A stretch of 59,866 nt of DNA, counting the filler, from Sphacelaria rigidula (lineage: Eukaryota): assembly GCA_964200075.2 (NCBI GenBank). It is 10 parts of 10 records of this genome, joined end to end, with 100 filler letters (N's around TTAATTAATTAA, not from the genome) between each part and the next. Parts side by side here need not be neighbours in the genome. Positions count along the whole stretch, not along the records: positions 17,992 to 23,888 come from CAXNAA020023651.1; 9 more parts are not named here. The stretch is one strand, 5' to 3'. Numbering within the stretch: the stretch's first letter is position 1; each line of letters opens with the position of its first letter. The notes under the pieces were generated by a model. It ran no database searches and was not told where the DNA came from. It saw only the letters and a program-made list of their open reading frames with translations. The position numbers were made by a program, and so were the translations under genes. Positions 1 to 59,866 of the stretch are shown piece by piece.

Positions 1-653
1 AAAAGGAGGGTTAGCTGCTCTATTTCATTTCTATGTCCGGGCTGTGTTATAATAGGTTGAAGAAAAAGGAGGGTTAGCTTCTCTATGTCATGGAGCACGT
101 ACGGACAGCGCGCACAGTGCACGGTGCAGCTACAGTGTCAGACAGCCGTTACAGCTGTGCAATGGTTCCCATAAAACACGCGGTTGCAGGTATGTGCACA
201 TAACCCAGATGCTCCTACCAGTTCATCAACATTCTTTTGAGGTGATGTAAGCCATGATCTGTCTGGCGTTCCATTGCCAGCTCGTTTCTTCAGATTGGTA
301 CCCTACGACACACACGAATGTTGAAGCTCTCCCAGTGACCGAACATGATTTCATCGGCTCAAATAATCTCCCGGCGGTTGGGTTCGAATTTGATGGCTTG
401 CATATGAATATTCCAAATAGATGTCCATATCTCAGACGGATGTGATCCGCCGAAGGCGTCACCACGACATACACGCAGGTTTGGATTCCGCTCCCATACA
501 AGGCTACCCAGCGTGTAGACACTAGTTTCGTTCTTGCGCCTCCGGAAACTCTTCGTCCTTGGCGCAGACGCCGGGGCCGCTCATTGCATTGAGCGTGTCC
601 CCCCCCCCCTCCCTGTGCTGTTCCTCCCTCTCTCCAACCTACAACGAAAACAG

Positions 654-1154
654 GAAGGAGACGATGACATGTTTAGCTCAGATCTTTCCGTCGACGAGCG
701 CTGGTCCCGCCTGGGGCATATGGCCTCCGTTCCGACGCTGGCGTGCCTATCCGGAGCTGACGAGTACGTACCCCGCGGCAATAAGGAGGCGGCACCACCA
801 GCCAACACTGCTCCACGGATGGATTCAGAAACCAAAACCATCACCGCGGAGGGGTCGTTGCTGGGTAAAGAGGAGGCGAGAATGAAGAGTGACAATGGTG
901 ACACGGAGGGGGCCGGGGGTTGGGATCCCAGATCTCCAGAAGCCTTGTCTGCGAACCTTAGACGGGTGCTGATTCAAGAATCTGCGGATTCTTCACCTGA
1001 GATCGGTATCGCCGGTGGGAAGGGTGCTGAGAGAACTGTTAGTAAGGTGTGCGTGTTGGAAGGGGCCGACCATGGTCTTGGGAATGAGGCACATGCGTTG
1101 GAGTTCGTTGCTGAGGTCGAGGCGTTTGTATCGAGGTTGGGTCTTGGTATTTAG
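654..1154 (+). CDS. Terminal exon of a DUF1749/UPF0613-type alpha/beta-hydrolase
   Basis: Pyrimidine tract and CAG acceptor at 651-653; encodes GDDDMFSSDL...PTLACLSGADEYVP...VLEGADHGL (catalytic Asp and His regions typical of DUF1749); stop TAG 1152-1154. Confidence 0.8.
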   Translation, partial: EGDDDMFSSDLSVDERWSRLGHMASVPTLACLSGADEYVPRGNKEAAPPANTAPRMDSETKTITAEGSLLGKEEARMKSDNGDTEGAGGWDPRSPEALSANLRRVLIQESADSSPEIGIAGGKGAERTVSKVCVLEGADHGLGNEAHALEFVAEVEAFVSRLGLGI

Positions 1155-1921
1155 ACACGAGAAGCAGGAAGAGGGTAACTGAAGGAAAATAAATGAAAAA
1201 ATACCAGAGTATCAACCGGTGCCAGTGATGCGGGGGCGGGAGTACCGAAGTGGGACTGAGGATTGTATTGATGTGCAGGAGATGAGGGACGTGAATATGA
1301 ACAAGTTTGTGGCGGAGGTGGAGGCCGTTGTGTCGCGGGATCTTTGCGGTGCAGATGTATGCATCCGTCTATACAGACGGTATCGCGCTCATGAGCCATT
1401 TTCAGAGCAGCGATCACGTTGGTATCAATGATGGGTCGTTTTCGGTCCAGGTCAACAGCACAGGTTACTGCATCAGACATCCTGCTTGAAACTTGAATCC
1501 TTCACGGCATGTTACTATACGGTATATCTTCCATATCTGAAAGGATAAGCAAATGCCCCTACTGAAAACGACCGCCCGGGCGGACATCGTTATATCTCCC
1601 GAGGGCTCGTACTGCTACCGCCGAATCAAGGTTACCACCGCACACACCTCCGTGTTCAGTTTCCCTCCGCTCTCGTAATACATTAATTCACACGCAACGG
1701 AAGCCGTAATAGACGCTCCGTCGTCTCTAAGCCTATACTGCAATATTGTGACGCTTCTTACCTCAGGACTGCCACCAGTTTAGCATGAACAAAAAAAACG
1801 CACGGAGCCACCACTACATGTGAAGAACATTCTCGCAAATACGGGCGTTGCATCATCCACTTGGTGGTCACTGCTTCTGGACAGAACACAAACTGATCAC
1901 AAGACAGAGGAAACAACTAAA

Positions 1922-2223
1922 AACAACGTTTTCGTGAGATTGAGAGTAGAGCGCTGACTGAGAATGGCTTTCATCATTCGCTTAAACTTAGCCATTATTT
2001 CATTCCGTGTATGCTTTTTTTGCGTCCATTACTGGCGTGTGCTTACTACAGCTACACGTCGATATCCTACTCAGGGATATCAAGGGTCTCAGTGGCAAGC
2101 TACTAAAGAAAGCATACTGAGCCTCGTGGTGGGACATTTCGGAACTGAAACGATTCATTTACTATTTGACCGCTTTTCACTCTCAATCGTATCCTCTACT
2201 CTCAATCTCACGAGAACATTGTT
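1922..2223. mobile_element. MITE with ~30-bp TIRs (AACAACGTTTTCGTGAGATTGAGAGTAGAG) and TAAA TSD
   Basis: TIRs match with 2 mismatches; TAAA at 1918-1921 and 2224-2227; a second copy lies at 46583-46868. Confidence 0.88.
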
Positions 2224-2520
2224 TAAAACAATCAACGGTGCGCGAACGGGTAAATCACTCGATGCTGTAGACGCTAACACACAGGTTTGTTGAACCACCG
2301 ATTTACGAATCATCGAGCACTTAGTATCACACATAGCACCGAGCGCATCCGGCATACACTTCACGCTAAGCTACGCAACGTAACCCACAAGACAAACTAT
2401 GACAAGGGGTATTGAGAGCGCATCTAGACGTTTCCCCCGAACCCTCCGAATATTTCGGGAAAAAAAAAAATGTTTCCGACATTCCACAGTTCTTGACCAG
2501 GTAAGACGATATATCAATTC

Positions 2521-2676
2521 AAGGCTACTACAGGTACCCCTAGAAATCTGGCCTCATTTTCTTTCATTATTTTTTCTTTTTGAAGGAGGCGGGGAAAAAA
2601 ATCCGAAGGCTGACTACAGGTACCCCTAGAAATCTGGCCTCATTTTTGTTTTGGAAGAGGCGGGGAAAAAAATCCG
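2521..2676. repeat. Imperfect tandem duplication (~85 + 71 bp)
   Basis: ACTACAGGTACCCCTAGAAATCTGGCCTCATTTT...GAGGCGGGGAAAAAAATCCG occurs twice in tandem. Confidence 0.9.
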
Positions 2677-3329
2677 TTTTTTCGGAGAAAGCAGAAACAA
2701 AAAAAACGAAAAATTGCCTGCGCTAATAAGACCCCTGAACTTGTCTACTTCAGCGGATGCAAAACACAACAAGAAAATAAGAAACATACATCCCCTCTCA
2801 GCCAGTCAAGGAACAAAAAAACACAAGCTCTTATCGGCCAAAAATTCAAGCACACAAGCACGCAGACTGCCCGATGTCCAGCAAAGGATACAATACAAAA
2901 TCACCACGCGTAATATGTCAACTAGGCTGTATCAAACACACGGGAGCCTCTCGTGCCATGGCTGCCCCGGAGCACATAGCGCTGCCGCAACTTTACGCAG
3001 AAGGACGCATTGATACGTTTAATCCCAGCCCAAGCGGCCCTCAACACCTACCGTATCAGGGAAACAAAACAGAAAAAAAGTATACGTTACTGCGTCACTC
3101 TCCAGCTGGATCCCCGTGCGCGCACATCATACACCGTATCGTTGCTGCCTACTGTGGGTGAATGCAATAATCGTCAACGCCCAAGGAACTAAGTTCCAGT
3201 TTACGTCAGCATGGGAAACGCAAAAGCACTCCCACGACGGGACCATGTAGAGGGGACCTTGCTTCACACCATCTCGTTCCGTTTCATCTTCGGCAGAAAA
3301 GCACCGCGTCTGCTGGAGAATGACTAGTA

Positions 3330-3383
3330 TCAGTAGTAGTTATTGATGATGACTTGCTGACTGGTGCTCCGGTTTTGCACCAC
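3330..3383 (-). CDS. UBR1/PRT6-like E3 ligase, last exon (VVQNRSTSQQVIINNYY*)
   Basis: TAG acceptor after a pyrimidine tract, phase 0, TGA stop; joins in frame to the upstream exon ending HLVAHE. Confidence 0.8.
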   Translation of the reverse strand: MVQNRSTSQQVIINNYY

Positions 3384-3951
3384 CTACAAGGAGTACGGAT
3401 GAGGAGGGGGGGGGGGGGGGACAAAGTGAACAAACGAGAATGGGTACAAACGGGAGGGAAAAGCGATGGATTTCATACTTGCGTGGCGGTGGCACGAAAC
3501 AACTAGTTTGCCATTTATGCTCGGAGCATATGCTCGTAGCATCGGTACTGTTCGCATAGCGTAACTTTGTGACTAGCTGCACACATGTCAACCGTTCGTT
3601 CTTGTGCAATATTTATAGTAAAGGCATCGCCAGGCCAGTAGTTTCCACAAAACAACGCAGTACTTCATCATGTACAGGGCATTATTACGCAAAGTCTTGT
3701 CTGCATGTCCACTCGTGTACGTGGTATCGAAGAACAAACAGCAGAGGTCCGCCAAAGCCCGACAGCCAGATTGGGTCATTTGTGCACTTCTTGTAAGTGA
3801 AAATGATGCCAATTCAACAGATGACCCACCCTGGCGGTGGATGAAAGGGCCGACGTAATTTTCAGGGGAAAAAAAGATTACATGGACGAGAAAAATGCGA
3901 AGGGATTTCGTCCCCCCACCTCCCAATCCTCGTTTTTTTCTTCTTTCCCAC

Positions 3952-4122
3952 CTCATGAGCAACCAAATGCTTTACCCACAACCCTCGCACGAGAGCGTAG
4001 CGCCGCTCATCTAGGAACAGCGGCCTCCCTCTGGCACTGCGGTGGCGTTCTCCGTAGGCGTCCACGTACGGAGAGGCGAAGTAGGCCGCCATTTTGCCAT
4101 GGATCAACAGGACGGTACATTC
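3952..4122 (-). CDS. UBR1/PRT6-like E3 ligase, penultimate exon (PRT6_C domain)
   Basis: CAG|GAA...GAG|GT, 57 codons: ECTVLLIHGKMAAYFASPYVDAYGERHRSARGRPLFLDERRYALVRGLWVKH; SPYxDxxGE...RGRPLxL is the UBR C-terminal motif. Confidence 0.9.
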
Positions 4123-4813
4123 CTGTGTTTGTCATCATTCAGTTTCGGATATGTACATGGCAGCGAGCGGAGAAGATAATTGGCGAGGGAAGGGAACGAG
4201 GAGGAGGGACGAGGGGCATATTTATGTTCGAAGCAGCTGCATGTGCAAGTTGCGGCACGCTCACGCAAAAGCAAATCTTCGATACCTAGATAGCGGCTGA
4301 TGAAAACAGCCATCTACGTGTAAACAAGAGTTGGCTCAAATGACTTATCTATTTGTCGAGGGCACGAACAGTGTTTTTTTCTTTTTCCCAAGGTTGTGGT
4401 GGTGGTGGCGGCCGTTCTATTGTCGATGGCGCTGTTCTGTAAATATGTAACCGTAGTTTGTGTCCGTGTGCGTCTCTGCTTTTGCACGGACACGCCTCAG
4501 CCCCCCCTCCCCAAAACCGATCCCCCAACCGGAGCATTCCGGTGAGTCAGCAAAGGTGAGGAATGAGAAGCAAACAGCGAATGGTCTTACAGACAGGCGA
4601 AACCACAACCACTACACAACAACGTCCACACGCGCTCGCAGGAGCAACGAAATGCCGACGCCATAAACATGAACCCGCCATACGCAACAGATAGATGGTC
4701 TCTCATGTGCATGAACAAAAAAAACAAAAAGCTGAAGAAGAAAACTAAGCGAGAAAAAGAAACACCTCAACATAATCTGACTGTAGCATAATCACCAGAC
4801 GTTTCACACGCAC

Positions 4814-5026
4814 CTGCAGGAGGAAGAAAATCCCAACGCCGCAGCCGCACGACTTAGCGTGCATCGTGCACTCCCCTCGCCCGTTGGCGTCCAACACCTG
4901 TCCGCACACGAGGCAAACCACGGGATGCGCCGCTCGCCCGCCCTCGCTCATGGTGTGCCCGAGATCGCTCGACGAAATTTCCGCGTGAAGCTCGGTGTAT
5001 GCATGCGGCAGTCGAACCAGTTCGAT
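4814..5026 (-). CDS. UBR1/PRT6-like E3 ligase, internal exon (PRT6_C domain)
   Basis: CAG|ATC...CAG|GT, 71 codons: IELVRLPHAYTEL...PVVCLVCGQVL...GECTMHAKSCGCGVGIFFLLQ. Confidence 0.9.
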
Positions 5027-5838
5027 CTGTAGCAGCGCGGGGGGGGCGGGCGAGCACGCACGCACGCACACGCGCGCGCGGGCAAGAAACGTGGAAGAGT
5101 AAAATAACGCACACACGAAGACTTGACGGCGTGAACGAGACAAAGGACAAATATCACCCTTTCACGGCCCACAGATGAACGACTGAACATGACAACTAAT
5201 GTTGTTCGATCATGCCCACTACACAGATCAACAAAACGAGGCGGTGGGACTTAAAACAGAGGTCGCGTACAACAACGTGTGAGGGCAGAAGCAGGACCGG
5301 GGATGGTGGGGCTTTGGAACGCACAAGCATCCGTACCAACAACCGACTGATCTGTGATCTATCATCACGCGTATTATATGAACCAAATCCCGCCCGGGTA
5401 TTCGCAACAAGGTCTCCATCCGGCGTGTCCAAAATTTTCAAACGATTTGCTCATTAACTCATCTGCGCGTTCCAATATTTTTCTTCCTTCGTGAGCGCTG
5501 TATTCATCCTGGACGCGTCTATTCATGGTGTGAGATCATCAACAAAACCATCAGTGACTCATAATCATAGAAGCCGTACCGGCTACCCTTCCCCCCCTTC
5601 CGCACCGTTGCGCCTGGTTGAGCTATACATACCTTCCTCGGTGCAGGAAAGTCAGTGAGACGGCGCTCGGCAACTTGCCGGCGGTAGACTCCCAGTTGCA
5701 CCCAAAAGTGCGGCGCGGCTACCCCATTCTTTTCAGGGAGCCGGAGACAGCTTAACCATCTGTTGGCACAAGAGGCAACCGGTGGTAACGGCCGTGGCAC
5801 CCCCGCCCGCAGGGGACGGAGGCGGGGAGGGGTGGGGG

Positions 5839-5897
5839 TGTGCTCATGATCATGGATGCCGTAGTCATAAGACCATTGATCTCGCATCCCTACAAAG
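5839..5897 (-). mobile_element. Family A retroposon 3' end (cut by the contig end)
   Basis: Matches the family A terminus and abuts a G-rich run. Confidence 0.8.
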
Positions 5898-5997
5898 NNN
5901 NNNNNNNNNNNNNNNNNNNNNNNNNNNNNNNNNNNNNNNNNTTAATTAATTAANNNNNNNNNNNNNNNNNNNNNNNNNNNNNNNNNNNNNNNNNNNN
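5898..5997. other. Artificial contig spacer N44-TTAATTAATTAA-N44
   Basis: 100-bp spacer with a six-frame-stop 12-mer at 5942-5953; identical spacers recur about every 5996-5997 bp. Confidence 0.98.
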
Positions 5998-8466
5998 GGC
6001 TTTTGTGTTTTGGGGGAAAAGGTTGGTTTTGGCTCCTTATACCTGTAGCGTTTTTGGGGGGGGGGGGGGGGTGCATCGCGGCATCACTTGCTTTCTTTTC
6101 TTTTTTTTCTGTACCGTAGGCAGCACCGTACCCAGGGAGCGTGCCTTCCTTGAGTGCGATGAGCTACCTAGCTTTTTGCTGTACGATTCACTCGCAAGGT
6201 TTTTCTCAGTCTTCGCGTACCCGGAAGTGCGTACTGTAATACCTTACTTGTACCTATTGATGAGAAGTAAAAGCGCATGTGTACACCTCGCACGGCCGTC
6301 CGCAGAACGAGGCAACCACCCCATCCTGCGCTGTACATCGTGTCTGGGGCCACAAAAGCCACAGCGCACCGAAATCCAACGATTTCTCTTGGATGCAATT
6401 GTACCTTTCCCGGGCCGTCCTCGTACTCTCCTTGATTGCAACGCGACTTAACCCACACCAGCACCGAATCGCAACCATGCGCCCCCGTAGAATCGAAACT
6501 TCACCTGCCCATTAATCGTTCGCAAGCACAACGACCAGATTCACCGTGTTTTCGAAATCCGTCTGAATACCCCTGTCCCCATATCAACTACTTGCACCTC
6601 ACAACCCTGTGCAACTTACCCCCAATGACAATGACCCGGACGATCATTTTCTCCTGTCTGTCTCGAGTGGGTGCGGTACCCTGTCTCGGGTAGACCTTCT
6701 CTTGTGTGAGCCTTTCGAAGTTCTATATTTTTTTCAAAGAAGGTCAACACCGTTTTTTTGCCTACCGCGATTTTGAACGGAGAAAAGAAAAAGAAAACAC
6801 ACACTCGTACGGCATAAAATTGGAGTTTCACATGCATGAAGTTTGCGTGACCCAGGAGTTGTGCACCTGCACGACAGTACCCAATGAAAAATAATGACTG
6901 CAGAGCCATCACGTGAATTTTCAAACTTCGTACAGGCAGCACTTTGTTCTCACCCCCAATTCTGTACAGACCGGAACCAGTTTAGTTAGCCGCTTGGCAG
7001 GACGCTATATGGTTGATTTTCAGATCGACTTGATTTTAGTGTGGATAGAGAAATCCGTATCTTTAATGGGCCTATGTTCCAAGCGTGCTCCTCGCGTGTG
7101 CACAACGCGTTTTTGTCGAAATCGGCGCCTTGGACGCCGGGTTGAGGTCTGACAACGTACACTCTGCGTAGGAAGCACTTTGCACCCCCTTGCCCGAGGG
7201 TTCTCGGTGTGCCTTTGTACTGCCGCGCCCTATTTGTTGTGCGGGCGACATAACAGCCAATACACCGTGATCGTGTTTCCAACAACGTGTAGAGAGCAGA
7301 GAGCACCGTGTGCCGACTACAACTTCATGTACCGTCCGGAATACAAGAACAGTACAGTAGTTGATGCAAAATCCCCGGCGCAGGTCAAACCGTCTTCGCA
7401 AGTTTCAAACGCACCCTCCCTCAGTGTCAGCTGCGGCATGGGAATGATGGGTCTGGGCACGGAAGCGAGGCTCGTTCGTTGTGAAAGACACACTACTGTA
7501 TCCATTACAACAAGAACATGATGGTGTTTTCACCAGTGACCAGGCAGCATCGCGTGCCGACCACGATTACTTTATACAGAGCGGAACACAACAACGATAC
7601 AGCAGCCGGGGCAATCCCAACCGAGGCCAAACTAACTGACTCCGTAAGGTCTGACCTCGCCACAGGACAGAGACAGCTACAGCACATGAGAGCGGGCCGT
7701 GAGTGTGTTTAAACTGCAGGAAAGCGAAACATAACATTTCCTATTTTTCTAGTTCCTTGTCTGAATTGAAACGGGTCCTCAAATTTGGCCAGGTGTTCAA
7801 AATCATCACCCAATTATGAACGCTTCGCCAAGATCGAGAGCCCGTTCAAAATTTTGCAGCGGCACTTATGTATCAAATCGTCACGAATTTGTTCCATGAT
7901 GGTGTATTTTTCACCAGCGGTTCAGATTCTCCGAACGTGAGAGTTTAAACGGCTCCCACAACAAGATTTGGTCTTGATTCCTTTTTTTTTTTTTTTCTTG
8001 ATTCGTAACAAGATTTGGTCTTGATTCTGATTACGAGCGAAATCCTTCATAACTCATGTTCCTAATTTTTCATGACAAAAGTACCTCCAAATCATTCCAA
8101 GTTCGCATCGAACTATTTCGTGATATTATTGCAAAACATTAAGACCACATAATTCGAAGTATATATAGATTGAAGAAGGTGAGGATGAGGTCAGGTCTTC
8201 ATAGCAATAGAAACACAGCTTGTTGTCCAACGGCTTGGCTGTTGCAAGTGGTGATGTTTTTTTTTGCTTCTCCAGGTTTTTCTCTTTTTGTCAACACTTA
8301 CCAGGTGCTGTACCTCTCCTTGGAGAAAGGAAAAGGCGTCCTCGTTGTCATCATCGGTTGGTGTCTCATTGTTACCATTCATTGGTGTCAGTCAGCCGAG
8401 AACCAATATTTGTCAAGTCCGGCGCACACCAACGCACGACCTCGTCCGCTCCAAACGTTTGATCAG

Positions 8467-8620
8467 CATGAACCTCGACGAGACGGGCTTGGCCGGCAAG
8501 GGGGAGAGCGGCATGGGTAGAGCCAAGGGTAAAGCCGCCTTCGACACCTTCACACACCGGAAGACTGTGGGCATACAATCCGCCAACTTCGATCCCCTCA
8601 TCAAGTACCCTCCCTATCAG
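8467..8620 (+). CDS. Aldehyde dehydrogenase (ALDH3/fatty-aldehyde type), penultimate exon
   Basis: CAG acceptor and CAG|GT donor; GKGESGMGRAKGKAAFDTFTHRKTV...DPLIKYPPY matches the ALDH3 C-terminal GxSGMGxYHGKxSFDTFxHxKxV...RYPPY pattern. Confidence 0.8.
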
Positions 8621-8719
8621 GTCCGTGCATTGGGGGAGGTGTGTGTGTGTGTGTGTGTGTGTGTTTATGGTGAGTTTTCAACATGTATCAAAGTGAGACG
8701 GACGAGCAGAGGGGGGAGG

Positions 8720-9195
8720 TATGTCGTATCATATGATCATATGACCTCGCATCCCTACAAAGCCGGGACGGAGCGCGCAGGGTTTTCGCCAGACCAGACT
8801 CGCAATCACCGAGCGCGAAGCGCCGTGATCTGTTCGGCGAGCTGCATGGAGGGTGAACTGCATCCTGCCAAGATTGATCGGCCCAAAGCGCACAATATTC
8901 TCGCATCTGGATGACAGACTACGATGATTTGCTTCATTTTCTGGTGTCGCCACTTCCAGACACAGTCACGGGTTACACGCGGTCTCGTGGGTATTTCACC
9001 ATTTGAACACTACGTAAATCGATCATCACCATGGCGCGGAATCGAGATTTTCCACTTCGCACAATATGATGTAGCTCGACTACCGTCATGGCTACCGCAA
9101 CAAAAAGAAGGCAAGCGAGTAAAAAACGGTGACCTGGTTGCCTAGCTTACGTAATTGGCGGAGTGTTCTACAGCATCATTGCCAACCGACGGTAA
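8720..9195 (-). mobile_element. Family A non-autonomous retroposon, in the ALDH intron
   Basis: Colinear with copies at 11511, 23989, 32200, 52148 and 58672; G-run at its 3' side. Confidence 0.85.
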
Positions 9196-10286
9196 CCCTC
9201 AAAAAGGTAGGACGGGGGAGGTGGGTGGAGGGGCGATAACTGGGATAATGGATTCGTTGAATTGGAGTGTATTGATAAACCCTCGCAACGGGACTACTCT
9301 GCTACAAGTGCAAGTGCAATCGCAATATAGATGTACCGGAGGGTGGGTGAAAGGAAATCCTTTGCTCGAGAGAACTGGAGTGAAACGGGGACATAGGAGG
9401 GAAAGAACAGAAGAATAATTAGCTAAAGCATTGACAAAGACAAAAGAGGTGTAAGAAGAGATGTAAGAAAGGGGAAGAGAGATGTGCAGAGTGCATACCA
9501 TTCCAGCAATAACATGAACGTATGCCTGTGAAACAATGAGTGTGAATATCTCCTGTAAAATGATTTTTTGGATAACAAGAGGTGCGGAGAAGTTGTATGG
9601 TCCTGCCCGCTTGAAGTTATAGGCCGTAGCCAACGAATATACTATCCTCCGTCGACCGCGGAGTGTAAGCAGAGCGATTGAATAAGCGGCGTAAAGATTA
9701 AAATGCCAAAAAGTGACCAATTAAATACGGTCTCACATGCATGTAACGATTTACGCTCTTCTATTATTTGTACGATATTTCTAACGTGTGGACTGCGATT
9801 TATGATGAGTAGTTCATGCGTGATGTGTCGTTGCTTACACCTCCTGTGTAGGTTGATTTACTTCCGTTACCCCCCCCTTCTTTTCCTAGTTGGTTCTTTT
9901 TCTTTTTTCTGTTTTTCCTTTTATTTTCTTNNNNNNNNNNGATGAGTGGGTACTGTGTGGTTTGTCTTGTTCCCCCCCCCCCTGGTCGGTTGCCGCCCCC
10001 CCCCCCCCCCCCCCTTTTTTTCTAGTTGCGAGTTTGAGCTGTCTCGGACATCCAGGCTTCAAGTGTATGATTGATTTTGTTCGTCTGTTTGTTTGTGTTC
10101 CTATTCACATGTGTGCGTGAAATTCGCTGATGGACAGCCGAGTAGTCAAGATTGTGATGATTTTTTTGTTGTTGCTGTTCTTGCTGTTCTTTTCCTCCGT
10201 CGTTCGCGCCTTGAACGTTATTTTTGACAAATTGGCTGTCCTGTCGTGTGCGTGGACGGGCCTGCCTCGCTGACTCGGACGTGAAG

Positions 10287-10442
10287 GCGTCGAATGAGAA
10301 GTTCATCAAGTTCGTTGTCATCGGTGCCATCCCTCAGTGGGCCAAGTTGGCGTTTTGGGGATCGGCGGGAGCTCTCATGTGCGTGGCGGCAAGCTTCGTG
10401 GCCCGTCACGTCTCCGTCGACTTCAAAATTTCACTTCACTAG
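10287..10442 (+). CDS. Probable ALDH last exon with a C-terminal transmembrane anchor
   Basis: CTGAC branch-like site and AAG acceptor, phase 0 matching the previous donor; ASNEKFIKFVVIGAIPQWAKLAFWGSAGALMCVAASFVARHVSVDFKISLH*. Confidence 0.65.
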   Translation, partial: ASNEKFIKFVVIGAIPQWAKLAFWGSAGALMCVAASFVARHVSVDFKISLH

Positions 10443-10459
10443 AGGAGACGGAATCGAAA

Positions 10460-11210
10460 TCCATATGTTGCCGTGTACGCGGAGCCGTGGGTTTTTTCTA
10501 AAAGACGGGGTTTCTTCTTTTTTTCTCGTCCTTGACGTTTCCAGTACCAAAGGTATAACGAACGAGTCATGCCGCGATAGCCCCCGCCCAAACCAGCCTG
10601 AAAACTGTCACGAAGGAAATGACCACACAGCGCATGATAGCTGGTCTCAGACTGCGCGAAGTGCTTCATATGGGCGACATTGGCGAAGACGATACCAAGC
10701 ATGAGAATTACCAGCTTCTCGGTGCGCTCGGATTTTGTCATTTTGATTAAGAATTTTGCCTTTTCAAACCAGTCACTTCAATCACGGCATCACTCACACG
10801 CCTGTTCGAAAAAGAGAGTACCCATCGGTTGACGTTAAAATATGTTTTTGTTATTTCTCCGAAATGGAATGCGTAAATGAGCTGTCGTTTGCAATAGGCG
10901 TTCAGTGAAGAGCCAACATGTTTCCCAATGGTGAGCTTGAGGTTCTCGGCGTACTGTGTGCACACTGCCCCGACCCGATGTTTGAGCGGGTACGCCATCG
11001 CCGCTGCACCTCGACGCTCCAACTGGTATATCTTGAAACCGGTCAGGACGAAGTTGGGGATCCGAATCCCAGCAAGTCAAGGGCTCTCTCTGGGGAGTAT
11101 CTGGTTCCTGTCATGAGGATTTGAGGACGTGGAAAAATTTGACAAGAGTCGACGCGGAGCGGAAGTGTTTGATCATGGTCCGATTCGAGATACAAAAGTT
11201 GTCAGGCATG
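10460..11210 (-). pseudogene. Decayed intronless coding relic of a repeated element, possibly a Fanzor1-like N-terminal half
   Basis: GC3-rich frames broken by frameshifts; clearly homologous to 24700-24950 on another contig; family assignment tentative. Confidence 0.45.
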
Positions 11211-11510
11211 TACCGGGGGGAAGATGAGTTTATTCCTTGAGGCCATGAATTTGTCCTGAGGAAGAGGAGGGGCTTGGAGTATGATGGCATCGGCCACTGT
11301 GGGCCGAGTGTTGTGTCCGAATCTCTACAGTGATGATGTGTTTTTCTGGTTCCGGTTGGTGATAGCGTGATATGGCCATGAGCGAACAATAACGTTGGGC
11401 GAAAGTCGACCGGCGGAGGTAGTGCCGATCTTGTATTGATGAAGGGACGGGTCGATCCCTGGAGGCTATGGACTCGTCCCGAGTTGTGGCGGGATGCATA
11501 ATTGGGGGGG

Positions 11511-11894
11511 GATGTACTCATAACCTTGCATTCCGTAGTCATAAGACTATTGACCTCGCACTCCTACAAAGCCGGACGGAGCACGCCGGGTTTTCGCCTA
11601 ACCAGGCTAGCGCTCAATCACCAAGCGCGAAGCGCCGTGATGTGTTCCTCGAGTCGAATGAAGGGTGCGCTGCATTTGCTAAGATTGTTGGGCCCAAAGC
11701 GTACCATAATCTCGCATCTGGATGACAGCCTCGAATGAATTGCCTCATTCTGCGGCATTTCCGCTTCAAGAGAGTCACGGGTTATACTGTCTCATGGGTG
11801 TCTCGCCATACGTATACTTGGTGTACTCATGATCATGCATGCCATAGTCATCAGACCATTGACCTCGCATCCCTACAAAGCCGGGACGGAGCAC
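11511..11894 (-). mobile_element. Two tandem family A fragments (11511-~11805 and ~11820-11894)
   Basis: The TGTACTCAT(A/G)A...GACCTCGCA...CTACAAAGCCGG start occurs twice; G8 run at 11503-11510. Confidence 0.85.
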
Positions 11895-11994
11895 NNNNNN
11901 NNNNNNNNNNNNNNNNNNNNNNNNNNNNNNNNNNNNNNTTAATTAATTAANNNNNNNNNNNNNNNNNNNNNNNNNNNNNNNNNNNNNNNNNNNN
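11895..11994. other. Artificial contig spacer
   Basis: N44-TTAATTAATTAA-N44. Confidence 0.98.
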
Positions 11995-12137
11995 TATGCA
12001 GACGAAGCGGTTCTCCCTTTGTCAAGGCATCGCGTTGTTATTGCCACTCACCACAGCCAAAAAAAAAGAAAATACCCCCCCCCCCCCCCCCCTCCCTCCC
12101 AAGGATTACCCCGACAATCGGCAACCTTCATTCTCAC

Positions 12138-12377
12138 CTCATACAAAACCCCATTGGGCAGGGTGGGATTCGCCTTCCAGCCCGAAAGAAACGGCCTCAC
12201 CCTCTGGTAGAATATCAACGGGTGGCACCCTTCTGGCATACGAGACAGAGCGCCCTGCATGTCCTTGATCCCCTTCTGCGCCACCGCAAGAGCTGCTACT
12301 ACCACCCGGGCGGCCGCAGATCGATCGCTACCAGAAGGGTTTTTGGACTTCGAAATGTTTTTTATGGCATGTTGCGC
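12138..12377 (-). CDS. Indoleamine 2,3-dioxygenase (IDO)-family internal exon
   Basis: Long pyrimidine tract + AAG acceptor, GAG|GTGAGA donor, 80 codons; LSRMPEGCHPLIFYQRVRPFLSGWKANPTLPNGVLYE is the IDO hallmark segment. Confidence 0.9.
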
Positions 12378-14414
12378 CTTGAGGGGGGAGGAAGGGGGAG
12401 AGAGGAACGGACGAGGACAATACTTGTAGTTAAGAGATCTTCACTGCAGGGTCACTGTGGGGATCTTTGCTGAAGGTGCGTGTGGGTTTGGGGGATATTT
12501 GCACACGTCGGGTAGATCATGATCCGTCCGAAATATCTAATCACAGAAGACTCTCGAATCCGTTGACCCAGAAAGGCTCGAGTCTGTGTTCGGGGGAAAG
12601 TCGATGTTTTGTGCAGGAGTGGGAAGAATTTTCCCAGATGTTTACAGTGGTTGCAGTACCTAGAAGCCATTTCAGAACACATTGACCTGCAAGACTTAGT
12701 GCCTGTATGATTAGTCATGCAAGAAGACAGTTCAGTGTGGAAGAAGCAGTGAGGTACAAGGGCAAGCGCATCCACGGTGAAGAGACAATAACGGTATCTG
12801 GATTGAAGTCGAGGTTTATGAGATCCGGGAGGCGGGTGTGGTGCGACTATCAGTTGGTAACAGCATCGCGAATCGATGTTTTCTGAGTTTTTTTTTACGG
12901 AGCACAAGTGCAACAAAATCACCAAATCAGGATGACATCACCGAATCACGAAATCAGGCCGCCGGGGCGGACGGACAGGGCAAATGCAAGGTTGGTGGGA
13001 GAGAGCCAACACACCCCACAAGTCTACCCTCCCATAAGAATCCCACATCTACGGCCATGCAGTTGATACACGGGGATAGTTCTGCGTCAGTCCCGGGCGT
13101 TAGCAGTTCTTCGCCCGCGGGGCGGATCGCGTTGATTTCAACCAAGGTTACAGCTGTGGGCCTTTGATACCTCCGAAAATCACGTTGGATAATCAGATTG
13201 GTGAACTGAGCGACTGTCTGGACAACGTGGGCAACCGCGTCGGTCGGATATAGACTAAACTGGACGGTACCAATGCAGATGTAAAAAAAAGCTTGGGCGA
13301 TGCAGTGATGCAGCTCGCGAATAACGCGGCGGTTCGTCTGGTAGAGGAAGTGTTGAACCTAGGAAGTGTTCGACCGGCTGGCCTCCCGGCGCTGGCTCCA
13401 TTAATTACACCAGGGACTGTAGCAGATCGCGTGTGCCTGATGATGTGGCACCGGCGTAGCTACGCCGTCCGGCCGTGGTGCCGTCAGGCAGGCAGGCTGC
13501 ACGATTAGAGTAGCCTGGCGCGCTAGCCGGGTGCTAACGCGGCACGACGAATACGCAGGTCCAGGACGGCATGGCGAATACGCAGGCGCTGGTTGGGATG
13601 ATGGTGGATACTGCAAGCCCGGTTCGCCGGTCGCAACGCTCGTTCCTGCTGGAGGTGGCGCGTGGCGCTCTGGGGCGGCAGCAGAGGCGACTGCCTCCCA
13701 CAGTGAGCTGCTGATGCCTGGTTGCGTGGCTCACCTTCATTCTGGTTATGTTAAATGTACGTGTCGATGGCGATTTCGGCGTTGCCGGGGGTGTTAAAAA
13801 AAAGTATGGAAAGACAATTGCGTACCCTGACTGTGGAATGTCGGCGGGCGCGCACCTCACCCGGCGGCCGTGTTGCGAATGTGTGACGGTGATGTTGGGA
13901 TGGTTGTCACCCGTATCGGCAAGGAATTCTCTGGGTCTCAGGTTTGCGTTCGTGAGTTTTTTTTTTCTCTTCTCTGGATTTATTTTATTTTTTATATCGT
14001 TTCGATTTTCCCGGACCTTAATACAGGTAGCTAGACTGTGACCACGGAAGGCGTCCGCTTCAGATGCGCAGTACGAATGTACCGCGCAGATATCGGGGCA
14101 GTTTTTACTGTGAAGATAACAGCAACAACAACAACAATAACAACAACAGGCAGATGTGCAAATTGTTCGCCCACAGTTCGGCGACTTGAAGGATTTTCCC
14201 TCGAATTTGTCTGTTGGTACGTGTATCAGAACGGGGTGTACCCATTAATGTCCTAGCACGTGAAAATATAGCCGATGCATGGGGCTGTGTGGATCACATG
14301 GTGGTGGTGTGTGAGATCACCAATACCGTATACTGTGTATGGATATGGCTGTAGCTGCCTGTGTTCGGAATTCGGGTGGCGCAGCTGTCTTAGTCTCCTC
14401 TATGGTTCTATTCC

Positions 14415-14553
14415 ACTTTTTTTTGTTTCTCCTTTTTTTTTCTTAGGCGAGTGTTTCTGTTTTGTTTTGTGTCGGGCACGTCTATCATGTCACCGCCGTT
14501 GAATCCTTGGGGGGTCAGTTGAAGTGCGGCAATCAAACCAAATCGAATCAACC
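14415..14553 (+). mobile_element. 3' end of a retroposon with an (AATC)n-like tail (family B)
   Basis: ACGTCTATCATG...TGGGGGGTCAGTTGAAGTGCG(G/A)CAA + AATC repeats; shared with 20315-20457 and, inverted, 49300-49420. Confidence 0.7.
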
Positions 14554-15079
14554 GACAGCAGTCCCGGACGTCACGGCTTGATGGCGGCTGCCTTGAAATA
14601 TTCGGACATTAACATCCCCTCCTTCCACGCATGCAGTGACAGAGATCGGCCGCCGTGCAGCTCAGTCTGTCAAGATAGCACGGCGCCGACAGGCGCGCAT
14701 TGTCACTCTGTCCGTTAACGGTATGGCAGTTCCGGAGGGGGTGATGGCAGGGTTGGTCATCCCTCTTTCATGTGCACATCTGTTGACGACAGTACTGGTG
14801 GAAGATCTTTTTTTCCCAGATGACGAGTGCTATTTGCGGCGAGGCCCTGATTTGCTACTCATGTTCATTTGCCGGGCGAGCGTTGTTTGATGGGGCAAAA
14901 AATATATCGGCCTGGGATACAAAACACGATTGGAAGTTCTGGGTTTGGTGATTGACATTGACTCTCTCTCTATTTCGCGTTCAGAGGCAAACGGCAACAA
15001 ACGGCAAAGCCGGGGTTGCAGTGGCCTCGAGAACGCAAGTGTGCATCAGAGAGAGACATTTCGTCGTTGACTGGGTTTC

Positions 15080-15830
15080 TGCTACACGTCTCGTATATTT
15101 TACGCCCGGGAAAGCCCTTTCACCGCATGCTCGCATCGATTGGGGTACGCCGCCCCTCCCCGCCCAGTGTTGTGACGGGGGATGATTTTCAAAGAGGGCG
15201 GCGACGATGTCACGGGTAATTGTATTGAGCCTGCATCGACTGGGGTGCGCCGCCCCTCCCCGTCCCGTGTTGTGACGGGGGATGTTTTCAAAGAGAGCGG
15301 CGACGAAGTTGCGGGTGACGGTATTGCATCCGAATCAGCTGGGGTGCGCCGCCTCTCCCCGTCCCGTGTTGTGACGGGGGATCTTTTTCAAAGAGGCCTG
15401 CGACGAAGTCGCGGGTGATGGTATTGAGCCCGGAATTTCATGATGATTTAGACATGTGGCGTTGGCTGGTTGGCTATGGATTGTCGCGGTGCGGAGCAGC
15501 ATCACCGTAATCCCCGGTATACCGACGGCTGCATGTCTCGTTTGTTCCACGCCCGGGAAAGTATTTTGTTCCCCGCACGCTTGCATCGGCTGGGGTGCGC
15601 CGCCCCTCCTCGTCCCATGTTGTGACGGGGGATGCCTTTTCTTAAAAAAGAGGGCGGCGACTATGGCGCGGGTGGTGGTATTGAGCCCGGAGTGTCAGCA
15701 TGGTCTAGACGTGTGCCGTTGGTCTTGGTTTCGGGCAGAGAGGTTCACGGTGATCTAGCGTGTGGCGTTGCGTCGTTGGCTATGGATTGTCGCGGCGTGG
15801 AACAGTAATAACATCCCCGGTATACCGGTC
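15080..15830. repeat. ~99-bp tandem repeat (3 copies 15141-15431, 4th at 15591-15690) inside a larger duplicated unit
   Basis: TGGGGTGCGCCGCCCCTCCCCGTCCCGTGTTGTGACGGGGGATG...TTCAAAGAG recurs; flanks 15455-15528 and 15761-15828 are also duplicated. Confidence 0.9.
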
Positions 15831-17891
15831 GGTTTTGCACTCCGCCCACATTGTCCTTGCCTTCGGATGCGTCTGACGCAGCTATCAGGGGCTATTGTTT
15901 GCCGTCGGGCATGTGGCGGCGGTACGACTTTACCGCTGAGGAACATGATCATTTTGAAGGTCCTACTGTGCACTTGGATGATCATATTTTGATCAATGTA
16001 CCACTGGAACTATCCGGGTACGGTCATGTCGGCGCCGGTAATGTTTCTTCTCTGCAGGAGACGCACACGGTTGTGAGCTTGTTGCGTGAGGTTGTACGGA
16101 GACAACTCGTGCGCCGTAATGTGGGTATGAATAAGCACAGAGGGGGTGGTGAGGAGGCGCGTTCGGGTGCTGTGATGCGCATGCTTGGTCTGCTGACAGT
16201 TGACTCGGGCTGGATGTTGAGACGAAGCATGTTTCGGGAATGTTCGATTATGTGGCTGAAGCAATTTTGCGGTGGCCCATGGATGGTGTTTCCGCCACCC
16301 TCTCGTCCCACCGTCCCGATATTCAATAGCGTATGCAGAACATGAGGACAGAGGGGAGGCATCTGCGTTCAGGCTTCAGGGACTCGGGCTCGTCCGAAAT
16401 GTCATTGGGTGCTCGTCTGGGAAAACGTAGCAGGGATTTTTCGTTTGTCAAGAATGCGTTGATGAGATTGTAGTGTAACCGCGCTGTGATGGGAACATAG
16501 CAACCACTTTGGCGGCCGGTGCTTTCTTGTCGGCGCTGTTGGATGGGGAACGTTCATCCCTTGCGTGGAGCCCGGGTGGCCACGTGTTGTGATTGGGTTT
16601 CTGTGCCCCCTTTTCGTTTTTGACGTGATACACACGGAATATATACTCATCTTGTTTCGTTCTTATCACCCGGTAAACTTGTGCGTAGAAGAAGTGACGC
16701 GGCAATTTATCGGGAAAGGTCGCAGTTGCGTCGGCGTGATCGGGGTACGGCAGATCGGGTAGACGTGCGTCTCCGGGAGCCCGAAGGGATCAATTCCAAC
16801 TCCGTCGTGACGCGTGTTCGTGGGGAATTTCCGGTGACATTTCGAGGCGGGCGCGGAACGGTCGCGCTACAGCAGTGCTAAAGCTCTGGTCAGTTGATGA
16901 ATCGTTCCCAGCGTCACGGTTGATGCCCCGCTAATGACGTACGGTGTCTGGAACAACGCGGGATTTTTGGTATGGATTCAGTGCGATGCGGTGTCTACGT
17001 TGCGGCAAGTGGTGGCGTTGGCTGGGCTAACGCCTGCATAGTTGCGGATTGGTGGCACCACACATTTGTCCGCAGCAGGAGTGGCCATAGGGATGTTGCA
17101 GACAGAGGGTACATGGAAATCGGTCGCGTAGAAGCCATACGTCGGGGATAACGATGTTATTTGCGGTTTGGTGTCAGAAGCTTTCGCCCATCGGTGCGGA
17201 GGCGGGATCTGCAGCCTGGTCAGGGCACGGAACAGAGGGGCGAGTAGAGACCTCATCGGAGGAAAGCGGCTCATGACGTCGAGTTACATGACGGATGTTG
17301 CTGTTGTTGTTGTTGTTGTTGTCTTCACATTGGATGACGGATGCTGCATCAAGATAATGGCGATGAAAGGGATACGGTTACATACGGTAAATGAATGAGT
17401 ACGTGAAGAGTAGTAGTATAGTCATGTGTCAACGAAGAGGATTGGATGCCGAAATTGGAGTCGAGACTAAGTTGTCGGTCACACATGCACGGAAGTGTCG
17501 TACCCCTACGGAATGGATTGCATTAGTGTGGCGGGAGAAAGCGTTGAGGGGGTATGTTGTATCCGCGCGTCGGCTTAGGTTCCTGTGAAAGCTGTTGCGA
17601 CTGCGCTCAGCAGAATCTCCAGATGGGAGCGAACGATCGGGTACGTGAGGAGTCACACTGTTTTTGAACGGGTGAATCATGAGGTTTTCCCTAGCCCCCC
17701 CCCCCCTTCCCCCAAGCTGGGTTGGGGGCGGGAGTGCATAATGTGACAAAATTCGAAAGTAACTGCACAAAACACAAAATGTGTGGCCGCGGAGCCAGAG
17801 AAACCAACGCGCAACCTTTGCGCTACTCAGCGTGCTGGGCATCCGGAGCTGCAGGGGGGGCGGGGGGGGGGGGGGGGCCCATTTTTTGGTT

Positions 17892-17991
17892 NNNNNNNNN
17901 NNNNNNNNNNNNNNNNNNNNNNNNNNNNNNNNNNNTTAATTAATTAANNNNNNNNNNNNNNNNNNNNNNNNNNNNNNNNNNNNNNNNNNNN
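17892..17991. other. Artificial contig spacer
   Basis: N44-TTAATTAATTAA-N44. Confidence 0.98.
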
Positions 17992-18052
17992 AGGAGCCCC
18001 TGAACCAGACAAAAGTTCGCGAAAAAAGTGCACCCCTACCGTAGCATTGCTC
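17992..18052. mobile_element. End of a MITE-like repeat (GAGCARTGCTACGGTAGGGGTGCAC terminus)
   Basis: Inverted copy at 23821-23888; related copy at 36490-36560. Confidence 0.75.
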
Positions 18053-18439
18053 TAGCCAGGTACGTGATCGCATGGTGCTTGCACTGTACTGTGTGCTGTG
18101 GCAGCGTGTTTGCACTGTGCAACTTTGTACCAAACAGGCTTGCTCGAGCAGTTCTTCGGATCATTCTATGTGAGGCCGAATGAATTTCTGACCAACATAC
18201 GGGGCATCCATGCTGAAGTCATCTTGGCGGCGAAACATGTTCAACGCCCGGCAAATGACGAATGGCCCCTAGTATGATTGATGTGCGGCATTGTGAAACG
18301 TCATTGCGCGGGTCAAGTCGTATGGATTCGCTTCCGCTCTACGCCACAACATGTCGCCACGGCATTGTCATTGTCTCGCCACTACATTGGGATCTTCTCA
18401 TCGGCCTACATTTCGACACATCATATCGTCACTTCACTA

Positions 18440-18524
18440 CATGGGACCGTCACGACACTTCATGGGATCGTCACAACACTTCATGGGACCGTCACTACAC
18501 TTCATGGGACCGTCACTACATGGG
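18440..18524. repeat. 21-bp minisatellite CATGGGACCGTCACTACACTT x~4
   Basis: Directly visible head-to-tail repeats with no spacers. Confidence 0.92.
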
Positions 18525-19479
18525 TTTCTTCACGTCGGGACATTGGGGGCAACCAGTGCCGTTGATCCGCAGCAGTAGGCACACCGATTGTAAAAGTTAT
18601 TATATGCGCGGCTCACGCCTTGACCATTTTGTTTTGTTCACCCTGTTTCTACTGTAGCGTTGCGTTTGACTCTTCCCTTCACAATGACCCATATTTTATT
18701 TCATTTTGTTTTTTTTCTATTCTATTCTATTGTTTCTACTTTTACGTCTTTATTTATTTTTGAGGTTTCAGAATTGCACACGAACATCGGAAGAGCGCGC
18801 ACTGATACTACACCCCCCCATCCGCCCCTGCCGCTTTTGCTGTTCGATATTGCCCGCTCTGGTCGCCTTGAACCATGATCGTTGGTATCGCATCATACCA
18901 TGTTTATTTGCTCTCCCGCTGGTATTTTTTGCTGTTGAAGTTTTTCTCTTTCGCTATCAACTGTTTCATACTGGTGATCCCTCTCTCCCATCGTCTGCAT
19001 TTATCAGTTGTAGCCCACGGTGCACTATTTGCGTCATTCTCTCCTTTCATCGACTCAATCATTTGTTTTTGCCCCTTTTTGCCCCCCTGTCTGCCGTATG
19101 GTACCCCTTGATTTTCTGCCGTTTGTCTCCTCTCTTTCTACATTTTCAGTTATATTCTCTACCCCCCGTGGCAATTTTACTCTACAGCCATCTTTGTTAT
19201 TTGTTTTTGCTACCTTCATGTTGCAGGCATACAGCCCCGCCCATCCATGGCTTTTTTGGGGGGAAAATATTTTGTCAGAGCCATTGCCTGACGCACGAAA
19301 GTACACCCCAGGTACATTTGTCCTGAGAAACCTGCGATGGCAAACTCCAGGGATGACCACTAAGCGCAACGAAAGCCAACTCGGGATAACGGGTGAGATC
19401 GGGCATCGACAGCGGCTCCACCAATTGTAGCCAATGGCGGTTTGCTAGACATCTGCGATGGTGGTGAACCATATATCGG

Positions 19480-19760
19480 GAAGGTTGTAGTGTAAGGATA
19501 ACAGGTGGGTGAATCGGAGAAACGGGAGCTGGTGGTCGTCCTGCTGGGCTCTGGACACTGGGCTGTTCTCCACGGACCCGAAGCAGGTTCCGGTCACCAT
19601 CAACCGTGAGCTACAAATACCCCCTTGTTTGAGAGTACTGTACTCCATTCGCAGCAAATCAACGCCACTTTTTTGTCGAGTAGCGTCACGTAGCTCCCCA
19701 AGTGATAGACCCGAGACCGCCCAAACAGCACCGATCAAGGTTCCGTAACAGCTGTGAGTA
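19480..19760 (+). mobile_element. Highly decayed Ty3/Gypsy RNase H-like segment
   Basis: Frameshifted SEKRELVVVL/WALD resembles the ExExLAVxWAL motif; lies upstream of the integrase relic on the same strand. Confidence 0.35.
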
Positions 19761-19964
19761 CTGGTCATTCCGCACAGTTAGAGAAGGAACGAAGGTAGGC
19801 GAAGTGCTCTCCGCAGGGGGGGACACGCCTACTTCATCCGACAGACCTCGAACTGGACACAGTGGCGAATGATCGTGCTCTGTAGATCTTTACCAACGCA
19901 CCCAATCTGATCGCCAGCAAGGAGACCCTTTGCGAGAACAGGTGCAATCGAATCTTAGGGGGGG

Positions 19965-21402
19965 CGTACTCACTTGTTGCTTGCCTTAGTCGTTTGACCA
20001 TTGACCACGCATCCCTTTCGAGATGGAGCACCGTTCCTACTCCTAATAGACACCTTCAACATTCCGGCGCGCATTACGCTTCTTTCATAGCTCATTAGGT
20101 TTCTCCCATGCTCTGCGCAAAAACCTTCTACGTATCTAATACATCAGACGATTCCATGCCACCTTCGTTCACGTCCCGTATTTCCCCCTCTAGCACGTCC
20201 CGTTCCTCCTTGTACAGTTCACATTGCGCTACTTTATGATTTCTGCTCTCGATTGCTTTGCCACAGAGGTACTTCTGCCTATCAACTTCCTCTTCTTTCC
20301 GATTACTGGTATACTTTTCTTTTTTTTTCTTCTGTTCCTCCTTTTTCTCAGAGCGTGTTTCAGTTTCGTTTTTCGTTGGTACGTCTATCATGAGACCACG
20401 GCTGGAGCCCTGGGGGGTCAGTTGAAGTGCGACAAGCAATTCATCAATCAATTAATCTTTCCGGTAGGTCCAGGTCCCCCACGCGAAATCGCAGTTTCAT
20501 ATTTTTTTTCGTCGCGTCCACGGGGCCATGCAGATATGTTTCCATTCCGATGCCCTCTCTCAACCCCCCATATATATCCAGGTGTTCTTTCTCGTCTACC
20601 TTACGTATGAGCGCTCCATTTTTTCCCCTTATTTTTATCATGTTGCTCACTTTTGTCTTGTGCCCCGCGCCTGCATCTAGGGACGGAATTTCGTCTTGGT
20701 TCCCGCTTATCTCCTTCCACACTTTCTCGACTTCTCTATTTCACCTGATGACATCCCCTTTCGTATTTTTCTTCCAAACAGCCTTATCAACGACAGCTGG
20801 CAGTCTCTTTCTCTGCATGTTCAAGCTATATTTCGATCTGAATTTGCTCATGCCTTCTGTTTGAAGTGAGTACGTCTCCAACTCTGCTCTCAAAACTGTA
20901 TTACTCGTCGTTTTCGAGCATCCAAATATCTTCTTGGCTGCTGCTCTCTGTACTGTTTTTAGCTTATTCACCAATTTCACGTTCTACTCCCATACTTCTC
21001 CTGCATATTCCAGCTGTGGTACGATCAAGTTCGTCAGGATACATCTCTCAATCCTGGTGTCCGGGTGCGGGTCTCTGGGGATCACGTTCATCTTTCCTAT
21101 CTGTGTCTTACCCTTTTATATTACCTTGTTAATTTCTGCACCCCAAGAACAGTGTTTTGAGATATCCAGGCCAAGGTATGTATATTGGTCTACAATCGAC
21201 AGTTACTCTCCTCCCCACTTCCACCTGAACCCCAGTCGATTTTTCTCATCCTCGTTACAGACGAGTATCGCGCATAGTTTCACATTCGCTATCACTCTCC
21301 TTCGCTGTTCGCTGTCACTCTCCATTGCCTAGTGTATTCTTGTGCCTTATCTATCTGTTTTTGCAATCCTCCTGCTGTTTCTGAAATCCCCACATAATCA
21401 TT
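19965..21402 (-). mobile_element. 5'-truncated, decayed non-LTR retrotransposon (LINE), RT C-terminal half to 3' end
   Basis: Begins at the RT DD motif: DYVGISETAGGLQKQID...WRVTAN...DQYTYLGLDIS...LEYAGEVW...VQRAAAKKIFGC...LRAEL; stops and frameshifts; 3' end GAGTACG abuts a C7 run. Confidence 0.92.
20315..20457 (+). mobile_element. Family B (AATC-tailed) insertion nested in the LINE
   Basis: Interrupts the LINE frame between GDLDLPER and YTSNRKEEE; homologous to 14415-14553. Confidence 0.75.
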
Positions 21403-21529
21403 GGACCTGAGGGGTAAACGACTGCCGAAACGGTAGGTGAGAGGCGATCTGGGTACGAAATAAAAGTGATACCTGGGAGTCGATGCTGAGGACCTGTCTG
21501 CAGTTCCACAGTAATGATTAGCACTGGAA

Positions 21530-22320
21530 AATTTAGCAGTAGGCGCCACCCTTTCCACGATGCGTGACCGCTCCCTTTCGTCAACAAGTACGAAAGATAT
21601 CAGGCAAGATGTGCTGACACGCCGTTGTAGGAGGCCCAAGAGGTCAAGCAGTCGCCAAACGGCCATCAGGTAGGGGCGTGCGATAGACCCACGGGACGAG
21701 GTAATGTTGCACTCTGTGACGGTTTGAGAGACTACCAACCAACATATACATACATCTGCAGGCACTTGACCTCGCTTCTCGACCCCAATTGATTTTCCAC
21801 AGCCATCACAACAAGTCAACGGGCTAGTCAGTACCCCTGCAAAAGCTGCCTAACTTCCGGTGCCCCTCAAAAAATTCGCTGAACAGAGGCGAAGAGTTTG
21901 GCGTGGAGGAAGTCACCCATTTGGGCAGGTGACTGAAAAAAGGCGTCGCTTTCCGAAGCGTTAGATCTTCCACGCAGTAAGGACGCAGTCGTAAGACTTG
22001 GAGGATGGCTGCTGGATACGTTGTCAGAGCTTTGCAAGTCATGTGGGGTGAACACGTCTCATTGACTCCTTGAATCAAGCGCACATTGCTTGACACGCTG
22101 CTCCCCTCCCAGAGTTGCCGTGTCAACGTAAAACCACGCATATGTTTAAGCTGACTTTCACTTATATCACAAGAAGCGAACTGAGTATACAACCGGACCA
22201 TTTCGTATAACAGCGCGAATAGCACCTATGCGAGGTAAGACTGGTGATGGACCCGGAAGGTGAGATCTCAACGTCGGGATGGCATCGGCAGGAAACTGCA
22301 GCACTAGTACACGGTGCATG
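21530..22320 (+). mobile_element. Decayed Ty3/Gypsy integrase
   Basis: AVGATLSTMRDR...TKDIRQDVLTRRCRRPKRSSSRQ (H2C2 zinc region), RGEEFGVEEVTHLGR*LK and AVVRLGGWLLDTLSELCKS (rve core), DW*W...RKLQH*YT (GPY/F-like); many stops. Confidence 0.7.
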
Positions 22321-23820
22321 AAAGGTTGGCAAGGATAGATGACGGCACGCGGTCTGGAGGTGGTGATGCAAGGACACAAAATACGTACGCGCAAGGTAGT
22401 CCGCAATAGGTCGAACCGCATGCCGTTACCCGCCCCACCTGAGATATTCAATCGCTGACGGGTCCGCCTAGTTTGCTTGAACACCAGACTTTCAGGCGAC
22501 GCCAACCTTGAATACCCCACACCCCACCTCCTCACCCTGAAACACCGTCGCGAGTCTAAATCCAGAAAAAACAGGGTGGAAATAGCGAGCATAATTTCAG
22601 GATGGAGCAATGTCAGAGGGGCTAGCAGGAAGCAGAGTCCTGGAAAGCCTGATGCTTCCCGAGTGAACAGGTTCCACACCCTTTGGCATCTGCGCCACCC
22701 AGCCAAGGTATCAAGTATGCCATCCCGCCCGAGCACGCCATGTCCCTCTGTCACGCAGTGATGTCCCGAACTTGTTCCACATAGGTTTCGCATTCCGAGA
22801 GGATTTTGACGGAGTTCAGCAAAAAGGACAAGTGTTCGACAACGGTCAATGCTTCGGAAGAGTGATGAGACGACGAAGACTGCGTGGAGTCTTCGAGTGA
22901 AGAGCTCCAGCAAGTGGCCCAGACGAGCGAGCCGATGGCATTCAGCAAACGAAGGAGAGAAAAACATAATATTGTACGAAGGAAAGAGCAGGAGACCGTA
23001 TTGCGGTGCATTACAGGAGCGAGCAGTGCTTTGTATTTGTATTTTTTTATATATAGTAATGAGCTGTAGTTCAGTACTGTTTCTTTTCATTGGAACAACA
23101 GTTCAATATTTACTTTTTTCTACTCTCTTCGGGTCTGTTTTCACTCGTGTTTTCCCGTCGATCATGGGCTTGGCTATATACCTTGTATCGTTCCCGGCTT
23201 TATTTTCTCACCTTATAACGTTTGACCTTCATTGATTTTTTGGGGGGGGGCGCCTTCTCGATTCGTTTGCCTCGTTTTTTCGTATCAGAACTTCCTCATT
23301 ATTAGGCCCTCATATTGTTTTTCTCTGTTCGTTTTTCTAGTCTGGATTATATTTGTTCTTTTTCCCTCAACCGTTTTGCTTTCTCTTGATTTCGTAGGAC
23401 CTTATCCTCCTTCTCGTGTCAGTCTTTTTTATTGTTTTGTTTTCATGTTTCATGAGTTGTTTTTTTCGTAGTATGGACGTGGTATGTCCTTTTTAGTTTT
23501 CCTTCATGTTTCAGTTTTCTTTCTCCCCTACTCATTTTGTTGGGGGCCTGGTTCGTTCCTCCAGCACTATTTTTTGGTTTCTCTTTTTTTTCTTTCCACC
23601 TTTTCGCGGAGTTGATCTTGCTCCGCTCTTTGTTTTTTTCCCGGTCTTGCATTTCATGAAGATCATTTATTTCTTGGTTTTGTTATACCTGTTCCCACCC
23701 CATGTTTCACGTACCCGGTTCGTTCATCACGATTCTTCGTCCTCGGAGAACGTTGATCCGATTTCTAGGGTACCCCACCCCTTTCGAGTAGAGCAATTCA
23801 TATCGTGGGGTAAGCATTGT

Positions 23821-23888
23821 GAGCAGTGCTACGGTAGGGGTGCACTTTTTTCGCGAAATTTTGTCTGGTTCAGGGGCTCCCAACGATT
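23821..23888. mobile_element. End of the same MITE-like repeat as 17992-18052
   Basis: GAGCAGTGCTACGGTAGGGGTGCACTTTTTTCGCGAAATTTTGTCTGGTTCAGGGGCTCC. Confidence 0.75.
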
Positions 23889-23988
23889 NNNNNNNNNNNN
23901 NNNNNNNNNNNNNNNNNNNNNNNNNNNNNNNNTTAATTAATTAANNNNNNNNNNNNNNNNNNNNNNNNNNNNNNNNNNNNNNNNNNNN
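23889..23988. other. Artificial contig spacer
   Basis: N44-TTAATTAATTAA-N44. Confidence 0.98.
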
Positions 23989-24324
23989 AAGATTGTTCGG
24001 CCCGAAGCCTACTGATCATCTTGCATTTGGAGGACAGCCTCCAATGAGTTGCTTCATGTTCTGATATCACCGCTTCTAGAGACAGCCACGTCTTATACAC
24101 TGCCTCATGGGTGTCTCATCATGTAAACACCACGTAGTACGATCATCCCTATTGTGCGGAGTTGAGGTTCCCCCACGCCGCACAACATGACCTAGCTAGA
24201 CTACCATCATGGTTACCGCAAAAAAACGCAAGCGCGCAAAACAAATCGGTAACCTGGTTGCCTAGCTTCCGTAATGAGTGGCGTGTTTAGGGGGGGGTGT
24301 ACTTATGATCATGCATGCCATAGC
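23989..24324 (-). mobile_element. Family A fragment (23989-24287) plus a 27-nt tail-only insertion (24298-24324) with TSD
   Basis: The tail fragment is flanked by the direct repeat CGTGTTTAGGGGGGGG (24282-24297 and 24325-24340). Confidence 0.85.
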
Positions 24325-24349
24325 CGTGTTTAGGGGGGGGGGACACAGA

Positions 24350-25020
24350 GACGGCAGTGGAGGAAGACGCGAGATTTTTGCGTGAGACAATCCAATGGCA
24401 GTGTTTCGTTAGACCAGCCATCACATGCCACATGAATACAGTTACTGGTGGCTCCAAGGATGGAGATTCGGAACACTTTCTCGCAACACACGACTTTCGG
24501 GGTATATCAGACTGGACATTTACTCCCTTCACGATCACCCGGGTATGTCCTCAATGTGTGCGTGTTTTTGTGTGCTGAATCGACATCGTGTTCACTCGGA
24601 GAATGACTCAGGCATGGGTATCCATCTGTCCGCCGCTCAAACGGTTTTCATATATTGTATCTTTCGAGTCAACTGATGCACCGATAGACCCCCCCTAGGG
24701 AAGTGCTTTGGTTTGAGAAGGCTAAACCTACATAAAAATCAAAATGACAGAAGCCGAGCACACCGGGTAGCTGGGAACTCTCACATTTCGGGTCGTTGTC
24801 ACCAACGTCGCCCATAAGGGGCGCTTCATATTCAGTGTGCAACCAGCGACCTTGCGCCGCATGGCCATTGTCTTGGTGTCAGTTTTGGGGCTGGTTTGGG
24901 GGGTGGGGACTACTGCGGTATCACCGAGGCCTGGGTATAACGTTTGTGTGCAGGCCTAATGAACACAACGTTTTTTTTTGCCCTTCACCCTTGTAATGAG
25001 GCGTCGGTGAGAGCTATACT
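24350..25020 (+). pseudogene. Second decayed copy of the relic at 10460-11210 (possible Fanzor1-like)
   Basis: WFEKAK/IKMTEAEHTG*L...TNVAHKGRFIFSVQPATLRRMAI aligns with WFEKAKFLIKMTKSERTEKL...ANVAHMKHF/SLRPAIMRCVVI; the 5' boundary is uncertain. Confidence 0.45.
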
Positions 25021-25226
25021 GTACTTGCTTGTATTGAGATAGCGAAGTACGCGCTGTGATTGATCGATGCACGTCTGATCATTCCTTTACAGAACCACCT
25101 CTAACGAAAACAAACGAACTGGATACGGCTCTGTTTGTGCTTGGTAAAGAGGCGTGGACAACAGCTGTAGTGTATACACAGAGGAAAGACCAAGTCCTGA
25201 TGCGCATTTCAATAACGAGTGACAAA

Positions 25227-25228
<2 letters not shown>

Positions 25229-25263
<35 letters not shown>
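25229..25263. repeat. (GT)n microsatellite
   Basis: Directly visible; others at 8639-8664 and 30775-30827. Confidence 0.97.
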
Positions 25264-25264
<1 letters not shown>

Positions 25265-25548
25265 ATGTCAACTCATCTCACGCCTTCAACGACGTACACC
25301 GGATTCCGCTCGAAAGGATCATATATGTTGGTATTTGAAACGCGCAGTCGTCCACCAAAGCTAGCCATCGGTGTACTGTGTAATGTACTAGACTAGTTAA
25401 GGTACACCACCGGGACGCGGCGGCGTGTATCTCGGGAATGAAAATCTCAAGAGCGGCCTGATTCATTGACGAGAAAGGAGAGAAAAAGAGAGGATAAATC
25501 TCCGGTGAATTGATGATGGAGACAGGAAAAAATAACAATAAAACTTAC

Positions 25549-25661
25549 CTGACCAGCAGCGTCATCATCTACCGGAATCAATGACAACAGCGACACCACT
25601 CCGGGCACGGTGGGCATCGCCATGACCATATCCAAACGCCCGTATGTGAAATTGAAATTGC
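25549..25661 (-). CDS. GH16-like (beta-glucanase/ConA-like fold) internal exon
   Basis: CAG acceptor and CAG|GTAAGT donor; GNFNFTYGRLDMVMAMPTVPGVVSLLSLIP resembles GH16 FxFxYGRxExRxKxPxGxGxxxAFxL. Confidence 0.55.
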
Positions 25662-26770
25662 CTGGGGGTCAACAGTCGGGTGGGGGTAGATAGGTTGGAG
25701 GATGGGAGGGGGCAGCGGGGACCGACAATAATAAATAGTAGAGTTTCGGAAATTGTTTTTCGCACATCACCATCAGGGACGAAAGGGGAAAATGCCAGCA
25801 ATGACACATATTCGATCCTAAACAAGAGTCCAGGATGAAAGTTTCAGGATCAGAGCTTTCTTTTGAGCCCTCCATCCTTAAGTCTGACGTGCCGCTTCAG
25901 ACTTCAGGATGGAACGAGCAGGAATCACCATCACTCCCACCACCACTGTCACGGCCAGTTCATAATCCACATATCCTTACAGGCAACGTGGGACATCCAT
26001 CACGGCTGTCATCCTCATCACAATGAACCAGTCAACAAGTAGCAGCGCTTGATATCACAGACAGGGAGACGTTCCGCCCGCCGCCACGGCATCAGCACTC
26101 GCTTCGTTGCATTGCGTGAAACGTAAATGCTCGGTGCGCACAAGACGTTACTTTGAGTACAGCTCCTCGCTATTGCCAGCCTCGTGTATCTTCAGCTGAG
26201 AAGAAGACGGTGTGAACGATCCGTAGTCTACCGCACAGCAGCAGTGCTGCACCCTGGCAGCATGCACTGCCATTCCGTTGGAGTCCGTGGCGTGTTCCAC
26301 CAGCGTTGCGGGTGGTATGGTGCAAAACCGGTTGCCACGCGGCTTTGTCTGTCCTTTGGAGGTAGGTACTGCCGTGCCGTATGTACCGTACCGCGGTAAC
26401 GTACTGCACCGCAATGCAGCATTTTGCACTGTACTATGCTATACTGTACTGTACTGTACTATATACTGCACTATAGTGCAGAGCAGTGTAATGTAGTGTA
26501 CGGTACGGTACGGCAGGGTACGGTACAACTATTTCGCCATGTACTGTCTGTACTGGAGACTCACGACTGTGCAGTGCTGTACTGACTTCTGCATCTTCGG
26601 CTCAGATGGTTGATTGCACATTTGATGGGACATTCTCCGGTATCCATCACTGCGAACAATAAGTGTAACGTCAAGTCACGTTACGTCAGCTGCCGTCCTG
26701 AAGTTTTTGAAACCATCCATCCTGAGGTTTTTCAAAGCTCCCATCATGAAGTTTTTGAAAATATCGAGGG

Positions 26771-27099
26771 GATCTGACGAAATGTACGTAAACAATGGTT
26801 GGGACTATGGGGATGTCGACAACCCTAACGCTAACCCTAACCCTAAACCCTGACCAAGGCATACCGAGAACCCTCGGGCGGGGGGGGGCGCGAAGCGTCT
26901 CGTAGGCTACGGGTGCGCTGCCAGAGCTCAAATCGACGCCTTTGAGCGGATTTTGGACCAAAACACGTTCTGGACGAGCTAGGTCTACTACTCACCACTG
27001 CTCACCTGCCCGAAGTCATAAATTTTCTGATATCTTTCTTGAGTCTAAAATCAAGTAAAATCGAGTACCAACCATTGTTTACGTACATTTCGCCAGATC
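26771..27099. mobile_element. MITE-like element with 36-bp TIRs and internal (AACCCT)n
   Basis: GATCTGACGAAATGTACGTAAACAATGGTTGGGACT (26771-26806) is inverted at 27064-27099 with 2 mismatches; telomere-like repeats at 26821-26851. Confidence 0.8.
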
Positions 27100-27879
27100 T
27101 ACTGAACATATCCCATCCTACAAATATTTACATCCTGACCCTGAACCAAGTTCTGAAAAATTCCAAAACTCTCTAATGCCAAGCGTGGCTGTCGAAAAGC
27201 AGGGAACGACGACGAAAAATATCAGCAGCGAGAGCACGCCTCTTTTCAAAATACATACACGTGACACTTTTACGTGACGGACAAGATCCCACAAACAACA
27301 AAAGGGGCCATAGGTAAGTGGCCCTTGGATCCACCTACTGTAAGGGAAATAGAGAGTTTCGGGCAAAAAAACTCAGAACTCAGGGATAAAAGCGAGAAAC
27401 GACTGGATTGTTTACGCTTAAACCCCAGGGTTTTTTTTATTTTAACTTACCACGTGGGTGTGGACCGTGGCCAACTTTTTAGGGTTTAGTATTTTCTATT
27501 CCGAATGCCACGTGGTCGGTGTCATGAGTTAAAAAGGTACAAGTCGCGTCGTGCTTTTCTGCGCTTGTACTCTGCGCCCACCCATGCGGTGCTACCCGTA
27601 CAGCGCGGGAGAGCATGTACAGAGCCGTGCTACGATAGGTTGGGTGTTTGATTTCAGGGGGAAAAGACTCATAGATGTTTCGGACAACCTGACACACTCG
27701 CCGTGCGCTTGTATTTAGGTGAAACGGCGTCGAGCAATATGGATGAGCGTTATTTATCGGTGACACGCGCGTTCTGAAGATCGCGTTGCTCCTGACATCG
27801 ATTCAAAGTTGAATTTAGTGGAAGCATTTGCCCAAAATACCCCCCGTTCTATCCTAGCATGACTTGATTGATTATGCTG

Positions 27880-28110
27880 TCCCCGTACCGTTGACTCCGC
27901 GACAGCAGTATACTCGACTTGACGGTCGACGAGGGAAGGGAACTGCTGAACCCCTCTCGCGATAAAATATAAAAGTAAGCACCGCAGAAGAAAGGTGGAG
28001 TATTAAAAACAAACAAGAAAGGGGAACCTCCTGTGTTGACCTTCCTCCTGTGTGACCCCGGCTGGTGCGCCCACATATACCCCAAGGTGTCGACCGGCGT
28101 CCAGAATACA
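27880..28110. repeat. Dispersed repeat family C
   Basis: GCACCGCAGAAG...CTCCTGTGTT...CCTTCCTCCTGTGTGACCCCGGCT.GTGCGCCCAC...GACCGGCGTCCAGAATA shared with 58290-58510 and, inverted, 44985-45047. Confidence 0.85.
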
Positions 28111-29885
28111 TGAGACGATAACTCATACCCACAGTGTCAACAACGCAGCCTCCGGTTACGAACCCGGCACAGTACACAGCATTGGGCACACAGGCAGTAC
28201 ACCTCGGCGCCCGCTAGTCACTCAAAAGTCCTGCCCATGTCGGTGTCTGGTACAGCACTATAATATTAAGTTGCACTAAAATCAAGTAATTTCCAGACGA
28301 ATGGTAGATTCGTCCGACCGTTGCGATATATCACTGTTCGATAATCGAAATTGTGCACTCCCTGGAAGTCTCTGGCGACATTTTTGCGACGACCAAAAGT
28401 ACATGCACGAGACAGTTGAGAGTTGTACTGTACTGTTGTTGCACGGTCTGTAGACACTTTTGTATACTTTCTGTAGTACGTGTTCTGCACTGTACTGCTG
28501 TCTAGTACAAGTGTGCACATGCCTGTATGTGTGCGTTTGCATACTTTGAGAAAGTACAGTCGTTCTCGATAAAGTTTCACTATACGCAGTAATCCTAGTT
28601 GTGTGGAGGCGAACGGGGGAACAGAGACACCTGTCGACCTGGCTAAAGATGACGTGGAAGGGCTGAAGTGGGGCACTCATGCAGCGGCTACGAGGATCTC
28701 GACAAAATGGCCACCCCTCGGCGGTGTACCTGCGCGAGTTAACGCAAGCTTCAAGTTGGGTGGGCATTTTGTCAAGTCCTCGCAGCAGCTGCTTCAGCGG
28801 CCGACTCCCGCCCTTTCGCACCATCATAAGCCAGGTCGACTGGTGTCTCGGCTCCCCCGTTCGCGTCGGAGTGTTCCTCGTAGTCTTGGGTCACCCTCGT
28901 GAAGGAGCTGCCATCTCCAGCGCTATCGCGGGCGTTCACAGCATCCGCCATCGCCTCACTTACGATGTATGTCCTACGGCTGTACTCTGTAACCTTGGTC
29001 GTTATGGGGCAGGGCGTCTAGTTCCGTTTCATAACCCTGAGTGTGGCACCAACGCTTTGGGTTGTTTAGCAACTCAGGGTTCATTGGGAAAAAAATGAAA
29101 AATATTCCCGAGTTGCTGCTCATGTCTCTTCTCAGGATTCGGTTTTCGGGGTTTACCTAGGGGAATTCGTCATATCCTGGCCTTAAATCCCAACTTCTAA
29201 ACCCTAACCCTGAGTTTTTGCGGCCGTTTTTGTGTTGGCGCAACTCTCTAATAAGTGCAAATAACTGCTTTGACATCAATCTTTTGAAACCCATGAAATA
29301 TTCTTGTTTCTGTGAATCGGCATCATTTTCAGTAATTTTCAAGTCAAAATGATGCCAATTCACAAAAACAAAATCGTCCATAGGTTCTCAAAGGGTTAGT
29401 CACGACGCCATGTCATATAGAGACAGGGGTGAGAGACCACGGATTCCACTATACGCCGTCATACAGGAGGTGGTACTTGGAAAATAAGAAAGATTTTCTC
29501 GGCTCTACAAGTAGCGAGGAGAACGGCTGTATAGAAGTGAAAACCAGCGATATTGTTCCGAAAAGGTGACCTTGCATCCGCAAGGGCCAATCAACGGGCG
29601 ATACGTTTTCCTGGTTATTTTTTTTAATATTACTTTTATGCGTGAAGCGTTTGTATTGATCCACCGAAACACAATTGAACTACGAACTCAGATCGCATCA
29701 TTTCAAAACTATATACTTCGTATTGTAGTACCCCGTGTACCTGAACTGAGTGGGTGCTGCGTACAGGATAGATTTTTCTTTTCCTAATCGAGGCAGGTTC
29801 TTTCACATACATCCACAAGTACTGTGGGGAGGGGACATTACAAAAGCGAAATGTTGCCCGAGTCAAAATGCCCTCTCGCCCCCCC

Positions 29886-29985
29886 NNNNNNNNNNNNNNN
29901 NNNNNNNNNNNNNNNNNNNNNNNNNNNNNTTAATTAATTAANNNNNNNNNNNNNNNNNNNNNNNNNNNNNNNNNNNNNNNNNNNN
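29886..29985. other. Artificial contig spacer
   Basis: N44-TTAATTAATTAA-N44. Confidence 0.98.
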
Positions 29986-30285
29986 AAGAACACGTTGAAA
30001 AACAGGGCAATGTTCCCGTCACCGCTACTACTGTACTCTGTCACACACATGCCAGCAAGGGCGGTGCTGCGGCAATAACAGATAGATCCAATTTGAACTT
30101 GAGGGGTGTTATTCATCGTTGATCTGCTCCCACGTCCCCAAGCCGGGCAGGCGAGCAGAACAGCGTGCCACACGCCAGTTGAGGGGGGTTCATGAGAGAT
30201 CAAACACTTGTAGGGACCTCTTTGACATACGGAGTGAAAAAAGATACCTATAGTGGTGACCTAACTGTTGCTAGCGTGGCGCATG
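29986..30285. repeat. Dispersed repeat family D
   Basis: AGAACACGT...CAGGGC.ATGTTCCCGTCACC...GTGA.CTAACTGTTGCT shared with 39970-40350; the upstream part also occurs at 47790-47874. Confidence 0.85.
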
Positions 30286-30772
30286 GAAAATCTGCAGCAC
30301 ACATACGGTGGTCGCGTGGACAGCCCGGTACAGCACGAGTAGCTTCTCATAAGTAATAATTATTCCAATGTCAACGAAGGTCATGGATTATCACAACTTG
30401 AAAGGAGAGACGAGAGTGCTCTACGATCAACCGCATGTCGTTGCATTCGAGACCCACGCCATCAACCGCCGACAGCAAGGGTCTTGTGGCTTTCACGCGA
30501 CGCTGTCGGCAGTACGCCAGGCAAACCAGATCATAGCTACCTCTCGTCTGCGCAGTGGTGGTCACGCTAACAGACTGCACCGATTTCGCAAAACATGTGA
30601 AAGCTGGACAGTTTGATTTTCATGAGCTATATGCACATGATGAAAACGGTTCTGAAAACCTGTTGAGATACGATGCAGCTTTTGAACAAGGGCGAGAAAC
30701 CATCGAAGGGCTACGCCGAGGCAGTTCCTTGGTTGGAGGCTGCTGCATTTGGAGGCTTCCTCTGCGACATCG

Positions 30773-30774
<2 letters not shown>

Positions 30775-30827
<53 letters not shown>
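30775..30827. repeat. (GT)n microsatellite
   Basis: Directly visible. Confidence 0.97.
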
Positions 30828-30834
<7 letters not shown>

Positions 30835-32107
30835 CTTCCCGCGGTGGAAGGTTTCAAGAGGGCATATTTTTTCACGTAAAATGGTTAGGAAAGCATCGGC
30901 AGCCGATCTGACGAGAAATGAAACAAAGCAGAGGATAGCGAGTGCTGTAGGTGTATTTGTATCCCATACCGTGCCGCACCGTACCGTGCCCAAACGCCCG
31001 TTATTATCGACACCGTTGTTTCGGATGTGTCGGAAAACAATTTCTCAGAAGCTTGACGTTTCGGAGAAGTTCAAGCAGTTCTGACTGCAGCACAGCACGT
31101 CGGAGAGGTGCGTAGTGTGTACGCGGTGGCGCTCGCAAGCGTTCGAGAGTCATCAGAAACCTTACCAATGACACCCTGGGCCATGTGGGGGAGTAGAAGG
31201 CGCCGTGGGTCGGCGGGAGTGGTATTCTCAAGCCGGCGAGGACAAGCCAACGACGAAATCATTACTGTGTCAGGGACGAGAGGTCTAACGACAACGCCGA
31301 ACTCGATGAGGACACCACCCTCGGGGCCCTTCGGATATCCCCGAAATTTTGGGCTTTCTCCAAAAACGTGGTTTTAGTAATGCTCCCTCTGTCCCGAGAT
31401 ATAAGCAATGTTTCTACCATATGCCCCAAAGTAGGTGACTCAGTTCTTGTTTTATGTCCGACGTGTATGAGACATGATCAGATTTCGCGTGGATGAATAG
31501 GAAAGAAAAAAAAACTCCACGAGGGAGGGGGTGGGGGTTTGACGTCCGCTGCTTGGTGACGCCATGGAAGAATTCAGATTGTATAGCGCTATGCTTGCTG
31601 CCAGCAAGGAGGGACCGAATCTCCGCCCCCTCTTATAAATCGTCGAGAATCTTACGCTTGGGCCCCTGGGAGGCACTTCCAGCAGCGGACATGCCAAGAG
31701 AAGATGGGGAGGTTTTTGACCGGACGTTCCAAGTAAGGGTGGTTTCGAGCTACGTCTGCTGGGGTAGGAGGACCACTTTTGGTGGTGAAATTGAAAAACA
31801 CCGGTTTGGGGCAAGCCGCGCAAAAGCCGCGAAAGCGAAGAAAAAAGATGTCGATAAGAAAAAAGTGAGCCGAATTTGGACCGCTTTTTCTCCCAACCTT
31901 GTTTATGTTGGTTGGTTGGTGTACTCACGGCATGCATGATCATGATTACACCAACCTTGCTTATACTTGTGGACAGAAGGAGTAACTGGTATAAGAGCCG
32001 AAGTCTGACGTGGTCGTGGCAGTGACTGAATTTCCCCTTGTTGTTCATTTCGTACAAGACGCATGCGTGCGGCCTTGCAGGAACCCCCAATCCCTCCCCT
32101 CTAGCCT

Positions 32108-32131
32108 ATGGCATGCATGATCATGAGTACA
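32108..32131 (+). mobile_element. 24-nt family A tail-only insertion with 11-bp TSD
   Basis: ATGGCATGCATGATCATGAGTACA is flanked by CCCTCTAGCCT at 32097-32107 and 32132-32142. Confidence 0.85.
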
Positions 32132-32199
32132 CCCTCTAGCCTGGTCCAGCAATAACCGGGCGTGCTTCGTCCCGGCTCTGAAGGGACGAACTCCCGATG

Positions 32200-32678
32200 G
32201 GGTTGGTGTCGATCAACAATAATGCTTACCGTAGAACACGCCACTCACTGCGTTAGCTAGGCAACCAGGTTACCAATTGTTGTTGCGCGCTTGCGTTTTT
32301 TTGCGGTAATCATAATGTTGGTCGAGCTAGATCATGTTGCGCGGTGTAGGACAACCTCACCCGCCCGCGAATGATATGGTTGTACTACGTAGTGTTTCGA
32401 TGGTGGGAAACTCATGAGGCAGTGTGTAAGCCGTGGCTGTCTCTGGAAGTGGCGATATAAGGAAATGAAGTAACTCATTGTAGGCTGTCATCCAAATGTA
32501 AGATGATTGGTACGCTTCGGGCCGAACAATCTTGGCAGGATGCAGCTCACCTTTCATGCGACCGGCCGAACACATCACAGCACTTCGCGCTCGGTGATTG
32601 ACAGCAAGCCTCGTCCAGCGAGAACCCGGCGTGCTCCGTCCCTGTTTTGTACGGATGGGAGGGCAATGGCCATATGAC
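32200..32678 (+). mobile_element. Family A copy
   Basis: Reverse complement of 8720-9195 and 58672-59153. Confidence 0.85.
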
Positions 32679-32688
32679 GTGAAATATT

Positions 32689-32780
32689 GGTGTCTCTATT
32701 AGGACTAGGAACGGTTCTCCGTCTCGAAAGAGATGCGTGGTCAATGGTCAAGCGACTATGGCAAGCAACAAAGGAGAACC
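32689..32780 (+). mobile_element. LINE 3'-end fragment followed by a C-rich tract
   Basis: Matches the reverse complement of 19965-20055. Confidence 0.85.
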
Positions 32781-33047
32781 ACCCCCCCACACACACCCCC
32801 CCACCCACCCCCACCGCACCCCACACAAACCAACATCACCCACNNNNNNNNNNGGGAGGGGTTCTCCGCCCGAAAAGGGGTGGGGGGTAAATGGTCAAGC
32901 CACAAGGGAAAAAAAAAAAGGGTCCCCCCCCCCCCCCCCCCCCGGTTCTTAACACGCACATGCTTATTTAGATTCCGTTTCTCATCATTCTCGTACCCCC
33001 ACTTTTGACGCCTTACTTTTTCGCCGACCCGCCATTGCGGCCGTCAG

Positions 33048-33155
33048 GCAACCGGATGGACGATGGACGCTATTGCCGCAAACAGCGACTAGCGATTCTT
33101 CAAGACCCACGCGACCCCCAAGGATCTGCCGTGCGGAAAGGCCCCCGGAGTCAAG
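33048..33155 (+). pseudogene. Sulfotransferase (Sulfotransfer_1/SULT-type) exon with an in-frame stop
   Basis: CAG|GCA...AAG|GT; ATGWTMDAIAANSD*RFFKTHATPKDLPCGKAPGVK, containing the KTH catalytic-His motif; TAG at 33090-33092. Confidence 0.8.
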
Positions 33156-34137
33156 GTGTGTGTATATGTGTTTGTATGTGAGAGCTAATGATGCTCTTCG
33201 GTTTGTGTTCATCGCTTGGCATTTTCATTCCTCCGTTCTCAGTATTCTTCCTGTTTGGGAGGTGAAAGTCAGATTCAAAACAAAGAGATACATGCCTTTT
33301 CCCTGAACGCGGAAAGTATGCACATGCCACGCTTATGCAGCAGTACCTTTTTAATACATTCCTGTTGTAGCACAGGCTGTTTTTTTTTTGTGACGGGACT
33401 GAAGTAGATGACCTCTTCCTCGGTGTGGCTTCGACTGCCGTCACGAAACGATCCGCCGTGGAAGGAGTGTAGTGAGTGGGGACGAGCGTCCTTAATCGTA
33501 TCTTGGGGATTCTTCTCTTTCTCCTCTCTCTCCCTTGATATGACCAGTGATGTTTCAGAGATGTGTGACTCGTATAACATCTCGTTGCAAAAAAACAAAA
33601 CATGAAGCAGTCTCTCTCCTCCCCTCTCTCCCCCCCGGTGGAAAAAAGAAAACGAGGGGCTGTCCAATCTTGCGCATGCCGGACAGCTCATGACCTACCT
33701 GAATATTACTCTTGATCGGTTTACTTATCCAAATCATGAGCTAGCTCATTAAGCTCCTCATTCCATACTCGCTCACTCTAGCGCTGGACGCCCAGCAAAC
33801 GGAGCAACGCGAAGGTGGCGTTTTGGCTTTTGTCGGACCCTGCCATCGCGTATCTTGTGGTTTCGGGCTGAAGATTTGAGAGTTCCTTTCGATTAGTCAT
33901 TTCCGGTAGCTCATGGCACCGTGTTTTGTGCAGCCCTGTTGATTTTTTACCATTTTTGACTGATGACATAGTATAGTGCTCGTCAAACTGAAATGCTCAG
34001 CCTTTTTCATCGACCTTTTATTGTCAACTATCTCTACAAAGAGCTATTCTCGGGACAAGAGGAGAAAAGGGTAAAACACTCATCCACCTGTGTCCGCTGT
34101 CCGCGTATGTACAAAATATGCTATTGTACTCGGTCAG

Positions 34138-34262
34138 GTTATCTACGTGTGTAGAAATCCCAAGGGCGTGGTCGTGTCTTTGCACCATCACGCCAAGAAC
34201 AAGCCCATGTCCAAGTACACGGGCGACTTCAGCGACACGTTGACGTTTTTCGCGGAGGGGAG
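34138..34262 (+). pseudogene. Next sulfotransferase exon (3'-phosphate-binding motif)
   Basis: CAG|GTT...AG|GTGAG; VIYVCRNPKGVVVSLHHHAKNKPMSKYTGDFSDTLTFFAEG; joins the previous exon in phase 0; canonical RNPKD reads RNPKG. Confidence 0.85.
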
Positions 34263-35264
34263 GTGAGCTTCGAGAGATGAGTAAGGACAAGTCGCCGCCG
34301 CGCCCGGACACCTACGAGGATGGGAAGAGCGTCGGTTAGACTCCCGCCAGAAGCGTCGGGCTGTTGCGAAGAATCTAGTTTTCGCCGTTGAAAGCGTCAC
34401 GGCATGAGTAGACTTGAATTAGTTCACTTGGCTTGATGAGCGAGAAAAGTTCACGCGGTGCGGGAGTGCTTACCCAACCCGCGAGACCAAAATTCAAGGC
34501 GTGTACTGTACCGGGGAGAGATGGAGTGGTTATCCTTTGGTTCCCCGGACTCGTCCCGAGGGGGTGGGGGATTGAAAGTGTGTGAAAAATATACCGCACC
34601 ATCTCGAAACACGACTACAACCGTCAGTGTCTCTCGGGGCAAACTCCCGAAAAGTTTATCATGCAAGTTTTCCTGCAACAACAACCCCCCACCCCATAAA
34701 TGCCAAGACCTACTGAACTCATGAAACAAACACCTTACCGGTGACCGACCACATGACCTACGAGAAGGAGCGCCAAGCGGTACGTAGACTCCTTGACATC
34801 TTGAAGGATAGAAGCTGGTACAAAGTGCGGGGGAATCGTTGGCCAAGCTTTCGGCAGCAAAGGTCTACTTGAAAGCATCAGTGGAGTAGCGACCCATGGT
34901 GAATCGTACACGAAGTGGAGGAGTGATGTACGGGACATCCCGATGTGAGTAAGACCTTGTGTTATGCAAGCCGCCCTTGAACATTATACGGTGAAAATGA
35001 CCACCCTGGAGGAGAGAAACTGGTACACCAGCGGGGCAAGAAGATAGAAAATACGATCGTGAGACGCCTGGACGGTTTACCATAAAGATCGCCTGGCGAA
35101 CACGCGGGATACTTGCGTCAAAGGTGTTGAACTTGGCTTCAGGCTACGAGCCCCGTGTTGGAGGCATGATTCAGTGTCGGTGGGCCAGCAAAAGAACTGA
35201 AAGGAGCCAGACCCCAAACGAGTACTTGGATTGGGATATCCCAGTACGTTGAAGATATCCCACC

Positions 35265-35882
35265 ATGACGAATAAAATGAACAAGCTGGAGATTCTCTCG
35301 AAGGAGATCGAGAGAGAGACGGTAAGGAAGGGTGGATTGAGGAGTAAAGATTAGTCGGGTAAGGTACTAGTAGTGCTGGTATTCGGAGTCCGTAGCGACA
35401 TGACGAGAATGGAGTTTAAAAATAAATGCGATGAAGTTGGGCTACATTGTTTGGCAACAGGAAAAGTAGAGAGGTAGGGAGAACACTTCCGAGTCACGCT
35501 AAAACACGGAGCGAGTAAGGAGTGGGAAATTGTAGAAACAAGTAAGGCATCGGCATGGGTTGGAAGGGTAGGATGGAGAGTATGAATTGCTAATGGATTA
35601 ACAAACCTAAGGCGCAGTGCACGGACAAACGGAGGGAAAGAGAGGCAGGAACAGGTAAGTGGTCGGAAGGGGAAGGAGAGGGGACACAGCGCCCCGAAGC
35701 AAGTAGACAAAGACAAAACCGGCAAGGGGCAGATCAATCAAGCAAGGGAAAGTAGAAGTACGAGACACAGGAAGGGGATAGGGGACAACAAGAGAGAAGA
35801 TAATGATTCGAAAAGGAAGTTGAGAATAGGATCGTGGAACGTGTGTGGATTCGCCACAGACGAGCGCAAACGAGGGGAGATA
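35265..35882 (+). mobile_element. 5' region of a LINE: decayed ORF1-like segment and start of the APE endonuclease
   Basis: Purine-rich coding-like frame with stops, then RKLRIGSWNVCGFATDERKRGEI (APE motif I, xxSWNVxG) running into the contig end. Confidence 0.75.
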
Positions 35883-35982
35883 NNNNNNNNNNNNNNNNNN
35901 NNNNNNNNNNNNNNNNNNNNNNNNNNTTAATTAATTAANNNNNNNNNNNNNNNNNNNNNNNNNNNNNNNNNNNNNNNNNNNN
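35883..35982. other. Artificial contig spacer
   Basis: N44-TTAATTAATTAA-N44. Confidence 0.98.
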
Positions 35983-36300
35983 AACGACCCCAACTAATGA
36001 CAGTAGCAAACGCGATAACAAAGCGTCACGGAATCCAGGGTCTACGAGCAGACCCGCACATAGTATATCTTGCAACGCCTCTGAGCTTCATCACAGTGTA
36101 CCTCATGAATTGCCACGCGGGAAAATGGACGTTTTCATGTGATGTCGAACGAATCAAGATCCCCAAACATGTACGACTCACAATGTGAAAGGGGATCCTG
36201 AAAAGGGGGAACGGGTTCTTTGATGGCAACATTTTCAGAAATAGACGTGGACCGTTTGTCTCCGGACTAGAGCGCTTCATTTCCGGGCCTAGAATCAATT

Positions 36301-36560
36301 GATGCTACGGTGGGGGTGCGCGAATATTTCTTGAGGTTAGAATTGTTAGGAGCCCCTCATCTAATGCAAAACACGACTTGAAAAAATATGTGAGCGTACG
36401 TCAGGATTACTATACTCCAATGTGCTGGGGATCTCCCAAATTAATTTGCAAACGGGGATGCCCTGACCCATATCCTTGTGTACATATGTAGAATCGTTGG
36501 AATCCCCTGAACCAGACAAGATTTCGCGCAAAAAGTACACCGCTACCGTAGCATCGCTCA
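36301..36560. mobile_element. MITE-like element with degenerate TIRs (GATGCTACGGT.G.GGTG)
   Basis: Left GATGCTACGGTGGGGGTG and right CACCGCTACCGTAGCATC; the right end matches 17992-18052. Confidence 0.7.
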
Positions 36561-39500
36561 GCTATTATTCCCTCTGACACAAAAGTAAAAGAAGGCTCTT
36601 CCAGATATACCAGAACACCCAACAGTGCCTTTCAGACCATTAACTTATTATTCATGCGCATTCTTCCTTTCGTGGTCGTTGGGGAACTGTTGATTTTGAT
36701 GAACGTTTGAGAACGGTTTCCGGAATAAACTCTCGGCAAGTTGCGAGAGCCACAAGCAGTTGTTTGTATCCTTTCGGGCTGTTGGGTTCTGGGCATACTT
36801 GCCCGTTCCACGTCAGCGTAGGGCAAACACCATTTCGAACAGTTCCAGCGCTCTTCTCACGTTGTCATGAAGAAACTCGTCTCCATCTCTCCGGTTCCCC
36901 CGTTATTTTTGTCCGAATTTTCGCTTGATTCGTGCAAACGTTGAATATGGAACGAACCATGACTTTATTCGTCCGAACCCTGTACCATTCACACTACATA
37001 ATAATGGAAGGCCGACGGCGTAATGTACCACCCAGCAGGGCGACAGCAAATCCCAAGCTCCACTGCACTCACAGGCAAAACCTCCTTTTCCACCCCCCTC
37101 CTACGCAGACTTCCCGTGCCATTAGGTATACCGTAGATGCTAATACGTGGTGTACCATCCAGGGCAAGAGTAAATCCTAAGCTCGGCTGCGTTCACCAGC
37201 GACATCCCCCTCTTTTCCGCTCTCCGACCACGTAGATTCCCCGCGCCCGCCGTATACTACCCAGACCGAAAGTAAATCTCAAGCTAGACTGCCTCGACAA
37301 GCAAGCCCTCCCCCTTATCCGCCCTTCACGAGCAAACCCTCCTCCCTTTCCGCCCTGTCCCTACCCAGATTTTCCCTGCCGCTAGGTGATGTACGTGGTA
37401 TACCACCCAGGGCGTTCGTGGCTCTCATGGCCATCATGCAGGTGATGATTCATGTTCCCAAGGAAAGGTTGATGCCCAGGTGGATCGAGATGTTGTACAT
37501 CTCCGGACGATGCTGAGATCATATTTTTGATATAGACACCGAAACTCAGTGTTGATGTTTGACAATTTTCTGTCTCGATGAGTGCAGACTTGCTTTGCGC
37601 ACTGGTTTGACTCGATTGATGAGCAGAAAATCGTCTGCCGTTTTGTAAGTGTGAGGAGAGCGGGACACCGCGACTTGACTTGACTGTGGAATGGTGTCGG
37701 TAAAATTGCACAGAGTGAAGTGAGTGAAGAGTGTTGAGAACATGTTTTGACATGGATGCCGAAACTCAACGCTGATGTGTAACATTGTTGCCACCCCGAT
37801 GAGCGCAGGACTGTGGTGCACCACACCCTTACTCGATCGGTTGAGATGGAACCTTGTTGGTCGCCTTGGTGAGTACAGGCACGTGGGGCTCCATGATCTG
37901 ACTAGACCAGAGGGTGATGTCGGTAAAACGTTCCGCAGAGGGGTAAGCGGATGAACGATGGTTGAGACCACCAAATTTGAGGTGGGTTCCGAAACTCGAC
38001 ATCTAAGTGAAAAAACTTGTTATCATTCCGGGAGGTGTAGGATTCGCGAGGCATTGGCTTATTGACTGGATTGCTTGGTAAGACTTCGTTGTTATGATAG
38101 GAACAGGGACTGAGTATAGCGCAATACTAGTAGCTTGGCCTGATCATGATAATTTCGGAAGAGTGACTGTGGGCACAAATGAAATTCCTGTGCTACAGGT
38201 CAGCAAAACGCATGTGATCCATATTTGATGGCTAATAGATACAGCTGACGTTATGTGCGAGATGCGGTTTATGTGCACAGCATGATAAAAGAAGAGTGCC
38301 TTGTATCACCCATATGGGAGCTGGTTGTTACTCGGTCGGCTGGCCTGGCGAATTCCACACAGGTTTACACATGTTGGCACGGCATATAAAAAGTCAGAGT
38401 GTACTGTTTCATGCAACCAGGATGCTAGCGGCCGAAATGCCGTTTGATCCATGTGTGGTATATGAGCGAGAAGTGAAGAGTTGAAATAATGGTGCTGGGT
38501 CCGGGTATAATATATGGGTGTGCGTTCGCAACTGCCGTAACGCGACACCACAGTACGGTACGTGGTAAAAGTATGTTCATCGGTTGGTGATTGACGCGCC
38601 TGAGTAACATGGATATTCATACTTTTCCTTTCTGTTGTCCCACTGCCCATTCCCCTCGGGTCTACACGATATGTGAGACGCTGAGCCTCCAAAAACCATT
38701 TTTATCCGACACAGGTGCTGTCTGTAAGGCTGAGACGAGCACGATGTGACGGTTGGTTTTGGAGGACGGTGACCGACCAGGATCAAGATCAGCCCCTCGC
38801 TGCAAATCTCCCCGCAACGTGGGAAGGATGATGAATGCAGCACTCCTTCCCCGTGGCTTAGAAGCGGGGGAGAGGAAGACTTTGATTAGCAAGAATTGGG
38901 GGGGGGGGGGGGGCTAATGCTGATCGTGTGTTATGCCTGAAAGCGTTGAGCTGCTTTGCTCCGCCGGTCACCGAACGGGAATAAGGGGTTAAGTAGATGT
39001 AGTGAGTGTCTAGTTTGGTTTGATGACGTAGGCACTACTGTAGTATGGATTGCTGAATTTGAATTTTGAAATTTGATTCTTGTACTGTAGGCAGCTGACT
39101 GACTGTGGAGTGGATTTTGCAACATGTGATCCGAGTTTCGAAACTTGTCAACTGCACTGTGTTGTGCGGGTTCATATATGTTACCTAGGAGCTTGGTCTC
39201 GCGTGCGTAGTGCAGGTTACTCGAATGCTAAGTACGACCACCCACGCTATTGTAAGGGGTATGGGCTAGTACAGTTGAAGAATTTGACTTGCGTTTCGCT
39301 TGGGTTGACCATCAGGAGCTGCAGTATGGTAAAACACACAGCTCATCCATCCCTGTTTTTTTTGTCTTGGTGTGAAAAGAAATGTACGGATGTATTTGAT
39401 TCTTGGCTGGTCCCATAGTCGTTAAAAGAAGTGACAAGTTGCGGAATTTACTATGGTTTTACGGTTGCTGATGAAATTCATTTCTTGAGAGGATACACCT

Positions 39501-39969
39501 ACCTGTTGAATGCGCCGTGAGCGGGATAGTTCTTTGTCCGGTGGGTAGTTCTGTTCACTGAGCAGGGTCCTTGAACCTTACTTTTGACACCGCAGTCAAT
39601 GGGGGGGTGTTCGTAGGATAGCCTGCGGTGGTCAGTAAGATACACCTAGCCAGGGTAAGGTACAAAAGTCTAGTGATATACCTGTTTGAGTTCCGGGTAC
39701 TACGCGGGATGACTTTATATTGTGATGTTCGTGACTGGACATACGTGGGTGGTGCTCGTCGCATGTTGGGACCTTGATCCCAACTGCGATCACTCCCCTT
39801 CCTTCCCTCTTCATCAACAAAGCTTTATATACATTTCTACCTCATCTTGATCGGCAGTGAGCCGTGTCCATTGATCGACTATCGCAGTCGTGTCCATTGG
39901 TCGACTATCTGAGTCGAGTCTGCACCCCATCCTCTCACGGGGTCACGAAGCTACAGTCTCTTGTCTAGG

Positions 39970-40350
39970 GCGCTGACCAACGCAAAGATCGATCCCTCTC
40001 TCCCTCTGTTTTTGGACAAGACGCGCCTCTGTGCGTTGCAGAACACGTCGTCGAGAAGCAGGGCGATGTTCCCGTCACCAATACTGTTATCACACACACA
40101 CACACACACACATGCGAGCAAGCACAGTGTTGCGGCAATAAGATCTAATAATCGCAACTTGGGGGGTGTCGCTGTCATCGTTGGTTTTATCCGACCTCTG
40201 CACCAATTTGTGCACAACAAGGACAAGAGTCTATCATTCCCCAGTTGGGGGGATGTATGAGACACCAAACACTCGTCAAAACCTTCTCGGCAGGCGGAGT
40301 GAGAAAAGGTACCTCTGGTTGTGATCTAACTGTTGCTGGCGTGACCCATA
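39970..40350. repeat. Dispersed repeat family D
   Basis: Colinear with 29986-30285 and 47790-47874. Confidence 0.85.
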
Positions 40351-40950
40351 CATTTTGATTTAGGGACTGTTTTTACTAGTACGATAATATACGAGAACAC
40401 CGAGTATCTTGCCATTCAGCCTGCTGTCTGTGTGCTGAATTGCTTTGCGTTCCCAGAAAGAGATCGCGGTCGGTGTGTGTTCACCGCTTGGCGTATGTTG
40501 ATTTCTGGCGGGATGGTAATGATTGCATTCGCCTATTATGTTGAGCAGTATGTTTTTTATGCGACGATGTTCCAGCTGTTATCGTACTGCGTAGGGAGGG
40601 TTGTCAGCGCCACGAAGATCTACCGGAAAGGGTAGTGCGGGGAAATTGATCATATTCCAAACTTATACGAAAAGTCGTAATCCATTTCCCAAAGTGAACT
40701 TTTTGGCCCTTTTAGTAGGTGAATTACTGTTAATCTTTTCCATAAACTTTGCTACATGCGTAAAATAGGATTAAATTCCGGATGGTTTATGGTTATTCAG
40801 ATCGTCGGTCGCGAATCACGTCTACTTCAAAGTGCCCGTTTTGGGGGGTGGTAAAATCCGTGACACTAGTCCATGACCCATTGCGTCAAACAGGGCGCTG
40901 AACAACTGTGTCCGTGTCGTCTTTTCCGCAGGACGCTGTTGCAGGAAGCA

Positions 40951-41191
40951 ATGCGGCGACAGGCCGGGGCAATCTCGGCAGCAATCGTCTATTACTACTA
41001 TACATTACATGTCGGGGTAGTTGTCAGTGCATTCTTTTGTGGTCAGCCCGGGTTGTTGTTGCCAACAGCGAGGCCTTCCAAAGCAACAACATCTCGTCAG
41101 ATCACAATGCTGCGGCGTCGTCCCCCAAATGGGCTGGGTAGCTGGAGGGTTGAAAGTGTCCTCGACAACGGCCAAGAGGATCAGCCCAACA
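40951..41191 (+). CDS. Probable first exon of a plastid-targeted protein of unknown function
   Basis: MRRQAGAISAAIVYYYYTLHVGVVVSA-FFCGQP (signal peptide + SAF cleavage motif), then an S/T/R-rich transit-like stretch; GTATGT donor at 41192. Confidence 0.5.
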
Positions 41192-41878
41192 GTATGTTTG
41201 TGTTTCTGTTCGACGACGGTTCCGGTGAGAATATTCCAGGACGTGACGGGGGGGAAAGGGGGTCGTTGAGTTTGAGGGTTGCAAGGTTTGTGGCAATCTT
41301 GTGTTCGGTATTACGGATTATGAAACTAGACTGCGTATTTTAAAATGTCCCCATCAATCGGACGTTGTTCGTCATCTTGTGTCAGAGTGAAAGATCTTTC
41401 GAAGCGTACTGACTGTACTTGTGCAGCCTGCGTTGGAAAGAGTTTTGCCTTGCAATGCTTGTTGCAGAGGGTCTCGCTCCTCTTTGTTGCAGCCATCAGG
41501 GTTTGTGAGCTTGGGATCATAAGTGATTCTCGCTGTTGTCTGTATCATTGGCGCAACTTTTACCGCGATTGCGGGTTGACGTTGCACGTGCCTGTTTTTT
41601 GGTCCGCATCTTCTTTTTTTTTATCGGTCGAACGCCGCAATACCGTGAATGTTCTGTCCTGCTCTCTAATCCATGTACCGTACGAGTACGCAGAGCGACA
41701 CGATTTCAGCCACGGCTGCCCCTAACTCTTCGACTCGCAGCAATACAGTAGTTTTGTTTATGTTCCCGTGAGTGAGCACGGGGGGGGGGGGGGTTAAACC
41801 TTTTCAATGGAGGGGGTCATTATCCAGCGTGGGTTCGCGCAACAGCCCAAAAATATAGGGGGTAAAGTATGCACAATA

Positions 41879-41978
41879 NNNNNNNNNNNNNNNNNNNNNN
41901 NNNNNNNNNNNNNNNNNNNNNNTTAATTAATTAANNNNNNNNNNNNNNNNNNNNNNNNNNNNNNNNNNNNNNNNNNNN
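41879..41978. other. Artificial contig spacer
   Basis: N44-TTAATTAATTAA-N44. Confidence 0.98.
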
Positions 41979-42131
41979 TAATGTATGGGGAAAACGTAGT
42001 GAGCTGCTGAAGGAACGTAATGAGCGCCGGAATGTTGGAGGTGTCTTTGTTAGGAGTAGAAACGGTGCTCCGTCTCGAAAAATATGCGTGGTCAATGGTC
42101 AAACGATCGAGGCAAGCAACAAACGAGTACG
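41979..42131 (+). mobile_element. LINE 3'-end fragment followed by a C7 run
   Basis: Matches the reverse complement of 19965-20110; ends GAGTACG|CCCCCCC. Confidence 0.88.
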
Positions 42132-42489
42132 CCCCCCCTCCTACCCCCCTGAGAGGTCCAAATTAAAAGTGGGACATGGGTGCGCGTTTTTGTTTTTTCG
42201 TGCACCGTTGGAGATGTCATTTGTTTTACTGCTTGGTATCGACTTTTTTCCCCTCCCGCTTTACCGCACTTCGTGAAAAAACAGTTTTTGTCGGGTCCAT
42301 TTATGGGCGCGTCTACATCGCGATGCCCGGGGGACATGTGATTTCGGAATCAACTACACATCGTGGTTTTGAGACCCCTGTCTGAGCGCTGATTCTAACC
42401 ACCGCCCCTCCTCCATATCCCGAATTGACTTTCTCATGTTCGTTGCCGCCGGCCGTCTCTACCTTGTCCACTGTTTATTTCGGTCGCAG

Positions 42490-43143
42490 CGTTCGACGTT
42501 CAATCGGATGAACGAGCTGTTCTTCATCACGAAGCCCGGCCAGCAGAAGATCGTATACCCTGAAATTCTCTTGTGGCGAAAATACAGGGTATACAACACG
42601 CCTAGAGAGGCTGTGGATTCGATACCGCAAGAAATCCTGCATCAGCAATGTATTCGCATGGTCTTGGTCGCATCGAACAGACAACTCAGGCGCCTCGTAC
42701 AACCCGGCAGGGAAGCCTGCCAGCCGGAAGCGACCCTGTAGTTGGAGGTCTCAGACACGTGCCCATTCTACCCTTTGGAATGGGATACGGTCGGGGAGGG
42801 CGTTGTGATGGGGATCAGGTCAAAACTACCGCACAACGGCCCCAGAGACTCGTACACTACCGCTGCGATAGGCGGCGCAGATGGTACGCAGCATGTTGTA
42901 ATAGCCAGTGTGCAAGAGAGTCGAGAGAGGAAAGGGAGGCTCACCGCGAAGCAGCCTATCGCGGTCACTCTCGGGGATCTGGTCGTGGGTGGATCGGGAT
43001 TCGAGCAAAGGTGGCTGAGGGCCAGACGCGACACGGGTCGAGAGGGGTTGGAGAACGAGGTAGCCCCCGATGATGACCATGATGACGGTGATACTGGAAG
43101 TGATGGCGATGGTGATGATGGTGGTGATGGCAATAGCAACTAG
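42490..43143 (+). pseudogene. Exon-like 218-codon frame of unknown family with one internal TAG
   Basis: CAG acceptor after a pyrimidine tract; ORFs 42436-42741 and 42742-43143 are in the same frame, separated by TAG 42739-42741; ends in a D/G-rich tract. Confidence 0.45.
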
Positions 43144-43864
43144 TGATGACGCTGGGGTCTCGAGTTGTAGTGGCGCAGTTGGAGAGTGAAAGCATTAGGT
43201 TCATATGGAGGTCGGGATGCGGGCGCGAACGTACGGTTAAGGGCGGGGTCGAGATGCTGTCATGTAGCATGATGCGGTGTTGCGATGGTGTGTATGGTGG
43301 GACCGTGTGAAGCGACCTTGAGGGTGGATGCCAACGGTTTCTCTTTCGACAGAGACATCGCCGCCTCATATATGCTCGAACTGGATTGGAAAGCTCGACG
43401 GGTATTTGCAGCACGGTTGAGTCGTGCAATAAAGTATTCACGTTGTGCATCGACCGTCGATTCTTCAGGACAGTGGACGCCCAATCATCCGCTCGGCACA
43501 TCACTGCGTTGGTAGTGATATCCCCCCACCACGTCACTGACAGCACGTTACTGACCTTACTGACAGCAACTTGACGCCCGACATTTTTGTCTGGACACGA
43601 GCCTCGACATGAACAACAGTGAAAACATTCGTCGACAATCAAACAAACGTTGTTGTGCTCCGTCGCCCGCAGCTAACCAGGGATGGGCGGCATGGGAAAC
43701 CACGGACGCACTTCCTACTCCTCCTCAAAACTGCGCATCAGCAGTGTCGTGCGGTACTCCTGAGGGCTTTTCGTCATTCAACGGCTGGGGTCCTCAAACC
43801 TCATTTTATTGATGAATCTCATTTTATAGAATCCCCTGTTCACTATCATCCTCGAAATCGAGGT

Positions 43865-44318
43865 GACTTCACCACTTGATAGTTGACAGATATTACTCGG
43901 AAATTTATGGTTTGCGCAGATGCTGATGCATTTCGAAGAACCCTAACCCTAACCCTAACCCTAACCCTAACTCCAACGGAAACATACCGAGAACCCTCGG
44001 GCACGGGGTGTGCAACGTGTTCCCTAAGCGAAGAATGCGTTGCCAGACGATCATGACGAAAACGCGTTCTGCGCACGCTAGGAGCACGCCAGGAGCACAG
44101 CCCCCTTTAACCCTCAGACAGCGGTGTTGGTAGTCCATTTGGATCACGCATATATACGTTTTCCAAGTGAGTATCGATGCCGATTCAGCAGGTGACCTAC
44201 CCTCAGGGACAAAGGGTTGAAGATCCGGATTTCGACGTCTACACTAAAGTCCAATACTGCACCTGTCCAATAGCGGTAATTTTCCGAGAACTACCTTGAA
44301 CTACCAAGTGGTGAAGTC
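43865..44318. mobile_element. MITE-like element with ~40-bp imperfect TIRs and internal (AACCCT)5
   Basis: GACTTCACCACTTGATAGTT...CTCGGAAA is inverted at 44281-44318; telomeric repeats at 43939-43968. Confidence 0.75.
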
Positions 44319-46582
44319 TTCTGTCAATATCGAGGTCTTGACTGAGAACGATTGCCAGGGATATCAGGTCCCAAAGGAAACTCTAAAACCCCTAACGAGT
44401 TTGTTTTTTGGGGATAACGTCGTCAAACAGACACCAAACGCATCATGCTCCAAGGGGCACCTGGACACAGAGCCGTTGCCACTGCCTACCTAGTATCATT
44501 CTCCAAATCGAAGTCTTGAGTGAGAAGCCCAGCGTTTGGTGCCCATGTACGATAAAGGATGTTCTTCATCTAGTATCATGCTCCAAAACGTAACTGACAA
44601 GGGGGCAACACCCCCTTTCAGACAGTAGCAATGCCATTGGATCCTACGTCCTGAAAATCTGTGACATTCTGATAGCCGGCGAAGTGGTGATGGTAGTGTC
44701 CTCCTAGCGATGTCAACTTACGGTGCACTGGAGCAGAGTTTGCGGGTTAATATTTCGGCGATTGCACCTCACCCACAGAGATGTTGTTGATTTTTTCTCG
44801 ATATCACCAAGTAACATTATTACATACATGTACAGGAGGAAACATACAAGACCCTACGTCACATTATAAGTCGAGATGTATCAGACCCTGCATTATATAT
44901 GGAAAACGTACCCAACCGCGGACAAAATATTTTTACAGTCAGTACGAACACGATGTTGAGAGTGTATTGCACAAAGTCAGTGTGTTGTCCCATCTTTTCT
45001 GGACGCCCGTCTCCACCTTTCGGTATATGTGGGCGCACCAGCCGCGGCTGTGTTACCATGCAGCTTCGCCCAATATACAGGCAGCTGCTACTGCGGCAGA
45101 GGCGGCCTTTGACTCCTGCGTGCACCACCTGGGGCAAACACACGCTGTAGCTGCAACACGGACAACTTTACAAAATGTGACGTAGCGATATACTGTAGCG
45201 CGTGGCGTGATATCCTGCAAACACGTTCGCCGCAGATACGAGCGGGTGCACTCACGGTGTGGCGAACTGCATAGTAGGACAACCCGCGAAATCAATGCAG
45301 GGCAGGGATATGGTAAGGGTATCACATCTTGCGGTGTGCTTTACCCTGCACCCTATTGCTGTGCAGTGAGCAGGTAGTACCGCCGCAGGCGTCACGATGC
45401 GATTGGTACACAGTAGTGTCGGCTCCACACCCGTAGGGTAACCTCTGCATTGGATTCAATAAAACGCATTGAATCAAATTACACGCGCGGAGCGCGTTAT
45501 TTTCGAGCAGCACGCGCGCTAGCGTTTTCCGTGTTGTCGACATCGTGCCAGCGCGCTTGTGCACTAAAGCGCTGTACTTCCCTGTGGCAGCCCGTCACGG
45601 TAGTGCTCCTCATGTTTCATCACGCTTTATTCGAAAACACGCAGAAGAAATACCAGCGAGTTCATCGTTGATGCACTACTTGGAGGTGTGGTGTTCTAGT
45701 TTTTCTATAGAGCCCCCGCATGCTGCGTGTTGTACCAAATAGTATACACCGTACCAGTTCAAAAACGGCTATACATTACTGTATACATACGCCGCCGACA
45801 TGTTCTGGTCATCATGAACTGTGTACGAGGCGCGGGAAGCGTAGTCTTTTTCAAGGAACGCAAGGACGCAACCATACTGCAGTACAGGCAGCATGAAACA
45901 CGTGATTCGAACGAGACACAAGACGAAGCATTTACATTGTCGTGATGAACACCTGGGCGTTTTTGTATCGAAGCGAGTCCACCAGTCACTCCACTACCTA
46001 CCGTACGAAGGTAGCAAGGGGTGGACGAATCAATGATTCGTCCGGAAACTATCCGATTTTCAGTGTAATTGATTTGTACCTTATGAATCAATCCTTAGGC
46101 TTTGTTTTCAGCTTTACAACCCAGGTACGCGTAGCCCAGGCACGTGGAATGACGCAAAAGTTGCGTGGAAACCTGTTTGATCAGCGGTCGACTTTTTTCT
46201 CTCTTTCAAGCAATTAGGCCCAAGAAAGCGTGGATTTGGTGATTCGAATCGGCTATCATTCGTCCGATACGTGGAAGATAGATACCACGTGTAAATTGCG
46301 CAAAACGTTACGGGCAGATCTTGTCACTTCAGAGTGGAAGAGCCCAGCCGACACTACTCCGGTTTCACCGCCGAAATCCGAGACGGCAACGCCACGAACA
46401 CCGAAATAAAACGAAGTTGGAAGCGCCCTGGACACAGGGCAATCTATTAAAAAAACGTTTCAGAACCCTGGACTGTCGCCATGCAGCGGCCAGCGGCCGG
46501 ACACGAGGAAGGAGCACGATCTCTCTGGGCGTCCATCAATTGTGATGAGCAAACAGCTTGTATGCGGAAAGGGGTCGTGAGC

Positions 46583-46868
46583 AACAACGTTCTCGTGAGA
46601 TTGAGAGTAGAGCGCTGATTGAGAGTGGCATTGATCATTCGCCAACTTTTTATTCCATGTGTGCGTTTTTTGCCTGTATTGTTGGCGTGTGCTTACAGCT
46701 ACGCGTCGATATCCTACTCAGGAGTATGAAGGGCCTCAGTGGCAAGCTACTACAGGAAACATATTGGGCCTTGTGGAGGGGCAATTCGGCACTGAAACGA
46801 TTCATTCACTAATAGATCACTTTTCAATCTCAGTCGTATCCACTACTCGATCTCACGAAAACATTGTT
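46583..46868. mobile_element. Second copy of the MITE at 1922-2223, with GAGC TSD
   Basis: AACAACGTT...AACATTGTT flanked by GAGC (46579-46582 and 46869-46872). Confidence 0.88.
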
Positions 46869-47874
46869 GAGCGTGGATACCTTGGCATGCCAAAACAATT
46901 GGATATTTCCGTGTGATGGGCCACTCATCGCGTATCTTTCCATGAAAGGTAGAGGCTGTTGTGAACACACGAAGCGTGCCGTACTGTAGGGCGCATGAAG
47001 ACATCCGCACTATACGAGCGGAGCCAAGGATCTGTCGAGCGATTTTTTTCTGACACGGAGCCCTCCCCCCCTCCCCGCCCCCGGAGGGCATTTTTTCGAA
47101 AAGTGTCATCGTTTTTTTATTCTTCTTGTCGATGTTGTTGAAAGATATTTGTGGTCCCCTCGTCCTGAAAAATCTGTTTTCGATTATAATTGGTGTTCAA
47201 AAACACCCCACCGGCGTTTCGAAGACGTACGTCAAAACGTCCCTCACTCTCACGTAATGCGTCGTACACCATGCACCTTCAAAGGTCACGGCGAAAATGC
47301 ACTCATCTCTCGAAGGCGGGACCCGAAGGTGGTAGTTGCACATTATGAGCACATACCGTATCGCCTTCCCAGGTTCTCGCCCGCTCTTCCCTACCGTTAT
47401 CATTCCTCGCCAACGCCAATTAACAGCGAATCCCAGAAAATGGGGTTGATACAAAATATGGGGTTGAAGTGGCATTTCTCCTTGCAGGGAAGACGCGAAA
47501 CACTAGCGACCTAGGGAAGCCATCTTCCCCCCCAAATGTCCGCAGTAGTTGAGCAGCTGTGGCTAGGTGCTCCTAACGAATGCGGTGTACACGCGTTTCC
47601 ATGACGATATCACCAGAGAGAGAAGCAACGACAGAGAGGAAGCTCCTCGCCCGCGTCCTTTGCGTGTCCCCGCTCGGCGTTTACCAAACTCTCGAGAGAC
47701 TGGCATCATCGATCTTACCAGCATGTGCCAAATTTTTCATGCCCCAAAACACCAAGCTGCGGAGACATTCCGTCGTCTCTTCTTGCCTGTAGCCAACGCG
47801 AACATCGATTTCTCTCTGCCTCTCCTTTTGGACAGGACGCGCCTCTGTGCGCTGAAAAACATGTCGTTGAAAAA

Positions 47875-47974
47875 NNNNNNNNNNNNNNNNNNNNNNNNNN
47901 NNNNNNNNNNNNNNNNNNTTAATTAATTAANNNNNNNNNNNNNNNNNNNNNNNNNNNNNNNNNNNNNNNNNNNN
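47875..47974. other. Artificial contig spacer
   Basis: N44-TTAATTAATTAA-N44. Confidence 0.98.
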
Positions 47975-48719
47975 GGGTCTGTATACATGTGTAACGTCAG
48001 TCTCTGATATGTCACTGCAAAGAGATATCTCCCATACATGTCTGAATTGAACACAGGTCACACACCGCCATCTCTGTACCGGATGGAGAAAACTAAAGTC
48101 GTATATGGTCATCCTTGAGCGGGGGAGGGTATCGAGGGAAAAAACTTCACGTTTTTGTCTTCAAAACAGGGACATATCCCACATGATCACTGTGAACCGG
48201 ATGAGGAGAGCGAGTACCATACATGACCGTATTTGTACCGGTTCAGGAACGTAGGCACGTGAAAAATAACACGTGAAAAACCGGTCATGTATACTCTAAT
48301 ATATCAATGCAAGGGGAAGCACATCGCATCGTGGTTCTATTCGTGGTATCATTATTTTGCTCAACATGAATGAAATAATCTTGTCTTCAGGACACCGACA
48401 ACGGTTTTCAATCGTTATCTTCCCTCCTCGTGTTCTCAATGCTCTCCATCTCTCCCCCCCTCATGAGGATGTTTATACATGCATATATCGACAGTGGGGC
48501 AGCGCGTCCTGATTTCGTGAAGAGTGTTCACGCTGCCTGAACATGCGAACTAGCACATTTTTGATTCTACAATATCAACCAACCACACGAGGCTTCTCTT
48601 CATCATGGCAACATTGACGTCAACGAATGTCCGCGCGTCGTGAGCTAGCTGCTATATACACACTGCCATGATCATCATGCTGCCTGCACCCCTAACCGAC
48701 GCGATTGTTTTCACCTCAG

Positions 48720-49142
48720 GTCACCGTCAAGGTTTTCAACAAGAACGACGATGACTGTAACTACTACAACACCGAGCAACATGACGACGATACGGCGTCA
48801 GCTCGCATCAAAACAGAGCTGGCGACGTGTCTCCGCTTGCACCGCGGCCTCCACTCCCCTCAAGATGGCTACGACCGCGACCTGCGTCACCTCATCCGAC
48901 TCCGCAACGTCCTCACCGACGCTCCCATTGAAGACGACGCTCTACACCCCGATCAGCCTTCGACTTCACCTCCTCAATATAGCGCGACCGTTTTAATATA
49001 CGATTGGGCCGGCGAGGTCGATGCGCGTGCTCTGATGGCTAGTGGCGTCGTTGGCCGAGCGGGAGCCATGGGGCTGTTTCGACAGGTGCTGTACGGACTG
49101 CGGGCGCTCCATCGAAGACAGATCGTGCACAGGGATATCAAG
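48720..49142 (+). CDS. Ser/Thr protein kinase internal exon (subdomains II-VIb)
   Basis: CTAAC branch site, CAG acceptor, AAG|GT donor, 141 codons; VTVKVF...E...LFRQVLYGLRALHRRQIVHRDIK. Confidence 0.9.
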
Positions 49143-49299
49143 GTATCACCACAGTGCTACTGTAGATGCATACGAGAGAGTCACTTTGGGCCTGGGACTT
49201 ACTGCCTCCAAACGTGAAATGGAGCAATTTGCGAGGGTCAAAAGTTTGGAGCGGCAAATATAGTTAACTGATGAATGAAACCGACTGATGGATGTGTAT

Positions 49300-49420
49300 G
49301 GATGTATGGATTGATTGATCGATTGATTAATTGGTCGATCGATAGATTGTCACACATTCAACTGATGCCCAAGGGATTCCGCCTTGGTCATCACCCATAA
49401 GATGGACGTGCCCCAGGTAA
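49300..49420 (-). mobile_element. Family B 3' end with a (GATT)n tail
   Basis: (GATT)n followed by TTGTC...TTCAACTGA..CCCAAGG...GACGTGCCC, the reverse complement of 14475-14553. Confidence 0.6.
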
Positions 49421-50219
49421 ACATACAGGCTGGTTCAGATTGTATACCCAAAATTTATTCCCCGGCTGATGACGAACGCAATACCCAGCCAGTATGCACA
49501 AATGTGGTATCATACTGACTGCAATGAAAAGACAAATAGGGTGACATAGCCAGATTTTGTTCAAGGCTAAAGTGGTGGCGCTATGGACAAAAATATGTCT
49601 CAACCAATCAGCGCCTTTCAAGCTGTTCCGAAATTGGAAACACGAATTCCAAGCCCAATTTCCACCCAATGTCCACATGGTTCAAATCGTAGAAACCGTC
49701 ATCAGCTTGGGAATCTAACGGGAGAAACAGAGTTTAAAACGATCTCAACAACGTCGAATTTTGCCCGAAATCGTTATGTTTCGGTGATGTGGAGCTTTGG
49801 CGTCGTCTGATTTCCACTCATGGTACGTACGAAAGACCCACGGAGCCTCGTGACGATTTCCCTTTTATCTGTTGTAGAAAAGCTCGAATCATCCCCAAAC
49901 TTTGTAGTTCCGTAGGTATTGATGCTTTGAATGGAAAAATTGTATTCTTGGCAAGATTTCAATTTTTCTCCGTCCTGTACCGGCTTCTGGGGGTCCCAGC
50001 ATAAATACCCCCCGGAAACCGGTACAGAATGCCTCAACACCAAAAGTTTGACGTCTTAAGGTTAGGTGGTATCCCAAAGGACATGTGTATCAATTCTCGT
50101 TGCTCAACTCGAAGCGCTGAATCGGCTGGGTCTTTAACGAAAAAAACAACCCTTGAAAAGGGCGATTCTGCACTCGAATCAAGTAATCAGAGGGGCACGC
50201 AGACTTCAGCGCACGTTTT

Positions 50220-50490
50220 GGCATTTTCTCACGCCATTTTTTCGAGGTACACCACGAAAATTTGCACACGTGTTCTGGAGGGCACCACCTGAAACTCGAA
50301 GACCGTTTTTATTTTATTTTTCAAGTTGGTGGCTTTTTATCCAAGGTTGCGCGGTTGGGTCTGATGCCGACTATCTCGACACCAAAACTCGGAATAAAAA
50401 ACCCCGGTCTTCGAGTTTTAGATAGTGCCCTCGAGAACAGGTGTGCAAATATTCGTGGTCTAACTCGAAAAAACGCCGTGAGGAAATGCC
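50220..50490. repeat. Inverted repeat with ~90-bp arms and ~80-bp loop
   Basis: 50220-50313 pairs with 50393-50490 with scattered mismatches. Confidence 0.88.
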
Positions 50491-52147
50491 GGGGAATAAA
50501 TATTTGGAATCCAATCTGAACCAGCTCGTAACGAGTATGCTTGGTGGAGGAAACTCGGGAGAGGGGAAGAAAAAAGCAAGGAACAGAGAAGAAACAGCGC
50601 AGTACAAGCAAAAGACAACAAACGGCGAAAAAGTGACAGAACGGGGAAGGGGAGGAAAATACTAAATATGGAAGATGCACTGTTTGTAGGATGAAAAAAC
50701 GCGCGCCCCTACAGTACTGTGTTACGTACCTGCTGCACTTAGCACTGATTATGCGTGGTGGTGGTCACACTGCAAGGCATGTACCCGCTAGAACTACGGA
50801 TTACAACATATCATGAGTTTTGCGCAGTGCTATTGTAACACTTCGAAACCTGGAACCACCCTCAAAGGGCGAGCGTTGAGGCTCAATGCGCGTGGTGGCC
50901 CAATTTTGCGGTGGCGGCCCTCTAGAAATCTCTCATACATTGATCGTGAATATAAGACATGCGCAGATCGTACGTACATTTGACTTGATACATATATTTC
51001 GAAGTACGTGTCAATATTGATGACCCGGATGGAAGAACCAGTCAACGTGTACTACCCTTGTGCTGGTGACTGCATAAAGCGGTGCTCACAAGAAGAACTG
51101 TGAACTGATTCACAAGTACGAAGTCGACCGGTGCACAACAAGTGCAGTGATGTACTTGACAACACTACTGTGTCTGGCGATTGGACCGACGCCGTTGTGT
51201 CAACTGTTCGGGCGTGCGCTTTAATCGTGTCCGTTCGACGACACATGAAACACAGAACACAGAGCAGGTACAGACAGTGTAGTACACGTATCAAATAACA
51301 TATCTCCTACCCCAGCGACCGACGCGGGTATCTTCCGATCACTTTTTGCCCGGTGAATCAAGAACTGCACGGCGATACTAAACCTAGTACGATTGCTTCT
51401 GTGTCATGAAGTGAATCAACCCGCATTTGGATGAGGATCGGCCGGCACCTGCTTCGACTTCCCGAGAACTACTCTATGCTCTGCCTCCACTTGAATATCC
51501 TCTTGTGAAACGCTGTGTAAGATTTACGTTCCCCGCGGAAGAAGGATCCCGCAGACAGCAAACTCTTCTCAAATTCTGAAAACACTTGGTTGTAGTGTGA
51601 ACCATCATATTTGGATCCGTTCAAAACTCACAGTGCCAAGGGCATGCCCCGCGTGCTCAGCACACTTTTTGGCTCTTACACAGGGCGATTTCAGCTTCGC
51701 CAATGCACATTTTCCTCTGCACACTGCGTGTATCACCCTTGCCCGTGGGTTCCCGGGCTAAGTTAGTTTTGGGTTTGGATTAGGAGTAGCCTCATGTGTT
51801 AACAAGGACAAATTATGTCGAACTGTGGGTTCAGGAAGCCGAGTTGTGTAGGACCCCCCCCCCCTCCCCCTCTAAAAAGTAGTGTAAATAAGTCCAAAAT
51901 GGATGTGTTTCCATAACTTGCTCAAGGCACTGAAATTGCCACTTTTGTTGTTCCCTCTCTCTCGAGCGTGCCCTCCTGTTTGTACCACTTTGGTCGCGAG
52001 GCGTGTCGTTTCTAGCGAGCGCCTCCTTGTCAAAGTTGCCGTACTTGCGTGCTTCGAAGGGGGTTCAAACCAGGTATCCTGCTCCAGTCCGGGGACGGGG
52101 GAAGTATGCATACTTTCTACAGTTTTCATTCTAATATACTTGTTCAA

Positions 52148-52362
52148 GCCGTGACTGTCTCTGGAAATGGCAATACCAGAAAATGAACCAACTCACTGGA
52201 GGCTGTCATCCGATTGCAAAATAATCAGTACGCTTCGGGCCGAACGCGCCCGGTGATTGACCGCGAGCCTGGTTCGGCGAAAACCCGGCGTGCTCCGTCC
52301 CGGCTTTGTAGGGATGCGAGGTCAAAAGTCACATTACTATGGCATGCAAGATCATGAATCTA
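52148..52362 (+). mobile_element. Family A copy with an internal deletion, ending at a C-run
   Basis: Matches 32430-32678; ends GATCATGAATCTA|CCCCCGCCC. Confidence 0.85.
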
Positions 52363-52847
52363 CCCCCGCCCACCCTCGGGAAGGCTCACGGTTAATGACA
52401 GTTGGAGTCTTATTAAGAAGGTGCGTTACCGCGAACTGGTCGATATTTTCCGTAGATGGGCATGGGCATGACCTGTCCTTGTCAAACCCTACGGCCACCC
52501 CTAATCCAAATGCAAGACAAGGCTCACCAGGAAATGAGCCACGTTTGCAGAGCTTCACGGCGCCGGTATGAACAAAACGACATCTCGCACAGGCTGTGCG
52601 GGCACACGGGACTGTCAGCCCTTCAAACATGCGAGCGGATTAGTCTGCACTAAAACCGAGTATTCGTTCCAACACAAGACTTTGTTCATCAGCTCGCGTG
52701 AACTCTACTGCTCACGAGCGTGCCCCTTACGTAGGTACGGAGGACGACGGCGTATATCACAGGTGCGTTGTACACCACCCTCTCAATGACCCCTTCGTTG
52801 CACCTAGGTTGATAGACTGTAAAGGGGTACGTGGCGTATCGCTTCCC

Positions 52848-52912
52848 CCTCCGTCTCGAAAGATGTGCGTGGTCAAGGGTTGAACAACTAAGGCAGGCAA
52901 CAAATGAGGACG
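52848..52912 (+). mobile_element. LINE 3'-end fragment between C-rich tracts
   Basis: CTCCGTCTCGAAAG...GCGTGGTCAA...CTAAGGCA.GCAACAAATGAGGACG|CCC. Confidence 0.75.
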
Positions 52913-53870
52913 CCCACTCCCCCGAAATATCACGCACGGGTAATGATTTTCCAATCCCCCAGAGTCATCAACCAGGGGTCGGGTACACTGTGGTTTACGG
53001 TATACTGCGCTCTTGATGCTTTGATCACAAGTGTAGGTCATCTGGGCCTGACGCTAATTTTTCAAGTGAAAACGGCACCGATCCAAGGGACGACCTACCC
53101 TGGCGGTCAAGCAGTTGACCTCATACTCATCAAAGGGTGGAACGTGCGGACATTTTCTTGATTGGTGGGTGCATGGTTCATGAGATGGCGTAATGTTGCA
53201 CACATGAAGCAAGAGGTGTGATTTCCACTCACCAACCCCACTATAATGTTGGAGGCATGATTCGTGACGTTATGGAAACATGGTACAGTAGATCTCTGTG
53301 TTGCTTGGAGGAATCGCCGAAGGTTTTGATGTTTTTTGGAATAATCAAGCGTGCATGCGTTCACATACCCACTGGAGTAAACCGTCAAAAAGGGGGCTGG
53401 TCGTTTTTCGGTTCCATGTCCTGATTTATCGGTTTTGCCCCCGCTTCATCTCTACCCTTCTTTAAATTTTTGACCCCTTGGTCGTGTAATAGTCTGATCC
53501 CATGTATGCTGATGCACGCGTTTGAGCCTTGATCTCGATGTGCGACTTCTTGTTCAGCGAAGATCCCAACATACCTGCAGACGAAGAGTCAGCTATTCGC
53601 ACTGCAAATAAATCTCGTACCCTCCACAGGAGGATATTGGCGGACTAGCTTGTTTCCTCTTCCCCCCTCCTTTTTTTCCTTTCGTTTTCCCTTTCTTTCT
53701 ACTCGAGTTTCTGTCCCGCGAGTGTCGTTTCCGCTTTTTACATTATTTTGGCATTCCGAGGCTGAACAATGACGGTTGCACAGTTGCGCGGCACTGCGCG
53801 GGTGTCATATTCCCCCCCCAAACACACTACCCCCCCGCACCCGCCCCCACCACCCATCCAACCCCCTCAC

Positions 53871-53970
53871 NNNNNNNNNNNNNNNNNNNNNNNNNNNNNN
53901 NNNNNNNNNNNNNNTTAATTAATTAANNNNNNNNNNNNNNNNNNNNNNNNNNNNNNNNNNNNNNNNNNNN
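53871..53970. other. Artificial contig spacer
   Basis: N44-TTAATTAATTAA-N44. Confidence 0.98.
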
Positions 53971-56900
53971 ATGGCTATTCTTAACACCAACCTCATTTTG
54001 GGCCGGAAAAGGGCAAACATGCAACGCTTGTCGAAAAGGAGCCGCGAAATGGTTCAACAAACAACCCCCCCCCCCCCCACCCCCCCCGGGAACAGGACAT
54101 CCTGCGCGTCACCTGGTAATTACTTCTAACCCTCGCGCACGGCTGAACGTCGCGGCGATTTCCGTAGGGTCCGTTTTTCCTGTCGGCACACGCATTCGTC
54201 GAAAGGATAGAACGACGTAACAAAAGAGCATAGAAACAAGCGTTGTCTGAGGTGGGAAAGATCAACAATACTGCGGGAAGTCTCTTACTTCACGTCGAAC
54301 ACGATATGAGCAAATTGTCATCGCATGCATCCAAATTTGCCATCATGGCTCGCCACCAACGTAACAATGCCGAATGCGGGTCGCCGGCGTCAACGTACCG
54401 CCCCCCCCCTCCAGGCTGGCGCTGCTTGTGCTGACGGAGGGCCTTCAAACATGCGTCCGCTGTGAGACTTTCGAGATTTTGTTTACAATTTTTCCTCCCC
54501 ACTCCGCAGACACCCAGGTACTGCAGTTCATATCAGCAATAGTATCTTCACGCCATTATATTGATTTCGAAACCCATCTACGCGCATTTTGAATTCCCTG
54601 ATATTATACGTTGGGTAATAGTTAGGCTGTGATCACGAAAGGCGTCCACATTAGATGCTCACTACAGATATCGCAATGCTTTTTTATGTGAAGACAACAA
54701 CAACAACGACGCCTTCAACGTATTTATGCTCCAAAGCAATCCAGATCAAGAGCACAGGTATCCCATCACGCAGTGGGCTGCAAATACGCCCCTGGGTCCG
54801 TGGTGTATCCACGACGCCAAAATACAAACGGCTGTAAGGGAAAACAAGTTCCAAGGCTGAAAAATACCTCGAAGTAACTGACCTGAATCTGTTGTTGTAC
54901 GGGCAATCATACTCGTATTGGCCGGAGCACCACAACTGCTATACAGTAGTAGTGAATCACGCAGTAGTAAACCATACATGTTCTTTGATTATGTCACGTA
55001 ATGTCGTTGTCGTCACAGCTCAGCTGGCGGCCATTTGCACTCGCCATGTCGCGTAACTTGCTACATAAAAAGGATACACCGTATGTTCGCCCCGGTGCAT
55101 GAAGTGCGCACCCAGCGCGTGTGTTCGTAAAACAACTCAAAGTCATCGTTGGCTGCCCAATCAACACACGCGCTGTTGTTGCCGACGGCTTGCGTTCCAC
55201 GCGAAAACAACATCGATGCCTTCCTCAGCGCTGTCTTCGTACCCTATGTGTGTTCCGTCAGACCACATGCGGCACACAATACAGCCTAGTCCATTCAGAC
55301 CACAGGTGACATGTACGAGACGTAATATAATCGCCGTGTATACTTCGACACGTTGACAGCGCAGGTCGGTGCCGTCTCTCTGGGTCGGAAATACTTTGTG
55401 CCAAAGTTTGCCTGGGACTCGCCAACAGCATTGCGTCACAACGACTACGCGTGCGCAATGTTGCAAAGTACAGGGTAAAACAGTACTTGCACAACTGTAG
55501 TCGAGGGGCAACGCCTAACCCTGCGGCCACCATGTACGGAGCGCTCACGGTTTCCGAATAACATGAGCCAAAAGAGAAAACATATCGAACCACGGGACGA
55601 CAGGTCTGCAACGCAAGATATACACTCAACAGGCAGCGCCAGCGACTACGATCAAGCCTCGACAGGTGGTGCTGCATGGAGCATTTAGCTCTGGGAAGGG
55701 GGGTCGAACCTGCTGTGAGCGCGTGGAGAATAGTGCTGAGATTGTACGACACGTGCTGATGAAAGGACGCATGCTGCGCCATCTCGAGCACCTTGTTTTC
55801 AACCTGATCGGTCACACGAACACCCAAAAGCAACCACAACAACAGCAGACATTACAAAAAACAGCATGGTACCGGAGCCACGGTAGAAATTGATCTGAAA
55901 TTTCCTACATCAAGCTCATCACAAAACAGCAGCTCTACCGTGAATGATATAGCCAGCCGAACGGCTTGCAAGTCGAAAACAAACGCTGAAAACAACCGGA
56001 AACAAAAACATACAGCACATTAGTGCATTGTAGTCACAAACATAGGCATGGAGGGCATCAGCAGCAACAGAAGCAGCAGCAGCAACAGCAGCAACAACCA
56101 AGTGCGATCTGCTCCACTGTCCACATGACTAGCATATGTTCTAGAGTAGGTACAGTCACTAGTGTACAGCAGTAGAAAGGCACAATCTATGTCGGGTGGA
56201 TGCACAGGCGAGTGGTTTGCTTCGAACAAGAGTCGGAGGCGACAGTACCCACGCTAGGAGGAACGTACCATTTCTGCAGTAGATGAACGCATGTTGAGTT
56301 CTACCGCAGCCCAAGGCCGGTCCACTCCGTCTTCACTGGCTCTCCCGATTGCCCTCCTGCCCAGCTTCCTCGCCTTTCGTACCTCACGGGAGGACACTAC
56401 AATTCAGTACCAACTTTATAGTGCAGATAGGTGCAATCAGTAGATGCAGACGGCAGACAGTATACTATACTCGGTATATACTTCAGAAGAACGGTAGAAC
56501 ACGGAGGTGGAGTATCTCTGCCAGGGCCTATATTATATTCTTTTTTCACTATTCAGAATTTCATGACAACATGTCTGGGGAATCCAAGTAGACAATGACC
56601 GTGTCATACTGCATTCTCACGGGGTGAAAGGATACAGCTGGCTATGCGTATGCGATTCATACAAACTGCACAGTTTAGTTCGCTGTGTACAACGATGGGA
56701 CAAGTTCAGGTGATCCGATGCAGGATTTAAAAACCTAGATTGAATGGTTACAGGTGAAGTCGTAGCCACACAATGTTGTGCAGAATTCTGCCGACATGGA
56801 ACCCAATACGTCAGACCGGTCGAACCAAGCGTACCCATACCAGTCCTCAACCTCTGCTGGCTACGAGCACTGATCCAGTTTTGTGGCGCGTGGTCATGGA

Positions 56901-57560
56901 CCTCGCCATGGACCTCCAGAAAATAAAATGCAGGTAACTTCAGCGGTGAAACACCGACCAGCGTTCGTTCTCTACTTCGGGGCCGCACCCGATAACGGGG
57001 AACGAGTGATCGGCAGAAGTGTGAGAAGAGCGGGCAGGGAATGGTGGTTAGACAATACAGTATTAATAGTAGGGGACTGGGGCGCGGTGAGGATGGTCGC
57101 GTAATGATATCCCCCCCTACCCTTTATCGTTCGCTGTCGTCGTCAGGTCACCACAGTCTGTGCCGCACTCTCTAGTACGCACCGTACAGAATAAAGTCCA
57201 GCATGTATTAAGACAGTTGCGCCAGTGTTGTACTTGTGCAGTAAGTCGGCCGTTCTGCGCCTTTCTATATCTTGAGTCCGTTCGAGGGTCACTCTAGCTA
57301 TAGTACAGAGTCAACGGCGGGCCGGATTCATCTCCAATAGTACGCGATGTCGCAAAGAATGCGTGGGCGCTTCGGCTTGATATGACGGATCCGACCGTTG
57401 CGCGGTGGTGGACACTAGCTCTATTGAATGGAACGCTGTTTGAACACGACTATCTCGACGACTTTGACGTGACGAAAGGCGCCCCGATTGACACGACCCA
57501 GAAGAGGAAGAGATAGATGATATTATACCACTGTCTGCTTCACCGTTTTCTTCTGCATTC

Positions 57561-57714
57561 TAGCCGGTCGCCCCGGTGGCTCAGTTGGTAACCTCGGAAC
57601 CTTCTGACGGTTGTATCGTAGGTGCGAATCTCGGAGCGATCTGGGGTTTTTCCCCACACAAGGCCCAACAGTGGAGAGCGACTACTCGTATGTCGTGGAT
57701 ACAAAAAAATCGAC
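57561..57714 (+). mobile_element. tRNA-derived SINE-like head and body
   Basis: Pol III A-box TGGCTCAGTTGG (57577-57588) and B-box-like GGTGCGAATCT (57621-57631) at tRNA-like spacing, without a complete cloverleaf. Confidence 0.7.
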
Positions 57715-57718
57715 TTAA

Positions 57719-58184
57719 AACAGCCGATCATCGAAATTGAGGATGGAGCTTTTCATTGAGGATGAGAGCCCGGAGGATTCAAATTATTTTCGTATCCGCA
57801 CCAAATCTTCGAAATACTATTTCATTCCTTCACCTACTACTGGTAGTTATTGACAACTGCTACGACGTACACGCCCTACGAATTTGGATTTCGATAACCG
57901 AAACGTTAAGGTCCTGGATGAAGAAACAGTTCTGGGGCATTTAGGTGATGCGATCGGATCGCCGCAATTCCCAGAATTGTTTTTTCACCTAGGACCTGCT
58001 AGGACCCCAACATTTCGGTTATCGAAGTTCAAATTTGTGTGACATATAGTACTTGTCAATAGCTACCAGTAGGTGGAGAAAGGTAATCATGATTGGAAGG
58101 TTTGGTGTGGATACGAGGATTTCAATCCTCCGGGTTCTCATCCTCAATGAAAAGCTCCATTCTCAATTTCGATGATCGGCTGTT
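57719..58184. mobile_element. 466-bp foldback MITE (nearly the whole element is an inverted repeat), flanked by TTAA
   Basis: AACAGCCGATCATCGAAATTGAG...CTCAATTTCGATGATCGGCTGTT; arms pair for more than 200 bp; TTAA at 57715-57718 and 58185-58188. Confidence 0.92.
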
Positions 58185-58289
58185 TTAACCCTCAGGCCGC
58201 GAGGGTAGTCCATCGGAATCATGCAGATACTTTTTTCAAGTGAAATCGATGCCATGCAATAGATGATCTACTCTCGCCGTCGAAAGTTT

Positions 58290-58510
58290 GATGGTCGACG
58301 AGGGCAAGGGACTGCTTGACCCCTTCTGCTGGACCCCTTCCGCGATAAAAAAAAAAGAAGGCAAGCACCGCAGAAGGAAGGTGGAGAACTAAAACAAACA
58401 AAAAGGAAAAAACTCCTGTGTTAGCCTTCCTCCTGTGTGACCCCGGCTAGTGCGCCCACGTATGCCGAAAGATGTATAGACCGGCGTCCAGAATAGATGG
58501 GACGACAACA
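58290..58510. repeat. Dispersed repeat family C
   Basis: Colinear with 27880-28110. Confidence 0.85.
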
Positions 58511-58671
58511 CACAGACACAAACACACAATGTTGTCTCTACTGTATTATACGGCACACTGTTGTACCAGGGGTGCCCATATTTCAACTTCAATCGGAAAG
58601 CATACACACCCCGGAGGTTGAAATTATGCAGATTTGGGAACGGCGGCGGGGTCTCTGGATTGGGGAGGGGG

Positions 58672-59153
58672 TATGCTCACGATCTTGCACTCCGTAGTCG
58701 TAAGAACGTTGATCTTGCATCAAAGCCGGGGTGGAGCACGCCGGGTTTTTGCCGGGCCAGGCTCGCAATCACAAGCACGAAGCATTGTGATGTGTTTGGC
58801 GAGTCGCATGGCGGGTGAGCTGCATCCTGCCAACATAGTTCCGCCCGAAGCGTACTGATTACCTTGCATATGGACGGCAGCCTACAATTTATTGTTCTAT
58901 TTTGTGGTATCTCCCCTTAAGCATGAATGCTGTCACCATGTTAAAATAACGTACTGTAGTACGAGCATCCCCTTCGCGCGGAGTTGGGATCCTCCACCCC
59001 GCACAATATGATCTAGCTCGACCACCATCATGGTTACCGCAAAAAATACTCGCGAAAAAAACGGTAACGTGGTTGCCTAGCTCACGTAGTGAGGGGCATG
59101 TCTTTCTATACAGCGTAATTGCCAACCGATGCCAAATCCGCGGAAATAAGCCT
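58672..59153 (-). mobile_element. Most complete family A copy (~480 bp) with a probable TSD
   Basis: Flanked by TGGATTGGGGAGGGGG (58656-58671) and TGGATGGGGGGGGGGG (59154-59169). Confidence 0.85.
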
Positions 59154-59610
59154 TGGATGGGGGGGGGGGGCAATATCGCGGCATTGTCCCCCCTCGTCCA
59201 GTATATTGGTATAGTGTCTACGTTTGAAGTCGCAGTTGCTCTTTAGAGCATGTTCAAGTAGCCTCGTGGACAGCAACATGTAGACGAAAGACCGCTTGCG
59301 GTGATTTGTGGGGGGACATTGCACCAACCAGAGCTATCATTGTGGTCACTCCAACCCCCATCAGGCCTGTCACCCTAACAAGAAATTTCCTGGCAATACG
59401 TTCGGCTGATTGATTCAGGGAGCATTATTTGATGATCGTGCAACCCGCACGCCCTCCCTCAAGGACACATAATTGCCATCACGATAACCCCGATAACATG
59501 GCCGTGAATGTCAATTGTCGGTCATGATTGACTGGCATAAAACTATTTATCGATTGCTATTGCAAGCAACAATGTAGATACAGCACAACGGATACCATGC
59601 ATCACGGCGC

Positions 59611-59866
59611 TAACAAACACGGGATCTTACTAATTGGGGATGGATCTTTTATTGGGGATGAGAAACCCGGAGAATTACATTCTTCGTATCCACATCTAAT
59701 CTTCGAAATACATTCTTCGTATCCACACCCAATCTTCGAAATACATTCTTCATATCCACACCCAATCTTCGAAATATGGTTCCATTTTTTCACCTACTGA
59801 TAACAGCCAATCATCTATGTTGAGGATGGTGCTTTTGATTGAGGATGAGAACCAGATCGGAAGACG
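59611..59866. mobile_element. Two head-to-tail left arms of the foldback MITE family; the first has a 33-bp triplication
   Basis: Homologous to 57719-57840; TACATTCTTCGTATCCACACCCAATCTTCGAAA x3 at 59676-59774; a new arm AACAGCC starts at 59802. Confidence 0.8.

Follow-up and report, generated by a model that had tools for sequence, protein, structure and literature searches.

The window, by which we mean the whole stretch of 59,866 nucleotides of Sphacelaria rigidula DNA that was analyzed, comprises ten separate pieces of ~5.9 kb joined by nine identical 100-base linkers. Because the pieces are joined in this way, adjacency across linkers has no meaning. The spacing of the linkers places the four LINE 3′ ends in the window on four separate pieces and reveals that several elements are cut by a linker. 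The 3′ ends (19965−, 32780+, 42131+, and 52912+) lie where the initial annotation had located them. Table 1 lists the positions of these and other features.

The LINE copy that ends at 19965 on the minus strand aligns with residues 916–1360 of P0002, a full-length relative, over 21405–19973 (−) in a tblastn search. Its reading frame contains four internal in-frame stops within 20444–21292 (−), besides the frame's own stop. The ORF terminates with the peptide ...KASNK and a TGA that is followed by the five bases GTACG and then by C7, which positions the stop 5 nt before the terminus. The initial annotation had assigned the span 19951..21414 to the element. A LINE is present in this span, but LINE homology starts at ~21405 rather than 21414, and the last nine bases (21406–21414, CCCCTCAGG) are better read as a putative 5′ copy of a target-site duplication (TSD).

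The tail of the 19965(−) copy was matched by blastn to 32692–32787(+), 41985–42139(+), and 52849–52915(+). GAGTACG followed by C7 forms the end of both 19965(−) and 42131(+). The terminus of 52912(+) reads GAGGACG and is followed by CCCACTCCCCC, while that of 32780(+) is decayed and is followed by C7 and further C-rich sequence. Together with a fragment that encodes residues 1–187 on another piece, the window covers residues 1–187 and 916–1360 of P0002. About 620 nt upstream of the ORF start at 35322, GCAACAACAA is followed by CCCCCCACCCC (34675–34700, +), an arrangement that may combine a C-run with an RTE end of the (CAA)n type; the 5′ junction of the full-length LINE could also lie here. 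Beyond the 10-N gap, a second, indistinct version of the LINE tail with A11 and C20 runs occupies 32854–32943 (+); it may be a duplicate of 32717–32802 generated by assembly or homopolymer errors.

Table 1 Features of the window and their positions.
Feature	Position	Strand	Remarks
Linker	5898-5997, 11895-11994, 17892-17991, 23889-23988, 29886-29985, 35883-35982, 41879-41978, 47875-47974, 53871-53970		44 N, TTAATTAATTAA, 44 N; six-frame-stop spacer; spacing 5,996-5,997 bases
Long C or G homopolymers	599-609, 3406-3420, 6056-6071, 9972-10014, 12075-12092, 17695-17706, 17862-17877, 38898-38913, 41780-41793, 51854-51864, 54065-54087		
Family A tail	5839..5897	-	Linker-cut, then CCCCCACCCC
Family A copy	8720..9215	-	Both flanks C-rich (5′ ..CCACCTCCC, 3′ CCTCCCCCC)
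Two family A copies in tandem	11513..11894	-	Upstream tail 11822-11894 linker-cut, CC, 5′-truncated copy 11513-11809 ending T+C8
Candidate 3′ TSD copy of LINE 19965(-)	19953-19961	-	CCCCTAAGA
C7 run directly after LINE terminus	19958..19964	-	Start of candidate 3′ TSD copy
LINE copy	19965..21405	-	5′-truncated, decayed; RT C-terminal half to ORF end; tblastn with P0002
Conserved 3′ terminal ~72 nt	19965..20036	-	Block-wise common to family A; overlaps last ~22 ORF codons; alignment of 14 tails
Candidate 5′ TSD copy of LINE 19965(-)	21406..21414	-	CCCCTCAGG; 7/9 identical to CCCCTAAGA; boundary from tblastn
Family A copy	23989..24289	-	5′-truncated, linker-cut on 3′ side; first 7 nt within TSD of 28-nt insertion
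28-nt family A tail-only insertion	24298..24325	-	Flanks C10+TAAACAC (24326-24342) and C8+TAAACAC (24283-24297)
25-nt family A tail-only insertion	32107..32131	+	Perfect 10-nt duplication CCCTCTAGCC at 32097-32106 and 32132-32141
LINE 3′ tail	32686..32780	+	Joined to end of family A copy 32137-32678; then C7, C-rich up to 10-N gap
5′ part of LINE ORF	35322..35882	+	P0002 residues 1-187, 63% identity; linker-cut at 35883; tblastn
LINE 3′ tail	41979..42131	+	Upstream side linker-cut; then C7
Family A copy, rearranged	52146..52362	+	3′ flank CCCCCGCCC; 5′ flank without C-run
LINE tail-only copy (~64-72 nt)	52849..52912	+	5′ flank ends ..TTCCCC, 3′ flank CCCACTCCCCC
Family A copy	58672..59158	-	C12 in 5′ flank (59159-59170), CCCCCTCCCC in 3′ flank

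P0001, the C-terminal part of the reverse transcriptase (RT) encoded by 20444–21292 (−), is 57–61% identical to five proteins (P0002–P0006) from Ectocarpus and marine contigs, which point to a brown alga or a near relative as host. One of these proteins is from Ectocarpus sp. CCAP 1310/34; the Ectocarpus protein shares 57% identity and the same end peptide with the window copy. Two of the relatives, P0002 (1,360 amino acids) and P0005 (1,328 amino acids), are full-length and contain Exo_endo_phos followed by RVT_1, both above Pfam cut-offs. The domains (PF03372, approximately residues 142–392; PF00078, approximately residues 710–989) define a single ORF in which an APE-type endonuclease lies N-terminal to the RT, and the C-terminal peptide ...KASNK-stop is common to the window copy and the full-length relatives. 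Among solved structures, the best matches of the RT were L1 ORF2p, which ranked first, and R2 proteins. Comparison of the APE region of P0002 with the PDB yielded no significant sequence match (best E values of 0.028 and 0.06). More distant APE- and RT-containing relatives (P0012, P0013, P0018, P0032, and P0035) are 41–49% identical in the RT region, and close to their C-termini they retain a peptide resembling ...CV(V/A)(N/D/Y)G or (V/A)NG. The peptide is a hint that conservation of the DNA box GGTCAATGG, part of the terminal element, may reach well past the close family.

The window also contains a repeat of ~480–560 nt, designated family A, which self-comparison revealed in at least eight places. 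Blocks of similarity to the LINE tail occur within the last ~60 nt of family A: GCTCCGTC, GGGATGCG-GGTCAATGGTC, ACGACTA-GGCA-GCA, and TGAGTAC. Across this region, the decayed family A copies match the LINE tail at 34–43 of 61–64 positions, which is below the 83% given for Ectocarpus consensus sequences. The terminal ~72 nt of the LINE, with which these blocks are shared, are conserved at the DNA level and are presumed to be the element that the RT recognizes. In the 5′ head of family A, the 3′ hairpin region of the same repeat recurs in a second, diverged form (32137–32200, +; 9170–9215, −; 59120–59158, −), and family A may be of dimeric origin. At 31920–31957 (+), the family A terminus is present as a 9-nt inverted copy that directly adjoins a 22-nt tail fragment in direct orientation, and CCAACC begins the outward flank on either side. 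Judging from this single case, the two target strands may each have primed on the tail to yield a head-to-head product, in a manner resembling twin priming.

A sensitive search with six tail queries identified 13 element 3′ ends in the window, four from the LINE and nine from family A. Ten of the 13 are followed directly by an 8-mer with at least six C, compared with a background of 1,262 of 117,812 8-mers (1.07%; binomial p = 5.5e-18). The three exceptions are 11822(−), which is followed by CC and then by a 5′-truncated family A copy; 31951(+), which is followed by CAACCTTG or CCAACC depending on the choice of terminus; and 32131(+), which is followed by CCCTCTAGCC, itself a perfect TSD. We extended the comparison to related LINE ends in other public contigs, all six of which end in ...TACG followed by 8–13 C (L001–L005 and L058). 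When the last 410 residues of P0002 were searched against metagenome contigs, five loci of 51–98% identity were recovered, and in all of them TGA(G/C)TACG is followed by 8–11 C; two of these, L003 and L004, are 97–98% identical to P0002, and the C-run of L003 is broken by a T. An exact 18-nt tail pattern occurred at 70 loci in prokaryote genome contigs, where one match was a real tail (L058, C13) and 69 were chance matches, and once in viral contigs, again by chance. Poly(A) followed none of the 19 tails (13 from the window and six from other public contigs). These results indicate that the association between terminus and C-run is real and extends beyond this assembly. They bear out the initial annotation in two respects: a GAGTAC(A/G)-like terminus directly precedes the C-run in 10/13 window tails and 6/6 external ones, and none of these tails ends in poly(A).

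The initial annotation had further proposed that the C-run marks the start of the TSD. This relationship is clean at two junctions (24298− and 32131+), plausible at four (LINEs 19965− and 52912+ and family A copies 8720− and 58672−), and absent at one (52146); apart from the two clean cases, the duplications are short, mismatched, or made up of C alone. The C-run of each clean TSD occupies the distal (upstream, 5′) edge of the duplication, which implies that the target already contained the C-run when insertion took place. As a source of the upstream C-runs, non-templated addition at the 5′ junction was considered and rejected, inasmuch as the C-run of both clean TSDs is distal and not next to the element. 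Each tail-only insertion lies in the C-run that immediately precedes a resident family A copy, and the first 4–7 nt of that copy are taken into the duplication. Together with the tandem pair at 11513–11894, these insertions are as expected if the C-runs that flank existing copies are preferred targets.

Could the C-run instead be a true tail of the element, similar to poly(A) or to the (CAA)n of neighboring RTE families, and made or extended by slippage of the RT or carried by the RNA? Under this explanation, the chief alternative, the endonuclease would have no preference for G-runs, and C-rich TSDs would arise only because priming on the tail is restricted to nicks that expose G residues; it differs from the reading favored below only in the step that provides selectivity. 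Several observations fit a true tail: RTEX-1 of Ectocarpus is annotated with "(C)n 3′" in the supplementary library (PMC12477816), run length varies from 3 to 13, and the intact-looking ends L003, L004, and L058 bear up to 11–13 C (interrupted by a T in L003). Where runs on both sides of an insertion can be read, however, the 3′ run does not exceed the 5′ run (C8 versus C10, CCC versus CCCC, and C5TC4 versus C12 on the 3′ and 5′ sides, respectively). The similar lengths indicate that a separate long tail beyond what the target supplies is not seen, which argues mildly against a separate tail. We consider a true tail unlikely as the explanation of the C-run.

The window contains 15 C/G runs of at least 10 nt in ~59 kb, the longest reaching 20 nt, and 12 of the 15 are not beside a recognizable element. 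It may thus be that long C-runs characterize this genome generally and were not produced by the elements, and their prevalence lends some weight to the notion that the association with element ends arises incidentally, by chance or regional bias, in brown-alga genomes rich in C/G homopolymers. Against this stand the precise placement of the run, which begins exactly at the base after the terminus (10/13 versus 1.07% expected, and 6/6 in external contigs), and the TSDs that start with it; an incidental association is very improbable. The isolated long runs could have been left behind by insertions that have since decayed, or they could be a genome-wide characteristic that supplies targets.

Contigs from four Logan runs (two studies) were placed on 29986–32843 at 88% likeness; some of these runs (X2–X4) may derive from the window's own sample. 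Across family A and the LINE tail, summed depth reached ~10^5–10^6, compared with tens over unique sequence. In each run, 325–416 contigs had a loose end before place 32413, where the consensus consisted of a long C-run followed by family A (agreement 0.52–0.56). This is suggestive only as a genome-wide sign of junctions between C-runs and family A. None of the contigs of the four runs over 29986–32843 skipped either tail-only insertion to reveal an empty site, a result that carries no weight. Many contig joints connect 32132–32136 to places such as 32717; their sides measure 20–29 letters and lie inside repeats. Sequencing or assembly errors in homopolymers, which the poorly resolved second LINE tail beside the 10-N gap might suggest, are a barely credible source of the C-runs given that the same terminus and C-run occur in six contigs of other assemblies and that the long C-run emerges as the loose-end consensus in four Logan runs from two studies.

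Several known systems provide points of comparison. Mammalian LINE-1 nicks its target in a T-run and primes on its poly(A) tail. The window element resembles LINE-1 in combining an APE-type endonuclease with an RT, in having a TSD that starts with the homopolymer following the element's 3′ end, and in the proposed annealing of primer to template. It differs in that the homopolymer is C rather than A and in lacking polyadenylation, ORF1, and a 3′ UTR; neither the poly(A) tail nor the A-rich TSD start that characterizes L1-type elements is found. Moreover, a conserved 3′ end shared with a partner suggests that, in contrast to LINE-1, the element recognizes its template stringently rather than through a tail only. 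Pairs of LINEs and SINEs with a shared 3′ end are known, as are microsatellite-targeting LINEs that insert at simple repeats. The window elements are similar to these in that the partner copies the terminal sequence of the LINE and insertion occurs at a simple repeat, but they target mononucleotide runs dispersed through the genome, and neither multicopy genes nor arrays of di- or trinucleotides. Members of the RTE clade, including Bov-B, have a single ORF, a very short 3′ UTR, no poly(A), and short simple-sequence ends. The window element shares with RTE-1_Ec32, RTE-2_Ec32, and Bov-B the single ORF, the very short 3′ UTR, the absence of poly(A), and the simple-sequence end. RTE-1_Ec32 and RTE-2_Ec32 end in (CAA)n and are listed with no TSD preference noted, whereas the window element ends in a homopolymer that is also its target (PMC12477816).

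The closest counterparts appear in supplementary file 1 of the Ectocarpus transposable element library (PMC12477816). In this file, RTEX-1 is described as "single EN-RT ORF; (C)n 3′" and RTEX-2 as "(C)n termini/TSD", and the TSD is given as "C-rich" for all RTEX and RTEX-N families (RTEX-1, RTEX-2, RTEX-N1, and RTEX-N2); the other listed Ectocarpus LINE families end in (CAA)n or (CA)n (PMC12477816). RTEX-N1 is a non-autonomous element of 607 bp with the notes "60 bp 3′ end 83% RTEX-1/RTEX-2" and "can be present in tandem"; the head of the non-autonomous partner is noted as having no identified pol III origin (PMC12477816). The hallmarks of RTEX-1/2_Ec32 and RTEX-N1/N2_Ec32 recur in the window: one APE-RT ORF (deduced through relatives), a (C)n 3′ end with C-rich TSDs, an abundant partner (~600 bp in Ectocarpus) that shares the last ~60 nt, and tandem copies. 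The two sets differ in host species (protein identity is only ~60%) and in that the window copies are old and broken; the correspondence to a particular RTEX family is indirect, through annotation. We conclude, indirectly from protein similarity to the Ectocarpus copies and from the sharing of every annotated hallmark, that the LINE is probably an RTE-X-type element like RTEX-1 and RTEX-2; the RTE-X label itself derives from the paper's blastp notes for the Ectocarpus relatives (to RTEX-4_NV and RTEX-1_BF).

The C-run habit is thus recorded for the Ectocarpus RTEX families as annotation notes and is not analyzed in the main text, from which the terms "C-rich", "homopolymer", and "insertion preference" are absent (PMC12477816). 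The initial annotation had known of no poly(C)-targeting LINE. The RTEX notes contradict this in a limited way, and the claim of an undescribed kind of LINE therefore fails (PMC12477816). Targeting of homopolymer C is rare among described LINEs and, in the literature searched, is represented only by a curator's note in one supplementary table (PMC12477816). A search of the full-text literature, whose coverage leaves out subscription journals and Repbase Reports, retrieved no further description of C-run-targeting LINEs. What is added here is the extension of the C-run habit to another species and, at the level of individual junctions, evidence that the C-run is part of the target.

Considered as a whole, we read the locus as an old, 5′-truncated brown-alga LINE of the RTE-X type amid copies of its partner, family A, in which the target C-run forms the start of the TSD and insertion would proceed through a nick in a G-run and priming by annealing to C residues. 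We assign this reading a probability of roughly 0.72; within it, family A is the counterpart of RTEX-N1/N2.

A model for insertion can be envisioned as follows. On the opposite strand, first-strand cleavage would fall at the G-run or just within it and release a 3′ end (...GGG), which would pair with C residues located beyond the terminus in the RNA template. These residues would derive most simply from read-through transcription into the 3′ C-run of the source copy. The RT, bound to the conserved terminal element, would then begin copying at ...GAGTAC(A/G). Each insertion would duplicate the C-run and thereby place a new target on both sides of every copy, which would account for the tail-only insertions in resident 5′ C-runs and for the tandem copies.

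On balance, we lean toward this G/C mirror image of L1 priming, which fits every junction seen with either endonuclease preference or primer-annealing selection as the source of specificity. The same mirror had been drawn in the initial annotation; the lack of poly(A), the fixed terminus, and the sense-strand C-run at the TSD start are supported by the sequence, and the nicking and priming steps are ones that we infer. If the mechanism operates as outlined, these very abundant elements of brown algae would provide a natural mirror of L1 in which to apportion site choice between endonuclease and annealing. The LINE and family A elements may also explain a peculiarity in the composition of brown-alga genomes, namely their many long C/G runs.

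It is tempting to speculate further that the element has no tail of its own, that its primer-binding site is read-through of its own 3′ target duplication, and that its endonuclease is truly selective for G-runs, such that insertion would be self-seeding and every event would double the target. We regard this as possible, if rather doubtful. Such a self-seeding cycle, if it exists, would explain why copies occur in tandem or nested and why brown-alga genomes hold long C/G homopolymers in excess. It would also supply a G/C analogue of L1, a system in which experiments could tell endonuclease choice from primer annealing.

When the terminal region was folded, a hairpin of 5–9 bp was predicted at one common position in the LINE copy (19955–20036), L005, and two family A tails, but not in the minimum-energy structure of L002. 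Across the five tails, single-sequence folding energies did not surpass those of shuffles (z scores of −0.73 to +0.70), and recognition of a stem-loop is therefore only a suggestion. Differences between the LINE and family A tails within the hairpin consist of one-sided changes only, as read by eye in a region where the MAFFT alignment is out of register. Finally, the window harbors another very high-copy repeat that is unrelated to the LINE tail (29986–30657, +, and 40040–40349), over which summed contig depth in the four runs reached ~10^5–10^6.
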